This document shows, in pieces, positions 1 to 64,000 of a stretch of DNA of 64,000 nucleotides. The notes beneath the pieces were generated by a model, which ran no database searches, was not told the origin of the DNA, and worked only from the letters and a program-made list of their open reading frames with translations. The position numbers and the translations under genes were made by a program. The number at the start of each line of letters is the position of its first letter. Positions within the stretch are counted from its first letter, which is position 1. Source of the stretch: Schmidtea nova (Eukaryota); the NCBI GenBank assembly GCA_044892505.1, contig CM097883.1, positions 204,414,001-204,478,000 of the forward strand, in the 5' to 3' direction.

Positions 1-589
1 GTTCTTTTTTTTCCGCCCACGCATGAGTCATAATGTCTTTGTTCCCGGCTCCACACATCTACCTACTCGCTTATTTATCCTATTTCAAAGTATATAAAAT
101 TTTATTTATATTTTAACATTTTATCTTTTAAAATTTTGCCGAGGCCTTGACAACAGTAGCGATTGTTACAGAAAAATCTAAATTTCAAACCTTTAAGTTT
201 CCTTATTGGTTGAAAGTATAGAAATTCTCTATTTTAAATATTGTATTAGGAGTTAAAACATTCCTTATTTAATTAAATAATTCGAAATAAACAAATAAAA
301 TCCATATGGTAAATTTTCCATTTGCAAATCCAATATTACTTAAATTCTATTAGGTATATTATATTATAGGAAATTTTCGGTTTTGTTACCCCAACAGTCA
401 GTAATTAAGGGCCAAAAGACACTTAATACAGGCAATTGGTATTTATTAATTACTTATTTTTTTAATTTAATTTTTTAACTATGTATGTAAGCTATTTTAG
501 CATATTTTAAATTTATTTAATATTTTAAGTTAAATACCAATTTATTTTATCTAGATATTTTTTAGATAATTATGAAATACAGAAAAAAA

Positions 590-900
590 TAAGTCTTTAT
601 AGTTTTAGCAGCTTATCTTTTAAACATCTGGATATTGCTTTTGTGTATACATTGCAGCTAATTGTATCCAAGAAGTTTTTCATTTCTTCCAAAGTAGTCC
701 AATAATTGTGATCCACAAACTCATTTCATTATGTTCCATTTTCTTCAATTATTAGGCTAACATGTTACCTGCCTCTTTTTCCTGCCGTAAGAATGCCAGT
801 TTTTTCTACCTCGACACTATGACTTTAATACATTTAGGTTCAAAACCCATTTTCCGGCCAAATTCTTCATATTTGTCACGCCGTTTCATTACTTCTTTTA
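590..900 (-). pseudogene. Degenerate Tc1/IS630-like transposase N-terminal (HTH) remnant
   Basis: Stop-ridden minus-strand translation VEKTGILTAGKRG...EFVDHNYWTTLEEMKNFL...AISRCL parallels the N-terminus of the Tc1 ORF at 39785-40171 (EKTGKTELKNKGG...NSQFTLNEIK). Confidence 0.4.
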
Positions 901-3900
901 GTAATTTTTTGTCATGTTCAGAATATTGATTAAAATTTTAAATTAAAAATTAAAATTTGTTTTACGTTTTTCAATTTTTCGATAGGTTCGGTATGGGATC
1001 TCTGGATGTAGCATGCTGGATATGAAATATCAATGAATGAGGCGTCGAAATTTGAATGGATGTATGGATGAATAAATTCTCATGTGTAATATTAGGTGTG
1101 GATGCTGATTGCTGACTGTAATGATTAGATGAATTTGTAAACATGGATGTTGTGAGATGCAAGGGAATTGTGTTACTGGATGTTGAGATGTGCAAGTGTT
1201 TATATTATGGGATGTTGTGCTTTGCAATGAATTTGTGACATTATATATTGTAACTGCAACTTTATAATTAAATACTTTTAAAGGTTTAATAAAATATTTT
1301 TCAGTGTCAAGATTGCATGTAAGAGATGAGATCGGATGAAATGAGTAGTTCAACAATGGATGTGTTTGAGTGAGTCCCTATGTGAAATTTCTGGATGTAA
1401 CATGCTGATGGGTGTTAATGAATGAAATAATATAGTGAAGTGCCTCCGTAATTTATCTATTATTTATATATTAAAAGTCAACTAAAATTTAATTAAATAT
1501 ATTTTTAATTATATCACATTATATATAGATTAAAATAAAACATCAATATATAATTGTTGTTTAAAAAAAGGAGATTTGGTTTTTAAGAGGAGAGAAAAAT
1601 AGGGAGTTTAAAAAGAAGTACGAAAAAGCAAGCCATTTGTAAAGCACTGTATACTTAAAAGCAATAATTCTCATAGCAGTATTAAAAGAAGAAATTTAAA
1701 TCAATAATTCTCGAAGCAGATTTAAAAGAAAAAATTTAAATTTAAATTTTAAATCCTACAAGTTTCCCAATAGTTCAACAATGAATATTTTAATGAAATA
1801 TATTTTATATCTCGTTTTATCAATTTTTGATTTAGTTGCGTTCACTAAATATAGTTTGTGTGTATTTGTAGATGAATAGATTGTCTGGTGTGGTGTTGAA
1901 TATAGATAGTGTTAATGAGTAATATGGATTTATTACTTTGCGAAGAATGTTTTATGGATTATTACTAGTTTTTAGGTGGGGTAATTTATGAAATGATGAA
2001 TGTATATATAAAATAATTTACTAATTTTATGAAATCGTAAACTGATTTTAATATTTATAAATTTTTCTAAGTAAATTGAGATCAATTAAATTTAGAATTT
2101 TTAAAATTCATATTGCAACAAAATTTACAATTTATAGATTTCCTATGCAAATTAAAAAGCATTTAAATTTAAATTTTTATAAAATTTATAAAAGAATATA
2201 ATTATAATAAACTTTTATATATTATAATTTAAATTTTCTAAATAAATCAATTTCAGGAGTGAGTGATATTGATTTATTACTTTATGGATATATTACTTTG
2301 CAAAGAATGTATAATACAAAATTTACAATAAAATTTCCAATTTTTAATTCCTCCATAAAAACTGGATATATTTACCAAAACAAAAATTTTAAAAATTTAA
2401 AAATGATGGAAGTTTTAGATTCAGAATTTTCATACAATTACAAATTTAATTTAATTTTTCACAACATAGTGTTTTCAATAATAGTTTTTGGAAAATTTTA
2501 ACTTCGACCGTATGTGAATTTTCCAAGCAAAGTTTACACGAATATTTTGAGACACTTCACTTGAAAACTTCAGATACCCGAAATTATAGTTCAATTAAAT
2601 AATTTTTATGAAAAATTCTTCGATTAAAATGAGGTTCAACTAAATAAAATCAATTATTGTTCATATAATCTAATACGATCTAAGCATTTCTATCAATCTT
2701 TGAGCTGCTATTTTAAATAGTTTCATTATTTCGATTTTCAAACGATTTTGAAACTTCTTTCGTGATGAGATGGAAAAGATGTACATGTGAGCTCAGGCAA
2801 ATTACGAATTGGATGTATTTGTGTCAACGATTTTTATCGTGATAAAGGTATCTAGATCAATGTCGATTGATAAATGAGTATCATATTGCGCTGAATTATT
2901 AGTTTTCATCTTTGAATAATAAATGACATGTGTCTTGCAAGATATAATCTAGATAAAAATACACTATTAAAAATCGATTATCATTAGTATAGTAAATTGC
3001 CCTTGGACTGTTACCAACATCAGTGTATGGGATGAAGTGATTATGGACGTGTGGGCTTCACCTAAAATAGAAATATGGGCTGACCAGTTGACTCCCTCAA
3101 ATCAGCAGCGATCCACCAAGACTACTTCCATCAGTACAGCTCGTGGCCGGACTGACTTCAGAATGTATGGAAGATCAGAAAAATTTATTTAGATATAATA
3201 ATCATGTAATCAATAGTTCGGTAAAATATTTGGTGGCATGGTTTCATGTAACAAAGTATAATAGTAAAAATAATAATAAAAACAAATTTTATAAATAAGT
3301 TAGCTTAAAATAAAGTTAAAAAAATAAGTTAGCTTAAAATAAAATCAAAAATTAAAAACGGTATAAATTGAAATATCTATAATTATATGCAAATCGTAAT
3401 AAAATAAAGTACATATGAGTTATAACATAAAGTAAAATAATAAAGAGAAAATAACCATCAAGGCTAGTAAAGCATGATCACCAACCATGCTTTAAAATCA
3501 CTGAATCTACCTAAATGTTAATAAATTCTTTTTTTTCGAACGGCAATGGCTCTCGTGAGATTCCCTCGACAAGAAGCTGGATTGTCAATGAGTTGGTTTG
3601 GACTCGTGTAAGATTGGTCCGCCTGTTTGGGATCGAGAATGCGGAGTTAACTGATTCGTTTTTTGTTTCACGGTGTTGTCTCAAAATCTCTGTTTTCGAG
3701 TCCGGTTCCAGATACTTCAGGATTGATTTTGACTTTCGAGTTAAAGTGGTAAACCTTCTGATAAGTAGGATTGTCTCTTGAAAATTTTTCAGGGCTCCGT
3801 CTAATAAGTTAGTACCAGCTGGTAGTTAAAAATTTCTTTTTAAAATCTTCTAAGAAAAATTTTTCGAGAAACCTTTTAGCAAATTCTGGTGGATTCCATT

Positions 3901-6900
3901 TTGATGGCGGTATTCATAGGGTGTTCTGTGTGTTGTTCTCATTGATGCAGTAAAAAAATTGTTCTAGAATGAATTTTCGATTTTTTCGAAAATTAGTTTT
4001 AACAATTTTAAGCAAAATCAAATTTTTATTTTTGCATAAATTTTTAATAAAACTTTAAATAATTTATTTTTAATCCAAAATTTTACTTCTGAATTAAAGT
4101 TTTTCTTAATTTAGTTTAATTTGCTAATTTTTTAACTAAAACAACTTTCTTTCATATTTTATGAGTTTTTAAGATAGAAATTGAAATCTTCCTTCAAAAA
4201 ATATGTTAATTTTTCATTGTTTGTAATTTTATTACATAATTGATGTTTTTATGTTATAAATGTGTTTTTCATGTGTATATTTGTTGCGCTTTTGTTCATT
4301 AAAAATTTTTAAACGTATTTTATTTAATTATTTCGGTGTTTTGTGATTACTGTGTTTGACTTGTTGTTTTAGCTCATAAAATCTTAAATTTACTTGTGCG
4401 CTCTCTACGTGCCGTGTTATCCCTTCATTCAAACAATTCTCAGTTTTTGCTCAACATAAAACACTCGGTGCCCGCAAAAATTGCACCCGAAATTTTTCAG
4501 AGGTGTTTAGAATCAATACTAATAAAAGATCAAAAAGTGTTACATTATACACGAGATACTTGATCTGATCATGCCTTCGCGTATAACAAAAATAGGAAGT
4601 GATAAAAAGTTCATACGTTTGCATCAATAGGATTCTACATTGACTCGCATTCAAAAAATAAAAATTTTAAAGATATGTGCCTACAACAGCATAACTAAAG
4701 TTTGATGAGTCTACAGCGACTCGGATCAAAGTTTAATGATTAACTTTCTGGTTGAATTGGTTAAGTTTTCGATTGAAATGATTTGGTCATTTCATTGTTT
4801 GTATTGGTATCGATTGGTTGTTTGTTGCAATTTTCACTTCAAGACTGTTTAGGGATTAGTTTTTTTAATTTAGACTATTTATCAGTACTTCAGTGATCAG
4901 ACATAACCATATTATATTCCACAGATTCCAATTATCAAAGCAATGCCAAGGATTGGTTAAGAAGATAAGAAGGGTATTTTGCCATCGTCATTGTTTTTAT
5001 TGTTCTCGGGTTTTGGTCAATCTTTTATGTGGTCGTGAGTTTTTTTTATTAGCGAAATACTTTCTTGATGAGCCTTCTTTAGTTGTTTTACGATTTGAAT
5101 ATCTATTTCGGAAATCTGTTGAGACACGTTATAATGCAATTGATAGATTTTTCCTAAGTTTTTAAAATGTGTCAAATTTGTTGTTAACGCTTGTATAATT
5201 TGGGTCAGTTGGTGAGATAACATTTCAACGTATTTTTTGAATTCATTTTTTAAGTTCTTCAGTAAGTCTAGGGTTTCTTGATCGTTTTCATAAATGATTT
5301 CATAGATGTCTTTAATTGCCAATTCTCCTGATATTATTTGGAAGACTCTCTTTAGCTCTGAAAGTTTGTGATTCTGATTAGAAAGGGTATTTTGGATTTC
5401 GTTCTTTACTTGCTCGATCTTTTTGGATATTTGTTAATTAAAGAAGATTTCGGTTGTTTCTTTATTGCATTGTGAATTTGGGCTTGATTGGCTTGATTTC
5501 TGGGTTTCTCCGAGATGGAAGTATATTGGTGTGACTATGGCGATTAAGACAATTTTTTCTACGATTTCATTGTTTGATTGTTGGTCGGGTTTCTAATAGC
5601 ATGAAAGTTTGAATAAGAATAGATAAGTAATAATATTTTCTATTTACAAAGGTGTTACGATTTTACACAGCATTTTGATTTATCAATGACGAAATGATTG
5701 TTTATGATGAGAATAACAAATAAATTGATGAGAATAATAAGTATATAGATGAGAATAATAAATAAATATATATAAGAATAATAAATGGATTGTCAAATGA
5801 GGGATACTGTAATAATAATGTTTGTAGAAGTAGTTCGTCTGTGCAGAGGTTGTAGATATCTGAGGGTTAGGTTGCTTAGGGACTGAGTCTTTGAAAACTG
5901 ATTTGAGAAAATTCTCTGAAGGGTTTGCATTTTCATGTTTGATTTATTTCAGGGTGTTCAGCTGGATCTTTGCTTTTTCTAGTTTCATTTTTTATAATCC
6001 AACTGATGCGATAATACTAAAGATCATTATGACTGCGAAAATACTGATGCCTTGTAAAACGACTGTAATGACTGCTTCTCATTCTCCTACAGCTTCGTTG
6101 GTTGATTCTTGTTTCAGTTGGGTTTCTTTTTGTTTCTCAGATGGAATTAATTGTTTGATGATTTTTTCGGTTTGATGAAGTTGTTTTTTAACTTTTGGTT
6201 CAGTTCCTCTGTCAGGCTCGATCTTTCTTCACTGACTTCATCCTTCTGGTCTAGGGATCTCTCTATTAAGCTTTTCAATTTCTTCAATTCTGTTGTTAAC
6301 TGTTTGAACAAGGATTGATTTTTAAGCTGTCTTTTTATTTGAATGTTTTTCTTTTTAGTTAGGGATATTTGTAATTTTATGAGTTTTTGGGTTTCATTTT
6401 TCAGCTGTTTAAGTATAGGGATTGAATCTTCTCTCGGTTGGGAACATTGTTCGCATTGCAGTTGGATGTGTTGAAACTCATCGTTTCAGCAAAGACAAAT
6501 TTCTTGATAGCTTGCACAGATGCTATCGGATCTTCTAAATAGATGACTTGATTGACATAGACTCAGTCGTTCTTCATTTTGATAATTTGATATGGTATGA
6601 ATTATGATAATTGTTACGATCCTCAGAAGACTGTTCATTTTCCATTGGATTACAGATTTAATTTTTACTTCGCTGATTTTTCAAAATTTTCGTTATATTT
6701 ACAGGGATATTTACATGAGATATTTTTTGTTAGATATTATTCTTTTATCTCTTCATTTAAAATCAAAGTGCTTTCTGTTTTCCAATTACCCAGTTTTGCA
6801 ATTTCATTTGCTTCTTTTCGTCTCTGCTCTTTGAGGACGTAATTATTTGCCGTTTTAATTTCTACAACTTTATTTGCTTTGAATGTATCGAATCTCGCTT

Positions 6901-9277
6901 CTATAATTTCACTTTTTAATTTTATTATTTGTTTCTCTCTTTTGATGATCTTTTTCTGTTTGCTTTTCAGTGATCGTTGTAATGAGTCGATTTTAATTCT
7001 CATTTTATTATCAATGTTCTGTTAACTGCTTATTTTTCTCTTGAGATTATCAATCTCTTGTTTCTGTCTGTCACAATATCTTTGTGTTAAGCCATTTTGT
7101 TGACGGAAAATGTAGTTTTCTCTTTTATTTATTTCAATCGTCTCACACTCTTGTTCTATTTGTGCCATGTATTTTCTATCTTCTCATGATTTATTTCAGT
7201 TGATTTATTTTATCTTGATAATACTGTTCAGTTTCTTTTTTTCCATCTTTTGAATCTCTCTTTTGATCTTGTTTAATGCTCTTATTTTGATCTCTGTCTC
7301 AATAATCTCATGTTTCTATAATTTTAATTTCTCATAACTCTTTTTTACAATTTTTATTAAATTTTGTTTTTATCATTTTTATCATTTTTCTAGTTTTTAT
7401 TTGTTTTCATTTTTTCTATTTTTTATTGATTTTAGGGTTTGTCTTTCTAATTTTTATTCATTGCATTTTTTAAACTTTTTATTTTTACATTTCTTTATAA
7501 ACCTTTTTTCTTTTTCACTTTACATTGTCTTTCCATTGTCTGCACAAACGTCTCTTTATTTTCTCCGAACCCTTCATCTTCGATTTGAGGAATTTCTTGC
7601 CATAATGCCACAGGATATATCGGCACTGGATATAGTGACCACATGACTATTGGATGTTGCCTTCGCAAATTTTGAACTTCCTCCTTTAAAATTCTGGAAG
7701 CTTCTATCAACTCGTCCAGCAAATATGTCACATAATCAAGCTCCTCGTTCAATTGTTCTTTTTCTATTTCGAGCTCTATCGTATTCTCCAGGTCATTTAG
7801 TCTCTTAATTTCTCTTTCGTAATGTTGGCGATTTTCTTCCAAACTCTGGATTGCCATTGCCATTTCAATTTCATATTGTGATTGCTGGATTGCTTTTTCA
7901 CATTCAGCCTTTACTTCTTCTATCAGCCGTCGTTGGTGTTGGATGAAAATATATCTTTGTGTGTTTGTACCACGATATCCGTTGACTTCATGGTTTGCAA
8001 TAGTCAGTTGGATGGTCAGCTACTCGACATTTCGATTATCCATGACCTTTTGTTCATTATACTGTCTATTTTCAAATTCCTTGTATTTGATACGAGCTGT
8101 CTGATTCCTTGGAAATTTCATTCTCCTTTAGTTTCACTCGGTTTTCCGTTGAACTTGACGTTTTAATTATTCATTTTCTATCTCTTGTTTTTCGGCATTT
8201 CCCCATAATTCTACTTCATTTATCGTCATTAATTTCCATGGGAATTAGTAGTTCATCTCGAGTTCCTTTCTAGGTCTTTTTCCATTTTCTGGCTTGCTCT
8301 TTTAGCCACCTTATTTGATGGTTGACACTTCGTTCTCTGATCTGTCCGCTCGTGTTCAACTGGAAAACTTTTTTTCTAAGTTTTCAGTCTCTTCATGGTA
8401 TATGTTTGCATACCACTGGTACTCTCCTTTCAAGGCTTTGACTTGAACATCCCCCCGTCCTAATAATTCTTCGTGTAGAATTCTTACGTGTCGAGTCATT
8501 TCCATTAAATCTCAGTATTCTTGTTTCCACCTCCTAGCTTCTGCTTTTACCATTCTAATGACCTTTTCCTGTTCGTTTTCAGGCTCAATGTCCCTTGTTC
8601 TCACTTTTAGTTTCTTTTGAGGTTGTCCTCTCAAGGCAAATACTTCATCAAGACACTTTTCCCATTTCTCCTTTGTGGTTTTGCATCTACTTCTTTCGCT
8701 TTCAATTTCCTGCTGATAAAATCTTATCGTATTATCGTATCTCCTTTCGGTATCCGTTTATATATTTCGAGTTCTTCTTTTCTTAACCGTGCTTGATTTT
8801 TCAGCGGTGCTATTTTTCATTGTTTTTACTCGAGTTTTTTCTCAATTTCCTCATATTCTAAATTTAGGTTTTCGAGTTCGAGTTCGATTTGTGCCTTTTC
8901 ACTAATTAGTTTCTGTAGTTCATCATTTTCTTTCTTTAACATTTTTATATCTTGAGTTCGTTGTTCCACTATTTTGATATTACCTTGGATCTCTTCTATT
9001 CGCTCTTCGCTGTTTTCCATTTGTTTCATTTGTGCTTGTCTTTTAATTATCTCCTGATCCAAGACATAAATCAATTGTTGCATATCCATTCTAAAATAAT
9101 AATAACATTCATACTTTCTTTTCCTTTTCATTTTGGTTTTTCATGCTTATGAAATAATACTTGTATACATCGATTGAATTTAAAAATCTTTACAATTTAT
9201 TTACAAGGTTGTTTTGTTAGATGATATTACTGATTGGCATAGTGGAACCCTTTGACCCGTTTGTCGACTGATTTTCT

Positions 9278-9382
9278 ACACATTGAGCACAATTTTAATT
9301 TTTTGCTACATTTTTCACATGCTAATAGATGTCCGAATGGTAAATGAATGACTTCCACTTTCTTTACCCAACAGATTGAACA
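9278..9382 (-). pseudogene. IAP-type C3HC4 RING finger
   Basis: CSICWVKKVEVIHLPFGHLLACEKCSKKLKLCSMCR matches the IAP C-terminal RING pattern (CxxC...PCGH...CxxC...CxxCR). PFGH is one base change (TTC/TGC) from PCGH. Not in the supplied ORF track. Confidence 0.85.
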
Positions 9383-9669
9383 TGGGTGTTTGTTTAATAT
9401 AACTTTCTTGATACATGATTTTGGGTTGACGATTTGGTATTTTCTTGTAAATTAAATGATTGCTTTAAATAATTCTAAGGTTGATCCAAATGTATCTACA
9501 TTCTCAATCTTTATTTAATAACGTCTTTCATCAATATTTTACTTTTACCCATACGCTCCATTGCTTTTTGAGTTCGTGGTTCATCCAATGTCTTTTCTGC
9601 CAATGTTTCATTAAAAGTCATCTTCAGAGTTTTGTAATTGATCAGTTCTTCATCCTCATATAGTTCTTC

Positions 9670-9830
9670 TCCAAATTTAGAGTGTTCGTTATATTTCATG
9701 TATTCTTCTTCTTCTTTTGGTAATTAATATTTTATTCCACACTCTGAACATTCAGTGTTTGATTCATCTAATGCATAAAATCCTTCTATCGCTAATCTGA
9801 TACCCATCTTTTTGTCTTCAAAAGTGTTGG
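9670..9830 (-). pseudogene. Second, degenerate BIR-like repeat
   Basis: TFEDKKMGIRLAIEGFYALDESNTECSECGIKY*LPKEEEEYMKYNEH keeps the TF...LA.EGFY...CxxC...EH pattern but has an internal stop and no final Cys. Confidence 0.55.
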
Positions 9831-9870
9831 CGTTTCCATTTATTGTTTCTCTTAGATCAACTGTTATGAA

Positions 9871-10281
9871 TCATATTTCTACTGGGCCTATTGGTTTTAT
9901 CGTTGATATAATAGGATTTTCTCTTTCCTTGTTTTTCACAGTCGATAGTTTCGTTGGGTTTTCACATATCTTTAACACAAAATGGCATGTCGGTGAAAGT
10001 TTTCCGTGCTCTTGTCGTGGATCATCATTAATTCTCCAGGGTTCTATTTCAATTCTACAAAATACACAAATTATTTTATCAGGTTTCTCAATTGTTCCCG
10101 CAAAATATAAGCCATCTTTGGCGAGTTTTCTGTACTGATTCTCTGGGAAATAATCTTGTTTCAAAAAAGTTATATATGTTCGGTTTTCACTTCTTAATGT
10201 TTCATCAATTATTTTTAATTCTCCATGGTTTATTTCCTTGGGTATATTCGGCATTGTTCGTGCAAATCGGTAATAAATCAA
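9871..10281 (-). CDS. BIR (baculoviral IAP repeat) domain ORF fragment
   Basis: R..TF...LAKDGLYF...DKIICVFCRIEIEPWRINDDPRQEHGKLSPTCHF has exact CX2CX16HX6C spacing; domain about 9976-10194. Confidence 0.9.
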   Translation of the reverse strand: MIYYRFARTMPNIPKEINHGELKIIDETLRSENRTYITFLKQDYFPENQYRKLAKDGLYFAGTIEKPDKIICVFCRIEIEPWRINDDPRQEHGKLSPTCHFVLKICENPTKLSTVKNKERENPIISTIKPIGPVEI

Positions 10282-10639
10282 CTTTTAGGTAATTGGGTTT
10301 GATATCTCTTCTTTATCTCTTTTCATTAATTCACATAAACCTTTGAATGATCAGTCATCATCTTGTTTTCTCGCAATCTTTCTTTCTGTCAACATATCTA
10401 CAATATTTTCTACATTAAATTTTCCACAATTCTTGTTTTTTTATATTTACAAAGTTTTTGTTTTTCTCATTTTTATTTGATTTTTGACTTTTCTCATTTT
10501 TATGTTTTTTTGTTATGTTTTTATGATTTTCTATATTTTCTTTTTGTACATTATAATATAAGTATTTCATTAGCATACAAACATATTTACAACTTTTCAT
10601 CTTCACTACGGCTTTCTTTGTTTAATAAATAAAATGATT

Positions 10640-11160
10640 ATTCTATAGTTAATAAATCTAATGCTAATAAATCTTTATTCGCTGATAATTGTTTTTGGGC
10701 ATCCGTATCTCGCAGACCAGTTTAATTCTAGTTTTCTACAAATTGTTGCTGCTGAGATCTTTTTGGTTGGGATAGCCTCAAACCAGTTTATGTTTCGGTC
10801 GATTATTGTCAGTAGATATTTGTGTTTGTTGTTAGGTGGTTATGGATCAATTATGTCTATATGAATTGTTTGGAAGGGTTCTGTTTTAGGGAATTCAATT
10901 TTTGTTGTTATTTTGTTTTAATGGTAGTTTATACATGAATTCACGAATTCTTTGATGTCTTTCCTCATGTTTGACCATACCACTTTTGTGTGCAGAGTTT
11001 GTATGTGACTTTTGTTCTTGGCTGGTATATGTTGTGAAATTGTTTGATGATTTCGATTCTGTGTTCATCAGGTACTATTAGTCTTATGTTGTTTTCTATT
11101 GAGATATCGTGCCAAATTCCATCTATCTCTTTTAGAACTAACGAGTTGAGTTTTGGGAAG
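10640..11160 (-). pseudogene. Ty3/gypsy integrase remnant
   Basis: Manual minus-strand translation with stops/frameshifts: IWHDISIENNIRLIVPDEHRIEIIKQFHN...VVWSNMRKDIKEFVNSC...FQTIHIDII...YLLTIIDRNINWFEAIP...WSARYGCPKTIIS. It aligns motif by motif with the integrase of the intact Pol at 23962-27372. Confidence 0.85.
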
Positions 11161-11339
11161 TTTTTTATTGTTGTTTCTTACTTGTTTTTCATTGTTTTTT
11201 TAATTTCAAATTTTAATTTTAAATTGAAATTTTATTTTTAATTATTATTTAGTTTTCCTTATTAGCCAAAATTGGGGGTCACCTGAATCCTACAGAATTC
11301 CTCGGATAAAAATAACAACAATAATAATGAAAAAAAACA

Positions 11340-11486
11340 NNNNNNNNNNNNNNNNNNNNNNNNNNNNNNNNNNNNNNNNNNNNNNNNNNNNNNNNNNNNN
11401 NNNNNNNNNNNNNNNNNNNNNNNNNNNNNNNNNNNNNNNNNNNNNNNNNNNNNNNNNNNNNNNNNNNNNNNNNNNNNNNNNNNNNN
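11340..11486. other. Assembly gap (N run). Other gaps: 30039-30288, 36367-36607, 36809-36964, 55719-55850, 60820-60970
   Basis: Runs of n in the sequence. Confidence 1.
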
Positions 11487-13662
11487 ACACACACGTTAAC
11501 TACAAGCAAACGAAATTGTAATTGAACCTTTATATCTTTTAATTATTTCCTCAATAAATTAATGCTGGCATTCTGTGGCGGCTGATTTTTTCTGGTCTAA
11601 GAAATGTCCTTTGAATGCCTTTATAAATTGATTCCTAACGACTGTATACCCATGAGATCTCTAGCTATTTCATGTTGGAGATGTATACATCGGCGTAGAC
11701 CAAATTGGCAAGTTAGCGGCACTAAAAGCAACTACTCCATACTTGCATTCACTCGGGTTACTTAGCCGATAGAAGACCTTTCCTTTCCTTCCTCATTAAG
11801 TCACTACTTTGAGGTTGCCAAACGGTTAATTTATGTGAACGGGCAAATAAAAGTTTAAGTGAAAAAACATCACACGACGATTTATTATTATTAATTGGTC
11901 GTCTACCACAGTTTGATGTGCTCTCTCAGCTTTTGTATCTGATGTTTCATTTGGAATCGGAAGAAATAACGTTATAGGAGTTCAGAAAACTCCCTAGCTT
12001 GTCAGGCTATCGTAAGTCTTAAATGTGCAATTTCCTGGGCTCGTTGACTACTCTTACATTTAGAGTTGCTCCATAAATTGGGTTCGCAATTCATATTGCA
12101 AAGAAAAACATTGATTATTACTTTCTTAATATTTTCTTATTCACAAAGAAAAATTTCGCACAGGTTCTTATTCCTTCACTATTCGGGTATCTATTAGGGC
12201 AATCGTGAAATGATGAACAAACGCTAATAAATGATGAAATTTAATAAATAAATAACGTCTAACAACCGGACCAGCATATTATGAAACAACAATTGAAGTT
12301 AGTGTGCCCAAAATAACACTTTGATGGCGAATATATCGTGCATCCTGATGGTCGTTTTCCACTCTGTCTGATATATCTTTGTCCTCCCGGTGGGACAGGT
12401 AAGATTAAATGAAGTGAGGTCTGTTGATGGTTTGGCTAGATGAAGATGATGTGGCGGGACTAGAAGGATAATTCCGAGTCCGTCAAATTCATTTTGGGGT
12501 GTATCTTTATTTCGAAATCCCGACATTGAACGTAGGAGCGCGAACCATGTGTCAAACTTCGGAGAGTATCCCATTTCATAGTTCTCGGCTACTGTGGCCC
12601 TCCTCGCCACCAGATTTCATCGCCTATATTGAATTCCAAATTGAGAATGGGGCTCGAGATTTCAGAATGTTACGCTACTGCCGCAAATTTAGATCTAATT
12701 CTGTCGGAATTTAGGTAGGCAAAGGTTTGAGAAGTTTCAATACTCTCTGTATGAACGTATTTGATATATATCTCTCTGTATATATTTGATCATATATTCT
12801 CTGGAGGAACGTACATTCATCGTTACTAGACTCAGAAATCTCTGTTTCGGCTTTTACTATTCACGAAGTTTCGGAATACATTCTGAAGAAAATAAGTGAT
12901 TTAAGTTCGCAGTAGAGTTAGATATTCCAGAATGACTTTATGGTTCGAAAAGATATTATTATTAGTAAGTGATTTACAGTTGATCGAAGTTTATTAACAG
13001 TTATTGCGATTCGTCGATTAACTTGTTAATAACTACTGAGATCTGATTGACAGTGGTTACTGTTGAGTTACTGTTTAGATTCTTAGCTTATGATTCGATT
13101 TGTCTGCGTTTCTCGACACTTGCATTCGACTGCTGATGAATCGTAAACGGAAATTCTTTATCAGAAAATAACAAAATTCTCTCGCATTGGTGATTACCAC
13201 AATTTCTATTCAGTAAATATTTACGGAGTGTATGTTCTGCCAATTACGACCCGAATGTGGTTCATTCTTTGAATTTCGACTTGTCGATTATTATTAGATG
13301 AATGCGATATCGAATACTCCATTTGCAATTCACCCATTCTCCTCTTCCTTGTTAGTTTAATTATTTAGTGTCTTCACCGAGCCGCATAACTCTGAGAGTC
13401 ACGCCGGTGCTACTCAACCTCGTGGCTGCACAACACCAAAGTTGTTCAGCTATCAATTGATTTTACAGGGAAAAATGATGAGGTTTTACCTGACACATAA
13501 TATTCAATAACTAAAAATTCAATTTACCTTTTATTTCTCGATCCAAATGAAAATTAACACTAACTGGTGTTATCGTTAACAGCTATGGTTCAAAATTTCG
13601 AATGAGATATAATTGAAGTGTAAAGTACAACTCTCTTAACTTGACGCTGATAGTCAAGAATA

Positions 13663-13665
<3 letters not shown>

Positions 13666-13742
<77 letters not shown>
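13666..13742. repeat. (AT)n microsatellite
   Basis: About 38 uninterrupted AT units. Confidence 0.98.
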
Positions 13743-13743
<1 letters not shown>

Positions 13744-13959
13744 TGATTTGGTCCTGTGGATTGACCAATCAGAATCGGTCTACCACTCATTTGCATGGTA
13801 ATTTGGTTGTTTATTTATTATTAATATGATTGACGTTTTAAGCATCCTGCTTCGTGGCTCAAAATTTATCAGTGAATTAATGAAAATTAGTTTAGTTTTG
13901 ATTTTATTTTATTCTTAATTCTTTGATTAATATTTTAATATATGTTTTTATTGTAGACT

Positions 13960-16900
13960 CGGGGCCGGGTGGTGGGTTTTTGCCGCCCTAGGCAAAACGC
14001 AAATTTGCCGCCCTATAGCCTATATGTAAAGTTCATTTTGGATTGTTAAAATCACTGTGCGTTCATCTTTCATGTTTCTCTTAATATTTGTTGTTGTAAT
14101 TATCTTTTCATGGTCAGAGAATGTGTGCGATGTAATTGTTGAAATACTAGCAAACCGTACAGACAATAGTTCAATCAGAAAAGAATGGAATGCGCCTTAT
14201 TTTTATTGAGGCAAATTCCCGAGCAAGTTCGCCGATTTCCACCTTAGAAGCCATTTCTTTCTCAATGGAGAGAATAGCCAAGTCCGATAAACGATCTTCT
14301 GCCATTGTAGATCGCAAGTAATTCTTTATTATTTTCAGTTTTGAGAAGCTGGATTCTCCTGCTGCAACAAATACTGGGAGAGTAAGCATGATGCGCAAAG
14401 CCAGAGACAAATTTGGTAATACACTGCACAGTTGATTAGTACAGATAACTACAAGCAACTGCTTTGGTGTTTTTCTCTCTTGAATCCGACGTTGTAGGCA
14501 TTTTATTTCTTCAAAAAGACGGAGGGCATCAATGTCTTTGTCACTGTCGTCAGTCAGAGCTTTTTCTAATGATCGGCATTTTTCAAGAAGGGTGGCGGAC
14601 TGATAGTCTCCTCCAATACAACTGAGAAACCCAAACACTGTGTGATGAGCATTCAAGAGCGTGAAGCGCTCTTCCAAAGAGTTGATAGCAGCGTCTAACA
14701 CCACGAAGAAAAACTGACACTTGAACGACTGTCTGGGATCTGATATTTGATCATTAGCCGCTTCATACTGAAACATTCGTTTTTTCGTACGAGCCCGAAA
14801 TTGCGTCACAGCAGGAAATGTTGGGTCTATCTCCAGATCTTTTGCTAAGCCTTCTGCCTCTTCAAGAGTTTTGAGAAAGCTGTCGTCAGAGCGATAGTTT
14901 ACGAGATATTGAATGGTTTTATTCAGCTGAGTGACAGCTTCGGACATGTCGACAGATTGAGATTGAAGCAGTTTATTCGCAAAGTTGACCTCGTAAAGGA
15001 TGATATACCAAACGACCACACTAACAACAAATTTGAAGCAACGCAGCTGAAATGCAATTCCTTGAGCATCTGCACGAGTTTGTGCGCCAGTCACTCCAGT
15101 TAGGGTCGTATCTTCGATAATAGAAACAAGGGCATCATAGACTTCTCCAATTTGATAACGTAAAACACGAACGGCATTTACTCTACTTGACCACCTCGTT
15201 TCACTGAGAAGTTTGATAGTTAAACCCGACACATTGTTTTTGAGAACCTTACAGCGATGTGTGGACGCAGAAATAAACACATACACCGCCTGTACGACTC
15301 CAAAACATTTGACAGCTTCTGTGCAGGAATGTGCAGCATCGTTGACGACGAGGTTCAGTGAATGAGCAGTGCAAGGGATATAAAATGCTTGAAGATTTAA
15401 ATCAAGAATTTTCTTCTGCACGCCATTATGCTTTCCTTTCATGTTAGAGCCGTTGTCGTAACCTTGCCCTCTGAGATTAGTCAAAACTAAGCCCATTTCC
15501 TCGATCTTCTTCACAATTAAATTCGTCATTCCAGCTCCAGTTGTTTTAGATGCGACCTCATATTGCAGAAAATGTTCGTGAACAGCAACATTCACAACAC
15601 GTTCTTCTTGAGCTTCACACAAGGACACAAATCGAATCACTAAAGTTATTTGTTCAACATGACTAACGTTTGGTGTACAATCAAAGATTATTGAGAAGTA
15701 TAATGCATTTTTGGCTTCACTAAGAATTTCATCTCTCACCTTTTTTGCCAACAATCCAATGATTTCATTTTGAATATTTTTGCCCGCATAGTGCACATGA
15801 ATTTCCTCACTTTTGATGCGCCGGATGTGTTCTTTCATTACAGGATCAAAGCTTCCTAAGTATTCAACAAATTGAAGAAAGTTACCATTGTTGGGTTTAA
15901 AAAGCTTATCGGACGAACCTCAAAATGCTAAGTTTTGAACTGCGTGTACTCTAATGAGTCCGATGAGTCTTTTCAATACTTGTCTCCTGTGTTCGACTTC
16001 TTGTTTTACGACTCGCTGAATTGGCTGCATCAATAGTATTTTCTGGACGCAAACGAACTTTTAACTCCTTCCATTGCATATAAGTTTTATGTAAGTTGGA
16101 GACACTTCATGACTTGAGAGAATAACGGACATATTTTTCCAATCACAACAACCACTGCTTGTTAATGCCACCGATTCTTTCGTGAAGAGTTTACATGAGA
16201 AACAGAATACGACGTTCTAACTTTTCGAATAAACTAGCCAAGAACGTGTCACACTTTCTCCATTCACAAGATTTCGTTTGTAGTGATGGGAACTAAATTT
16301 CCTTCCTTTATCATCTAGTGGAAATTGTGCGTCCATGATTTGTCATGAACCTCTTTTCACCAAATGAATTCTTAACGCATCGTTGAAGGCGAACTACTGG
16401 GATGGATCCTCAATATCGGCTTCTTGATGGTCGTCTGTAATATAAAAACAATAAAATGATATACAACATTCTACATAGATCATATTATAGGGACCACTTA
16501 CCTTGTGGATGATTAGCAATCTTCTCCTCAACAGTCAAATGGCATTGCGAAGAGAGAGTGTCATTTTTTTGTATGTTCCAAGAATGATAATGGATCAATG
16601 GGTGCTGATGTATCATCTTCTGTGGGTTGTTTTATTTCAGCAAACTATCCTTCATCCGCAATAAGCTTGTTGGATTTTTTGAAAATTGTATTAATTTTAC
16701 GTAACTTGGATATCTCGAGTTCTTGTTTCCTTTTCTTTTCGTCTGCCAAATTCTTGTAACCTGATCCACTTAATCTCTTTCTTCCGTCATTCATGAGATA
16801 CGAAGTATGTAGGTAGTAAATAGTCTACAGACGGTACAAAATGACAGGATGAAGCGAGGTACATTGAACAATTCACGACTGAAAATGTATTATATCTCAC

Positions 16901-17329
16901 ACTCTTTCAAGTGACTCACTTGAAGTGAGCACACGGATAGACCACTCACACTTTCAAACAGGCAATCAAAAAGACCTTTTCTCATTTGCGCATGGAAATA
17001 TTTTTATTAATGTTTAGCATGTGTCAGTCTGCAGAGTGTGGTCATTTTTGATAGGTTTAAAAGTTTGAATGAACTCAAAGAAGTCTACACTAGTCTACAG
17101 ACAATACAATCAGGAGAGCAAGGGTTAACAATTAAATGTAGCTAAATGGCTAATGACGCAATTGGTTATTTCAAAGTAAAGTAAATACAATTATACAAAC
17201 GATCAATTTTGGAATAAATATATTTTGAAAGGTTGCCTTAATTTTTTTCCATAGCATTATTTTGCCGCCCCATTGAATTTTGCCGCACTAGGCGGCCGCC
17301 TAGGTCGCCTAAAGCTCAAGCCCGCCTCA
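13960..17329 (-). mobile_element. hAT DNA transposon (ZMYM1-like/Tip100-type transposase)
   Basis: 8-bp TSD TGTAGACT (13952-13959) / TGTAGATT (17330-17337). Degenerate TIRs CGGGGCCGGG / AGCCCGCCTCA. Clusters of GCCGCCC subterminal repeats at both ends. Internal transposase. Confidence 0.88.
14171..15838 (-). CDS. hAT transposase, catalytic and C-terminal dimerisation regions; the N-terminal part (to ~16794) is disrupted
   Basis: FSIIFDCTPNVSH, GQGYDNGSNMKG, CTAHSLNLV, SETRWSSR, GESSFSKLKIIKNYLRSTM. Upstream WLVYSKS*NVVFCFSCKLF (TTF zinc finger) contains a stop. Confidence 0.9.
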   Translation of the reverse strand: MKEHIRRIKSEEIHVHYAGKNIQNEIIGLLAKKVRDEILSEAKNALYFSIIFDCTPNVSHVEQITLVIRFVSLCEAQEERVVNVAVHEHFLQYEVASKTTGAGMTNLIVKKIEEMGLVLTNLRGQGYDNGSNMKGKHNGVQKKILDLNLQAFYIPCTAHSLNLVVNDAAHSCTEAVKCFGVVQAVYVFISASTHRCKVLKNNVSGLTIKLLSETRWSSRVNAVRVLRYQIGEVYDALVSIIEDTTLTGVTGAQTRADAQGIAFQLRCFKFVVSVVVWYIILYEVNFANKLLQSQSVDMSEAVTQLNKTIQYLVNYRSDDSFLKTLEEAEGLAKDLEIDPTFPAVTQFRARTKKRMFQYEAANDQISDPRQSFKCQFFFVVLDAAINSLEERFTLLNAHHTVFGFLSCIGGDYQSATLLEKCRSLEKALTDDSDKDIDALRLFEEIKCLQRRIQERKTPKQLLVVICTNQLCSVLPNLSLALRIMLTLPVFVAAGESSFSKLKIIKNYLRSTMAEDRLSDLAILSIEKEMASKVEIGELAREFASIKIRRIPFFSD

Positions 17330-20062
17330 TGTAGATTTCTCCTCATCCCCCTTGGTTTTTGGGCGTTGATTATTATTTAAAAATGGGTAAGTTAAATCTA
17401 CTTATTATTTTCTAATGCCGTTTATTTTTAGGATTTATTTCTTGTTATATCAGGTTATTTTAATTATTATTTATGTTTCTACTTAGTTTCTATTTTTTTC
17501 AGATGAGTTGTTCTGACAAACAATAAACTTTCTTTTGTCGCTCAATTTATTTCTCAATAATTTATTTAACTTATCGACAGTTATTCTTATCCTTCCGTTT
17601 TTTCTATTTTTCTTCTGTTTCCTCAAATTATTGTCTCTTCTTTTATTCCGGTTGAAATAAAGGCCATTTAGGAACTAAATACCAAAATCAATATGTTGGG
17701 CCAACCAATTAGGATTCACATTGACCATAAATTAAAATTATCATATACAAATCAAATAAATAAACCACAAATGGCCAACATTAGCAGTAAATCCGAAATA
17801 AAAACAAGATCAAGGTAATTAACAAAGGAAAAGTACTTACAAATTAACAGCTGTAAAAACCCCAAAAAACTGAGTTGAAACAGCCGGCTCGAGAAAACGT
17901 AATAAAAATATAAACCACCAGTCTGCGGAAACAACAAGAGCACCAACTAAAAATATAGATTAAGAATAAATCAAACCAGTTGTTATGAACCAATCAGTTA
18001 TATCGCAAATAAACCTACATATGATTAACAATAAAAATTAATAAATATATAAATAACCCGAGACTAACTAGAAAACAGAATTACTGATTAGTTAATCAGT
18101 GAATAAAAAATAAAATATTTGCCAATTATGGGGCAACAGACGAGTTTTGAATGGTGGATCGGGAACGTTGTTCAAAAATTTTTCTCAAGCTTAAATCACC
18201 ATAGGTAAGAGATATGTATTTTGTGGCCACATGCATAGTAGATTCATACCTCAAGAATTTGTGCAGTAAACATGTTTCGACATCAACGATCATAATGAAT
18301 AGAATGCATAGAACGACCACCCGAGAGTAAGATCACTGCACATTAGTCGAGAGGTCGATTGAAGGGGTAGATAAATATAAGTATCGATACATATCGAAGT
18401 CACCAAGTCGTGAAATAGCCTGTTTTTAATGTAGTTTAGAGTCCTATCAGGAACCAATTAACTATCCAAAATTGATGCGACTGAGAGTTGACGCACTTAA
18501 TCCACTACAATAGTGACACGAGTAGAGAAAGGAGTTAGAAATAAGTTCCACATACGAGTGACAAACGGAATATAAGTATCACGTGCTAAACTGTTTGCAT
18601 GAAGTATTGTTGATTATTGACCATTATTCAACTTACGATTTAGACATTGACCCAAATCACTATCGCTGCGCAGTATAGACTATTGAACTACATCGAGAGT
18701 ATAGACAGCTGGTGAGTTGCGTAAATAAATAGAATTGATTTTAGTAATAAAATTTGAATTTATGGAGAGATGATGCTATAAAACGATGAACGAATGAAAG
18801 ATATGATCAGTAAGAATATTTGCAGACAGGAACAATTCATGCTTGATCAGTGTGAAATTTAAATATGCATATTTATTTTTATTTATTTCTAGAAGGCGTG
18901 AAATTTTCATCGAACAAGGGACATCAAAGATCTCCGAATTCGAAAGCTACCCGAGGTCGAAGAGAGAAAACGGGTAAACCGAAATTACGGGTGAGCACCG
19001 ACGTACCGTATTAAGTCCAGGCTATCGTGAATTGACATGCATGACAATGGAAAAGGGAGTTTGGACGAAATCAGACGAATTTGGTTTAGCCCGGCCGAAG
19101 TGAAAGAAATATTAAAGGGCAAGGACAGGGTAGAACAAGCACTCGATGAGCAGTCCAGAGAAATATCGGCTACAAAGGTGGAATTAAATCGGGGTCTAAG
19201 AACGGTCTCGGGTGACTTCATCGCTGAACATCTGAAAAACCAAATTTGGGGAACTACGTTCAAGCGCTGGGTTCCGTCTCAAAGTGCGACAACGGAAACG
19301 CAGACAGAAAGAAAGCTAAAGAATTACTAAAGAATCTCAAGACCAAGAAAAGAAACCGATTAGGCGCTATAAGACGGCGCGAGAAAAGGGCGTTCGCCGA
19401 GAAAATGGGAATTGAGGTGGACCTGTAAATCGGCCTGACGGAGAAGCAACTGATAAATATTATCAACAAAAACGTATTTTTAATCTAAATAAATGAATTA
19501 GTTAGTTATGGTGATTTAAATTTCTTGTTTGTTCCATATTGTTTGTATGGATATAAGTATGATGTATGCTTGAATATAATAAACGGGATCGCAGATGGGA
19601 CATAGTGTAGCTATTAAGACCTTCTATCAATCAAAATGAACCCGTAGTATTGATAGGGGAATAGTATAAACCTAAGTTGCTCACCTGCCCTATTAATTTA
19701 CACCGCCCAGTTTATTACCAAAATGAGGTGCAATTAGGGACTAATCATGTTGGCAGAGGTTACCCTAATCATTCTCTCCAAGCAAACCTGTGTTTAACAT
19801 CGCACCAACACACCAACAAATAGGATGAAGCAGATTCATTATAGTTAGAAATTATTAGAAAAAAATATAATCTGCCCACATTGGTTACCAAGAAGTTATT
19901 GATTGCTCAATTTCTTTTAACATTGGTTCTCGAAGTTGGTAATTATCCGGTATGTGACAGACTGGCATCGTGCCAGTCACACTCAGCAATTTAGAGATGG
20001 ATTATCACCAACTTTTTTTCCATAATTAATTAATATTTATTTTTAATGACCCTATAAAATTA

Positions 20063-20495
20063 TCTATAATACTAATTCGCGACTGTCTCTGTCTGTCTGT
20101 CGCATGTGACGTCACCACACAGTCAACAGTTCTGTTTGATTAAATTTTTAACATTCTCAAATATTATTTATAAAAGTTAACTGATGTGTTGTTTTATGTT
20201 TATATTTCTTATTATTGTTCTATGTTATTTAACGTTGTTAATATTGAATTATTCATTCATGTAAGTATGTATATAATAAAATGTATTTATATCATATAGA
20301 TAGATTCTATTAAGATTTTAATAATGATAAATATCCTAAAGTATTATATATAATAAGTATGTAATAACGTATTATCATATTCCCAATTATAATGAATGTT
20401 TTCTACATGACAGTGTTTTTAGAAATATTTTTATTATACAGCTGAAATATATTTATTTCGAAAAATTCCGTCTTTTTTGACGGGTAACACACTAG
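20063..20495 (+). mobile_element. Non-autonomous Helitron
   Basis: Starts TC after A and ends CTAG before T. 3' hairpin CCGTC-TTTTTT-GACGG (20468-20483). (CTGT)n near the 5' end. No TSD, and the flanks rejoin to match the inverted copy near 43020-43040. Confidence 0.8.
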
Positions 20496-20898
20496 TAATT
20501 AATATATTCGTCGTTGACTCATACCGTTTCCCCTCTCAAAATATTAATTTTTTCACTTAAATTAATTTTTATTAAGTTTTACTATTTATTTAAGCTAAAA
20601 CTTTTGCATTTGAATTATGCATTTTTATTTGTGCATTTTTGTGCATCCATCTGCAACAATGATGTTTTAAAAAATTGAATTTTTTATGTATTTCGTAATA
20701 TTAATTGGTTTTTTAAGTTGTAAAAAATATAAAAATTTTCAAACTAAAAGATCCAGTTAAATTTCATTTATTCCCATTTGAATAGAAAGTTAGTTTGCAA
20801 CAAATTATTCGTCAACAACAATATCTGATAATGAGGGGGTCCTCAGTAATGCCAACTGGACCCGTCTCATGAATAATGCAACGTTCATAAATTATAAT

Positions 20899-21663
20899 TG
20901 TAGTGGTCCGGAAGGCCGATAACCAAGATTCGTTCAAAGCAGTAAAAGAACATAGCCTGCCTCAAACTTTCACTCTATTCAGTATTATTGAATTTTCAAC
21001 AAGTCATTTTAATGACGAAGAAAAAAATAAACTCCAAAAAAATAACAATCTGAGTTAAAAAAAATAACTGTGGTCAAACTGTAAAACTTTCATTTTTAAT
21101 TTTGGCATTTACATTTATTTTTACATTAATTAACTTTAACTTGGAGTTTGTTTTAATATTCTGGCAGAATTTATATTTTGTTTCTAAAGTTTGAAACGTT
21201 TAACATTGTTTAAAATAAATATTTTCAAAAAGTGGACTACTAGTTTTTGATAATTGAAAATGCGTTATTCTATTGTTAAAATTTTAATTGTTCTACAAAT
21301 TTTAACACTCCATATTTTGCAAATGTGTCACAGTAATATTGTTGGATGTGGTGGTTTCGTTAAAACAGATATCATTGGATTTGCTTATCATAAATTATCA
21401 GCACAATTAATGTTTTCGGACGGAACTCTAAATTATGTGACTGATGTCCTTCCAAATGGAGCGCATTCTATTCCTATATATGATTTCGGTTTCTATGTTA
21501 CCAAAATTATGAGTCCTGACGGTTGGAATATTGAACCAACTGATGGCTACGTTATAAACATTAATAGCCAAGATTCTTGTCCAGATGACTATAATTTTCA
21601 TTTCGCTGGTTTTACCGTACTTGGTAAAGTATCAACAGCTAATATTGAAACAGGTCCACTAAA
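20899..21663 (+). repeat. 5' LTR
   Basis: TGTAGTGG...CCACTAAA, direct repeat of 27590-28354. Confidence 0.95.
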
Positions 21664-24031
21664 AATGGTGTCAGAGGAAAACCAATCTCCAATTCAAGAT
21701 GGAAATCAAACATTTCGTCCCCAAGTCTCACAACATCCAGCAACAATGAATAATTCATTTCAATTAAACTCATCTAATTCTAATAATGCAAGTACGCTTA
21801 GTCAAATTGAAGTCGTTAAGCGAATTGCAGCTGCAATGCAACCACCACCACCTCCGATGCATTTAAGCAATCGACAAAATCAACCGTCAATTCCTATAAT
21901 TCCAACCCCATTGCAAGTAAATCAAGACTCTCAAATTCCATTAGACTGTGCGCAATTAATAAGGATTCCAACCAGTTCACAAGACTCAGCTACTAACATT
22001 CGACAGGCTTTACATTTAATACAACAGAATTTAATCTTACAAAGTGATAAATCCAAGCAAGCTAACAATCATATATCAGATGCTAGCAACTCTATAGCCC
22101 CTAATCAGTCTTTAATCGTCAACAATTCAACGAATAGTAGTCTGTCAGCAATAACAATAAGTTCATCTCCAGTCTCTCCACAGAATCAAAATTCTACTGT
22201 TCTTTCTATGATTAACGTCGACGTTCAAATATTAGAAGAGATAAATCGATCGATTCCTCAGCAGAATCCAAAACCAGTAAATTCAACGCCAGTAAATCCC
22301 AATTTTTCTCTTATTCAAACGGATCCCAAAGTCGCTCAACAATTGACAAATGACTTTCAAAAGCAGTTTCTTTGCACACCGCTAGGTGCTAAGCCACAGG
22401 GATACAATTCAATTGGTCAAACATCGGAAGCAACACAAATCAACATGAAAAATTGCAATAACATCAAATCTATCGTAAATTTTTCACCAGCCCCATCGAA
22501 TATGAACTTAAACACCAACAACGATATCAATAATTCGCTATTAAAAGCTCCATCAAATTCAAAAGTCACAGGAACTCCAATATTAACAGATTTTCTTCTC
22601 TTTTCGGAACAGAAGATCAGCCCCCATTATCGCTGTGGAGTTACGTTAGCATATTTTATTATTATATTAAATTTCTATTATTATATATTATTATTTATAT
22701 CATTATTATTAAAATCATTATTATTAAAATTAACGGAGCCGCCCAATCTTCCGAATTTTAGTCTACGTCGCATATCCTATAGGTTTTTGTCAATATTCGT
22801 AAGGGTTTCCTCCTTCACATTTCACTTTAAACTAGCCCAGGACACGACTATATCAAAACTATCTACATTAATTTGCAAGCGCTTGTCGTACGAGGGACCG
22901 ACATACATATCTTATAATGGCGCAATATTAAGGAATCAGGACTCACTTTTAAGTTCTGACATATGTTCGGATTCTTTGCTGTTCTGTCATGTACCATTGT
23001 ATGGCGGCGCACCATCAAGTATAGACGATGACAACGAATACGACGATAAAAAGCCCAAACCTTTGCCTAAAAAGCAAAGAAATGTTCGAGGCGCTGCTTC
23101 TTCCGACAGTAACTCTAGACAAAATATTAATTGTCCGTTCTTTTTAGATGAGAACCAATCACCATCAACTTGGTTACTCACACTCGAAGCCCTTTTAGAA
23201 AGTTGCGGCGTTACTTCTTCAAGAGATAAATTCTATAGAATATTATCTCTCATCCCACAGGAACATTTAGGCCGCCTTTCTGCCGTTATTCGCCGCACAA
23301 CGCAAAAAACCTTTTTAACCCCTTTTGAGGAGCTCAGCACAGGACTGCTGGATTTATTTAAAGTCCCCAAACAGGAAATATTCTCAAAATATTTCAAAGC
23401 CCAATCTTTAGGAAGTTGTAAGCCGACAGAATTTTTGCAGAAGGCTTTTACAGACCTCGAACAAATGCAAAATGGGACAGCACCCGACCAAAACATGCTA
23501 CGCCAGTTCTTTTTAAGTGTACTTCCGACACACACACAACAGATACTTGCTTTATCGTCTCCGGTAGATATACACGAATTAGCAAAAATGGCGGACAAAA
23601 ATCATGAAATTGTTCCGTTAGGTGGTAAACCAGGCTCATCTGTCAATAGCCTTCCTATCGCAAGCCCGCCGATCCCATCATCAACAGAAAATGCTCTTCT
23701 TTGCGCCATTCGCGACCTTACTGATCGTATTTCGCATTTGGAACGTCATAAATCTCCGTCTCGAAATGCATCACTTTCCAATGCGTTTGACCGAAGACGT
23801 TCCAAATCCCCGGCTTATTCAAACATTTGCTTTTATCATACCAAATATGGGACGAAAGCAAATTGTTGCAACATAGGATGTGGCTGGCGAAACAAAGCAG
23901 CTACCCTAAAAATCATTGATAAGTGCATTTATCACGCACGATTTGGGGATAAAGCAAACAAATGCATCGTAGGTTGCAAATCCTACAATTCCCCACCATC
24001 TTCTCCAAACAACATTCAAAAAAACTTGTAA
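21260..24031 (+). CDS. ORF1: NOMO N-terminal fragment / Q-N-S-P-rich linker / hydrophobic segment / ubiquitin-like domain / Gag. A native start is probably the ATG at 21665.
   Basis: Single open frame, first ATG at 21260. Gag core W..TLEALL...LRQFFLSVLP..TQQILA...ELAKMADK plus two C-x2-H-type knuckles (CFYHTKYGTKANCC, CIYHARFGDKANKC). Confidence 0.88.
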   Translation: MRYSIVKILIVLQILTLHILQMCHSNIVGCGGFVKTDIIGFAYHKLSAQLMFSDGTLNYVTDVLPNGAHSIPIYDFGFYVTKIMSPDGWNIEPTDGYVININSQDSCPDDYNFHFAGFTVLGKVSTANIETGPLKMVSEENQSPIQDGNQTFRPQVSQHPATMNNSFQLNSSNSNNASTLSQIEVVKRIAAAMQPPPPPMHLSNRQNQPSIPIIPTPLQVNQDSQIPLDCAQLIRIPTSSQDSATNIRQALHLIQQNLILQSDKSKQANNHISDASNSIAPNQSLIVNNSTNSSLSAITISSSPVSPQNQNSTVLSMINVDVQILEEINRSIPQQNPKPVNSTPVNPNFSLIQTDPKVAQQLTNDFQKQFLCTPLGAKPQGYNSIGQTSEATQINMKNCNNIKSIVNFSPAPSNMNLNTNNDINNSLLKAPSNSKVTGTPILTDFLLFSEQKISPHYRCGVTLAYFIIILNFYYYILLFISLLLKSLLLKLTEPPNLPNFSLRRISYRFLSIFVRVSSFTFHFKLAQDTTISKLSTLICKRLSYEGPTYISYNGAILRNQDSLLSSDICSDSLLFCHVPLYGGAPSSIDDDNEYDDKKPKPLPKKQRNVRGAASSDSNSRQNINCPFFLDENQSPSTWLLTLEALLESCGVTSSRDKFYRILSLIPQEHLGRLSAVIRRTTQKTFLTPFEELSTGLLDLFKVPKQEIFSKYFKAQSLGSCKPTEFLQKAFTDLEQMQNGTAPDQNMLRQFFLSVLPTHTQQILALSSPVDIHELAKMADKNHEIVPLGGKPGSSVNSLPIASPPIPSSTENALLCAIRDLTDRISHLERHKSPSRNASLSNAFDRRRSKSPAYSNICFYHTKYGTKANCCNIGCGWRNKAATLKIIDKCIYHARFGDKANKCIVGCKSYNSPPSSPNNIQKNL
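21666..21677 (+). promoter_or_regulatory. Primer binding site, probably tRNA-Leu
   Basis: TGGTGTCAGAGG lies 2 nt after the 5' LTR and is complementary to a ...CTGACACCA tRNA-Leu-type 3' end. It overlaps the ATG at 21665. Confidence 0.8.
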
Positions 24032-27000
24032 TGCCATCACTCATTGCGGCTGAAGTTGATGGCAAATTACCTCCTGCACTCGATTTATTTCTAGTGAGAG
24101 CTGAATCCCCTTCTTTCAGCGTTGCTCCGAACTTTTGCAGTACTCTCGATTTTCTTGTTGACACAGGATCCAGCCTCTCCATTCTTCCTTTACAATATGA
24201 ATCTCTTTGCGATGATTCCGTTTATACCTTGAAAGCCGCCAACGGAACCATGGTAAATACACACGGTTCTTTTTCAGCAAATTTCGTTCTTCCTTCTTTA
24301 AATCAATCTTTTATATGGAAGTTCTGTGTCGCTGACGTTATCCATCCCATTCTTGGCTCAGACTTTTTGAGTTCACACAATTTGTTGGTCGATTGTCGTT
24401 CACGCCTTTTGAGAACACATTCGCACACAAATTCGTCTTTAATCATTGACACAAAAAAACTCAACATTTCCGACTCATCTGACGTTTCTGTATCTACTGC
24501 CATTCAACCCATTCATCCAAAGATTGCTACAGACATTTTAAATAAATACACATTTTCACAAACAATGCCTTTACGAAAGCAAGTCTCTGTAACATCTTAC
24601 TGCCATACTATCAACACCACAAACTCTCTTCCGGTACGTTGTAAAGTACGCCCTCTTTCGAACGAAAAACTAGATTTTGTTCGCTCCGAATTCGCTACTT
24701 TGTTGAACGAAGGCATTATAAAAAGATCTAAATCTCCATGGTCTTCACCACTTCATCTCGTACCAAAGAAAGACGGAACTTTCAGACCTTGTGGAGATTA
24801 TCGTCGTTTAAATATGATTACGGTTCACGACTCATATTCTATGCCTTTAGTAAACGACATTTTGTACAGACTTACCGAGGCCAAAATATTTTCAACTATC
24901 GACTTAGTTAAGGCCTATCACCAAATCCCAGTTAAAGAATCTGACGTGGAAAAAACCGCAGTTTTAACACCTATCGGACTTTTTGAGTACGTTTTCATGC
25001 CGTTTGGCCTTAGAAATTCCGCTCAAACCTTTCAAAGACACATCGACCATATTTTAATGGATTTACCATTCGCAATTCCTTATATTGACGATATCCTTAT
25101 TGGTTCTAAGGATGCGGAAACACACAAAAAACATTTAGATGCAGTTCTTTGCGCACTTTCTTCCAATAACCTACAAATTAATTTAGATAAGTGTTTATTT
25201 TTTAAAGAAGAAGTCCGTTTTTTAGGTCACATTATCTCGGGTCAAGGCGTCAGTCCACCATCCGACAGACTAGATACTATATCTAAGTTTCCTCTTCCAC
25301 AAACTGTTACTCAACTTCGGAGTTTTCTGGGAACAGTAAACTATTGCCACCGTTTTATTCCTAAAATTTCAGAAATTCTTTCACCTCTTTCTGGTTACTG
25401 TTCTAAACCAAAGAAATCTATAATTCCTTGGAACGATACTTCGTTGCTCGCTTTTGAGCATGCCAAAACAGCCCTTTCAAACATACAGACTTTGCATTAT
25501 CCACGAGGAGATTTGCCATTACGTTTAACCACAGACGCGTCAAACATAGCAATCGGTGCCGTTTTGCACCAGATAAACGGTTACATCCCAGAGCCACTAG
25601 AATTTTACTCAAAGAAACTTACCTCACCACAACAAAAATATTCAGCTTTCGACCGCGAACTTCTCGCTATTTACCAGTCGGTTAAACATTTTAAGCATTT
25701 ACTCGAGGGCCGTCTTTTTAGCATCCATACAGACCACAAGCCACTTGTTTACTTGTTCTCAATGAAAGACCCTTCTCCGAGACAACAACGCCAGATTAGC
25801 TATATTAGCGAATTTTCTTGCCAAATATACCACATCGCCGGCAGTGATAACATTATAGCTGATTGCCTTTCACGAAATGTAAACGCAATTATCCACTGTC
25901 CTTTATTTTCTATCGACGAACTCCAAAATAATCCTCCAGACGCCATTGATATTTCGAAATTTGGCGACAAACACATAATCAAAGACAAAATTCACTACGA
26001 CTCATCTCTTCCTGGCACTCTTCGCCCAATCTTGAATGACTCCATGAGAAAACTGGCTTTTCTCTCTGTCCACAACACGCACCACCCAGGTTCCTCAGCC
26101 ACTTTTAATCTATTACACACGTGTGTAGTTTGGCCAAACATGAGACATGATGTTAAACTCTGGGTTGCACAATGCATAGGATGCCAACGTTTTAAGATAA
26201 CTAAGCACACTAAACCTCCAATAATTCATTATCCCACTGGCAACCGTTTCGAAAACTTACACATTGACATCGTCGGCCCAGTCCCAAGTGACTGCGGTTT
26301 CTCTTACTTATTAACCATGATCGACCGCAAGACTCGTTGGTTCGAAGTCATTCCTTTACGCACCATTTCTTCTAACACTATCGCAACTTCGCTAATTCAA
26401 AATTGGATTTCACGATATGGAGTTCCCAAGTCGATCATCAGTGATCGCGGAACACAGTTTGAATCTAACTTATTTCAAGCTTTGACCGCTAAACTTGGGA
26501 TACAACATCTTCGTACGACCACATATCATCCACAAACAAACGGGTTAGTCGAACGTTTCCATCGTACTTTAAAAGCTTCTCTTGGCATTCTTTCTGAACA
26601 ACAAGGTTGGACAAAGGTTTTACCTTTCGTATTATTAGGTTGGCGAAATACACCTTCTAGGACTACAGGATCATCACCTGCTCAATTACTTTTCGGTACA
26701 AACACATCGTTACCCGGTCAACTTGTCGACTTTGATAACTCTCCTACTTTGGAAGATCTCGCGATTGCTAGAGACCATTTTTTATCAATCGACACTAATC
26801 CTGAATTCTCTTCCTCGACCACCTATAAACCTTACATTCCAAAAACATTCGAAAATGCATCACACGTCTATATTAGAAATATAACTGATGCAAGTTTAAA
26901 GCCAAGATATTCCGGACCTTACAAGCTCGTCGAGATTAAAGAAAACAACGCGAAAGTGATCGTTAACGACGCTACACAAACATTTAACCTCTGCCGTCTT

Positions 27001-27372
27001 AAACCAGCTTTAGTTTTGCTCGATGATGAACCTTCACCTGACAATCTCTCGACCCAAACCGATATAATCTCGAACTCTCACACAAACGATAATGACCCTA
27101 TCAATTCCACTGAGGACGATCTTTCCAACAACTCACCTTCATACCCGATTGTTCAAACATCAAACGCAGAAAACAAAATGACGGAAAAATCTGAATACAT
27201 ACCGTTTATCCCAGAACCGAATGACGTACTTCGTTTACCACCCATTTTGAGGAAAGCAAAGCAAACACAAAATAAACCAAAGTCCGTCACTTACAACAAA
27301 TGGGTTCGTGTCCGTTCTATTAATCAAAAACCGGATTCACCAACTAGACTAATAAGAATCTATTCAAATTAA
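23962..27372 (+). CDS. pol: Pol (protease-RT-RNase H-integrase), in the -1 frame relative to ORF1
   Basis: FLVDTGSS protease, YIDDILI RT, TTDASNIAIGAVL RNase H, HIDIVGP / SDRGTQF / GLVERFHRTLK integrase, GPY motif; no internal stops. Confidence 0.97.
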   Translation: MHRRLQILQFPTIFSKQHSKKLVMPSLIAAEVDGKLPPALDLFLVRAESPSFSVAPNFCSTLDFLVDTGSSLSILPLQYESLCDDSVYTLKAANGTMVNTHGSFSANFVLPSLNQSFIWKFCVADVIHPILGSDFLSSHNLLVDCRSRLLRTHSHTNSSLIIDTKKLNISDSSDVSVSTAIQPIHPKIATDILNKYTFSQTMPLRKQVSVTSYCHTINTTNSLPVRCKVRPLSNEKLDFVRSEFATLLNEGIIKRSKSPWSSPLHLVPKKDGTFRPCGDYRRLNMITVHDSYSMPLVNDILYRLTEAKIFSTIDLVKAYHQIPVKESDVEKTAVLTPIGLFEYVFMPFGLRNSAQTFQRHIDHILMDLPFAIPYIDDILIGSKDAETHKKHLDAVLCALSSNNLQINLDKCLFFKEEVRFLGHIISGQGVSPPSDRLDTISKFPLPQTVTQLRSFLGTVNYCHRFIPKISEILSPLSGYCSKPKKSIIPWNDTSLLAFEHAKTALSNIQTLHYPRGDLPLRLTTDASNIAIGAVLHQINGYIPEPLEFYSKKLTSPQQKYSAFDRELLAIYQSVKHFKHLLEGRLFSIHTDHKPLVYLFSMKDPSPRQQRQISYISEFSCQIYHIAGSDNIIADCLSRNVNAIIHCPLFSIDELQNNPPDAIDISKFGDKHIIKDKIHYDSSLPGTLRPILNDSMRKLAFLSVHNTHHPGSSATFNLLHTCVVWPNMRHDVKLWVAQCIGCQRFKITKHTKPPIIHYPTGNRFENLHIDIVGPVPSDCGFSYLLTMIDRKTRWFEVIPLRTISSNTIATSLIQNWISRYGVPKSIISDRGTQFESNLFQALTAKLGIQHLRTTTYHPQTNGLVERFHRTLKASLGILSEQQGWTKVLPFVLLGWRNTPSRTTGSSPAQLLFGTNTSLPGQLVDFDNSPTLEDLAIARDHFLSIDTNPEFSSSTTYKPYIPKTFENASHVYIRNITDASLKPRYSGPYKLVEIKENNAKVIVNDATQTFNLCRLKPALVLLDDEPSPDNLSTQTDIISNSHTNDNDPINSTEDDLSNNSPSYPIVQTSNAENKMTEKSEYIPFIPEPNDVLRLPPILRKAKQTQNKPKSVTYNKWVRVRSINQKPDSPTRLIRIYSN
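24019..24025 (+). promoter_or_regulatory. -1 ribosomal frameshift slippery heptamer A AAA AAC
   Basis: Sits in correct ORF1 codon phase one codon before the ORF1 stop; Pol is in the -1 frame. Confidence 0.8.
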
Positions 27373-27589
27373 TTGCACCACTGTCCACCAAGTTCTATTA
27401 GTTTTTTTTTTTTCGGTTTCCTAAATTTCTTTCGCAATTCTTTCTCAGGTTATTCCATGTCATTCACGACTCTTTCCAAATACTTTCTGGACACTACAAA
27501 ATACCATATTATTATATACTAAACTACTATATTACGTATCTACATTATAGTATTTCAAAATGTGCTCCACATCTTCCGATGAGGGCTGA

Positions 27590-28354
27590 TGTAGTGGTCC
27601 GGAAGGCCGATAACCAAGATTCGTTCAAAGCAGTAAAAGAACATAGCCTGCCTCAAACTTTCACTCTATTCAGTATTATTGAATTTTCAACAAGTCATTT
27701 TAATGACGAAGAAAAAAATAAACTCCAAAAAAATAACAATCTGAGTTAAAAAAAATAACTGTGGTCAAACTGTAAAATTTTCATTTTTAATTTTGGCATT
27801 TACATTTATTTTTACATTAATTAACTTTAACTTGGAGTTTGTTTTAATATTCTGGCAGAATTTATATTTTGTTTCTAAAGTTTGAAACGTTTAACATTGT
27901 TTAAAATAAATATTTTCAAAAAGTGGACTACTAGTTTTTGATAATTGAAAATGCGTTATTCTATTGTTAAAATTTTAATTGTTCTACAAATTTTAACACT
28001 CCATATTTTGCAAATGTGTCACAGTAATATTGTTGGATGTGGTGGTTTCGTTAAAACAGATATCATTGGATTTGCTTATCATAAATTATCAGCACAATTA
28101 ATGTTTTCGGACGGAACTCTAAATTATGTGACTGATGTCCTTCCAAATGGAGCGCATTCTATTCCTATATATGATTTCGGTTTCTATGTTACCAAAATTA
28201 TGAGTCCTGACGGTTGGAATATTGAACCAACTGATGGCTACGTTATAAACATTAATAGCCAAGATTCTTGTCCAGATGACTATAATTTTCATTTCGCTGG
28301 TTTTACCGTACTTGGTAAAGTATCAACAGCTAATATTGAAACAGGTCCACTAAA
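27590..28354 (+). repeat. 3' LTR
   Basis: Direct repeat of 20899-21663, preceded by purine-rich GAGGGCTGA and followed by the TSD. Confidence 0.95.
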
Positions 28355-28358
28355 ATAA
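27945..28358 (+). pseudogene. NOMO: Captured NOMO (nodal modulator) N-terminal fragment in the 3' LTR; same copy at 21260-21663
   Basis: Signal-peptide-like MRYSIVKILIVLQILTLHIL, then IVGCGGFVK...GTLNYVTD..PNG...IPIYD.G...P.GW..EP...C...NF.F.GFTV.GKV, which matches the recalled NOMO1 N-terminus. The stop is supplied by the flanking TSD. Confidence 0.85.
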
Positions 28359-29204
28359 TGAACACAGATATCCAAGTTGCGTCAACTCCGTCACTAACGC
28401 AGTCGGTGAATCTATCAAATATAAATTTATTGAAGGTGACAACTAAGAATATATTATGTAACAAATCATGACATAACTATATGAAATTAAAAAGTTAATA
28501 TCTTTTACGGAACTCATTTTATTGATGCCACCTAGCAATTGCATTTGGATAATAATAATTATTATTTAGATAACAATAATTTATTTGCGACCCATTGAAT
28601 AAGTCAAGCATAAATGTGCACAAATTTTCTGTAAACTTTAAACATGGAAATCACACAACATTTTGTAATTATTTACAAATATAATTTGTAGAAATTTATC
28701 AAAATAATAAATTTTTGAATTTTGTAATGCCAATTCCATTCTATTAATGGTAATTTATTTCATTTATGGAAATCAATTGAAAAAATGAAAGTCAATTATT
28801 ATTAAATTTGGATATTTTAATCCCTTTTTATTGAATAATAATATTATTACACTTTTTATTGAATTTTTATCGACTTCATATATATTCCTATTGATCATTT
28901 CTAAATTTTAAAATTATTTAAAATCGAAATTCACAAAACTAGGTAAAAATGAACTTTGAAACATTCTAAATTTTTTATATGAAAAATTTGTTTCTTAATA
29001 TAGAAAAATATCAACGAAACGAATGAAAATAAATAAAAATAATCGAAAAAAATCGTGTTTAGCGACGAAAAAAATTCCAAAAATGGCTCATTTGTCAAAA
29101 TATGGATTTTTGCATTTGAAATATTCGGTTGGCAGCGAGTGAGTCACGGAGAAATCGATAAATTGCATTTTTGAATTTCATTTTCATTAGTTGTCATTTG
29201 CTAA

Positions 29205-29299
29205 CCAATCGCAGCTCTCAATCACAACCAATTGCTGATCAAATATCTGCCAATCAAATCACACGAAAATCAATAAAATTTAATCCTTTTGATCTTGAA
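29205..29299 (+). promoter_or_regulatory. Putative cdc25 promoter: three CCAAT boxes plus a CHR-like CTTGAA
   Basis: CCAAT at 29205, 29228 and 29250; CTTGAA at 29294; mirrored in the inverted copy. Multiple CCAAT plus CHR is typical of animal G2/M genes. Confidence 0.45.
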
Positions 29300-29410
29300 A
29301 GACCCCATGAAAAATACGGCAATTTTAATGAGTTCATCAGTTCAAAGAATTGCAAAATTCAAAACAATTCGGTAGGTTTTATAATCCTTCTGTGACTATA
29401 TTATCGGACT

Positions 29411-30676
29411 ATGAAGATTCAGCAAAATCCGTCAAGATCTGGTGACGTTTCTAACGATAATAATTCTTTGGATTCTGGTTTCGATACTGAGCATAGTCAA
29501 GATGACATTCTCTCCTTCGTGCTGGAAAACAACGAGGAGAATATTCGGTCAAATCTCTCACAGACTTCACAAAGGATTCCAATATTTCAAGTAAAATTGA
29601 CTAATTTTATTCATGATGAAACTTATGTTAATTTATAGATGGATGTATTATCGGACCCAGTAACGGACTGTTCGGATTCCACAGAATATTTACTGCCAGT
29701 CACAACGGAGACCACTCGTCATCTATTTATTCCTCAAATATCCACATCGACATTGGCTAAGCTGATTTCTGGCAATCATATCCTCGATAACCCCGTTGAA
29801 ATATTTGATTGTCGCTACCCTTATGAATATTCCGCTGGCCACATTGTCCATTCGAGAAATGCTTACAATAAGCAAGTGCTCCTTCAAATGTTGTTTCCGA
29901 TATCCGAATCAACAGTCAATCAACATCCAACGGATGTTACATTAAGGAAAACTTTGAAAAGAGATGACACGATTTATATATTCTATTGTGAATACAGCAG
30001 CTACCGGGCCCCTGGATTGTGAGTTCTCATTTATATTGNNNNNNNNNNNNNNNNNNNNNNNNNNNNNNNNNNNNNNNNNNNNNNNNNNNNNNNNNNNNNN
30101 NNNNNNNNNNNNNNNNNNNNNNNNNNNNNNNNNNNNNNNNNNNNNNNNNNNNNNNNNNNNNNNNNNNNNNNNNNNNNNNNNNNNNNNNNNNNNNNNNNNN
30201 NNNNNNNNNNNNNNNNNNNNNNNNNNNNNNNNNNNNNNNNNNNNNNNNNNNNNNNNNNNNNNNNNNNNNNNNNNNNNNNNNNNNNNNNGCATTCGAGAAT
30301 TAGATCGGATAGTAAATGGTTACAATCGAGATTTATTTTTCCCAAATATTTATATTCTCAACGGAGGCTATCGGGAATTTTTCAATAATTATCCTGTAAA
30401 TTTGTATACTTATTTAATTGTTGAATGACGAATTGTATTTAGATATTGTGCTGTCCTCAAGGGTACATGAGCATGGATCTGTTCCTCTGCATTATAGACA
30501 ATAATCGCATGTACACCAAGGACTGTTCAATGCTAGATGAGCAAAATATGAAAAGGAAATACCACAATCAAAATGTAGAATTAACAAACAAATATAAAGT
30601 AGCAATTACCAAATCGTCGAGAATCAGCGACATTCTGTCTTTATTTGCATCGCATCCTAAAATCAGAAACAAATAG
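29411..30676 (+). CDS. cdc25: Cdc25 M-phase inducer phosphatase, copy A (spliced: 29411-29590, 29639-30018, exon 3 emerging from the gap to 30395, 30443-30676)
   Basis: IFDCRYPYEYSAGHI, catalytic CX5R in FYCEYSSYRAP, IRELDR...YILNGGYREFF. GT-AG introns of 48 and 47 nt; intron 2 contains an N gap. Confidence 0.92.
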
Positions 30677-32959
30677 AAAAAAATTCGTATTTTTACCATC
30701 TGAATTGGTCTGTGATATTTCTATGATCTCTATTTTGATCTCATTCTTGATGGAAACATCGAAATTAATTTTTTAATAAACTTTCCTTTTAATAATTTTC
30801 TTCATTAGTCTTTCATTTTTTGATATCTACCCAGAGTCCTGCTCGTGAAATGCTCAGAAGAGGATTTCCATGTCTCGGTAAGGGTTATATTTGTTTTATT
30901 TTGCCGCACATATATGGTTTCGAGACTTTTCCAGCTCCGTGATTCTTATTTTCTATATTAATTGCTCCAGTTATACCTTAATTGCAAGGGTGAATCACAC
31001 AAGAATACGTTTAAATCATTTCAATTCGACATCCAATGTTTCTCCTAACGAGCGTAATTGCTCAAGAATATTTTTAAAATATTAATAATAATATCGAAGA
31101 ACAAGCATTGATATCAGGAATTCCAAAAATGCTTCTTGATTCTTAATTTATTTACTGCACTCTCTTTCAACAGCATGTATATAATTAATTTGAAATACTG
31201 AAAATAAATTTTTAAAATTTTTCAGTCAAAATTTAGCGAAATTGTGACGTAATTTTATGTCAAAACAATAATTTAATATCACTTTATATCAGCAATTTTA
31301 ACGGTGGCAAGGAGATTTTTTAAAGCTGTTGGGGTTATCATTTTTGGTGCAAAAAAAAAGTTACAAGAACGGAAAATATAAAATTTAGCAATTCAAAAAA
31401 GAGCAAAATTAATTTTTAATTTTGCTCTATTTTGAATTGCTAAATTTTATATTTTCCGTAAAAATTAAAAATAAATTCTTTGAGGAGGAAACGGGTATGA
31501 GCGGAAGACAAATTGTGAAACGAAAACGAAATCGAAAATTATAAAAAGATTAATGGGATCCGAGGAAAAGTTTTTTACAAATACAAATTAATTAAGAAAA
31601 TAAATCAATTTAATTAAAAATAATATGAAAATCCCGAGCTATAACAAAAAAGCCTAATCAATTTTTTAATTAAAACCTGGCAATTGATCAACAAAAATAT
31701 TGGGGTCGTGTTTAAATAAGAACGAAATAAAATAAAAAGCACTAAATCTATGTGCAAAAGAACACAAAAAATTTTAAAATTATTAGTTACTAAAATTTAT
31801 TAAAATTTTAAAAAATTTTAAAAAATAAAGATTTAGCTGGGGAAACTGGTATGGGAGAATGCCAAATGATGAGACAAATTCAAATATGGTAATTTAAAAT
31901 TAAAAATGGGCCCCAGAAAGAAAATTTAGAAAAATATTAAAAAATAGAAATTAACTACCTAGTGGAAAGCAAGATCTGTTTAGGAAACAAAATTGTTAAA
32001 ATACTAGGGGAAATTGAAGGATCTAGCAGAAGCATGGGTGAGAAGCGCTTAAACTTTTTAAAAGCCATAACAAAATCAATTAGTAAAAAACCCAGTGAGA
32101 TTAGAGGACCCAAGTGGTAAGGAGAAGCAGGATGAATCACAAACACACTTTAAGACCAAAATGAAGCAAGAAGCGCTGACGAGTAATACAATTAAGTAGG
32201 AGATTTACTCAATTAAGGAAGCAATATAAAAAGAGATGAGTCTTAAATGTTTGCACTAGATTGTTGAAACACGATATTTGAATTGAAAATTTCGATAAAG
32301 ATTGTCTAAAAAGAAAAAGGGACCAAGAATTTGTGTCAACTCAATTGTTTGAGTACCAGATAGGGTGATCTCCCATTGGAACACTTGAAGAGGGCAGATC
32401 CCTGTGTAACTTGTGTAGTGAAATTTGATAATAAAGATTACTGTGTTTGGTTTTTGTTAATTTGTTTCTAAAGAAAAGAAACAAGAAGTCAAGCAGTATC
32501 CAACTTTTTAATAATAACTCAATAAAGATAAGGCCTGGTGGCAGCAGGATGATAATTAGATTAGGTTTCTGCTTAATTTGCATAATTTGCACTCCAAATT
32601 AGAGAGAGAGCCCAATTTTTATTTTGCATTAAAATTTGTATATAAAATCTTTACATTTTTTAAAATTTTATATTTTTTTATTTTAATGTTTATTATAAAT
32701 AAAGTTTTATAAATTATTAATAAATGTTACTTTATGTGAGGCCCGCCAAAAAATTTTAAAATTTAAATTGGCCCATTGATTAAAAAGTTTGCTCACCCCT
32801 GGTTTAAATGAACCTTGCTTTACCAAAATTGTTCTTTCGGAATCTTCTAAATTTATTGGCTACAATGCTGTGGTTAAAGTTTATAGAGCTTAGTCCGTAG
32901 GTGTAGAATTAGTGTCAATGTTAATAGTTTTTTAATTTGGCGGCGGACTTATGCCCGTT

Positions 32960-33195
32960 CCAGTTGAACCAGAATGAACGTCTATTTTTTGTCATCTTAA
33001 CGATTAAAGCTATAGATTTGGATGCTGACAAAAATGGAAAGATTTCATATACTTTGAAAATACCGTTGGGGGGTACCGAGATATTTTGAAATAGATCGCG
33101 ACGGAGGACAGATATAAGTATCACAGACTTTATTTCTTTAAGTGACATATGTAATTATAGCGTTCACGTCATTGTTTCAGATAATGGTGCTTATT
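32960..33195 (+). pseudogene. Decayed cadherin-repeat (protocadherin-like) fragment
   Basis: ILTIKAIDLDADKNGKISYTL, then frameshifted YFEIDRDGGQI and NYSVHVIVSDNG, i.e. the A.D.D.G.NG / F.ID..TG.I / V.A.D.G cadherin motifs, with stops. Confidence 0.6.
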
Positions 33196-33599
33196 AAATA
33201 GGCTGACATACCTCCATAACACTTAGATAAATAACAAAAACAATAGTTTGGATCAACAAATAATATACTCATTGTAGTCGTATTATCAGGCAAGCACAAT
33301 TCTTTCTGACTCTAGTAATTTCCACGTTTTATTTTATAACAGGATTTGATATTGGATTATTTGCGTCCTCTTTTCTTTTCGTACTAACAGACGTACTCTG
33401 TAAATAACTCTTTAAAGTACCAGATTGTTTCTACCTTTGGGTTTCATTTTCCAGCCTTTGTCTTTTATAAACCAGACAGTTTTCCTTTTCGTCATAAGAC
33501 ATTTTTAACAGATGTCTCAAATTAAACAATGTAAAATACAAAATAACAATAATAATAATAAAAATGAAGATTTTTACATCTTTTAATTTTTGCAGTTTT

Positions 33600-34354
33600 C
33601 TTGTACGATAAACACCGAAGATGATGCTAAAATTGTAGACTTAATGACCCACTTGGATAAGAACTTTATGTTGGGAACATATTAAATGTTAGAATCGCTA
33701 TAAAAATATATTTTACTATCCCAGTGACCAGCTGCAAGGATGAAAGATCAATTTCAACATTATCTCGTGTTAAAAATCATATAAGAAGCTGCACTGGACA
33801 AGACCGACTTAACCCCTTTCTGCATGAGTGTTGATATATGAACATAATTAATTAAGACTCGAAAATATTCTTTTTTCATAAAAATATTATTTTGTTTCTG
33901 GTAACATTCTTAAGTTGCAACCCTGTTTATTCTAATTTAGTACCAAAAACTGTCAAGTGGCGCTAATGACCCTACTTTTTTAAATGTAACGGTTACTATT
34001 CGGCCATTTTTGTGAAATATTTTTTTAAATATAAACAAAAATTTCATGCAGAAAAGGGTTAATGCCTTATCATTAATGGCTACCGAATCTGAACTTCTCA
34101 GTGAAATGTATTTAGATTCCATTGTTGAAGATTTTCCAGAGAAAATCTAGAAGAAAATGCTTCTTTTTTTATTTATGAATTGTACTTCATGTTTATATCT
34201 TTTATATATGAATAAATGTAATATTATTTTCGAAATTAAATTATTATTTCAACTATATTACAGCAGGAAATAAATTAACCTTTTTGTTAAAAAAATTATA
34301 AAAGGGCCCCATAAGATTTTTAGCCCTGGGTCCCTCAAGAGTAAATCCGGCTCT
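33600..34354 (+). mobile_element. 3' remnant of a hAT element
   Basis: IAIKIYFTIPVTSCKDERSISTLSRVKNHIRSCTGQDRL|NALSLMATESELL is the hAT dimerisation domain, split by a TTAA MITE. TIR-like TCCGGCTCTG near 34345-34354. Confidence 0.7.
33813..34058. mobile_element. piggyBac-type MITE
   Basis: TTAA TSDs (33809-33812, 34059-34062); 15-bp TIRs CCCCTTTCTGCATGA / TCATGCAGAAAAGGG (14/15 match); removing it restores the hAT reading frame. Confidence 0.85.
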
Positions 34355-35977
34355 GGACAGAAACAATAAATACGAAATGTAAATTTCATGGTGATCTAAA
34401 AAAAGTATCACTTTCGATTAAATGGGTAAATTCGATTAATAAAGATTTGCCGCCCGCACAAATGTCCGTTTTGTCCGGCACGTAGAAGGGTCACCTAAAT
34501 AGAAATATATTAGTGAACAATGTACTTTTTTTCATTGCGCCCTTCATTTTAAAATGGTTAACCAATTCTGTTTTAAAGCTTATGCTGAATTCCACGAATT
34601 CAAAAAGAATGTTAAATAAAGGAAACTACCAAAAACTATAATTGACATTCTGTTTGATCATATATTTAATACATTCACTCAATTATTTTGCTGAACAAAT
34701 TAAAATTAATAAAATAAATTAAAAATATAAATAAAAATGAGCCAATTAGAGCAGAATATTTTATTAATACAAAAATTAAAACTGTTACTTACTTAATTTT
34801 GTCGCCTATCATTGTTGTTTGGTTAAATTTATTAGTAAAATTTATCCAGGTCAATGCAGCTCGTAATCAGCATCTTCTAATTCATCCTCCTTAAGCCTCT
34901 TTCAAAATCAGCACTCGATATTTGAAAGGTTCCACAAATATCAAGTAAAACTTTTACTTTTAAAGCTTTCTTTGAAAAGAACCAATTAAAGAAAATCATT
35001 GAAAATTATAAATAATATTTTTTAATTTTTCCCGAAAATAATTATTTATATCATTATTTATATCGCTCGTTACTATTTTGCTATTTATGTTAAGGATGAG
35101 ATAATTTATATTTTTGTTGGGTTGTTTATTTTAAGTCAGTTTATTATCTGACTCCTCGTGCTCCCAGAATTGAAAAATCACCAAAACCTAACACAATAAA
35201 TTTTATTGAATTCCACCAATTTACAAATAATAAATAAATAAATCAATCAATCAATACAATTTCCATTTCCCCCTCTATTCTGGTAGGCTTCACGCTTCTT
35301 GACTTGCTAATGCTGGGTTCTGCACTCACTTAGTCCTAGTTACCAAATGCGTGTTTACTGCTCGACAAATATTTGGCTTCACTAAATTTATTTTTATAGT
35401 TTTTCAGTTATGAAAACAACGCAATTAAATTTCCTGAAATGGAAAAACAATGGAATTTTTTCCTGTGTTTTAATTCAATTTTCGGTCTGTAAATCCGGTA
35501 ATCTAATTTGATATCGGGTTTTCCTCTTGCGCGGGTTTTTTATTAGTCTAGGTTTTACATTGACCCAGCCGTCCTAAAAACGTTGCATGTAGCTGGAAAC
35601 CTTTTAATATTAACTGGCATAATGTCACATTGAAATGATTTAAACGTATTCTTGTGTGATTCACCCTTGCAATTATGGAATAACTGGAGCAATTAATATA
35701 GAAAATAAGAATCATGGAGCTGGAAAAGTCTTGAAACCATATATGTGCGGCAAAATAAAACAAATATAACCCATACCGAGACATGGAAATCCTATTCTGA
35801 GCATTTCACGAGCAGGACTCTGGGTAGATATCAAAAAATGAAAGACTAATGAAGAAAATTATTAAAAGGAAAGTTTATTAAAAAATTAATTTCGATGTTT
35901 CCATCGAGAATAAGATCAAAATAGAGATCATAGAAATATCACAGACCAATTCAGATGATAAAAATATGAATATTTTT

Positions 35978-37594
35978 CTATTTGTTTCTGATTTTAGGAT
36001 GCGATGCAAATAAAGTCAGAATGTCGCTAATTCTCGACGATTTGGTAATTGCTACTTTATATTTGTTTGTTAATTCTACATTTTGATTGTGGTATTTCCT
36101 TTTCATATTTTGCTCAACTAGCATTGAACAGTCCTTGGTGTACATGCGATTATTGTCTATAACGCAGAGGAACAGATCCATGCTCATGTACCCTTGAGGA
36201 CAACACAATATCTAAATACAATTTGTCATTCAACAATTAAATAAGTATACAAATTTACAGGATAATTATAGAAAAATTCCCGATAGCCTCCGTTGAGAAT
36301 ATAAATATTTGGGAAAAATAAATCTCGATTGTAACCATTTACTATCCGATCTAATTCTCGAATGCANNNNNNNNNNNNNNNNNNNNNNNNNNNNNNNNNN
36401 NNNNNNNNNNNNNNNNNNNNNNNNNNNNNNNNNNNNNNNNNNNNNNNNNNNNNNNNNNNNNNNNNNNNNNNNNNNNNNNNNNNNNNNNNNNNNNNNNNNN
36501 NNNNNNNNNNNNNNNNNNNNNNNNNNNNNNNNNNNNNNNNNNNNNNNNNNNNNNNNNNNNNNNNNNNNNNNNNNNNNNNNNNNNNNNNNNNNNNNNNNNN
36601 NNNNNNNACCTTTGATCTTTTTTTATTATTATTATCAATAATTCTCATAATGACTATAGATCAAAAATTTTTTTTATAAACAATAACACAATATTTCGGC
36701 ACAGCCTTTATCAAGTGTGTATTTCTAATAATAATAGAAATACACACTTGATAAAAACTGTGCCGAAATATTGTGTTATTGTTTATAAAAAAATTTTTGA
36801 TCTATAGTNNNNNNNNNNNNNNNNNNNNNNNNNNNNNNNNNNNNNNNNNNNNNNNNNNNNNNNNNNNNNNNNNNNNNNNNNNNNNNNNNNNNNNNNNNNN
36901 NNNNNNNNNNNNNNNNNNNNNNNNNNNNNNNNNNNNNNNNNNNNNNNNNNNNNNNNNNNNNNNNTGCAATATAAATGAGAACTCACAATCCAGGGGCCCG
37001 GTAGCTGCTGTATTCACAATAGAATATATAAATCGTGTCATCTCTTTTCAAAGTTTTCCTTAATGTAACATCCGTTGAATGTTGATTGACTGCTGATTCG
37101 GATATGGGAAACAACATTTGAAGGAGCACTTGCTTATTGTAAGCATTTCTCGAATGGACAATGTGGCCAGCGGAATATTCATAAGGGTAGCGACAATCAA
37201 ATATTTCAACGGGGTTATCGAGGATATGATTGCCAGAAATCAGCTTAGCCAATGTCGATGTGGATATTTGAGGAATAAATAGATGACGAGTGGTCTCCGT
37301 TGTGACTGGCAGTAAATATTCTGTGGAATCCGAACAGTCCGTTACTGGGTCCGATAATACATCCATCTATAAATTAACATAAGTTTCATCATGAATAAAA
37401 TTAGTCAATTTTACTTGAAATATTGGAATCCTTTGTGAAGTCTGTGAGAGATTTGACCGAATATTCTCCTCGTTGTTTTCCAGCACGAAGGAGAGAATGT
37501 CATCTTGACTATGCTCAGTATCGAAACCAGAATCCAAAGAATTATTATCGTTAGAAACGTCACCAGATCTTGACGGATTTTGCTGAATCTTCAT
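35978..37594 (-). CDS. cdc25: Cdc25 phosphatase, copy B (inverted, same exon structure)
   Basis: Near-identical reverse complement of copy A, with six amino-acid differences visible. Intron 2 contains gaps and a foldback repeat. Confidence 0.9.
36608..36808. repeat. AT-rich foldback (palindromic) repeat in cdc25-B intron 2
   Basis: Arms ACTATAGATCAAAAA...CACAATATTTCGGCACAG..TTTATCAAGTGTGTA are inverted around a short spacer; same family as 60971-61188 and ~56520-56665. Confidence 0.85.
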
Positions 37595-38911
37595 AGTCCG
37601 ATAATATAGTCACAGAAGGATTATAAAACCTACCGAATTGTTTTGAATTTTGCAATTCTTTGAACTGATGAACTCATTAAAATTGCCGTATTTTTCATGG
37701 GGTCTTTCAAGATCAAAAGGATTAAATTTTATTGATTTTCGTGTGATTTGATTGGCAGATATTTGATCAGCAATTGGTTGTGATTGAGAGCTGCGATTGG
37801 TTAGCAAATGACAACTAATGAAAATGAAATTCAAAAATGCAATTTATCGATTTCTCCGTGACTCACTCGCTGCCAACCGAATATTTCAAATGCAAAAATC
37901 CATATTTTGACAAATGAGCCATTTTTGGAATTTTTTTCGTCGCTAAACACGATTTTTTTCGATTATTTTTATTTATTTTCATTCGTTTCGTTGATATTTT
38001 TCTATATTAAGAAACAAATTTTTCATATAAAAAATTTAGAATGTTTCAAAGTTCATTTTTACCTAGTTTTGTGAATTTCGATTTTAAATAATTTTAAAAT
38101 TTAGAAATGATCAATAGGAATATATATGAAGTCGATAAAAATTCAATAAAAAGTGTAATAATATTATTATTCAATAAAAAGGGATTAAAATATCCAAATT
38201 TAATAATAATTGACTTTCATTTTTTCAATTGATTTCCATAAATGAAATAAATTACCATTAATAGAATGGAATTGGCATTACAAAATTCAAAAATTTATTA
38301 TTTTGATAAATTTCTACAAATTATATTTGTAAATAATTACAAAATGTTGTGTGATTTCCATGTTTAAAGTTTACAGAAAATTTGTGCACATTTATGCTTG
38401 ACTTATTCAATGGGTCGCAAATAAATTATTGTTATCTAAATAATAATTATTATTATCCAAATGCAATTGCTAGGTGGCATCAATAAAATGAGTTCCGTAA
38501 AAGATATTAACTTTTTAATTTCATATAGTTATGTCATGATTTGTTACATAATATATTCTTAGTTGTCACCTTCAATAAATTTATATTTGATAGATTCACC
38601 GACTGCGTTAGTGACGGACTTGACGCAACTTGGATATCTGTGTTCATTATAATTTATGAACGTTGCATTATTCATGAGACTGGTCCAGTTGGCATTACTG
38701 AGGACCCCTCATTATCAGATATTGTTGTTGACGAATAATTTGTTGCAAACTAATTTTCTATTCAAATGGAAATAAATGAAATTTAACTGTATCTTTTAGT
38801 TTGAAATTTTTTATATTATTTTAACAACTTAAAAAACTAATTAACCCATTTCTTCCCAAAATTAAAAATCATGAAGAAATATGCTACTTTGTCATAAATT
38901 TCACTTTAATA

Positions 38912-40367
38912 TACCATTTTCCGGTCAATTTAGTCTTTTTGCCAACCAATTTAGTCCTTTTTAAAATAATTTAGTCTTTTTACCAATCACTTTAGTCCTT
39001 TTATCAAGCAATTTAATCTTTTTACCAATCAATTTAGTCCTTTAATAATATAAATTGAAATTTATAAATTTTATAGCAGTTTAATATAAAAAAACCAACT
39101 ATAAATTTATTGATGAACATACGCCATTCCAGCTGCACAGTTAATAATATTACAAATAATATACCTAAAATACCCAGAACAATCCCTAGAATTTATAGTT
39201 ATTGTTTCTGCCATCATCAGTTCAGATAATGTACCGGTTACACCTTCCCTTAATTTAGATCGAACTCCATTTTTAATTTTAGAAAATGAGTTTTCAATTG
39301 GGTTAAGCATATATGAATAAGGTGATAGGAACTTAAAATCAAATCCAGATTGAGAAGTTATTCTTTTGATATCATCTCTTCGGTGAATACGCGCATTATC
39401 TAAAATTAAACAGGCGTTCTCCATTTCTTTAACATCTCTTAAGTACCTACACAGCTCATTAATATATTCATTAAATATATCCGAATTAACTGTTGAATTA
39501 GTAATGGTTTTACAAAATCCCATTCCGTCAACTGTGAGACAGGCAATTAAAGAAACCGAATGACCCCTGACAGTTGGCATTCTTACTATAGCCCTTGTTC
39601 CTCGCTTAGACCTTCCATATGATCTTTTGAGGTGTAAATTAAAACCGCTCTCATCAATAAAACGGCTTTTGAATAATCATTTTCAAAGTAATTATTGAAC
39701 CATATTGAGTATTGCTTTCGTAGTTCAATTTTATCGGGCATATTTACCCTTTCAAGCTCTCGATGCGTTAATTTTGTCGTGATTTTAAGCTCTTGAAGGC
39801 ACGTATTGATTGTTGAAACGGAAACAGTGCCTGTTTTGCGATTCAATTTGAAGAGCCCTTTTGATTTCATTTAACGTAAATTGAGAATTGAATGTAACTA
39901 TATTCTCAATTTCGTTGATAATTTCAGGTGTTAGTATCTTTTTTTGACTTCCACCTTTATTTTTCAACTCTGTCTTGCCTGTTTTTTCGTAGTTTTTTAA
40001 TATAGTTTTTGCTGATCTATAATTAATTTCTAATAATGAAGAGGCCTCTTTAATGTTCTGCCCTTGATCATTAACTAAACGTATTAAACTTAGTCTTTTT
40101 TTCATTTGAAATAGAATTGTTTTTTCCAGAGCTGTTCCTATTTCTAGTACTATGATTAATTCTGTCTTCACCGTTATTATTCATTAAATAGGGTATTAAA
40201 AATTTTTTTAAATCCTTGAAAAGCGCTGTAAATTAATGATTCTAAATAAATAAAGTATAAAATATTTATTAATTCGAAAATGACTATATTGACTGAAAAA
40301 AGACTAAATTGCTTGATAAAAGGACTAAATTGATTGGTAAAAAGACTAAATTGACCGAAAAATGGTA
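38912..40367 (-). mobile_element. Tc1/IS630-like DD34E element with frameshifted transposase (ORF pieces 39785-40171, 39586-39870, 39107-39580)
   Basis: TA TSDs; TIRs TACCATTTT(C/T)CGGTCAATTTAGTC with tandem AATTTAGTC subterminal repeats; LILDNARIH...LSPYSYMLNPIE has 34 residues between D and E. Confidence 0.92.
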
Positions 40368-40568
40368 TATAATTGAAATATTATTATAAATATTAAAAAT
40401 TAGTATTATTTATTTTCGTTTACACTACGGATATCGTTGCGTTGGCGCTACGTTGGGAGTTTCCTGATAAAAAAATCTTTTGTTTTATTTTTTTGATTAC
40501 TTGCTTTTATTTGCTCAAAATGTGAAAAATGCTGATTTTATGGATGAAACTTCACAAAGGTTATGAAT

Positions 40569-42269
40569 TTATTCATGAAACTTTGAAAAACACTCTATAT
40601 GAATCTGAACCCGATATTTCTGGCAGATATAGATTGCCTGGCTTTTGCAAATCTTGCACCTCCTCCTTGCGTTTTCTTCATTACGGATTATGATATGATT
40701 AGTTCTATCCTCCCTCATCGCTCCTGGTAACATGTTTTTGCTGGGACTTCCAGGGTTGTTATTTCTTCTTAGATGTTGGTAGTTTACCTCCAGATCAAAT
40801 TCTTCTTCACTTTTCAATAAAGATAGTACAATCTGGGATTTGAAGTAAATTTGCTGATAGTGGAGCATGTTGCCAATTGGTAAATTTCCCAGGCATTGAC
40901 AATAGCATCGTCGATCACATTGGAAAACGCCTTGATTGTATTGGTGGATAAAATTCGGTTGAGGTATCATGTTGTGCTTTTTTTCTTTCCGGTTGTATCT
41001 CTTTATATTTCTTAATGGCTCAAGAGTATCAAAGTTGGTAATAACTTTTACAACAGAATTGTCATACAATCTAACAGCAAATACTTTGTTTATATAGTCA
41101 AATCTATAATCAAAATTTCCTTTTGGTTCTTTCACCAAGGCTTTTGTTGTTTGAAGTGGACAAGAAGTAATCCGGTTCTCTCTCACCGACCAGTTGCAAA
41201 AAAATTCATTTCCGATAATAAGGTAAAAGGGTAATGGCTCGCAAAGAAGTTATCAAAAATACGACTTGATTATTGGGGTCAGGAACAACTTTCAACAAGT
41301 TTATTACTACCCTTTCACTTAAACTAAGGTTATCATTATCTTTCTGTGAAGCTCCTCCAAAAGGGTCAAATTGGTGCACATAGCCTCCAGCTGAGGCTAT
41401 ACCCCATAAGTTGAAACCAAATCTCACTGGTTTCCCTCTTATGAACATCTTGGCAGAATGACATCCAAAATATGGCACCATCTCCTCATCAATCGATATC
41501 TTATAGGTGAACACACCAAACTGCATATAGCGTTTATTTAATTCGTTGAAAAAAGTCTCAGCTTAGAAAACTTATCAGATTTGCCTAATTTATTATTATC
41601 AGAAAGATGAATGTACTTCTTTATTTCATCAAATCTGTTCCGTGACATAATTTTGCGTATGAGAGGGATCCCTTTATCTTCATCTAAACTCCAGTAAAAT
41701 TTTGTTTGTGGAAGAGAGTGATAATCAGTGAATATAAGGATACCAATAATTTTTTTAAATCAATACGTGACATAGAAAATGTGGTTATTTTTACTGTGAG
41801 CATATTTGATTGAAAACTCTACTATTTCATCCAAAAGTGATTTATCAAAAAAAAGTTAAAACGTTTGTATGGATGTCAAACTCCCAAACTTATTCTTTAT
41901 TTCTTCGACACATCTAACCTCATAGTTTTCAGGAGTGTCACTGTAAGTTGAAGCACACTTCAGCCATTTTGTTATAGGTTTCTTCTTTTTCTGTTTTGGT
42001 TCTTTAGAAGTATTTTGTGTAGTTTAAGGTACTATATCTGCTTTGTTATCTAAAGTGGTGTGAATTTCAAATGTACCCACTCCATACAATAGTAATCCAT
42101 CACCTCCATCATTTATAATTGTACTTCCATCTTCTATTTCTTCCTCATCAGTAAGTTCGTCGACTGCAGGAGATATGATGACTGCATTAATGTCTTCTTC
42201 TGTATCTAATTCCCCAATAACATCTATAATTTCGGCAACTGTTTGTAATCTTTTCTTGTAGAAAATCAT
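40569..42269 (-). pseudogene. Fragmented piggyBac transposase
   Basis: SIDEEMVPYFGCHSAKMFIRGKPVRFGF, C-terminal Cys-rich RRCKIC...C...HIECF; multiple stops and frameshifts. Confidence 0.9.
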
Positions 42270-43499
42270 TTATTATTCGAAAAATCAAGGCAAAAAATAT
42301 GTTCTAAAATGTAATATAATTTTATAAAAATTAAATGTCAAGAAATAATGTATTTACAAAGTTTTTACACTGCAGAATACTTTATAAGCACCAAATATTC
42401 ACTTAGAAGTCTTATTTTAAACCGCACAGGTCACAATTTGTCACACAACAAACATGAACTGAGCAACTCCCAACAGATGTATGAATCATTCACTGATGAG
42501 TCATAAGATCAAGATAATAAAGAAAATATGCATCTATGTGCGTTCCACATATATATCACATAGGAATATGAACATAACAGTTAAACTAAATATAATTTAA
42601 TATTTCAAATAACTTATTGAAAAATATTGGAAAAAACGCGATTTCAGTATTATGCTTTTAACGAATTGTTGGAATCATTTTGAAATTATAAACATATAAA
42701 CAGACAGCTAATGAATGCTTTTAACATACATAATAAGTTTTGTATAATAAATTCGTTTTAACTGCATTGTGCGAAGTTAAACTTTGCATTGCGTGTGTGC
42801 AACATTGGGAAGAAATGGGTTAATGTTACGAAATATGTAAATATTCAAGTTTTTAATATATTATTTTTGGAGTTGCACAAAAATGCACAAATAAAAATGC
42901 ATAATTTAAATATAAAAATGTAAATCTTAAAAGTTTAAATTAAGAGAAAAACCTATCAAAAATTAAGTGAAAAATTAATATTTTGTGAGGGGAAACAGTA
43001 TGAGTTAACGCCAAATATATTAATTAAAATTTTATGGGGCTCCAGATAAAAATATTACAAAAATAAGGATTAATTAGCGGTTGGTAGCTGTTCACTTTTA
43101 TAGTTTGCTATAGACAAATGGGATATTTTTAAGACTCAAACCACTTTGTGATAAAAAATGTTTGAAATAAAGTTCGATTCAACGTTTATTCTTTATTACA
43201 AGATTCTTTTTCAAATTCTGTTTCTCTTTGAAAATCACTCGATATAAACAAATCTATTTTCTTTTAAATTGATTATCTAAAATAAATTAATTATCACATT
43301 CCCCTGTGATAAGTACGACGAATCCAACTTGTACTGATCAAGATAGGAAGGCTTCCTTCGATTGCGAGCCAAGCTCGTGTCTTCCTCACTCTCTTCTGGA
43401 TTTCTGATGTCAATCTGATTGTCTTCAAATTCGCATTCGACATCGCTGGATTCGATAGGTTGATTTGGCTACACTCGGATGTCTGCAACATGACGCGGT

Positions 43500-46169
43500 A
43501 CTCCGTCAACCTCTACGTTGGTAGGTGAATTAATGCCAGTGATGATTCCACTGGACCACTGATCAGTCCATTTGGTCGGAACTGCCTTTATAACAATATT
43601 CTGACCAGTTTTAAATTTACTAGATACTACGCGCTCCTCCTCTACATCTCTGTAAAATTTCCATTGGTTCTTAAATAGCCCCTCTGATAAGCTGTACTTT
43701 GATTCTTCGCGTCTTTGGGTGCCATGTTATACCAATAAACAATGTCCCGTGGGTCTGAACGACTCCTGGCGGCATGGGATTTTATTGTCCGGTGGTTTCT
43801 CTCCACGATCCCATTCCCAGATGGACGGTAGGCACATCTGTATGTCGGCTTTACATCCCATCTACAACATAAATCTTGTAAAGATTTAGAATTAAAACTA
43901 GGACCATTGTTTATGAGTAGCTCACGAGGCGGACCTCTCTCTCGAAACACTTCTTCGAGATTTTTCACAATATTTTGTGCATCTTCATATGGTATCCTTC
44001 TCCAAATGGCAAATCTGCTAGGCCCACAATCAACGATAGTCATGAAAATGGATCCTTCGTAGTGCGTTACATCTACAGCTAGTCTTTCCCAATTTTTATT
44101 GACCCCTAATGATCCGTTTTTCCACTTAATTGGCAACGGATCGATAGATTTACATTCAATACAATTTCTTACCACATTTTTTATGACGTCTCGTGGGGTT
44201 TCTGGGTTTTCTAACTGAATGAAATAAATAGATTTTTCCAGACCAAAATGGTGTTTGTTGTGACGGTTCCTTACTTGTTCTGACGATAAGCCCACGCAGC
44301 CAAAAGACGCTCTAGACTTCAACCACCTCTCTGGAACGCGTGTCAGTATATCTGCTCGGTTTTCCGCTGATTTAACCAATTGCACATGAATAAGAATTCT
44401 GTCATTCTCGATAATCTCTTTTATTATTCCCAAACGACGTCTAATCAGAGTCTCTGAAATTCCATGGACACGAATCTTATATTCATTGTTAAGAACTGTT
44501 CTCAACCAGCCTACTACCGTCACCGAATCTACCATCAGCTCAATTTTTTTAACGCCCAATTTGATTGCTAAGTTTACGCCTTTAAGAACTGCATCGAGCT
44601 CAGCGACGTTTATATGTGAATGATCATCACTTTTCCTGAGCCAAGTTGCATCCTCCACGACGTGGCCATTTATCACTAATACGACACCCAGTGCTAAACT
44701 GCTAGCATCACACCATAAAGTACAGTGATCCCTGATGTTTACAGTCCAGCTTCCTTTGACTGGATCGTCCAGTTCAATGAGACTCATCACTTCAGTCAAT
44801 CTCGATTCGCACTCTGCTCCGACGAGATCATCCCAATTTGTACCATCCACAATTCTCTTGATAAAACTGCAAGCCACTCTGAGCCACCCCGCGACCGGAT
44901 AATGCCCAATAAGCTTTCCACAAATAGAAAACAATTTACGCCGAGTAACCTTACCTTCAATTGGGTCAACTATATTTCCTCTTGACCATAGCAGGTTACC
45001 GTGACGATTGCGTTCAATTTTTAAACCGAGAACCTTTGTATTCGCTGGCTTCGTTACTAATCCATATTGAGCCAAATGTTTCACCACTTCATCGATACTG
45101 ACCAAACTCGTGTTAACAGCTATGTCATCGATGTAGTGATCTGTCGCATTCAGGATTCGCGAATCAAGACTCAGCACCTTTCTCAACACTAAGGACATTA
45201 TCTTTGGAGCACAACTAAGACCAAATCCTAGTCTTGTAAGATAATACGTCTTCTTTTTGTAGCAAATCCTTTGGAATTCCCAAAGATCAGTGCTTACATG
45301 CAACTGTAGATAAGCATTTTTTAGATCAAGCATCGATAGCTGTTCTCCCATCTGTCTCCATTGTTTAGGCTCTCACCACAAATATTACAATAGCCAGTGT
45401 GACTCTTCACAAATTCATTGAGTTCCCTAAAGTCAAGAACGGGTCGAACATTTCCTTTGTTTTCTTGTACTGCAGCTAGAAGAGGAAGAATTCCGCAGCC
45501 GGTTTCTTCAGCGGGGGTTAGCCAGCCTTCCATTATCCATCGCTCTACTTCAGCTTCATATTCTTGTAGCACTTCAGGCTTAATTGCGTATTCGGCAACG
45601 TTGTTCCGCAATATTTTAGGTTTGTCTTTCCATTTCCAAGATACTGTCCACTTGTCTCCGTCAAAACTTGCAACGAAATCCTCATCGTCGATTTTCACTT
45701 GTTTTTGAACTAAAGCCGACATGGATACTCGAGTGCATTCACCAAACTGTACTCCATAATTGTCAATTGAGACTCCCCCAAGGCGTTCAATCGCATCAAG
45801 ACCTAAAATAACATCCACTCCGGTAACAAAATTCGACATTATTAAGCACTTTAACAAAAAACTTGTTCCTCGAACAGATAAATGACACTAACTCTCTCCT
45901 TCACAGTGGACTCTTCTACCATCTACTGCAACAACAACTCTGACTTCACCACTTTCTTCTGCACAGATACGGGAAACAATGGTTTGCGAACATCCAGAAT
46001 CGACTAGTCCAGTGCACGATTTTCCATTCACTCTAAGTCTGACAAGTACTCGCGCCATCTCAGACATCACTGAGAAACCGCTGGCGCTCCAGTTTCTCTT
46101 CTGGCGTTTCCCTGTGCGTTTGAAGAGCATTGTCTCGACGAATGCCCTATGATTCCACATGTCCAACAC
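43500..46169 (-). pseudogene. pol: Pol in at least three frameshifted pieces
   Basis: GLVDSGCSQT protease, RPVLDFRELN and HYIDDIAV RT, WCDASS RNase H, AVDVTH / GNGIVERNHRTIK integrase. Confidence 0.92.
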
Positions 46170-46759
46170 TCTTTAGAGGGGCATTTATTTTTGAAATGTC
46201 CCGATTTTCCACATCCGTAGCAAAGTTTGACTTCTTTACCCGGCGCAGAACCACTTCCTTTCACTGCAATTAGACAAGTGAAGCCATTTTGTTCTGATAT
46301 TAGTGCTCGAGCTTGTCGAACAACTTCAGAGAGGTTCATTTCGAAGATCCTTGCTAAAGCTCTGAGTTGGTGGGAAACCATTGATGGAAGTCCGACTACA
46401 AATGCTCTCTTGGGAAGCCCATCATCATTTATTTCAGCCAGCGTAGCTAATCGCTGCAAATCTGCAAGAAAAACATCAACTGGCTCACCATTCCACAGAC
46501 GACTGCGAAACGTGTCATATGCCTGGAATCCATCCATCGAAAAGGCATCTGTTAGGGATTTTTCAATTGCGTCGATGTTTTCTTTGTCCTTCTCCGTCAG
46601 GTGGTCATAAACAAGAAAAGCTTGTCCATCAAGCAGTAATGGGAGAACGAAGGCCAAATCTTCGATATTTTGATGCTTGGCCACTAACTTCAGCTTCTTA
46701 AGCCAAGTTGAAAACTTACCTACTCCATTGTAGGGCTTGATAAATTTTTGCATCTCCAT
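46067..46759 (-). CDS. gag: Gag with two CCHC zinc knuckles
   Basis: CYGCGKSGHFKNKC and CWTCGIIGHSSRQC; ATG just downstream of the 5' LTR. Confidence 0.9.
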   Translation of the reverse strand: MEMQKFIKPYNGVGKFSTWLKKLKLVAKHQNIEDLAFVLPLLLDGQAFLVYDHLTEKDKENIDAIEKSLTDAFSMDGFQAYDTFRSRLWNGEPVDVFLADLQRLATLAEINDDGLPKRAFVVGLPSMVSHQLRALARIFEMNLSEVVRQARALISEQNGFTCLIAVKGSGSAPGKEVKLCYGCGKSGHFKNKCPSKECWTCGIIGHSSRQCSSNAQGNARRETGAPAVSQ

Positions 46760-47275
46760 TATAGCCGCGATAGCTTGTGATAAAAAATGTTTGAAATAAA
46801 GCTCGATTCAACGTTTATTCTTTATTACAAGATTCTTTTACAAATTCTGTTTCTCTTTGAAAATCACTCGATATAAACAAATCTATTTTCTTTTAAATTG
46901 ATTATCTAAAATAAATTAATTATCACACACTTTCTTAAAATTTGGAAAGGAAAATGATTGTTTTACTGTTTTATCTGCTATGAAAATACATTTAAAACTT
47001 TTTTCAAAGAAATCTATTAACCAAAAGGGTAAGATTGCTGTTTTATCTAATATTAATTGAAGTAAACATTTTGAATATTACAGTTAAAAATAATCAAAAT
47101 CATATATTTATGGTAAAATGTTAGAACAATTCATTGAAAACTTTTATTTTGTCCTGTAGTAAATCATGTATGATTTTCTAAGTGAGATATATAATAGTCT
47201 TTTATATTGAACTAAATAGTTCATTCTTCATTCATTACCTTTACTTTATAATTTTAGACAGAATCCTATTAACGG

Positions 47276-47443
47276 TATTTTACATTCTTTTATAGAAATA
47301 CAAATTATTCTAGCAGTGCATTATGACCATTTTTCAAGTGAGGTCCATAAATATGACAAACATACTATTTATGGACCTCACTTGGAAAATGGTCATGATG
47401 TACTGCTAGAATAATTTGTATTTCTATAAAAGAATGTAAAATA
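47276..47443. repeat. 168-bp near-perfect hairpin / foldback MITE
   Basis: About 78-bp arms TATTTTACATTCTTTTATAGAAATAC...GAGGTCCATAAATA inverted around a 12-nt loop, about 3 mismatches. Confidence 0.9.
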
Positions 47444-49399
47444 ACATCAGATTAAGGGCGTGTTGTAGTTTTACCATCAATTTTAAACTTCAACAAATGT
47501 TTGGAACAGGCAGTAATATTCTAAATCATCAAAAATATTTCTTTCATCTTTTATTTTTTATAAATTTTTGTTGTTGTAAAAGTAATGTTAAAATAGAACA
47601 AAACACTGAATTCTAAATATTTTAAATATCATTTTTTTCTATTGAAGATAATGAAAGGATTACGTCGAGCTGCTAAATCACTTGCAAATGGTATTCTTCT
47701 TGGAATGGAATATTTTAATAACCAACATAGTGTTGCTATAGAAGAAGAAGAAGATGTTGCTGCTGCTGTTGTTGAAAATAATGATGATACTAATAGTCAC
47801 ATATCTATTCCTCAAGGTAACATAAATGATTAAGAAAATGATAGTTTCATTGATGAAGATGTAATTGTGGATAAATCTGATAAGTCTAGTGAAGAAGAAT
47901 TTGTATTAGTGGAGCAGGAGACGACCAAATGAAATTTACAAATGGTACAGTTGGGGAAAAAGTAGTTAACTGTCAATCAGGTAGAGAAGAGAAGAAATAT
48001 TTTTAATTTCGCCGAAGGATTTAAAAAGGTTTGTATCATAATTCTGGAAATGAAGCATTTGAAATATTTTTCCAAGAAAGCATGGAGATTGCAGAATATA
48101 TTCTAATAAGTATGATAAAAAGAAATATATGAAGTCATGGAAGCCCATTTCATATATAGAAATGAAGTGCTTTGTAGGGCTCCAACTGATTGCTGATGCT
48201 TACAAAGCTTCTCACAGGCACATACAAAAGCTCTGGTATAAAGCTAATGGCCATCAAACATTTTGAGCATGCATGAGCTGTGAGCGTTTTAAAACTATAA
48301 AATCAGCGCTTAAATTCAATGACACATTACGCTGGGACAAATCAGATCTATTAGCTCCAGTAAGAACAATTAGATGAGCAGTTGGTAGAATTTCATGGCC
48401 AAGTGAAGTTTAGACGGTACATTCAAACTAACCCGGGGAAATATGAAATATTGACTTACTTGATTGTTGATGCAAATAAATTTCTATTCCACTTAATAAT
48501 ATTGTTTATATTGGAAATAAAACTCTTACTAATGATGAAAAGCAAGAAAGTTCCTTTGGTATAATGCTCCTGTCTTTAAAAATTCCTGAGCATTTTCTAG
48601 ATAAAAGGAGAACATGAAAATCGACAATTACTTTTCAAGCTTGTTCTTGGCATAAAGGTTAGCTAAGAGAAATACTATAACTGCTGGCACAATCAAAGAG
48701 ATTTAGATCCAGCTTACAGAAGTATATACGAGAGGCGAAAGGGAGATACAATATATTTCAAGAACTGTGAGACAACAATCTAGTCATTTTGGGACAAGAA
48801 AACCTAACCTGTGAATTTGTTATCATCACTGCATCCTGGTGAACCTTATAAAATAGAGGGTAAATGTGAAATAATTGAGTGATACAATGCCGACAAATGA
48901 AGTGTAGACAACTATGTTAAATTGGTTAGAACCTACTGCATTTTTTGTTTTCATTTTTGTATTCATATGTATTTGTATTCATATTCCCTTTTGTATATTT
49001 TAATATAGTTTTACAGCGGGGTCTCTAAAAGACACCCAATGTCTATAAAGTAATAATTATAAAAAGAATATCTACCAAAGACTACAAGCTTAGAGATTAC
49101 TATAACATAAAGAGCATGTTTATGTGACTAAAGGCATAGAATATTGTTTGAAAATTTATTTTATTAAAGGTTTTACATACAAATAAGTGCTCTGGTGTCT
49201 CAAAAAGACCCCACAACACCCACTAACCGTTAATTATACAAATTAATTGGTGATAATCCATCTCAAGATTGCTGAGTGTGACTGGCACGGCGTCCGTCTG
49301 TCACACAGAATAATTACCAAGTTCAAGAGCCAATGTCAAAAGAAATATTGACATTTTGGTGTCACTGTATAATTTTAACGGATGTTGATCCTAATTGGT

Positions 49400-49990
49400 T
49401 ATTAATATCGGAATCTGCGCATTTCTAACAGTTGCGAATCGGAGTTTTATACTTAACCAAAACGTTTTCATCTGGGTCGAATATTATGTCTCCCTTTACA
49501 TTTTCGTGTGTATATTCAAAAATAACTTCTCGGTTCTTGCGGGAATTACTGTTATTTTACCTAAATATACGACATCTTCATTGTCAACTCTTTTCCTTTT
49601 TCCCACTGCACGTACTAGTGAACCTGTGGCACAGTCCAAGACTACTCCTTTTAATTTTTGAAGGAGGTCCATTACTAAAGTACATTCGACTGGGCATTGT
49701 CTATTAACTTTTATGTCATGCCTGAATTCCTGGTCACATAATTTAATGACGCAATCTAATCTTCCTATGATATTGCCCATTTGCTCCTGTCGCGTTAGTC
49801 TGGGCTGGTTGAATGCTTTTAATTCCGATTCGTTTAACAAATTTGCCACGACGTTGGTTATGTCTAAACCAGAGTCAATGATTGCATATACATTATACCT
49901 ATTGATTTTATTTTAATAGTAGGTCTTTTGGTAGACCCTTTGTTGGATATCATCAGGACGGTTGTTGATCCCAGTAAATTTCCCCGCAAT
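49400..49990 (-). pseudogene. Retropepsin-like protease at the start of a separate pol ORF
   Basis: MEAQIL...RPTIKIK / (frameshift) NRYNVYAIIDSGLDITNV...CTLVMDLLQKLKGVVLDCATGSL, matching DSG and ILGxDFL motifs, followed by the ITVIPARTE spacer. Confidence 0.75.
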
Positions 49991-50229
49991 ATTTGAGCTT
50001 CCATTCTCTCAGCTTCACAATTAGTAGGTTATGTATCAAATCAGTCTTTTAGTTTCTCAAGTTCATTAAATGGGTATGTTGGATTAATTCATTTGCATGT
50101 TTGGTATAGTAAGCAGGTCTATATATTTAGATGGGCTTCTAGTTGTTGTTAATGTTGCAGAAAATCTACTGTTGGTTATGGGTCTATAACTATGGGTCTA
50201 TAACTATAATGTTTATACTGATGTGTTGT

Positions 50230-52330
50230 CTATATTTTCGTTAATCTGCTCAATTTTGGGTAACATATTGAATTTTGATTCATAAGGATATAGGTATCTA
50301 TATCGAATTTGTTTACATTTCGGTTTTTATTGTTTGGTTTGATATGAATGTTGTTTTGTGTAGAGAGTACCCTTAGGTTACTTCCCCCGTCAGAATTATC
50401 ATCGTCCCGATGATTGTAATTATCTATGATTTCGCGTACTACTTCATGTTTTATTAACTTTTTTCTTTTCATCTTTTTGATTTCTCTGTCATGATGTCTG
50501 AAAACTGCGAACTTTGCGCAAACGGGAAATAGTTTTAATATTAACTTCCATGACTAACCCCCTATTTTAAATATGATATATGTTGATTTTAATTGAGAGA
50601 ATATGACTTTTACAATTATAAGAATAGCATAACATTTCTCATCAAATATGCCAAAACTAGTGAATATCCCCCAGATTCTTTTTATTACATTCTTTGCCGC
50701 TGTTTTTTATTGTTTTGGGCCGAATAAGATGTTGTAATTTGGTTTAACATCAATCGTTTGGTAGATTTTATTTATTATCTCAATAATTCCTCGGTCTTTT
50801 ACTCGAAGAAATGTTATTGCCTTTCTAGCTTCTTCAAGATCTTTGTTGTATATTATAAACCTTTGGCCATTTGGTCTAATTTTTGTGACTCATTTTTGTT
50901 TTCTAAATTTATTGCTTGTAATATCTCCACTGGCTTAGCTGGGGCTTTCTGTCTGGTAATGATATCCATTGATTTTGAATTTTGTATAGTGGTGATATTG
51001 CTGGATTGAAAATAGTGGGTTGTGAGTTTGCGTCTTCTCGTAACAGTTGGTGTGTTACTGGCATCATAAACATCAACTGCGTACCGTACATTACCGGTAG
51101 TTCTAACGTACATTGGCTGTGTCTTGTCAATTCTACTTCGACTGGGCAACATTGTTAATTGTATATGGCTTTTCCCATAATACGCTCAAACGTCCCATCC
51201 TTCATGAGCATTGGTGTTACTAGATCTGGGTTAGCTATTAAAATAGCTAATATATTTCTTATTATTTCTAGATTCAGATTGCTGTCATTTAAAATCACGG
51301 CTTGATAAATATCCTGAATCTGTTTCTGTAGATCGTGATGTAAATAGTCAATCTTATTATTAACATAATTTGTAATTTTAATATCGCTCCAATGTTTTTT
51401 GTCCGCTGCTTGTACATATTTAACGGATAAGTATATCCCTTTATAGTTGGTTTCATAGGTTAGGGTGTTACATTTCATCTTTTGTGCTTTCCTTAACAAT
51501 TGTATAGCATCAGTAGTGTCTGCCGATACAAGTACTACTGAGCTATCTTTTTCTCGAATTGCTGTCTTGCTAAGCTGATTAATCACTTTATCGACCAAGA
51601 TATTTTCCGATTTATCTTTGTTTGAGAATTTGGTGAAATTAATTTTATTGAAGGTAATTTTCTTTATTAACCCAAACTCACAGAAATCTCTTTTAGGTTG
51701 ATATAAAAGTGTCGCTTAGTCTGTTTTACATTGACAGTATTTTTCATTACATTCCGGGTGAACCATCATTTTCCCCGTTACAACATCAAATGTACCTTCA
51801 TACTTTCGTAATTCTACTGTATAATCTTGGATAGTAACAACGCTGTCAATAACGTCTTGTCCTCTCAATTTCTTTCTACCTTCACATGTACCATCAGATT
51901 TGACAATTCTTCCTCTAGTAATTGTTATAGCTAGTGCTTTGTTCACTTTGGCTGTATACTTCTGTATTTATTTTTAACTTTCCTGTCCGGAAAGCGTCTT
52001 CACAGTCCTCCGATTGAACTAATACCGTTCTGGGAATGAGATTTGAGGCAAAAAAGCAGAATAACTATCTCTTCACACCAAAATTCAAATTTTGCTCTCT
52101 GTAGATGACATATCATCACTTTTTTTCAATAAAGGTCAGTTTCTTTGTATACATAATATTCACTTTTATCTCCTAACTAAACTCTGTCCGGATAGACTCC
52201 TCTGCATTCTATCGTGCCTACCAAAGAATATCAATGTTGGATTTCTACAATCGTAAGCAGTTAAAGGATTCACTTGTTTGATCATTCCCATTACCATACA
52301 TTTAAAGCATTAACATAAAGTTAACCAACC
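50230..52330 (-). pseudogene. env: Chuvirus-like (class III/gB-related) envelope glycoprotein, frameshifted
   Basis: Hydrophobic leader then LTAYDCRNP; NYVNNKIDYL...IYQAVIL...NILAILIANPD; CCPVEVELTRHSQCTLELPVMY...FMMPVTHQL; C-terminal WGIFTSFG and G.SWKLI. These are the patterns recalled for chuvirus-type glycoproteins of retroelements. Confidence 0.75.
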
Positions 52331-54089
52331 TTCTGGATCCATAACTTTCAGCGAGAATTTCGTTTTCCGTCATACAAGGCCCCAAATTTCATTCAATCAA
52401 TAATATTATGTGTTCACATTCTGGATCAAGTCGTGCACAATCGTTACCTACATTAGCAAGTAGTCTTTTGATGAACATGGCGAGAATTATAATGACTTTT
52501 CATCTGGTAAGTCCCTCATGAAAGAATCTTTCAATTGTATTTGATATTTCACTTTCTGAAATCTCTTTAGGGATCTTATGCCTGATTCCTCTAATAGTGT
52601 ATGTAACATTTTCGATGTTTATACTCGTTTCTAGTTCAATATGTAGACTGTGCTTTAGTTCTCTAACTATTTGCCTCATATTACTCCAGATCTCATGGTC
52701 CTTGTACGATTGAGTGCTTGGTTCTCCGTTTAATTTTTTAACAAGTCTTTCTAGTACCTCCTTTGTTAGTTCACGCGTAGTTTCCGGATTTAGCTCTTCT
52801 CGTGGTGGAGGATTCATGTTTAAATTCCTTGATCGACCCCGGTTATCCGTCTTAATTTTCCCCGTAACTGGAGGTAGTGGTTCATGCTCGTGTTCAAGCA
52901 TTTGAGACGTAATCGCTCCGAAATTTGTTTCGGCAGCGTTCATTCTGATTTCTTGATCTTCAAGAAATCACTCTATCTCCTCATCCATGTCTACAGGCAT
53001 TCTTCTCGGTTCTGTTACTACGTTAGGTTGTTCTTTCTCTGCTTCATCTAGTAATCTCAACACTAACCACTGCTCCTGAGTAGTCTTACAGGAATTATTG
53101 TTGCAATAGTGGTTTCATGGGGTAGGCATCCCACATCTACTAAAATGTCGTCATTATCGACTTGGCTTCCGCGGATCTTTATTAGTAATAAGTAGTCCAC
53201 AACTTCTTCTATTTTCTTTCTCAATTTCCGCATTTTGTGGAAACATGAATGTCGATGTACCTGGAAATTTTTCCCTGGCACCATTATATTTATATTTATC
53301 GAACCATAATTATTGGGTTGATGTCGAATTGCTTGTCCATGTTTGGCTATCTGTAACTTTACATGTGGCCGGTATCGTGTTACTTCCTTTATTAGTGGAA
53401 GGATAATAGGTGTAATGTTATACAATGTCTCTACTGGTAAACGTAGAGTAATTATCCAGTTTAACATTTGTTTAATATTTTCTTCGTCTCGGGGACTTTT
53501 CATTATTTCACGTCCCAACTTCATGGAGATTGCCCTTGTTTCCAGTAACCGTTCCATATCCATCTCCGTGAAGATGAATATGTTATCAGCGTCCACTACC
53601 GGAACTTCTACTTTAGCTATTTTCTACTTTAGAATTTTGTACATATCCTAGACAAGATACTATTTTTTAAGAGTATCCGATAGTTGAAACGGAGTACCAC
53701 ACAGTTGAAACTCACATGTCGATCCTCTTAGTCGTTCAGTTAACTTTCGTATTAACTGCTCTACCCTTATTTTCATGTTAATTTTAAATCTCCACTCTTG
53801 CTCTAGTGGCATTAATGCTGTTATATCAGCGTCCTCTATGATGCTCTCATACCGCTGCTTGCCTCCTAAGTCACTCCTAATTCTCGATATTAATGTGTCG
53901 TAACATTCCTCTCCTTGGATTAATGCTATAATATGCAATACGTCATCTATATCTCTTTCGCATCTCACTCGATGCTAATTCCTCTAATTTTCTTTTTAAT
54001 CTTGTCTGGGACCCTTAACTGGAGTTCGCCAGCTCTTTACATCTCTGTACGAGATTTTCTCCATTTCTCGTCTTTGATCCTTTTTTAGG

Positions 54090-55217
54090 CGTCTCATTGA
54101 ATTCCTTGTATTTTGAGTTCTAACTGATGTAAATAAGTTAAATTTGGTTCTTGATTAACTAAACAAACGTATCGTTTTTGTCTATTATCATTATATTTAG
54201 AGCTACTATTATTATTATTATTTAACGGACAAGATCGTTGTATATGTCCAAATTTACGGCATTTAAGACATTTTAATTTCCCTGCGGAATTTACGTGATC
54301 CCGCTGTATTATATTGAACCCAATATTTCGGTTTCCCCCTTTATTATTAGGATTATTATCCTTACTATTCATTTTTAATTAATTTGTTCGTGTGAGACTG
54401 CACGCTCTACATTTTGACGCGATATGACCTTTACGTTTACATTTCGCACAATTCAAATCGGAACACCTGTATTTTCGTGTTTCGTGATTATTTCTACTTC
54501 ACTTCGTGCAATGTGCTTTACTTGAATTGTTATTAATATTAGGTTTCTTGCTCCTGCACTTTTTACCTATATGCCCTCTTTTATGGCAATTGAAACATAC
54601 TGTGTCTGTTTTTTCATATACTGTCAGACTAGTTTTATTTCAAGCTTACTTTCGAGTAAAATTGCTTTCTGTACGAGCTCCTCGTACGCATCTCCTACTT
54701 ATAAACTTAACGCATTTCTCATCGCTGGGGTGAATTTTGCCAATAATTGATCTTTTACTAGAGCCTTCATGGTATCATTCGATCCTGCTCTAGCTCCAAA
54801 TGCGCGCTTTTCTTACATCATTATTTGGTAGGCATATTCCCTTACATGCTGCCCTGGATTTTGCTTTTTATTATAGAATTGTTGTCGTAGTATACGTGTT
54901 GCATCGCCGGGTAAAATACGGATTGTCAGAGCCACCCTTAAATCGTTCCAAGCTCGTAAATTATTTGATGCTATTATATCAATGTACTGCTCTCGTGCTC
55001 ACCCTTTTAAATATATTTGGAGTCTTAATATTATTACGGCTTCTGGTAGGTCTAAAGCTCGAGCAAGTTGAAAGGATTCCGACATTAATTCTGGGAAATC
55101 TATTGGGTTCCCATTATAAGGTTGAATTGGTATTGTTGGGTGTCGAAAAAGTTCCCATGCGGGTGCTTGTGCTTGATTAATATTTTGCGCCATATTAATT
55201 CTATTACCCTTATTCAA
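54090..55217 (-). pseudogene. gag: gag (retrotransposon capsid plus two CCHC knuckles), disrupted
   Basis: PIQPYNGNPIDF...AWNDLRVAL...KQNPGQHVREYA; knuckles CAKCKRKGHIASKC and CLKCRKFGHIQRSC. Confidence 0.85.
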
Positions 55218-55263
55218 AATTTTACCGTTTCTTAGCTCAATTTTGTTATATACCCGAAGTTAT

Positions 55264-55281
55264 ATCACGTCGGGCTCACCA
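55264..55281 (-). promoter_or_regulatory. Primer binding site, tRNA-Trp
   Basis: The + strand ATCACGTCGGGCTCACCA differs by one base from the animal tRNA-Trp 3' end ATCACGTCGGGGTCACCA and lies 3 nt from the LTR TG. Confidence 0.85.
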
Positions 55282-56084
55282 AAATGTTAAGATAGTTACG
55301 AATTTTGTTTAAATAAGTTGAGGATATCTCTACCTTAACACAGGACTGACTCCGAATAAAAGATAAAACATAAATATGAATATAAATAAAAACAAATAAG
55401 TAAGTGTTCGTTTATGAGTATATTTATTCTAAAAATGTATATGTGTATATTTTAACAGAGTTTACACTATATGGTATTAAATACCGCTGAAGAATAAAAG
55501 AGACTGGTGGTGCTATAGGCTCACGCCGCTTTAACTAATACAGAAGAGTAAGCAAGCTTTTTGATTTTGCACGACCGTCGTAAGCACAACTAATAAAACT
55601 CTTGGCTTACGATTTAAAACTCAAATAAATCTTACCGATTCACTATGCTGGTGAAATTATGTCTTCTTAAGGGCTATGAAAGCAAATTAATCAGAACAAT
55701 AAAAATTCTCTCAAATGTNNNNNNNNNNNNNNNNNNNNNNNNNNNNNNNNNNNNNNNNNNNNNNNNNNNNNNNNNNNNNNNNNNNNNNNNNNNNNNNNNN
55801 NNNNNNNNNNNNNNNNNNNNNNNNNNNNNNNNNNNNNNNNNNNNNNNNNNACCAGGTAAATGTATATATTTACCGGTAAATGTATACATTAACTGCAAGA
55901 TTTGGCAAATGTACATTTTTATTACATTTTTTTCGAAATTAAAACATAAATTCAATATTTTTCAAATACAAAACATAAAAAAAATTAAATGTCCTGAAAT
56001 TAACTCCATCTATATGTTCGAAAAAACAATAATATATTTTTTAGGTAAAATTTGATTTGATATAAATGCCCCGAAGCCGATATG

Positions 56085-56495
56085 TACTTTTCCCGGTACA
56101 TATACATATTTGTCAATTATTTCTACATTTTACAAGACCTTGATATAATGTATACATTTACCCGTAAATGTATGTATAACAAACTTTTTCGAAATAGTAA
56201 ACTTACATTTACCCATTGGTGTGGTCTATGTGTACATTTACCGGCGAATGTGTACATTTTGACATTTTGTACATTTACCGTAACATATGTTACTTTTCCC
56301 GGTACATATACATATTTGTCAATTATTTCTACATTTTACAAGACCTTGATATAATGTATACATTTACCCGTAAATGTATGTATAACAAACTTTTTCGAAA
56401 TAGTAAACTTACATTTACCCATTGGTGTGGTCTATGTGTACATTTACCGGCGAATGTGTACATTTTGACATTTTGTACATTTACCGTAACATATA
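56085..56495. repeat. Tandem duplication, 2 x ~206 bp, rich in TACATTTACC motifs
   Basis: Units start TACTTTTCCCGG at 56085 and 56291; near identical. Confidence 0.9.
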
Positions 56496-56659
56496 TATAT
56501 ATAATCATAATTATCTTTTTTCACCTTTGATCGTTTTTGATTATTAATATCAATAATTCCCATAATGGATGATGCACTTGATAAAAGCTGTGCCGAAATA
56601 TTTTGTACTTATTTAAAGAAATAATGATCTATAGTCATCCATTATGGGAATTATTGATA

Positions 56660-56690
<31 letters not shown>

Positions 56691-56909
56691 GGTTAGGATT
56701 GTTTAGTCTATAAAAAATAAGACTGATTGATACATACTGAAACTAATCTGTACAATATAAAACGAATAACTAAATAACTAAAAAAAATAAAAACTAAATT
56801 TTTCAACAAACTTTATTTATTAAAACTGTCATCATGGATATCTTCAGTTGGATCTTGGATTTGTTGATCTGCATTGATTCTTGGATCGGTATGTTGAAAT
56901 ATAACCAAG

Positions 56910-58090
56910 TCACCTCCCATATAATAGTCATATGCTAAATTTGTATTTTTTGCGACTCATTTCCTTGTAGCATCTGCGTTGGTCAGTGCTGTCTTTTCCT
57001 TTTTAATGGTGAATATTTAATGATCTTTATTTGTGATTCTGGTTTGGGGAAAAGAAAATATTTGGTTATTATTAAAACAATCCAGGCATTACTGATGCTT
57101 TATGTCAGTACCCTTCAATATTACCCTCTTAAATCTTTTAGTTTCGTTGTTATCTAAAAGACTATAACATTTAGGCCTAAGAAACACCCACTACTTGTAT
57201 TTAAGCCATTTATTCTCGTCTTTGAACTTGCCAATGACAAAATCAATGTTCCTATTGTATAAAGGGTGATTTGGATCATAATTGGATCATATTATCAAGC
57301 TTAGGATTTCTAACCTCAATTAAGAACAAATCGGTGTCACCAGCAACGATGTTAATTTCGAAGTTGAATTCGATATGCTATTTTTGTAACTCTTCCTACT
57401 GCAGCTGGTTTTTTCTATGTTTAGATAGATCCATTACATTTTGACCAATGTAGCTGAGTCTATCCAAACAAACCGATTCCTTATTCAGCAAGACTGCAAC
57501 TAAGTCATTGTCAATTTTGAAAGTTTTTTTGAAAGTTGGCTTAGAAGTATATGTAATCAGCCGAGAAGACGAATTACATAATCTTAAATTTATGCGCTTT
57601 TTAAGATTTTCTACAGTTTTACCGTTGATACTATTATTTAATAATTTATAATAATTTTTACCCAGAGCATTTTTTGACTCCGCCCTAAGTCGGGTATTGG
57701 TATCGATGTAATCCTTAAAAATACATGCTTGTTTAAAGTTATTTGCTCTACGAGCATGAGTAAGTTTTACTCCAAGAAAAAAAAATGTTGGAGAAGTCTC
57801 CAATGTCTAACCATCAAATTCTCAACTTTTGAGCCAGGACGGCATATCTTTTCAGCGGCAACTGGAAAATCATCCAGCTTGTCTTGAAAAGAATCAGGAA
57901 TTTCTAAATCAACTTCTAATGTAAACCCAAATGTTAATACCTCTAAATCAGCAGATTCACAGTAATGAATTATTTTATTTTATTTTTCCCTATCAGTTAC
58001 TCATTTAAATTCTTTATTCTTTAGTTCCATAAATTTTTTAGTTTTATCTCATCTTTCAAAGAGACTTTACGCAGTCATGACATTTTGAAT
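56910..58090 (-). pseudogene. Protein-primed family B DNA polymerase remnant (Polinton/Maverick or adintovirus-like)
   Basis: GFTLEVDLEIP, YIDTNTRLR...YYKLLNNSINGKTVEN, GDTD, IGKFKDE, FLRPKCYS; many stops. Confidence 0.8.
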
Positions 58091-58469
58091 TTATGCCGAT
58101 GAACACGAAAGACAGATTTATCAAATAAAGTATTACTTAACCCAGCAAATTTCTTGAAAATGTATTTTTAATATTCACAAAACAAAAATTGAGAAATAAT
58201 TTGATTTTATTTTATTTTTAACAATTGTTGATGCGAAATAAAAGCTTATAATTGGCAAAAAAAGTCAGAAATTTGTGAAAAGAATAAAGAATTATGCGTT
58301 TTTTGGTAGTCGTTGGAGTTCCAATAATACTAAATTCCTCTATTTTATGTAACCAAGTTTACAACTAAAACTTTCAAAACTCTAAAAATGACTTTTGTTT
58401 AAATTAAAATCTGAAAACGAACAAATGTATAAAAGGAATCATAAAAATAAAAGAAAACATTTAATTGAC

Positions 58470-58802
58470 TTAATCAATTTTTAAATTTTTTGCGAATTGC
58501 CTGTCATCCGGCACGGGACTCAGTGCATCGAAAGATGATCGTTGAAGAAATAAATTGGGATCTTTGAGCAAATCGGTTCCATTTTTTGTTTCGTTTATTC
58601 TTGAAACGCTTCCAAACCTGAGAGGGTTAGCAAAAGACTTTTGTTTTAATAACATTTTGATTTTAATAACGGTTTCCAATCGTGGGACAAATCTAATGGA
58701 ATTGGCAACTTCGTCTTCATTAACATCAATAGACGTAAATCCACAATTTTCTGCTTCAGTTGGTAACTGGTTTTTACCGTCATTAGTTATCCATGGATGA
58801 AT
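58470..58802 (-). CDS. CAMKK: CaM-kinase kinase, last coding exon
   Basis: After an AG acceptor: IHPWITNDGKNQLPTEAENC...EDEVANSIRFVPRLETVIKIKMLLKQKSFANP, matching the CAMKK1/2 autoinhibitory/CaM-binding region (HPWVT..G..PLPSE.ENC...V.NS...P.L.TVI..K.M..K.SF.NP). Confidence 0.88.
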   Translation of the reverse strand: MHPWITNDGKNQLPTEAENCGFTSIDVNEDEVANSIRFVPRLETVIKIKMLLKQKSFANPLRFGSVSRINETKNGTDLLKDPNLFLQRSSFDALSPVPDDRQFAKNLKID

Positions 58803-59720
58803 CTATAAAGTCTAGAATCAACATTATCTTTTCTAACATTCGTTTATAATCTTAGAACAAGGATGTGTATAACTCGACCTTCAGAACACCTGAATGAAGC
58901 CTAATTGAGTTTTAATGGGTAATTTAGAATAAGAAAATGTTAGTGCAGATTTTCTTTCGTATTTAAAAAATTTAATAGAGGCTTTTTAGAACGCGGCAGG
59001 CAGAAGACTAAAACAAATTTACTATATTCAAATGAAAAACAAATTTGAATGGTCAGTTTTTTTCAGTGAAAAGAAACATTTGTAATTTTTCGCTTAAGTT
59101 TTAATTTAATTATTTTTGGTTATTTCTTTAAAAATAGCAAAGATCCTTTAAACCATGAGCGGCAAGTTCTGAATTTTTGCACTTTTAACTTTCAATTGTA
59201 TTTAAAATAGTAATTTAAAATTCTTTGAAATATCCAATATGCAAAAAAATACAAATCAAATTATGCCAAAAATCTACAAGTTTCTCTAAAGTTCATATCA
59301 GAAAATTTTCACAAATATTTGATTCATAAATTTAATTTTTAATTACGCCAAAGAACCAAAAAAAACTTTATATTTTTTTGTAACGATTAAATCAAATTTT
59401 AATTTTTTAGTACACACAATTTTAGAACAGCTTTTCAAATGTGAATTTCAAATACACTCTTAAAAAAGGCTGTGCCGAAGATTCGAGTGTTATAAAAAAT
59501 GAATTTATAACCTTTAAAAAATGATACCTTTTGAAATAGAAAAGAAAAGATGAAAATAAGTGAATTTTATTGAAAATATAATGCTCACTTTTGTACGAAT
59601 TTTTTGCGAAAAAAACCTGAGTGTGTATTATACTAGGGTTATAAAATAACTATTTAATAAATTTATGGTAGTAGCAATTAAGAAGTTTATTTTTCCGTGT
59701 TAGAAGATGTAGTGACTCCG

Positions 59721-59721
<1 letters not shown>

Positions 59722-59784
<63 letters not shown>
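59722..59784. repeat. (AT)n microsatellite
   Basis: About 31 AT units. Confidence 0.95.
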
Positions 59785-59792
<8 letters not shown>

Positions 59793-59804
59793 TATTGTTA
59801 TATA

Positions 59805-59981
59805 CAGGTCAAATCTCGATGTAACAAATACCGAAGTAACGAAATTTCCAGTAGAACAAATCTATAATTTGTCCCCGACGAACTTCCATACCAAATGTAT
59901 AGTACTCAATATAACAAATTTTCAGTATAACTAAACAATTTACTCAGTCCCGTGAGCTTCGTTACAACGAGATTTGACCTG
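59805..59981. mobile_element. Tc1/pogo(Tigger)-type MITE in a CaMKK intron
   Basis: TA TSDs; 21-bp TIRs CAGGTCAAATCTCG(A/T)TGTAAC with one mismatch. Confidence 0.88.
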
Positions 59982-60555
59982 TATACAACAAAAAATTGCA
60001 GTTATTTTAATAACTAAAAGCACAGGAGAATTTAAAATTAGAGAAAAATAATGAACGTTAAAAAGATGGATTCAAATGAAGATATGCAATCAGCTACTAT
60101 TAAATCAAAACACAAACCAAGTTTTTGCACGGCTATTAAAAAGAACAAGCAATTTTACTCAATAATAAATATCTTACTCGTGTTTTACTTCAATTTAATT
60201 TTTTACCTAATTCAGTTTAACGCAGAATGGGGTACCGAATATCAGAACCCCACAAAAGAATTGACGTTGGGCTAAAGCTCATAATCTTTAACTGAAAAAG
60301 AATAAACCGTTATTCAATTTTAAAATTTAACTGAGTCAATAATACTTGTTGCTCATTATTTGTGAATAATTCATTTTTGGTTAAAATGTTGAATAAAATC
60401 CTACAGCTCATTATACAAATGTGGGTATTATACTGAATATTTTACTGTACTTAATTAAATACAAGTTGGACTAGTATAATATACATATAATAAATATATT
60501 GCATTAATTTTAGATAAATTATATAAAAAAATATTTATTCATTTTCATATCCTAC

Positions 60556-60643
60556 TTTAATATCTGGAATTTTTATTCTTTCCAATGGATTCTTGTTTAA
60601 CATTTTGTGCAAAAGATCCACAACTCCTACTGATACTGAAGGA
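60556..60643 (-). CDS. CAMKK: CaM-kinase kinase, penultimate coding exon
   Basis: AG/GT-flanked 88-nt exon PSVSVGVVDLLHKMLNKNPLERIKIPDIK (kinase subdomain XI) splices in frame to IHPW. Confidence 0.85.
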
Positions 60644-60970
60644 CTAAAGAAAATAAATGAATTAAAAATAAAAAATTAATAATATAAAAATTTGAAAATT
60701 AGAAGTATTACAAACACATTTCACTACTAGAATAATACTAGAGTTAGATAATAAACTATGCCAAAAATCTCTTCAAATAATGAACGTTACTAATTTATTT
60801 GCTTTATGTTTAAATATAANNNNNNNNNNNNNNNNNNNNNNNNNNNNNNNNNNNNNNNNNNNNNNNNNNNNNNNNNNNNNNNNNNNNNNNNNNNNNNNNN
60901 NNNNNNNNNNNNNNNNNNNNNNNNNNNNNNNNNNNNNNNNNNNNNNNNNNNNNNNNNNNNNNNNNNNNNN

Positions 60971-61188
60971 TTCACCTTTGATCTTTTTTTATTATTATTA
61001 TCAATAATTCTCATAATGACTATAGATCAAAATTTTTTTTTATAAACAATAACACAATATTTCGGCACAGCCTTTATCAAGTGTGTATTATACACACTTG
61101 ATAAAGGCTGTGCCGAAATATTGTGTTATTGTTTATAAAAAAAATTTTGATCTATAGTCATTATGAGAATTATTGATAATAATAATAT
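60971..61188. repeat. AT-rich foldback repeat, ~95-bp arms
   Basis: Near-perfect palindrome centred near 61088; same family as 36608-36808. Confidence 0.9.
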
Positions 61189-61191
61189 ATA

Positions 61192-64000
61192 CAGCGCCGG
61201 CTCTAGCGGTACTATCACCCCGATGCAAGTTCCTGTTTAGCGCCCTGAATAAAAAAATATATCAACAAACTCAAATACAAATTAAACTATATTGATTATT
61301 GTATATTATTTGAAATTAAACATTTATTTGTTATCAAATGTAATTAACAGATATCAATTATACATAAAATAAATTGCACGATGAATTCAAAATTTTATTT
61401 TTCTTGCTTTTATCGAAGCAAATTCATCCAAAATATCATTAATTTTTATTTCTTCGCAGATATCGCTTTCAATTGCAATCATTGCCAACCCAACTAATCT
61501 CTCTTGAGAAATACTTGATCGCAAATATGTCTTAATTAGTTTAAGTCTAGAAAATGATCTTTCGCCACTTGCGACAGAAACTGGTAGAGTTAATAGTGTC
61601 CGCAAAGATATTGTTAAATTTGGAAATATCCCAAATAAATCTTTTGTATATATATACTGTAAAATATTTAAGGGATCATAATTGTTTAGTGGCGTTATTG
61701 TATCTTTAAATATAAACAGTTCATTATATAACTCTGAAGAATTTATGTCTATTTCTTCACCATCAGTTAATACAGTTTGTAAATCGGTACATTTAATTTT
61801 CATTACTTCATCACCCAAATTATAAATTTCATTAAAATTTATAAGAAATTGAAACTTTTCAGTATGACTATTCAGAAGTTCGAATCTCTCTATTAAGGAG
61901 TTAATTGCACTGTCCACAATTGGAAGAAAGAATGAAATTTTATAGTTCTGTTCCGGGTCTCTCGGCCTCTCATCACTACATTCGTAATAAAACATACGTT
62001 TTTTACGCCGTCGTAATGGATTTTCTTTAAATTGAGGACAAATATCTACATCTTCTGCCAAGGTTACAGCTTTTTTTATTATATTGTTAAAATTGTCATC
62101 TAAGCGGAATTCTTTAAAAAAAGTTATTAAATTATTTAAACATTTTGTTGATTCATTTAGGTTGGTACTTGAAGATTGGAACATTTTGCTCACAACATTA
62201 ATTCTGCTTAAAATCTCGTACCAAATTATTAGCGAACAAATAAATTCGTAGTCAAGCTTCATTGCTAAAGATTTAGCTTCAGATTTTGTATTATTGTCAT
62301 TATTTTCATTATCGTATATGGCAAGTAAAGCATCTAAATAATCTCCAATATTGTTTCTTAATGGGCTAAGTGCTTCAATTCTTGATTCCCACCGAGTATC
62401 CGATAAAGGTTTGAGCGTAATTTTACTAAATTGTTTTAACACATCCCAACGTTTTGTTGAAGCACTGAAAAAATTGTAAAGTTCTTGTATAATACCAAAA
62501 AAAATTATAGTTTCTGTATTAACTTTCGCCGCATCACTGACCACTAAATTCAAGGTGTGAGCCGCACATGGAACAAAGAATGCTCGTGGATTCTCATTCA
62601 AAATACGTCTTTGAACACCGCTATGCTTACCGCGCATATTAGCACCATTACCATATCCCTGTCCATGTAAATGTTTTATATTTAAATCTAATTCTTTTAG
62701 TTTTTCAACTATGCATCTGAACAAACCTTCGCCAGTAGAATCATTTATTTCTACGAAACCCAAGAAATGTTCTTCTACGGTAATCTGGTTCTTTCATTTT
62801 TGTGGACAAATCTGACAATTACAGTCGTTTGTTCAGTGTGACTTATGTCGGGAGTACAATCCAATATTATGGAAAAATATTTGGCATTACTTACCCTCTG
62901 GATAATAGCATTCACACATTTTTTTGAAATTAAAGATATTATTTCATTTTGGATATTTTTTCCCAAATAATGGACGGTGTCTTTTTGTATGTTCTGAATT
63001 TTTGCGAGATGAGTTTCCATTACAATATCAAATTTAGAAAATAGTTCAACTAATTTTAAAAAATTACCATTGTTTTTCTGAAAAATTATATCTGACGAGC
63101 CGCGAAGAGCTAAATTTTGTTTAGCGAGATATTTTATTATTTCAACAATTCTTTCTAACACACTACGCCAATGTCGTTTTTCCCTTTCATATACCTTTTC
63201 AAGTTCACTATCTATTGTGGTATGTTTCTCCAACTGTTTTTTTAGTTGAACCCATTTTATAAACGATGTTAAATGTGATCTACTTACTTCATGGAAACTT
63301 AATGTCTTTGATAAATTTTGCCAATTTGAGAAACCATCTGTTGTTAAATGACTTTTTTCACCTGCAAATAATTTGCAACAAGAACAGAATACGTAGTTTT
63401 TAGAAGATGAATATTTGAGCCACGTTCGTGAAACAGTTTCATTATTTGCTATCTTACGATAATAATAATTATTACTAAAACTACGACCAGAATCATCTCG
63501 TGGATATAATTTATTTTTTATCTGTACCATCGCACCTTGCTCAATAATAACTTTTCGTATTTTGTCATTAATAATTTCCGGCCAAGTGGCTGGATCATTT
63601 GAATTAAATGAACTAAAATCTTCACTTGCTGTTTCGCTTCCTTGCACTGTATTTTTTGTTTGTTGTGGTGAAGATAAATTATATTCAGAAGTTGACATGT
63701 TTTCATGTTCATTGTGTTGATCTGGTAATGCTAAAGAATGTGAATCAGTAACTTTTTCTACTGTGACTGAATGTAGATTTTGCTGTTCATTGTTAGTACT
63801 ATTTATATTTACAGAGCTGTTATCGTTTTTTTTAAAAAATTTGGTCAATTGACCTTTTAGCTTCTTTTCTTGAATTTCTCCCAGCGCTTTTCTTTTCCGG
63901 TACTCTGCTCCAGATAATTTCTTTTATTCCATTTTTAAAATTTTTGGGTAAGATACTGCAAAATTTTAATAATTTAAAATACATAAAATTGATAAAAATC
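61192..64000 (-). mobile_element. hAT transposon (ZMYM1-like), running off the window, upstream of the CaMKK exons and probably intronic
   Basis: TIR-like CAGCGCCGGCTCTAG at 61192. Transposase split by a frameshift into 62775-63848 (WLKYS...VFCSCCKLF, FSIILDCTPDISH) and 61387-62763 (CAAHTLNLV, SDTRWESR, GERSFSRLKLIK). Confidence 0.9.

Follow-up and report, generated by a model that had tools for sequence, protein, structure and literature searches.

In inhibitor-of-apoptosis proteins (IAPs), the BIR domains bind caspases or the antagonists of these proteins, while the C-terminal RING domain is a ubiquitin ligase; the order BIR-BIR-RING is also that of the baculovirus IAPs. BIR domains occur in planarian Burro elements as well, which the earlier note on this DNA had mentioned and which is in print: BIR, Smc, MATH, BCL2-like and ankyrin motifs are listed for Burro elements, and BIR, Smc, BCL2-like and env are placed between gag and pol (PMC6431247). 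Burro in planarians is marked by an env that lies in frame and separates gag from pol, the gag of Schmidtea mediterranea contains three CCHC knuckles, and Dugesia japonica holds decaying Burro fragments (PMC6431247). According to the passage of PMC13465017 that cites Lee et al. (Dev Cell 2026, PMID 41916287), the protein 'B-IAP' of Burro1 (GYPSM1) of S. mediterranea, which contains a RING and a BIR, is anti-apoptotic and protects planarian stem cells. Excerpts of two further papers describe BURRO1 as transcribed and under PIWI control (PMC8532177) and name Burro in passing only (PMC11410931). Other excerpts report the loss of RING-bearing IAPs in sampled flatworms, among which Schmidtea is unnamed and from which triclads may differ (PMC13159474), and the presence of endogenous nimaviruses with an IAP (PMC4506587).

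The locus described here lies in a window of 64,000 nucleotides, a term that is used for the whole stretch of DNA that was analysed, and contains an IAP-like cassette on the minus strand, preceded by a fragment of a gypsy integrase and followed by further decayed frames. We consider it quite probable that this cassette is a dead, intronless BIR-BIR-RING IAP copy located in the accessory block of a giant gypsy element of the Burro type, present at high copy number in a planarian-like genome. From upstream to downstream along the minus strand, the block and its surroundings comprise the following features:

11340 to 11486, no strand: assembly gap (run of N) upstream of the block
10678 to 11160, minus strand: truncated gypsy integrase, with the H2C2 zinc-binding region and the first half of the core, containing stops and a frame change (PF17921, PF00665, tblastn)
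10441 to 10677, minus strand: A-rich spacer from the integrase fragment to the IAP frame, in which a 25-base unit is arrayed in tandem and the word TGTAAATA occurs twice (stop list, motif positions)
9976 to 10200, minus strand: BIR1, canonical (PF00653, 62.8 bits; own profile, 56.1 bits)
9676 to 9804, minus strand: BIR2, degenerate, in the frame of BIR1, with a stop at 9726 (own BIR profile, 15.2 bits)
9392 to 9675, minus strand: linker, about 95 codons long, interrupted by a frame change near 9540 and by two stops, 9517 and 9454 (translation, stop list)
9227 to 9391, minus strand: IAP-type C3HC4 RING (9391-9245) and a short C-terminal tail that ends with the stop at 9229 (PF13920)
5017 to 9140, minus strand: decayed A-rich, K/E/Q-rich (coiled-coil-like) frames and A-rich spacers of the repeat block of the IAP

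The minus-strand region was translated in all three frames and the pieces were scanned against Pfam with X at the stops. In addition, a BIR profile was built from 456 motif stretches taken from the 150 best natural IAP matches, and a RING profile was likewise obtained from natural IAPs. The canonical BIR claimed in the earlier note is borne out, since BIR1 (10200-9976) matches PF00653 with an E-value of 4.5e-17 and a score far above the cut-off of 22.9 bits, and all four of its zinc ligands (CxxC, H, C) are present. BIR1 matches 64 solved sequences with a BIR at E<=0.001, and its open frame extends over 137 codons (10284-9871), with the next stop at 9873. For BIR2 (9804-9676), the Pfam BIR scan gave no match; with the own profile its score is reached by none of 1000 shuffles (top shuffle 7.5 bits) and, when the window is divided into 858 six-frame chunks, it ranks second after BIR1 (i-E 0.005, against 0.05 for the chunk that follows). 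CxxC and His are kept and the final Cys is gone. Judged by this profile, BIR2 probably derives from a BIR and has degenerated below the reach of Pfam, so that the second, degenerate BIR proposed earlier stands on the profile and the shuffles, with Pfam silent and the last Cys missing. The RING (9391-9245) matches PF13920 (E 1.2e-10, 41.5 bits, cut-off 27) and scores 47.2 bits with the own RING profile. Its third ligand position is a Phe. The RINGs of cIAP1, cIAP2, ML-IAP and XIAP are the ten best of 26 solved RING matches (E 1e-8 for cIAP1/cIAP2), in agreement with the IAP type that had been assigned to this domain, which extends beyond the boundary first set for it (9278) to the stop at 9229. 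The domains are thus in the order BIR-BIR-RING, without any sign of an intron.

The cassette is broken between BIR1 and the RING by four stops (9873, 9726, 9517 and 9454) and by the frame change near 9540, which confirms the decay noted before, and a single open frame for the whole IAP protein is absent in the present copy. This copy is therefore a pseudogene that is unable to make the IAP protein, and the word 'complete', which the earlier note had used for the cassette, applies to its list of domains and not to its reading frame.

Contig data show that the cassette belongs to a repeat. Contigs of four public runs (X1 to X4) of one study, which possibly include the source of the window, were aligned to positions 2500-11339. 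These runs are not independent evidence on range, but reveal which other copies the genome contains. None of the runs listed for the stretch is an RNA run, which has no bearing on expression. This region is covered by 11,642 contigs in X1, 3,690 in X2, 4,317 in X3 and 3,597 in X4; by identity, those of X1 divide into 730 at 99% or above, 1,923 at 95-99%, 4,454 at 90-95% and 4,535 below 90%. The summed word depth in X1, which is not a copy number and supports 'many copies' only, amounts to 37,951 in the BIR1 bin, 62,233 in the BIR2 bin and 82,932 in the RING bin, to 9,998 in the junction bin and to 16,539 and 6,217 in the integrase bins. Elsewhere the lowest bin has a depth of 570, single listed contigs have depths of 27-62, and the other three runs are alike in pattern. 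The passage from BIR2 to the start of the RING is bridged, at about 15% divergence, by 4 of the 28 listed records (one per run, probably representing one other copy), and that from the RING to the next frame by one of the 28, at about 12% divergence. None of the 28 listed records (32 of 23,731 pieces) covers the integrase-BIR junction (9820-11339). With so many diverged contigs over the BIRs and the RING, and with these joints bridged, the reading of a single host pseudogene largely fails; what the contigs show is a repeat of many diverged copies. The refuting case named in the earlier note, a host IAP pseudogene adjoining the integrase at this locus only, is thereby contradicted for BIR and RING, the link to the integrase lying outside the listed records. 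In three of the four runs a contig omits 519 bases of the window (9453-9973) and joins the end of BIR1 to a position just before the RING; an IAP copy without BIR2 exists in the genome.

With respect to the origin of the IAP, HMMER was run against 1.84 billion representatives and found 2184 matches at E<=0.001, 248 of them at 1e-10, with best identities of 27-40%, and no relative at E<=1e-30. The best 150 of the 2184 matches are general IAPs, none of which has a gypsy pol match. A word-based search for longer proteins with the BIR1 frame returned none among 63 candidates, and scans with BIR1 gave three weak loci in metagenome contigs and one in viral contigs, with neither BIR nor pol at any of the four. 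In a FastTree phylogeny of BIRs (470 tips), BIR1 has no supported sister group; its branch is long (0.89 versus a median of 0.41), the nearest nodes have supports of 0.73 and 0.67, and two of its five nearest tips come from a mollusc and an annelid. Neither a close relative nor a donor of the IAP emerged from the libraries searched. DIAP1-like and baculovirus BIR-BIR-RING IAPs share with the cassette the domain order and the C-terminal RING, and the distance from BIR2 to the RING, about 95 codons in the cassette, falls within the range of 20-205 residues of 15 natural BIR-BIR-RING matches, four of which have 93-103 residues. However, these proteins are not close relatives of the cassette, in which BIR2 is degenerate and BIR1 long-branched.

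The integrase fragment upstream of BIR1 calls for a separate consideration, because the cassette had been placed directly downstream of a gypsy integrase. What precedes it is a fragment only, which ends at a stop at 10677 and is separated from the IAP frame by about 230 A-rich bases with stops in all three frames; the tandem array with the 25-base unit is located at 10420-10502. The fragment matches PF17921 (E 4.6e-6, 27.1 bits), and of the core only positions 2-72 of the 102 of PF00665 are matched, with 20.7 bits, below the cut-off of 32.6. Its 5' limit, 11160, is the coordinate of the earlier note, and blastp of the fragment did not show similarity above 10995-11043. Further upstream there is an AT-rich stretch and then the assembly gap (11340-11486). 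Neither a reverse transcriptase (RT) nor an RNase H was found ahead of the fragment: the pol of a small gypsy element of the same window (23953-27372) matches only positions 10995-10678 in tblastn, with 48% identity. Over a common stretch, the fragment is identical to this small gypsy (20899-28355) at 53 of 106 positions, to the gypsy at 43.6-45.4 kb at 21 of 92, and to P0151, an intact protein of the Burro type described below, at 27 of 102 (26%). P0151 is one proxy, and this contrast between lineages holds only insofar as it represents the carrier. The small gypsy, which has the integrase closest to the fragment, contains no IAP and has another base make-up: its sense strand has an A content of 0.28, while that of the fragment is 0.45, like the block, a value that fits either a long stay in the block or an origin in another A-rich family. 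The half-domain, the lack of RT and RNase H before it, the A-rich spacer after it and the greater nearness to the small gypsy than to P0151 led us to reject the reading in which the pol of the carrier ends with this integrase. The fragment probably does not belong to that pol and would be a half-domain from a different gypsy lineage, which either has long been carried as cargo in the block or is left over from a nested insertion.

Downstream of the RING, the block continues with the decayed frames of 5017-9140, for which no Pfam family scored above its cut-off. The frame at 7498-8019 has no Atlas match of at least 0.9, and eight pieces downstream of the RING show no similarity among themselves or to the IAP matches. 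Summed contig depth is high from 5450 upward and lower below this position. These K/E/Q-rich frames could answer to the Smc-like annotation of Burro. The sense-strand A content is 0.40-0.45 in the block and 0.38-0.40 in the Burro-type region considered below, compared with the 0.28 of the small gypsy. A word of this block, TGTANATA, which we take to be Pumilio-element-like, is present eight times on the sense (minus) strand of 5000-11339 and once on the other; shuffles contain 0.58 on average and none of 300 reaches eight. The pattern was chosen post hoc and is the top one of 140 same-letter patterns. Four of the eight words are in spacers, and the sense strand of the Burro-type region has none.

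The window contains a second region of interest for the identity of the carrier:

49349 to 55142, minus strand: decayed Burro-type 5' half, with gag, three CCHC knuckles, an unknown domain, an env-like fusion glycoprotein and a protease

This half lies upstream of the IAP block on the same strand, with 38 kb and four assembly gaps between the two. It matches PF24664 (env-like, E 3e-29) and PF00098 (E 2.6e-6), the three CCHC knuckles, the same number as is given for S. mediterranea (PMC6431247), being read from the translation at 54612-54226. It stops short after the protease, at a 120-base repeat (49230-49346) that has an inverted copy at 19910-20029. A search of long proteins with the env region gave one match among 2816 candidates, P0151 (ENA), an unnamed protein of 3181 residues in which a single frame comprises CCHC, env, protease, RT, RNase H and integrase, and which has a twin, P0152 (JGI/IMG). 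The Burro half is colinear with residues 4-1864 of P0151 (tblastn, 21-44%); identity over 55142-49349 is 43% for gag, 37-44% for env and 29% for the protease region, and in both the env is located between gag and protease. In contrast to the Burro half, P0151 is intact and includes RT, RNase H and integrase, and it contains neither BIR nor RING. No Burro-type RT, RNase H or cognate integrase was found in the window, where residues 1865-3181 of P0151 have no counterpart other than the small gypsy and two integrase pieces of weak similarity. Neither P0151 nor the env frame gave a match in scans of viral contigs. Pfam at E<=0.01 returned no ankyrin, MATH or BCL2 match in the frames read with X (3399-9300 and 49238-55718) or in P0151; a stretch before env looks BCL2-like by eye.

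Membership in Burro was judged on long LTRs, a total length of 25-30 kb, a high copy number, a gag with two or three CCHC knuckles and an env between gag and protease. The env is in this position in 55142-49349 and not in the IAP block, which for its part is covered by thousands of diverged contigs in each of the four runs. No LTR pair was found for the IAP block in the window, where the copy is fragmented, and self-blastn shows no repeat flanking it. The Burro half and the IAP block share one strand and stand in the order expected of such an element, and we infer that they are likely the same kind of element. As far as the text citing it goes, Burro1 is like the cassette in being a high-copy gypsy-type element with BIR and RING cargo; the cassette differs from B-IAP in being dead and in having two BIR units, that text giving 'a RING and BIR domain' (PMC13465017). 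The foreign half-integrase before the cassette and the absence of MATH and ankyrin matches are also unlike Burro1, the two having been compared by description only.

Several other elements are found in the window. The small gypsy at 20899-28355 (plus strand) is young, compact and intact, with LTRs of 766 bases that are 99.9% alike and an open pol of 1139 codons, and is presumably CsRn1/Kabuki-like by the CHCC motif of its gag. Its LTR holds a host NOMO1-like piece (PF22898, E 6e-14) that is in frame and leads to an ORF of 925 codons, in which a weak ubiquitin-like match and gag come next. A second small gypsy-like element (43146-46927) has LTRs of 153 bases (99% alike); its gag-pol, which lies on the minus strand, is frameshifted. 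The segments 28355-31032 and 35622-38650 form an inverted duplication, 97-99.8% alike, that may in part be an assembly artefact; in each arm an assembly gap interrupts a Cdc25-like rhodanese piece (PF00581, E 3e-8), for which a search gave one match, at 76%, and short pieces of this duplication recur near 56520 and 60971, by a small palindromic repeat. Two hAT-like transposase frames, so labelled by eye, are found at 14171-15919 and 61387-63923 and are 67% alike over 323 bases. Finally, a decayed protein-primed PolB (57399-57803, minus strand) matches PF03175 with E 1.3e-5, just under the cut-off, and is likely a Polinton-type remnant.

How the IAP came to be in this block can be read in different ways. 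Because the cassette is multi-copy and intronless and a Burro-type half is present on the same strand, a Burro-type carrier is the best reading, and the cassette is most likely the decayed IAP cargo of such an element, which is of a kind already known. The main competitor, which we regard as unlikely, places the IAP block on another high-copy element, either with the integrase as the remnant of its own pol, near to the small gypsy, or as a non-autonomous rider. The sole retroelement domain beside the cassette is indeed closer to the small gypsy than to the Burro type, by the counts given above (53/106 versus 27/102), it is as A-rich as the block, and many copies cover the bins of the integrase and of the junction (6,217-16,539 in X1). 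Yet this integrase piece comprises only half a core and is not preceded by RNase H, none of the 28 listed records spans its junction with the BIR, a BIR (PMC6431247) together with a RING (PMC13465017, in the citing passage) is cargo reported for Burro, and the Burro half is on the same strand of the same window. Of similarly low probability, and concerned with the inner organization of the block, is the idea that the truncated integrase of an unrelated small gypsy is fixed cargo before the IAP and that the accessory block consists of separately expressed genes, with UTRs marked for Pumilio-type stem-cell control.

Much less probable is that the block is an amplified piece of an endogenous large DNA virus, with an IAP and unknown frames, alongside which a gypsy remnant was inserted. 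The order BIR-BIR-RING is also that of the baculovirus IAPs, and the decayed PolB piece at 57399-57803 could be taken in the same sense, as could the IAP-bearing endogenous nimaviruses mentioned in the excerpt of PMC4506587. Nevertheless, the PolB piece is under the cut-off and 47 kb off, Pfam scans of the block find no DNA-virus gene, the scan of viral contigs with BIR1 gives one weak locus without a BIR, and all frames are on one A-rich strand, as in a retroelement. Least probable of all is that the cassette is a pseudogene of a host IAP which neighbours an integrase remnant nowhere but here. The best protein matches are cellular IAPs with 27-40% identity, and the integrase-BIR junction is bridged in none of the 28 listed records (23,731 pieces), both of which would suit such a pseudogene. 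They are countered by the very many diverged contigs over the BIR and RING bins, by diverged contigs that join BIR2 to the RING and the RING to the downstream frame, by the lack of an intron, and by the loss of RING IAPs reported for sampled flatworms in the excerpt of PMC13159474, where Schmidtea is unnamed; a single host pseudogene was rejected on account of the diverged multi-copy contigs and the bridged BIR2-RING passage.

The Burro-type reading takes the block and the Burro 5' half as parts of a single kind of element and the host as probably a triclad flatworm, the element type and the AT-rich DNA speaking for a planarian. Working copies of the element would make a DIAP1-like protein, the BIRs of which would bind caspases or IAP antagonists and the RING of which would ubiquitinate these. 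The cell that expresses the transposon would thus be kept alive and, going by the published Burro1 work as cited in PMC13465017, this may be a stem cell. The proposal of a candidate anti-apoptotic E3 ligase carried by a retrotransposon is in this way upheld as regards a carrier, which is best read as Burro-type, and not as regards the adjoining integrase, which is probably not the carrier's. The RING can no longer be presented as a new element, since a Burro1 B-IAP with BIR and RING and a tested anti-apoptotic role has already been reported in the cited passage (PMC13465017), and its novelty was accordingly rejected.

A retrotransposon with its own inhibitor of apoptosis is a striking finding, yet one that, according to the same passage, has already been made and tested for Burro1 (PMC13465017). 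To this the present copy adds little, namely a further instance and a layout with two BIRs. Small points that remain are this layout, the copy without BIR2, the half-integrase and the excess of TGTANATA, and papers or supplements may already cover them. As a family trait, the half-integrase could matter: were it fixed cargo, it might serve as a decoy and poison the integrase of rival elements. Should the host have lost its own RING-IAPs in this lineage, the animal would have no source of such a protein other than the element. Among natural copies, selection on the IAP unlike that acting on the remaining parts of the element would speak to mutualism between host and transposon.

Follow-up and report, generated by a model that had tools for sequence, protein, structure and literature searches.

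Host-derived leaders in the LTRs of a Schmidtea nova Gypsy-type retrotransposon, interchangeable and in frame with gag

A Gypsy-type element with part of NOMO in both LTRs

We analysed a window of 64,000 nucleotides from the Schmidtea nova genome (GenBank assembly GCA_044892505.1, contig CM097883.1, positions 204,414,001 to 204,478,000), which contains an intact, young Gypsy-type retrotransposon of 7.5 kb (Table 1). The hallmarks of Ty3/Gypsy elements were found, namely two direct long terminal repeats (LTRs), a short 5-bp target site duplication (TSD), a primer-binding site (PBS) and a polypurine tract. The two LTRs, each of 765 bp, are one base apart and their termini (TGTAGTGG...CCACTAAA) read TG...AA rather than the usual TG...CA. 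Within pol, Pfam domains follow the order RVT_1, RT_RNaseH, Integrase_H2C2 and rve, with a protease motif read from the frame, and neither ORF gave a Pfam match to an env domain. We suspect that the element belongs to a Mag-like clade of Gypsy and presume that its PBS matches tRNA-Leu; no tRNA gene was found within the window. An insertion-free site was detected in 3 out of 4 public DNA runs (X1-X3). The library type of these four runs, which are contigs, is not recorded; their adapter ends and the presence of the empty site led us to treat them as DNA. The TSD, the empty site and independent insertions numbering in the dozens rule out segmental duplication or an assembly artefact as the source of the structure.

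Table 1. Features of the element, in window coordinates
Feature	Position	Strand	Evidence or remark
5' TSD ATAAT	20894..20898	+	
5' LTR, 765 bp, ends TGTAGTGG...CCACTAAA	20899..21663	+	
NOMO-derived segment (~44 nt upstream of ATG + ~132 codons)	21216..21657	+	Parent match; 3' junction GGTCC
Predicted signal peptide, host NOMO start codon	21260..21334	+	KD19 maximum 2.08; by hydropathy
NOMO first beta-sandwich domain	21353..21601	+	PF22898 E 6e-14
PBS TGGTGTCAGA, read through in frame as K-M-V-S-E	21666..21675	+	
N/Q/S-rich linker, predicted luminal, 15 N-glycosylation sequons	21665..22636	+	Shuffle comparison
Predicted transmembrane helix, AT-rich triplet-like coding	22637..22735	+	KD19 2.39
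Ubiquitin-fold domain ending Gly-Gly	22784..23008 (GG 23003-23008)	+	PF00240 weak; AlphaFold2/Foldseek
Gag capsid region	23132..23602	+	DUF7041 match below cut-off; helical model
Two Cys/His knuckle-like motifs (nucleocapsid)	23828..23970	+	
Slippery heptamer A AAA AAC, predicted -1 frameshift into pol	24019..24025	+	
pol frame, open: protease motif, RT, RNase H, integrase	23953..27372	+	
Polypurine-tract-like stretch before 3' LTR	27578..27585	+	
3' LTR, second NOMO copy; frame 27945-28358 stops in TSD	27590..28354	+	
3' TSD ATAAT	28355..28359	+	

The preliminary description of this stretch held that both LTRs carry a fragment of the host gene NOMO. This was borne out by matches to PF22898 (NOMO1-like_1st) above cut-off in both repeats (E-values 6e-14 and 3e-15) and by the parental NOMO locus (G000:C1:200.62 Mb), which is 96.3% identical across LTR positions 318-750. 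The captured segment occupies the 3' part of the LTR, the putative U5 position, and includes about 44 nt of host sequence upstream of the ATG. The proposed fusion to gag was likewise recovered as one frame of 925 codons, stop to stop from 21254 to 24031 and passing through CTA AAA ATG GTG TCA GAG, and the 3' LTR frame was seen to end as described, at a TAA inside the TSD. The suggestion that the chimeric LTR had been replicated also holds, as the genome contains 128 PF22898 matches, 29 of them within open frames of 856-928 codons, and 19 of the 19 examined NOMO 5' junctions are in phase. The coding sequence had been said to run to the LTR terminus; the frame does so, while identity to NOMO ends about 6 nt before the LTR end. 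What could not be upheld was the missing intron as a sign of RNA-level capture: the stretch of the NOMO parent that was taken up is itself intronless, and the comparison is uninformative for this cassette.

Serial replacement of host pieces in one LTR slot

NOMO has no special status and is only a recent member of a set of interchangeable cassettes. Across sister copies, at least nine distinct pieces of host origin occupy this one slot in the LTR; besides NOMO they include a methyltransferase (PCMT), an acid phosphatase, a lectin and tetraspanin-like and claudin-like sequences. A total of 326 LTR/PBS junctions was counted. The junctions are in phase with gag in 42 out of 44 cases, and 8 out of 9 cassettes start with a hydrophobic signal or anchor, compared with only 3 of 146 Met-initiated Gag homologs taken as a control. 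A bias toward genes with signal peptides could also come from packaging at the ER. The single lectin copy and one old 3' LTR (L176) have no hydrophobic start, the N-terminal hydrophobic stretch sits in another frame in decayed G and H copies, and a readable cassette is missing in eight of the oldest copies.

The order of replacement was recovered on a tree of the ubiquitin-like (Ubl) and gag sequences (61/66 rows), and each newer cassette retains remnants of its predecessor at short shared sequences (microhomologies). Microsimilarity is present at both NOMO junctions (TGGTCC). Introns of the parent are absent from the cassette for 3 of the 4 parents located: PCMT cassettes are missing 4 (short form) or 5 (long form), two of which measure ~45 kb and ~11 kb, and cassettes D and E are missing one each. 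Because these cassettes lack parental introns, the sequences indicate that PCMT, D and E were captured at the RNA level. Captured pieces bring about 33-44 nt of host upstream sequence, and in E about 140 nt. Genome searches did not find the parent of the acid-phosphatase cassette (~20 loci were inspected, mostly LTR copies), cassette D has no Pfam or Atlas match, and cassette E may resemble the N-terminus of RNF103 (score 0.86), which we treat as a lead.

One cassette trimmed to the signal peptide alone and a claudin-like one of 55 codons are each present in both LTRs. The tetraspanin-like cassette stops after helix 3 and the claudin-like cassette after helix 1, and we take both to leave the following linker outside the cytosol. 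Relative to the parents, replacement and silent changes number N21:S4 in the NOMO cargo and N17:S2 in the PCMT cargo, and some copies of enzyme cargo have lost catalytic-motif residues. In the comparison with its parent the NOMO fold shows no purifying selection, and the folded domain itself is likely dispensable.

A predicted membrane-anchored Gag precursor

Two features missed by the preliminary description make sense of the fusion: a transmembrane helix and a ubiquitin-like spacer ending in Gly-Gly. ORF1 runs from the leader through a sequon-rich linker, the helix and the ubiquitin fold to the capsid. The linker, which has no Pfam match, contains 15 sequons against 7.6 +/- 2.3 in shuffles (p 0.004), an excess that is significant only in young copies (p 0.004-0.006; four older copies p 0.05-0.14). 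In 54 of 56 copies the helix segment has a length divisible by three, and such in-frame changes are partly expected because the helix is encoded by AT-rich triplet-like DNA. From shared variants, dN/dS was 0.03 for RT, 0.18 for the capsid, 0.32 for the Ubl, 0.63 for the linker and 1.13 for the helix. The PF00240 match to the Ubl is weak (E 0.0095); its AlphaFold2 model is a beta-grasp that Foldseek matches to SUMO/ubiquitin. The Gly-Gly is invariant in alignment A2 and occurs in 57 of 65 family copies and in 31 of 31 close, long database homologs; among matches with at least 55 residues before the capsid it is found in 38/55, versus 3/94 shorter ones. The in-frame ATG at the PBS is retained in 52 of 55 junctions, and translation may in fact begin at this ATG.

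A second family of the genome, distant from the first (Gag 24% identical), has a parallel design: one helix lies where the LTR ends, a loop with Ig domains separates it from another helix, and Ubl-GG follows. Here too the number of membrane crossings ahead of Ubl-Gag is even, with unrelated parts. The PBS of this family is read in another frame, one without the PBS ATG, and its loops, of which alternatives occur, have no sequon excess. In the closest sister family the cargo consists of OGT-like TPR repeats, and neither a signal nor a helix is clearly present; membrane targeting is therefore not a property of the whole clade. Further, unverified gene predictions among database proteins have pieces of H2A, 5'-nucleotidase, SCC3 and CNOT1 as cargo.

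We consider it reasonably likely that the exchangeable in-frame leader provides a start codon and an ER signal to a membrane-anchored Gag precursor that is cut by a host deubiquitinase-type protease after Gly-Gly. In such a scheme, reverse transcriptase would, within a few bases of priming, very probably switch to a host mRNA packaged alongside, copy toward its 5' end and jump back, and the piece would therefore be copied into both LTRs. Translation of the leader would then quite probably set the topology, with the linker luminal and Gag cytosolic; if the leader were absent, the helix would take over as signal anchor and Gag might be directed to the lumen. Finally, a cut after GG would probably free capsid and nucleocapsid, which may be why any leader is tolerated.

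An alternative that we regard as less probable, and still deserving some weight, is that the cassettes are tolerated passengers acquired with a capture bias. The Ubl cut would make Gag indifferent to upstream sequence, the only reason for keeping the frame would be that an upstream ORF in another phase blocks gag, and signal-peptide genes would dominate because the element RNA is packaged beside ER-bound mRNAs. Cargo domains without purifying selection are consistent with this, as are the one old LTR without a hydrophobic start and the relatives with cytosolic or nuclear cargo, whether OGT-like TPR or the H2A, 5'-nucleotidase, SCC3 and CNOT1 pieces of the unverified predictions. Passengers do not readily account for the replication of cassettes cut to the signal alone, the odd number of helices that each polytopic cassette contains (n=2) or the even crossings that the second family reaches with unrelated parts, and packaging at the ER would itself need leader translation and targeting.

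It seems unlikely that the captured domain itself matters, as a host-mimic or entry/adhesion module that changes over time and is exposed at the surface of the cell or particle, in effect a pseudo-envelope fused to Gag whose turnover is driven by host pressure. The cargos are unrelated truncated enzymes, some copies of which have lost catalytic-motif residues; the signal-only cassette has replicated; and Pfam identified no env domain in either ORF. A replacement excess in NOMO of 15:1, counting alleles shared by three or more distinct rows (p 0.03), does point in this direction, but it weakens to 21:4 at two or more rows (p 0.13); PCMT has 17:2 (p 0.12). These counts are small and not independent and make positive selection on the cargo suggestive only. 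Sequon gain in young copies, the Ig domains in the second-family loop with its alternative versions and repeated cassette replacement along the tree would also fit display. Finally, we find it very improbable that the cassettes go untranslated and act at the DNA or RNA level, as promoter-proximal sequence, 5' UTR or camouflage from small-RNA silencing, with Gag beginning at the PBS ATG or further down. Retention of that ATG and the host upstream sequence brought in by the captured pieces would agree with such a role, yet it predicts neither in-frame fusion for every cassette type nor hydrophobic starts, and the second family reads its PBS in a frame that lacks that ATG.

Known systems and implications

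We compared the element with known systems as they are described in the cited papers. LTR-mediated retroposition proceeds by template switching at microsimilarities (median 6 bp), with maize Bs1 cited as an example (Tan et al. 2016, PMC5131818). As here, fragments of spliced host mRNA become attached to an LTR element where the two have a short stretch of sequence in common, and are then replicated further. Those retrocopies are internal and their loci act as non-autonomous elements (PMC5131818), whereas the piece described here lies inside both LTRs, in frame and serially replaced, in elements with open gag and pol.

Gammaretroviral glyco-Gag is similar in that a leader which lies upstream in frame and contains a hydrophobic stretch yields a form of Gag that is glycosylated and placed in the membrane. 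That leader is virus-encoded and conserved and starts from a CUG upstream of the Gag AUG (PMC4528783). The leader described here, by contrast, is host-derived, with a host ATG and signal peptide, can be exchanged and starts within the LTR; the predicted location of Gag is cytosolic, behind the ubiquitin fold. The hallmark of glyco-Gag, a virus-encoded upstream CUG leader with an LGDVP motif, was not found in the leader of the element.

Ubiquitin insertions in pestiviruses are cleaved by host ubiquitin hydrolases, and BVDV sequences were among the matches obtained. In cytopathogenic pestiviruses, as here, ubiquitin-like sequence sits directly before a viral protein (PMC13517609), but those insertions are sporadic and recent and occur in an RNA virus, whereas the Ubl of these elements is old and diverged and forms a constant component of Gag throughout the clade. 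Yeast Ty1 shares co-translational ER targeting of LTR-element RNA and Gag tied to particle assembly; Ty1 Gag enters the lumen and then returns, and the abstract mentions neither a captured host leader nor a Ubl (Doh et al. 2014, PMC3945221). The giant Gypsy elements Burro and GYPSM1 also have an ORF1 with host-like domains, including a SUMO-like one, but are ~30 kb with Gag N-terminal and the extra domains behind it (PMC6431247), while the element described here is 7.5 kb with its cargo in the LTR ahead of Gag. A full-text literature search that covered neither Repbase nor subscription journals returned no paper on this architecture.

The ubiquitin-like spacer, conserved across many database proteins, points to a possible unreported route of Gag processing. 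More tentatively, these elements may represent a widespread, undescribed Gypsy clade in which the Ubl Gly-Gly is a universal adaptor and the LTR a slot that samples host mRNA 5' ends. In that case two distant families of this genome might each, on their own, have arrived at a Gag precursor that spans the membrane and presents a changing set of host domains on the non-cytosolic side, an envelope-like role placed ahead of Gag, with cargo turned over under host pressure.

Because of the LTR cassette, over 120 partial copies of the single-copy NOMO gene seem to exist in this genome, which can mislead annotation, RNAi experiments and expression studies. Every 3' or solo LTR, moreover, terminates in an open frame with a start and a signal that is able to run into neighbouring DNA. 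Capture of host genes by LTR elements is usually regarded as an uncommon accident whose product is a passenger with no future. In this family it has happened repeatedly, at a single slot and in frame, the elements concerned keep gag and pol open, and the successive captures fall into order on a tree. These elements offer a natural experiment on how retroelements gain membrane-targeting or envelope-like modules.

The NOMO-carrying element and its parent gene

The capture of host NOMO coding sequence in an LTR, in frame with gag, is real. As the preliminary description held, both 765-bp LTRs carry the NOMO piece, the TSD is clean, and a single frame runs from the LTR, with the NOMO signal peptide from ATG 21260, into gag (see table). 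The two LTRs differ by one base, each scores above the cut-off for PF22898 in a Pfam profile search, and the 5-bp TSD is ATAAT. The element is Gypsy-type by structure, and an A AAA AAC heptamer sits in the overlap of its two ORFs. The N-masked parts of the window all lie outside it. In 3 of 4 public runs, contigs connect 20893 with 28355, which shows the insertion to be polymorphic.

Coordinates of the element, of other sequences in the window and of related families (L numbers are loci of the same genome)
Feature	Position or locus	Strand	Basis or content
Retrotransposon element	20899-28354	+	LTRs, TSD, ORFs
ORF1	from 21254, open 925 codons	+	reading-frame analysis
ORF2	23953-27372	+	RT, RNase H, integrase in Gypsy order; -1 frame relative to ORF1
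Second retroelement	43146-46927	-	153-bp direct repeats, zinc knuckles, RT, DUF7047, integrase; several frames
Fragment resembling the Monjiviricetes fusion glycoprotein family	51155-51715	-	E 4.5e-13
hAT, DDE_3 and DDE_Tnp_1_7 transposase pieces	14171-15919, 61387-63923, 39107-39676, 40569-41249 (-)		
Second family	L187-L193, L195, L196, L198, L199, L201-L206		LTR-end/PBS junctions
Sister family	L081:1146-9794, L112, L113		1369-bp LTRs, LTR-encoded N-terminus through PBS

The parental NOMO locus was found as a complete gene at G000:C1:200.62 Mb, with 96.3% identity to the LTR from about 44 nt 5' of the ATG through codon 130. This parent has no intron across the captured part, so the absence of introns, previously offered as a sign of RNA-level capture, is inapplicable to NOMO itself. 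Genome-wide, 128 of 129 candidates matched PF22898, 29 of these matches lying within frames of 856-928 codons by our own count, and the 35 LTR pairs measured were 98.8-100% identical. An apparently solo NOMO-type LTR (L044:4492-5290) occupies the strand opposite the parent gene, about 30 kb away from it. At L165:841-3963 a 3' LTR sits in frame within the pol of another element, presumably BEL/Pao-like, giving a 1041-codon frame that begins with the NOMO signal peptide.

The LTR ends (window 21656-21663 and the family copies listed) read CCACTAAA or CCACCAAA, non-canonical relative to the usual ...CA. Within LTR positions 1-290, all variants of the family share only the first ~40 nt, and positions ~130-290 are ~78% similar to the region upstream of the parent of cassette E, so U3 may be very short. 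An additional LTR and PBS stand immediately 5' of a full element at L051:413-2147, and tandem elements likewise occur at L092 and L193.

An exchangeable coding slot at the LTR end

Two queries, the U3 part and the Ubl region (for the second, 150 of 219 candidates were scored), recovered family members without NOMO, whose LTRs terminate in other coding pieces entering the same junction, where the PBS is read as K-M-V-S-E. There are at least nine such host-derived cassettes including NOMO; pieces I and J are uncertain and extra to the nine. Pfam matches above cut-off identify a PCMT methyltransferase (E 2e-24), a histidine acid phosphatase (E 8e-15) and a single-copy L-type lectin (E 1e-5), and weak matches point to tetraspanin-like (E 0.002) and claudin/GSG1-like (E 0.1) pieces. 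Cassette E bears only a tentative, lead-level resemblance to the RNF103 N-terminus; D and G, also among the nine, were assigned no name. The fusion frame is kept at 42 of 44 junctions (NOMO 19/19, PCMT 12/12, phosphatase 6/7, D 3/3, E 2/3). Distant paralogs (~27%) of the D protein form tandem arrays at G000:C3:157.1-158.1 Mb and C2:402-403 Mb.

Capture took place at the RNA level: four parental introns are missing from the short PCMT cassette and five from the long one (two of these introns measure ~45 and ~11 kb), and one each from D and E. It was also serial. The tail of E closes the long PCMT cassette, and PCMT-type sequence persists directly upstream of the NOMO 5' junction in the NOMO LTR. 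NOMO joins at TGGTCC, a motif found both in its parent and at the end of PCMT-type LTRs, 6 nt before the terminus. A midpoint-rooted Ubl-gag tree (61 of 66 rows; the other five had gaps or short matches) forms a ladder whose early rungs are I with unreadable old copies, G, H, F, E, D, long PCMT and phosphatase a. On its last rung short PCMT, NOMO, phosphatase b and two D copies are intermixed on near-identical Gag, suggesting that co-active variants exchanged LTRs. The cassette would occupy the U5 position, and the capture series fits template switching during minus-strand strong-stop synthesis; such switching is described for internal captures in PMC5131818. Separately, 119 bp of E sequence (96.6%) lies in unrelated DNA without LTR matches (L151:2944-3062), possibly a separate capture.

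The LTR-end/PBS pattern occurs 326 times in the genome, and 17 of 20 sampled sites outside the known family lists belong to a second, young Gypsy family (Gag 24% and Pol 49% identical). Its 505-bp LTR codes for an L6e ribosomal-protein-like piece and finishes with a helix; the PBS is read in another frame, as N-G-V-R, and the frame goes on through a loop with Ig domains or, alternatively, one rich in N/S, to a second helix, Ubl-GG (a ubiquitin fold ending in Gly-Gly) and capsid. No sequon excess was found in these loops. A closer sister family has TPR repeats, which we take to be OGT-like, before Ubl-GG, and a clear signal or helix is absent.

ORF1 anatomy and selection

After the PBS, ORF1 encodes an N/Q/S-rich linker, a hydrophobic helix, a beta-grasp domain, Gly-Gly, capsid and knuckles. 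The linker of the window element holds 15 sequons where 7.6 would be expected (p 0.004); a second young copy shows a similar excess (p 0.006), and four older copies are non-significant (p 0.05-0.14). The helix keeps the frame in 54 of 56 copies and can still be made out in most of the oldest ones, although its triplet-like DNA weakens the in-frame argument. The Ubl domain is a beta-grasp in an AlphaFold2 model, and Foldseek pairs it with SUMO, ubiquitin and ISG15. GG stands immediately ahead of capsid in all 31 long homologs inspected, one with near-canonical ubiquitin before it, and among 149 of 151 aligned hits it occurs in 38 of 55 with long N-termini versus 3 of 94 with short ones; the 17 long ones lacking GG are lower-ranked. 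Several homologs have H2A, 5'-nucleotidase, SCC3 or CNOT1 pieces upstream, in unverified gene predictions.

For variants common to several copies, dN/dS was 0.03 in RT and RNase H, 0.14 in integrase, 0.18 in capsid, 0.32 in Ubl, 0.63 in the linker and 1.13 in the helix; private ORF1 variants were mostly near 1. Shared changes from the parents number 21 replacement to 4 silent in the NOMO domain (p 0.13; 15:1 and p 0.03 at a stricter threshold), 17:2 in PCMT (p 0.12) and 4:4 in the NOMO signal. By these counts the captured folds are not conserved, and positive selection on the cargo is only hinted at.

Hydrophobic leaders and a possible ER route for Gag

A hydrophobic signal or anchor begins 8 of 9 cassettes. 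It lies in the fused frame in NOMO, PCMT, phosphatase, D, E and F (KD19 hydrophobicity score 1.6-3.4). G and H are decayed, and their first helix falls in another frame. The lectin copy has no hydrophobic start; its domain is presumably luminal. Hydrophobic starts were found in 3 of 146 control Gag homologs beginning with Met. Against a background of about 30% of genes encoding signal or membrane proteins, eight such starts through chance would be very unlikely. Both LTRs of one element carry a phosphatase cassette pared to its signal peptide, and both LTRs of another a claudin-like cassette of 55 codons. One old 3' LTR without a hydrophobic start, its 5' partner lost, is a counter-case.

Such a bias could also arise if cassettes were tolerated passengers captured preferentially from ER transcripts, a reading to which we give a minor share of the probability. 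Functional display of the cargo, on which the replacement counts bear, seems improbable, and a role exercised without translation, to be set beside the in-phase junctions, more remote still. Known systems resemble the element in part: LTR-mediated retroposition (PMC5131818) in capture, glyco-Gag (PMC4528783) in its upstream hydrophobic leader and pestivirus ubiquitin insertions (PMC13517609) in the spacer, yet it is a member of none, and the layout of Burro elements (PMC6431247) is unlike its own. A search of full-text literature, with Repbase, subscription journals and supplements outside its scope, did not find the architecture. Ty1 offers a precedent for assembly linked to the ER (PMC3945221).

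We therefore favour, as the probable though by no means certain reading, a chain in which the captured leader would provide the start codon and direct the precursor to the ER, the linker would enter the lumen, the helix would stop transfer, and Gag would stay on the cytosolic side until cleavage after GG.

Follow-up and report, generated by a model that had tools for sequence, protein, structure and literature searches.

The element in the window

The window, a stretch of 64,000 nucleotides from Schmidtea nova, contains a young and complete Ty3/gypsy LTR retrotransposon of 7.5 kb in which both gag and pol are open. It has two LTRs bounded by a target-site duplication, a primer binding site (PBS) and a polypurine tract; its pol domains follow the order protease, reverse transcriptase, RNase H, integrase, and the reverse transcriptase is of Ty3 type, the closest solved one being that of Ty3 (E 3e-90). 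The features are the following:

20894..20898, +: left target-site duplication ATAAT, with its right copy at 28355-28359
20899..21663, +: 5' LTR of 765 bp, TGTAGTGG...CCACTAAA, differing from the 3' LTR at one base
21216..21648, +: 5' end of the host NOMO gene, captured within the LTR (about 45 nt of 5' UTR and about 130 codons) and matching its source at 419/435 positions
21260..21334, +: start codon of host origin with a predicted signal peptide (aa 1 to about 25), from hydropathy and an N-terminus that is the same as in host NOMO
21353..21601, +: NOMO1-like first beta-sandwich, aa 32-114 (PF22898, E 6e-14), an interchangeable cargo that is different in other copies
21665..21677, +: in-frame ATG (Met136) overlapping the PBS TGGTGTCAGAGG; the MVSE junction is the same in families A, B and C
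21665..22639, +: linker rich in N, S, Q and P, predicted lumenal, without Pfam match, its frame conserved and its residues near neutral
22646..22711, +: predicted transmembrane (TM) helix, aa 463-484, followed by K/R, from hydropathy; the local frame is kept in 57/59 copies
22784..23008, +: ubiquitin-like domain (Ubl) ending in LYGG (GG = aa 582-583), a predicted cleavage site, from fold, GG register and conservation
23009..24031, +: Gag, with a DUF7041 capsid region (Pfam) and two CHCC fingers of motif CX2HX9CX3C (about 23828-23881 and 23924-23977)
24019..24025, +: slippery site A AAA AAC, predicted -1 frameshift into pol, the junction identical in 48 of the 52 copies counted
23953..27372, +: open pol frame, PR-RT-RNaseH-IN, from domain matches, the protease from its DTG motif only
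27578..27589, +: polypurine tract GATGAGGGCTGA
27590..28354, +: 3' LTR, in which the copy of the NOMO leader frame (27945-28358) ends at the LTR end

The near-identical LTRs, the target-site duplication, the PBS, the polypurine tract and a surviving empty site, a single copy of ATAAT in an inverted duplicate arm of the flank near 38650, indicate that the insertion is recent and complete. The LTR termini are TG...AA, not TG...CA. The PBS reads TGGTGTCAGA(G/A)G and is presumably of Leu type rather than Trp type; an exact search with a tRNA-Leu end gave no match. No env frame was found in the gap of about 220 bp between the pol stop and the 3' LTR, where an errantivirus would have one.

ORF1 is a single open frame of 923 amino acids at 21260-24031, and pol follows in the -1 frame. 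The 5' LTR contains codons 1-134, and with them the predicted signal and the NOMO domain; the 3' LTR repeats these codons. An earlier note on this DNA had divided ORF1 into a signal-like N-terminus, a NOMO domain, a linker with about 14 N-x-S/T sequons, a hydrophobic stretch near 22646, a Ubl and Gag, and this division holds throughout. The N-terminus, which comes from host NOMO, is hydrophobic (KD19 2.08 at aa 5-23); the NOMO domain is found by Pfam, its place inside the LTR having been missed; the linker counts 15 sequons; the single internal hydrophobic peak reaches KD19 2.39 at aa 466-484; the modelled Ubl matches the folds of ubiquitin, SUMO and ISG15; and DUF7041 is matched at aa 633-701 (E 3e-4).

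Host origin of the LTR leaders

Positions 318-750 of the LTR are identical at 419 of 435 sites (96%) to the single NOMO gene of the host (contig C1 of genome G000, near 200.629 Mb), a genome that is AT-rich, 1.25 Gb in size and endowed with spliceosomal introns. The match runs from about 45 nt before the host ATG to about codon 130. Beyond it, the host gene reads on into NOMO domain 2 and the LTR changes over to its terminal CCAC(T/C)AAA, with a microhomology of 6 nt at the switch point, microhomology being read at this one junction.

A search for LTRs in the host genome gave 617 candidates, of which 40 were scored, and a search for Gag gave 138 matches. Among the PBS junctions of L001-L120 and the window, the leader in family A, the family of the window element, is NOMO in 28 cases, PCMT in 16, acid phosphatase in 14, RNF103-like in 2 and another in 3, counts that are not frequencies since copies were sampled with a bias to long frames and distinct junctions. 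From eleven older junctions came, in addition, tetraspanin-like, LRR, claudin-like and Ig-receptor leaders, and three junctions have no assigned leader (L130 and L132 in family A, L166 in family B). The names NOMO, PCMT, His_Phos_2 and EHN stand on Pfam matches above cut-off; LRR is at cut-off, tetraspanin and claudin are weak Pfam matches, RNF103 comes from an Atlas lead of 0.89, the L135 name comes from a weak Ig match in its host gene, and the leader of L037 is unnamed. For the latter, a reading as an LMAN2-like lectin was dropped: its end is a remnant of the tetraspanin-like junction. Host genes were not located for the acid phosphatase (absent among the 8 candidates retrieved), tetraspanin-like, claudin-like, LRR, epoxide hydrolase and L037 leaders, and a supposed host tetraspanin gene turned out to be a deleted solo LTR.

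In all, ten host 5' ends are joined to the common linker-TM-Ubl-Gag frame in family A, and for three of them the source is spliced mRNA. In the PCMT leader, five exons of the host stand joined and four introns are gone, two of them of about 45 and 12 kb; one GT-AG intron of the host is missing from the RNF103-like leader and one from that of L135. Consequently, capture went through spliced RNA. The last bases are the same in the LRR, long-PCMT and RNF103-like leaders, which indicates nested replacement. Leaders are also exchanged between lineages: on a tree built from the internal region of 59 copies, the four most frequent leader types require 9 changes, against a minimum of 3.

Probable translation of the leader

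All 10 leader types of family A keep the frame of the Met at the PBS, 9 of them directly; the epoxide hydrolase leader does so in 2 of the 4 LTR copies examined, the other two having decayed. All 4 leaders of family B are likewise in frame with Met136. Among the 59 copies, the indels common to at least two are in frame in 8/8 cases in the linker and 3/3 in the TM, and no common stops exist in either segment. Private indels include frameshifts (6/11 in the linker, 2/4 in the helix), and there are 11 private stops. The whole of ORF1 is open in 15/27 NOMO copies, 10/16 PCMT copies and 1/13 acid phosphatase copies; in six of the latter, a common small deletion affects the marker start codon, and a later in-frame Met is kept. 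From this conservation of frame we infer that the leader is translated from the captured host AUG. An intron spanning the AT-rich helix was considered and rejected because its acceptor is not conserved: the lone candidate AG after the helix varies among copies (GAG in at least 37, GAA in 8, GGG in 2).

The ubiquitin-like domain and its clade

Pfam matches the ubiquitin family at aa 512-578 of ORF1 below its cut-off (E 0.0095). The AlphaFold model of the Ubl, with pLDDT 78-97 over the block, confirms the ubiquitin beta-grasp fold: it superposes on ubiquitin, SUMO and ISG15 with rmsd 1.1-3.5 A. A profile of 33 relatives, picked for having an upstream region, finds ubiquitin itself with single-domain E-values of about 1e-12 to 1e-14. 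In alignment, LLGG stands opposite ubiquitin LRGG, which places the GG in the register of the ubiquitin C-terminus. Families A, B and C of the host genome all have this GG, with Ala next in each. For variants common to copies, pN/pS is 0.35 (Ubl) and 0.19 (Gag).

The natural reading, by analogy with ubiquitin fusions in general, is that a host deubiquitinase (DUB) would cut after the GG and free Gag. The earlier note had proposed release by such a cleavage, and the conserved GG lends comparative support to this prediction; the Ubl of family A has drifted (it ends in VPLYGG and is below the Pfam cut-off), so that recognition by a DUB is not assured.

A HMMER search of 1.84 billion representatives returned 27 matches below 1e-30. 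Among the 150 matches listed, and as an unselected count, an xxGG precedes Gag in 28 of the 34 double-finger relatives whose upstream part has 60 residues or more, versus 8 of 35 others. One relative, P0021, has a near-true ubiquitin ending in LRLRGG, and three (P0013, P0014, P0017) have hydrophobic stretches upstream of the Ubl. A word-index protein search found no full-length relatives of ORF1 and two distant Gags for the Ubl-Gag part, and a metagenome scan gave, from 207 pattern matches, 3 loci too short to show an LTR leader. Judged by these sequences, the Ubl-GG-Gag module marks a broad clade.

Predicted signal, helix and topology

Our reading of topology is based on hydropathy, host-gene origin and knowledge of the protein families. 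All 10 leaders of family A start with a hydrophobic segment (maximal KD11 2.15-3.45) and are predicted to begin with a signal peptide or a membrane anchor, the PCMT and claudin-like leaders being the weakest signals. The tetraspanin-like capture ends past three hydrophobic segments and the claudin-like capture past its first; given the known topology of these families, the linker would again be lumenal. Mammalian microsomal epoxide hydrolase has its bulk in the cytosol, and would not fit this scheme.

The helix has the hydropathy and the following basic residues of a stop-transfer segment, and membrane insertion is predicted. Its pN/pS is 0.38, a value drawn from 5 variants only. The caveat of the earlier note, that the stretch is encoded by (TTA)n-like DNA, is fair, since this AT-rich DNA is hydrophobic in any frame: the helix may have originated from such DNA and, however it arose, would function in the membrane. 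For the linker and helix together no origin was found, there being no Pfam match and genome searches being saturated by copies of the element.

Family B has 53% identity in Gag with family A and the same MVSE junction, Ubl and Gag, and in place of linker and helix it has a fragment of O-GlcNAc transferase (OGT), with no KD19 peak above 1.55 ahead of the Ubl. Its leaders are PNUTS-like (PDB, E 0.02), unnamed, TECR-like (weak) and of the L164 type. Three of the 4 have KD11 values of 0.28-0.35; the fourth, L164, reaches 2.65, from a hydrophobic upstream ATG frame that is not kept in two other copies. Secretory leaders are thus predicted for 10/10 types in the family with the helix, versus 0/4 with a conserved signal in the family without it (Fisher p about 0.001, for a comparison of two lineages only). 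This contrast supports the type I topology that the note had proposed: ORF1 is predicted to be a type I membrane precursor with Ubl-Gag in the cytosol. A topological filter would be the simplest account of the contrast: the helix needs a signal and, where there is no helix, a signal would be fatal.

The linker and the ectodomain

The 15 sequons of the linker compare with a shuffle mean of 7.7, and a stricter count in a near-identical copy gives 12 versus 6.8, with p between 0.01 and 0.08 in six copies. Control patterns are also frequent (12 for N-S/T, 9 for N-x-x-S/T), so the excess reflects the clustering of N and S, and sequon enrichment was rejected as evidence of selection. The retention of 12/15 sequons in at least 90% of the scored copies is expected, since the copies are 96-100% identical. 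The pN/pS of the linker over 59 copies is 0.77, versus 0.35 for the Ubl and 0.19 for Gag. The captured domains are shortened and without purifying selection, the ratio of non-synonymous to synonymous common variants being 18:1 for NOMO, 6:1 for PCMT and 22:8 for acid phosphatase. In its sequence, the ectodomain thus looks like an interchangeable spacer.

The earlier suggestion that a glycosylated ectodomain takes the place of env is weakly supported. A generic glycan coat is compatible with these data; an env-like function is weighed against by the neutral linker and cargo and the unspecific sequon excess, the lumenal domain being freely exchanged without amino-acid constraint.

A model of expression, and its alternatives

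We propose, with a probability of roughly 0.62, that a swappable host leader borne by the LTR, the helix and the Ubl form a type I precursor at the ER, from which Gag and Gag-Pol would be freed by a host deubiquitinase after the diglycine. Host 5' ends reach the LTR in the form of spliced RNA, and lineages exchange them. Their capture would take place by template switching in minus-strand strong-stop synthesis, with only the final 10-30 nt of the former LTR end being kept. Translation would begin at the captured host AUG and cross the PBS, as frame conservation suggests; the signal would start translocation, the helix would stop it, and Ubl-Gag would fold in the cytosol. Cleavage at GG is predicted to give Gag a fixed N-terminus whatever stands upstream, and cargo would thus be tolerated. 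The helix would filter captures: with a leader devoid of signal it would likely become a signal anchor and place Gag in the lumen, and in families without the helix a signal would likewise send Gag to the lumen. Translation on the ER would also make it likelier that ER-bound mRNAs are packaged along with the element, and more captures of this sort would follow.

A more ambitious version is distinctly unlikely, in our opinion. In it, the clade would decouple Gag from any fused cargo by means of a ubiquitin cut site, and the LTR would serve as a self-renewing library of host 5' ends, which here would provide ER targeting and a changing, host-like glycosylated surface on an anchored Gag precursor, with assembly at the membrane and exit in vesicles without env.

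Among the alternatives, the one that fares best holds that the membrane stub is baggage: the Ubl would be cut early, the open frame alone would matter, signal-bearing leaders would reflect co-packaging at the ER, and the helix would be accidental, with no stop-transfer role. The near-neutral linker, the cargo free of purifying selection and the unspecific sequon excess all agree with it, as does the unrelated, cytosolic cargo of families B and C (OGT, SAPS, filamin). A signal with no stop-transfer helix downstream carries the rest of a protein into the lumen; Ubl-Gag would then be away from cytosolic DUBs, which makes the helix necessary once a signal is present. The helix is indeed kept in nearly all copies, and multi-pass captures end on the lumenal side. 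We regard this alternative as unlikely.

Cleavage might instead be partial: anchored Gag would assemble at the ER or plasma membrane and bud in vesicles with a glycosylated, host-looking ectodomain, spreading without env. Such a route would suit the type I architecture with its retained sequons, the missing env frame, the fast turnover of the host-derived N-terminal domains and the hydrophobic stretches of P0013, P0014 and P0017, and env-less infectious retrotransposons exist (PMC11952523). It is nevertheless quite improbable, for no fusogen-like feature was seen in an ectodomain that has no amino-acid constraint, sequon retention is what 96-100% identity predicts, the conserved GG argues for efficient cutting, and family B, without the helix, multiplies in the same genome as family A.

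That Gag starts at Met136 or from a spliced RNA, the leader being untranslated filler, is very improbable: families A, B and C all conserve the MVSE ATG, and in family C the LTR showed no long leader in frame, but the 10 leaders of family A and 4 of family B are all in frame, which filler would not need to be, and the only candidate acceptor varies.

Relation to known systems

The primer site of the CsRn1 clade is tRNA-Trp, which the PBS of the window element does not match. By its sequence, the element is nevertheless related to this clade in Gag: the clade is defined by a CHCC finger CX2HX9CX3C, and both have this finger, a DUF7041 Gag, a -1 gag/pol overlap and near-identical LTRs (PMC2582038). 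CsRn1-like elements have one finger and the window element two; the latter adds the Ubl-GG before Gag and a leader, internal to the LTR, whose frame runs on across the PBS.

LTR-mediated retrocopies (Tan et al. 2016, PMC5131818) likewise capture spliced host mRNA by template switching, with short microhomology and nested chimeras, and the family of the window element has both the intron loss and the junction microhomology of retrocopies. In the latter, the host piece takes the place of internal ORFs and the resulting element is non-autonomous (PMC5131818), whereas here it is carried by both LTRs of a complete element and provides Gag with its start codon and predicted signal.

Fusions of ubiquitin with ribosomal proteins are ubiquitin-fusion precursors, in which the same fold ends in GG directly before the released protein. 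Here, in contrast, the Ubl is fixed, diverged and clade-wide in a retrotransposon Gag, with any host cargo upstream and a cleavage that is predicted. Pestiviruses likewise have ubiquitin insertions ahead of NS3 (PMC2850149).

In yeast, translation of Ty1 RNA depends on SRP and takes place at the ER, where it may nucleate assembly sites, and ER translation is likewise predicted for the window element; Ty1 Gag enters the lumen and returns (PMC3945221), whereas here the signal and stop-transfer helix would hold Gag in the cytosol. The likeness to MLV glyco-Gag, which the earlier note had offered as a loose analogy, lies in an N-terminally extended, membrane-inserted Gag. It proves to be poor, because glyco-Gag is mostly type II, with Gag outside; it also starts at an upstream CUG, is accessory, and has no Ubl and no host leader (PMC12530543). 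For the window element, the AUG, signal and helix predict the opposite topology. The giant gypsy elements Burro also have host-like domains, including Ubi/SUMO motifs, in a gypsy polyprotein, but with an N-terminal Gag, CCHC knuckles, an env-like region and more than 30 kb (PMC6431247), versus 7.5 kb and a cargo before Gag in the window.

RNA capture by LTR elements, ER translation of Ty1, ubiquitin insertions in viruses, glyco-Gag and env-less infection are thus each already known. What appears to be new is an expression strategy that joins a captured host start and signal with release at a Ubl-GG, the DUB step being likely. No description of the Ubl-GG-Gag clade or of LTR-borne host leaders was found in the literature, though subscription papers, Repbase entries and supplements of genome papers might mention them.

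Such a retroelement would take its start codon and targeting signal from captured host mRNAs and would probably leave the first processing of its product to DUBs of the host. The lists of leader cargo would form a natural record of co-packaged mRNAs and of the places where capsids assemble, and the question of whether retrotransposons assemble at the ER or in the cytosol would become testable from genomes alone. The family scatters many 5' fragments of host genes that lack introns, and these could affect small-RNA silencing of the genes concerned, seed new genes and confuse annotation. Host fragments also stand in front of the module in several of the distant relatives, in the form of histone H2A, 5'-nucleotidase and cohesin SCC3.

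Distant relatives and other Ubl-Gag families

Distant relatives (P0013, P0014 and P0017 among the proteins, and the loci L167 and L168) have in common a hydrophobic stretch and a cysteine motif upstream of the ubiquitin-like domain, and P0013 also has a signal-like segment at its start. They possibly represent an independent membrane-anchored lineage.

In the TM-less family B, the internal cargo is a fragment of O-GlcNAc transferase (copies L024, L027, L033 and L034), and it comes in two versions: one is rich in TPRs, the other combines a single TPR with the catalytic N-lobe. Upstream of this cargo, L033 has an FG-rich stretch reminiscent of a nucleoporin. Sixteen family-B junctions are clustered close to the end of contig C2 of the searched genome, at about 449.3-455.7 Mb; the only one fetched from this cluster, L165, has a TECR-like leader.

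A third Ubl-Gag family, family C (L083, L084, L088), carries fragments of filamin and of SAPS, a PP6 regulatory subunit, between the primer binding site (PBS) and the ubiquitin-like domain; no long LTR leader was found in these copies. Yet another family (L139, L142-L146) has a PBS-overlapping ATG, at the MVSE junction, identical to that of the other families, with only a few in-frame codons upstream of it.

Leader variation and rearranged copies

When 27 copies of the NOMO leader are compared with the host gene L081, the shared changes in the NOMO domain comprise 18 non-synonymous and 1 synonymous, a ratio that is not significant (p about 0.07, by our own estimate) but makes the domain a candidate for diversifying selection.

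In the locus L109, an internally deleted copy (4436-6979, minus strand) retains both LTRs, and its RT is joined directly, and in frame, to the long PCMT leader. Tandem elements with a common LTR are seen in L016, L066 and L067.

The insertion site and its surroundings

The focal element is inserted in one arm of a large, near-perfect inverted duplication, whose other arm contains the empty site:

20722-20898 plus 28355-31032, arm with the insertion
35622-38821, arm with the empty site
29639-30022, rhodanese-domain exon within the duplication (PF00581, E 3e-8), presumably Cdc25-like

The window also contains other mobile elements:

14171-15919, hAT transposase remnant
39107-41562, DDE transposase fragments
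43146-46927, second LTR-type element, with 153-bp repeats
61387-63923, hAT transposase remnant

Follow-up and report, generated by a model that had tools for sequence, protein, structure and literature searches.

A ubiquitin module in the Gag reading frame of a Ty3/gypsy retrotransposon

Natural linear fusions of ubiquitin or ubiquitin-like (Ubl) proteins, such as ubiquitin-eL40, ubiquitin-eS31 and FUBI-eS30 (FAU), place a Ub/Ubl domain ending in GG directly upstream of a cargo protein in one ORF, from which the cargo is expected to be released by a deubiquitinase. In the case of FUBI-eS30, cleavage is carried out by USP36 (PMC8354635), and linear Ub-X fusions are in general cleaved by cellular deubiquitinases unless X is Pro. 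In cytopathic pestiviruses, sporadic recombinants of an RNA virus, a host ubiquitin captured into the polyprotein seems to provide a host-enzyme cleavage site that frees the downstream protein. Among retroelements, some non-LTR retrotransposons carry 2A ribosome-skipping peptides at the N-termini of their ORFs (PMC3708506, PMC3894237), so that a short module separates the element's protein from whatever is translated upstream of it, although by co-translational peptide-bond skipping rather than by proteolysis. Elements of the CsRn1 clade of Ty3/gypsy (CsRn1, PwRn1, AgCR, Kabuki-like) are characterized by Gag knuckles of the CX2HX9CX3C (CHCC) type, a PR-RT-RH-IN order and, in some members, gag and pol overlapping in the -1 frame (PMC2582038), but that description does not mention ubiquitin.

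We focused our attention on a 64,000-nucleotide stretch of Schmidtea nova DNA (assembly GCA_044892505.1, contig CM097883.1, positions 204,414,001 to 204,478,000), hereafter the window. An earlier note, made from the sequence alone, had claimed that a 74-residue Ubl domain with a C-terminal di-Gly is fused directly to the N-terminus of a retrotransposon Gag, and had proposed that a host deubiquitinase rather than the element's own protease may release Gag. The observation was confirmed, as translation of positions 22787-23008 (+) gives exactly these 74 residues, ending in PLYGG (22994-23008), within the ORF 21254-24031 and in frame with Gag. Nevertheless, two details require correction. First, the conserved Gag core, starting at motif FFLD (23138), lies 43 residues after the GG and not straight after it. 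Second, the module is internal rather than N-terminal: the ORF starts inside the 5' LTR, and the residue numbers 512-585 given in the note therefore count LTR- and leader-encoded residues.

The element occupies positions 20899-28355 (+) and is intact and young. The 5' LTR (20899-21664) is 766 bp long, starts with TGTAGTGG and ends with CCACTAAA(A), with imperfect terminal inverted repeats, and self-BLAST showed it to be 99.87% identical to the 3' LTR (27590-28355), from which it differs at one base. The target-site duplication ATAAT is found at 20894-20898 and 28355-28359, the first A of the right copy being equally attributable to the last base of the LTR. In addition, an empty paralogous site with a single copy of the duplicated bases was found at 38646-38650 (-), in the other arm of a large inverted repeat, where the sequences 20701-20898 and 28355-30038 adjoin each other. 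The Pol ORF (23962-27372) has no interruptions and includes a protease DTG motif at 24160, a reverse transcriptase with YIDD at 25081, RNase H, an integrase zinc domain and an integrase core (Pfam RVT_1, 2.9e-32; RT_RNaseH, 1.4e-28; Integrase_H2C2, 3.9e-13; rve, 3.8e-14). It lies in the -1 frame relative to gag, and the overlap contains an A AAA AAC heptamer (24019-24025), a candidate -1 frameshift site. The Gag core (23138-24031) shows a weak DUF7041 match and two CHCC knuckles, at 23828-23881 and 23924-23977. Altogether, the PR-RT-RH-IN order and the CHCC motifs uphold the Ty3/gypsy assignment, and the Gag signature is that described for the CsRn1 clade (PMC2582038).

The reading frame is also open upstream of the Ubl domain. 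The 3' part of the 5' LTR (21260-21664, repeated in the 3' LTR at 27951-28355) encodes, in frame with the leader and Gag, a signal-peptide-like hydrophobic start, with a hydropathy peak at residues 11-15, followed by a NOMO1-like first beta-sandwich (Pfam PF22898, E 6e-14), residues 23-133 aligning to residues 32-144 of human NOMO2 at E 2.9e-18. As this repeat holds a NOMO-like ORF, we considered whether it could be host sequence and not an LTR, but this was rejected, since the paralogous arm joins the two flanks with a single copy of the duplicated bases, and the repeat has LTR-type inverted termini followed by the primer-binding site (PBS) of the family. This PBS-like 12-mer, TGGTGTCAGAGG (21666-21677), lies one or two bases after the LTR, is unique in the window, where no tRNA gene was found, and forms with the preceding A an in-frame ATG at 21665; the same 10-mer lies upstream of the Ub/Ubl in 8 sister loci. 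The leader itself (21665-22786) comprises about 320 residues rich in S, N, Q and P without any Pfam match, followed by a TM-like hydrophobic stretch encoded by AT-rich DNA (about 22631-22744) and a short spacer. No stops are present in its 371 codons, against 32 and 21 in the other two frames, and none of 2000 shuffles stayed open. Overall, the frame is open from the PBS to the Ubl in 7 of 9 elements, while the other frames hold 2-32 stops (shuffle shares of 0.037 or less), and it stays open for a further 36-137 codons into the LTR. A gag ORF that starts inside the 5' LTR and reads through the PBS seems also to occur in Ty1 of yeast, of the Ty1/copia group.

On its own, the domain of the window is a weak ubiquitin match, as Pfam PF00240 covers profile positions 1-69 of 72 at E 1e-4, with 22.4 bits against a cut-off of 25.4. 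Still, the resemblance is more than chance. All five weak PDB sequence hits are Ubl domains, and a three-sequence profile built with two sister elements hits ISG15 at E 4.7e-6, with the GG aligned on the C-terminal GG of ISG15. Moreover, two AlphaFold models, although of only moderate confidence (pLDDT about 58-60), predict the strand-strand-helix-strand-strand-short helix-strand order of a beta-grasp, and almost all of the top 50 Foldseek PDB hits for each model are SUMO, ubiquitin, ISG15 or other ubiquitin-fold proteins (probability up to 1.00, best E 6e-4). In contrast, a phmmer search with the domain alone (a 114-residue piece) found nothing among 1.84 billion representatives, the domain being too diverged to find relatives alone, and Pfam on single diverged sister Ubls gave only marginal hits such as UN_NPL4 and Coilin_N.

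It was the relatives that settled the question. Protein searches returned three lineages (P0001, P0002 and P0005), and 11 metagenome loci were found in addition (designated by L numbers below), whereas a search for longer (509-1619 aa) relatives of Ubl-Gag, scans of viral contigs and of genome contigs, and exact-sequence look-ups of the window's Gag and Pol found none. All 13 related loci that cover this stretch have a ubiquitin or Ubl domain of roughly 76 residues ending in GG, 18-27 residues before FFLD. Four of them, L008, L009, L014 and L005, carry near-canonical ubiquitin at the same place; L008 matches solved ubiquitin at E 3e-32, residues 1-76 on 1-76, with solved ubiquitin-ribosomal fusions among its top hits. 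Six of 13 family members match PF00240, with a best E of 6e-26. The diverged sister Ubls align to the ubiquitin-like ones with an hhalign probability of 96.6% (E 6.5e-10), and the window aligns to the diverged set at E 1.9e-4 over 76 columns, GG on GG. The comparison of the window's domain with the ubiquitin-like sister profile alone is not significant (E 0.098); the link needs the intermediates. Given the four near-canonical copies at the same place, the domain is therefore ubiquitin-derived, not merely similar. Gag identity does not track Ubl identity (Spearman 0.16, p 0.39), and one ancient capture with uneven decay could not be told from repeated re-capture of host ubiquitin. The distribution is currently narrow, and two more distant DUF7041 Gags in the database lack the module.

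In a 13-sequence alignment, only the two glycines are invariant, and Arg at P5 is at least 90% conserved. The residue after GG is A, T, S or N and never P, being Ala in the window, which suits deubiquitinase cleavage. In addition, dN/dS of the core is 0.14-0.34, indicating purifying selection on the domain, although no close relative of the window's element was found in which constraint in its own lineage could be assessed, its Gag being only 31-36% identical to nearly all the sister Gags. Ubiquitin's own Met is kept only in L008. In the window there is no ATG at the domain start, the nearest in-frame ATG being at 22502, 95 codons upstream, and in L006 and L009 the only upstream in-frame ATGs lie in the LTR. 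In this respect the module resembles an internal unit of polyubiquitin more than the ribosomal fusions, from which it also differs in that the cargo is a retrotransposon Gag, the leader is long and variable, and the domain evolves fast instead of being nearly invariant. No NPGP-type motif, as in 2A-type modules, is visible in the ORF.

Based on these results, the 74 residues represent a strongly diverged descendant of a host ubiquitin built into the gag reading frame of a sub-lineage of CsRn1-clade Ty3/gypsy retrotransposons. The primary product would consist of a variable leader peptide, the Ub/Ubl domain ending in GG, and a linker (43 residues in the window, 23009-23137, acidic then basic) followed by Gag. 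We propose that host enzymes trimming natural linear ubiquitin fusions cut after GG, which would discard the arbitrary leader and release Gag with a fixed N-terminus, without need for the element's own aspartic protease at this step. This is the best-supported mechanism and we regard it as probable, in support of the earlier note, but the cleavage, the enzyme and the site of translation start are inferred, in the absence of any cleavage data. It should also be considered that the window's copy is the most diverged: its tail is PLYGG, whereas 12 of 13 aligned sequences have Arg at P5, and the position matching the hydrophobic-patch Ile of ubiquitin is not hydrophobic. A general deubiquitinase may therefore no longer recognize it.

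Two alternatives are unlikely, to a similar extent. The Ub/Ubl could stay attached as a permanent N-terminal domain of Gag, recruiting host ubiquitin-binding machinery for trafficking, budding-like steps or proteasome shuttles; in fact, the domain is under purifying selection and always adjoins Gag, and many cellular proteins keep uncleaved UBL domains, parkin and ubiquilin being among the weak hits. However, the only invariant positions are the terminal GG, which integral UBLs usually lack, Pro never follows it, and the rest of the surface diverges so far that BLASTP no longer aligns several sister copies. Alternatively, cleavage at or near GG could be carried out by the element's own aspartic protease or a specialized Ubl protease, the fold serving mainly as a folding or solubility aid for Gag. 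The element does encode a protease, and the diverged copies, including the window's, depart from the RLRGG-type tail of the ubiquitin-like copies. Yet retroelement aspartic proteases are not known to require GG, and an LxGG-type tail, a signature of the ubiquitin-family proteases, is kept in 9 of the 13 aligned sequences (the others have V or I at that position) and aligns with the ISG15 tail. Even less likely, the domain may be a decaying relic in the window's lineage, with Gag made from another start or working with the extension attached, in line with its divergence, the loss of Arg at P5 and the lack of in-frame ATGs between 22502 and the GG. Nevertheless, the frame is open for 925 codons in AT-rich DNA, there is no ATG between the GG and well into Gag, so that Gag cannot be made without translating the domain, GG and the fold signals are retained, and the element is young and uninterrupted. 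Finally, conjugation of the freed leader-Ubl product to targets as a modifier, suggested by the free C-terminal GG that cleavage would expose and by the ISG15 hits, is very improbable, as modifiers do not carry long variable N-terminal extensions, leaders differ completely between elements, and the surface needed for E1 recognition is not conserved.

More speculatively, and only as a possibility, ubiquitin may serve these elements as a "leader eraser": with the gag ORF starting in the LTR and translated straight through U5, the PBS and the packaging leader, that RNA region could evolve for its cis-acting roles while the resulting junk peptide is cut off by host deubiquitinases. The freed leader could also acquire functions of its own. 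In the window's element, where it has picked up a host NOMO signal peptide and first luminal domain, followed by the S/N/Q/P-rich stretch and the TM-like segment, it would anchor the precursor in the ER membrane with Ubl-Gag on the cytosolic face, where Gag could be released.

Ubiquitin fusions as such are well known, but no published report of this arrangement was found in the literature library searched, which does not exclude that it is recorded, e.g., in curated repeat databases. Retroviruses and LTR retrotransposons are thought to mature Gag with their own aspartic protease. If the proposed cleavage occurs, a whole lineage has outsourced the definition of the Gag N-terminus to the host ubiquitin system, using a captured host gene. 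As a fixed, inherited feature of a whole group of LTR retrotransposons, the module would be a natural, heritable counterpart of the ubiquitin-fusion trick seen in ribosomal protein genes and in sporadic pestivirus recombinants. Moreover, it gives a graded natural series, from about 75% ubiquitin identity to barely recognizable, showing which features of ubiquitin are needed when the only requirement is to be cut after GG, and it points to translation through the LTR, PBS and leader as a regular feature of these elements.

Window 22787-23008 (+) translates to the 74 residues that the earlier note had read there, ending in PLYGG. These residues lie in an open frame of 925 codons, at 21254-24031, which is overlapped in the -1 frame by a frame of 1136 codons, at 23962-27372. 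Self-comparison of the window revealed a 766-bp direct repeat at 20899-21664 and 27590-28355, the two copies of which differ at one base. The repeat starts TGTAGTGG, ends CCACTAAA(A), and is flanked by ATAAT on both sides. The window also holds a large inverted repeat (20701-20898 plus 28355-31032 versus 35622-38844), with arms 95-99.8% identical and interrupted by N runs at 30039-30288, 36367-36607 and 36809-36964; the repeat could be either a real palindromic duplication or an assembly artefact. The retrotransposon sits in one arm only, while in the other arm (about 38646-38650, minus strand) the two flanks adjoin with a single ATAAT, which makes it an empty site. The unit 20899-28355 is therefore one LTR retrotransposon insertion of 7457 bp.

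Analysis of the coding content showed that Pol carries a DTG protease motif, RT with YIDD, RNase H, the integrase zinc domain and the integrase core, in that order. Gag has two CX2HX9CX3C knuckles, the CHCC signature that defines the CsRn1 clade of Ty3/gypsy (PMC2582038). Moreover, the 70-base gag-pol overlap contains a classic A AAA AAC heptamer at 24019-24025 (+), just before the gag stop, representing a candidate -1 frameshift site. No stops or frameshifts were counted inside gag or pol of this copy. Other mobile elements are also present in the window. A second, unrelated LTR-type element at 43146-46927 (-) is flanked by 153-nt direct repeats, and its ORFs carry CCHC zinc knuckles, DUF7047, RT and integrase matches, spread over several frames. 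In addition, mobile-element remains were observed at 14171-15838 (-), 61387-63848 (-), 40569-41186 (-) and 10678-10995 (-), namely two hAT-type transposase ORF sets (DUF4371 plus the hAT dimerisation domain), a piggyBac-like transposase fragment, and a gypsy integrase fragment 48% identical to the integrase of this element.

We then focused on whether the segment is a ubiquitin-like domain. Taken on its own, the evidence is suggestive but not decisive. The Pfam profile PF00240 matches over profile positions 1-69 of 72, but at 22.4 bits against a cut-off of 25.4, and all five weak PDB sequence hits are Ubl domains. AlphaFold predicts the ubiquitin order of secondary-structure elements, although at a pLDDT near 58-60, and Foldseek returned almost only SUMO, ubiquitin and ISG15. 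However, a phmmer search with the domain alone found nothing in 1.84 billion representatives.

The question was settled by relatives. Protein searches with Ubl+Gag found three lineages from ENA assemblies (P0001/P0002, with cluster mates P0006/P0007, and P0005), whose contigs carry gag followed by pol, and a metagenome scan added 11 loci. In every locus that covers the stretch (13 loci, as sister locus L007 is cut by its contig end), the Gag frame holds a domain of roughly 76 residues ending in GG, located 18-27 residues before the conserved Gag start FFLD, while the window has 43 residues there. Four sister loci (L008, L009, L014 and L005) carry near-canonical ubiquitin; L008 aligns residue 1-76 on 1-76 with solved ubiquitin at E 3e-32, and by our count from that alignment it is about 75% identical. 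The others are progressively diverged. Nevertheless, profile comparison links the diverged sisters to the ubiquitin-like ones (probability 96.6%, E 6.5e-10), and the window to the diverged sisters (E 1.9e-4 over 76 columns, GG on GG). Moreover, a profile of the window plus two sisters hits ISG15 at E 4.7e-6, with the tails aligned. Not every sister copy is intact: L003 is an old copy, with LTRs about 81% identical over the part that still aligns, 6 in-frame stops in the leader interval and an interrupted gag; L014 has 4 in-frame stops in the leader interval; and L005 and L012 have interrupted gag frames, with L012 showing 8 stops in the stretch examined. The other loci are open over the parts recovered.

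Regarding conservation, the only invariant columns in the 13-sequence alignment are the two glycines, while an Arg at P5 and one Leu reach 90%. The residue following GG is A, T, S or N, and never P. Between sister pairs, the 76-codon core has a dN/dS of 0.14-0.34; the domain is therefore translated and constrained, yet far less so than cellular ubiquitin. Several sister copies with Gag 63-75% identical no longer align in the Ubl by BLASTP and, among sister loci L004-L014, the elements' ubiquitin is only 50-67% identical between copies whose Gag is 62-82% identical; the ubiquitin module often evolves faster than the capsid protein it precedes. This pattern fits a requirement for fold plus tail plus GG, and fits poorly with a role in binding ubiquitin receptors.

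The position of the module differs from that described in the earlier note, which had described a ubiquitin-like domain fused directly to the N-terminus of Gag, as the module is in fact internal. A conserved primer-binding-site-like 10-mer lies next to the LTR in the window (21666) and upstream of the Ub/Ubl in 8 sister loci. In 7 of 9 elements, the Ub-Gag frame has no stop between this site and the domain, while the other two frames have 2-32 stops; shuffled sequence stays open in 0.037 or less of trials, mostly below 0.001. The frame stays open for a further 36-137 codons into the LTR, and in L006 and L009 the only upstream in-frame ATGs are in the LTR. Ubiquitin's own Met survives only in L008. 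In the window, there are eleven in-frame ATGs from 21260 to 22502, and none between 22502 and well inside Gag. The precursor is therefore inferred to be leader peptide, then Ub/Ubl-GG, then linker and Gag. Leaders differ completely between elements and match no family. However, a very AT-rich stretch always precedes the Ub/Ubl (22640-22730 (+) in the window, about 480-640 in L001 and about 680-1085 in L003), conserved in position but not in sequence.

The leader of the window's element is peculiar. Its LTR part (21260-21664 (+), repeated in the 3' LTR at 27951-28355 (+)) is an intact ORF segment encoding a hydrophobic, signal-peptide-like start plus a NOMO1-like first beta-sandwich (PF22898 at E 6e-14), and in the 5' LTR it is in frame with leader-Ubl-Gag. 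Residues 23-133 align to human NOMO2 residues 32-144 at E 2.9e-18, and the segment looks like a captured 5' piece of a host gene. About 320 residues rich in S, N, Q and P follow, and then, just before the Ubl, a TM-like hydrophobic stretch, into which the AT-rich DNA of the window translates.

Full-text searches of the literature available to us found no report of a ubiquitin or Ubl module in the Gag of an LTR retrotransposon, and the paper on the CsRn1 clade never mentions ubiquitin (PMC2582038). The closest functional parallel among mobile elements is the 2A peptide at the N-termini of non-LTR ORFs (PMC3708506). The principle of a ubiquitin fusion cut by host enzymes is known, but its fixed use by a retrotransposon lineage is not, as far as we could find.

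Several alternatives for the role of the module were weighed. That the domain remains uncleaved, or that cleavage is carried out by the element's own protease or by a special Ubl protease, are both considered unlikely, and a relic with no present role is more doubtful still. A conjugatable modifier is very improbable. The best reading is that host deubiquitinases cleave after GG, an inference that rests on the established behaviour of linear ubiquitin fusions and on the FUBI-eS30 precedent (PMC8354635). For the window's copy the inference is weaker, as its tail is PLYGG and its surface is much changed; nevertheless, the copy is young and uninterrupted, and Gag cannot be translated without the domain. 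Such cleavage would remove the leader and give Gag a fixed N-terminus. Moreover, the gag reading frame is kept open from inside the 5' LTR through the primer-binding site and leader in the window and in sister loci L001, L005, L006, L009, L010 and L013, which suggests that translation through these cis-acting regions is normal for this group.
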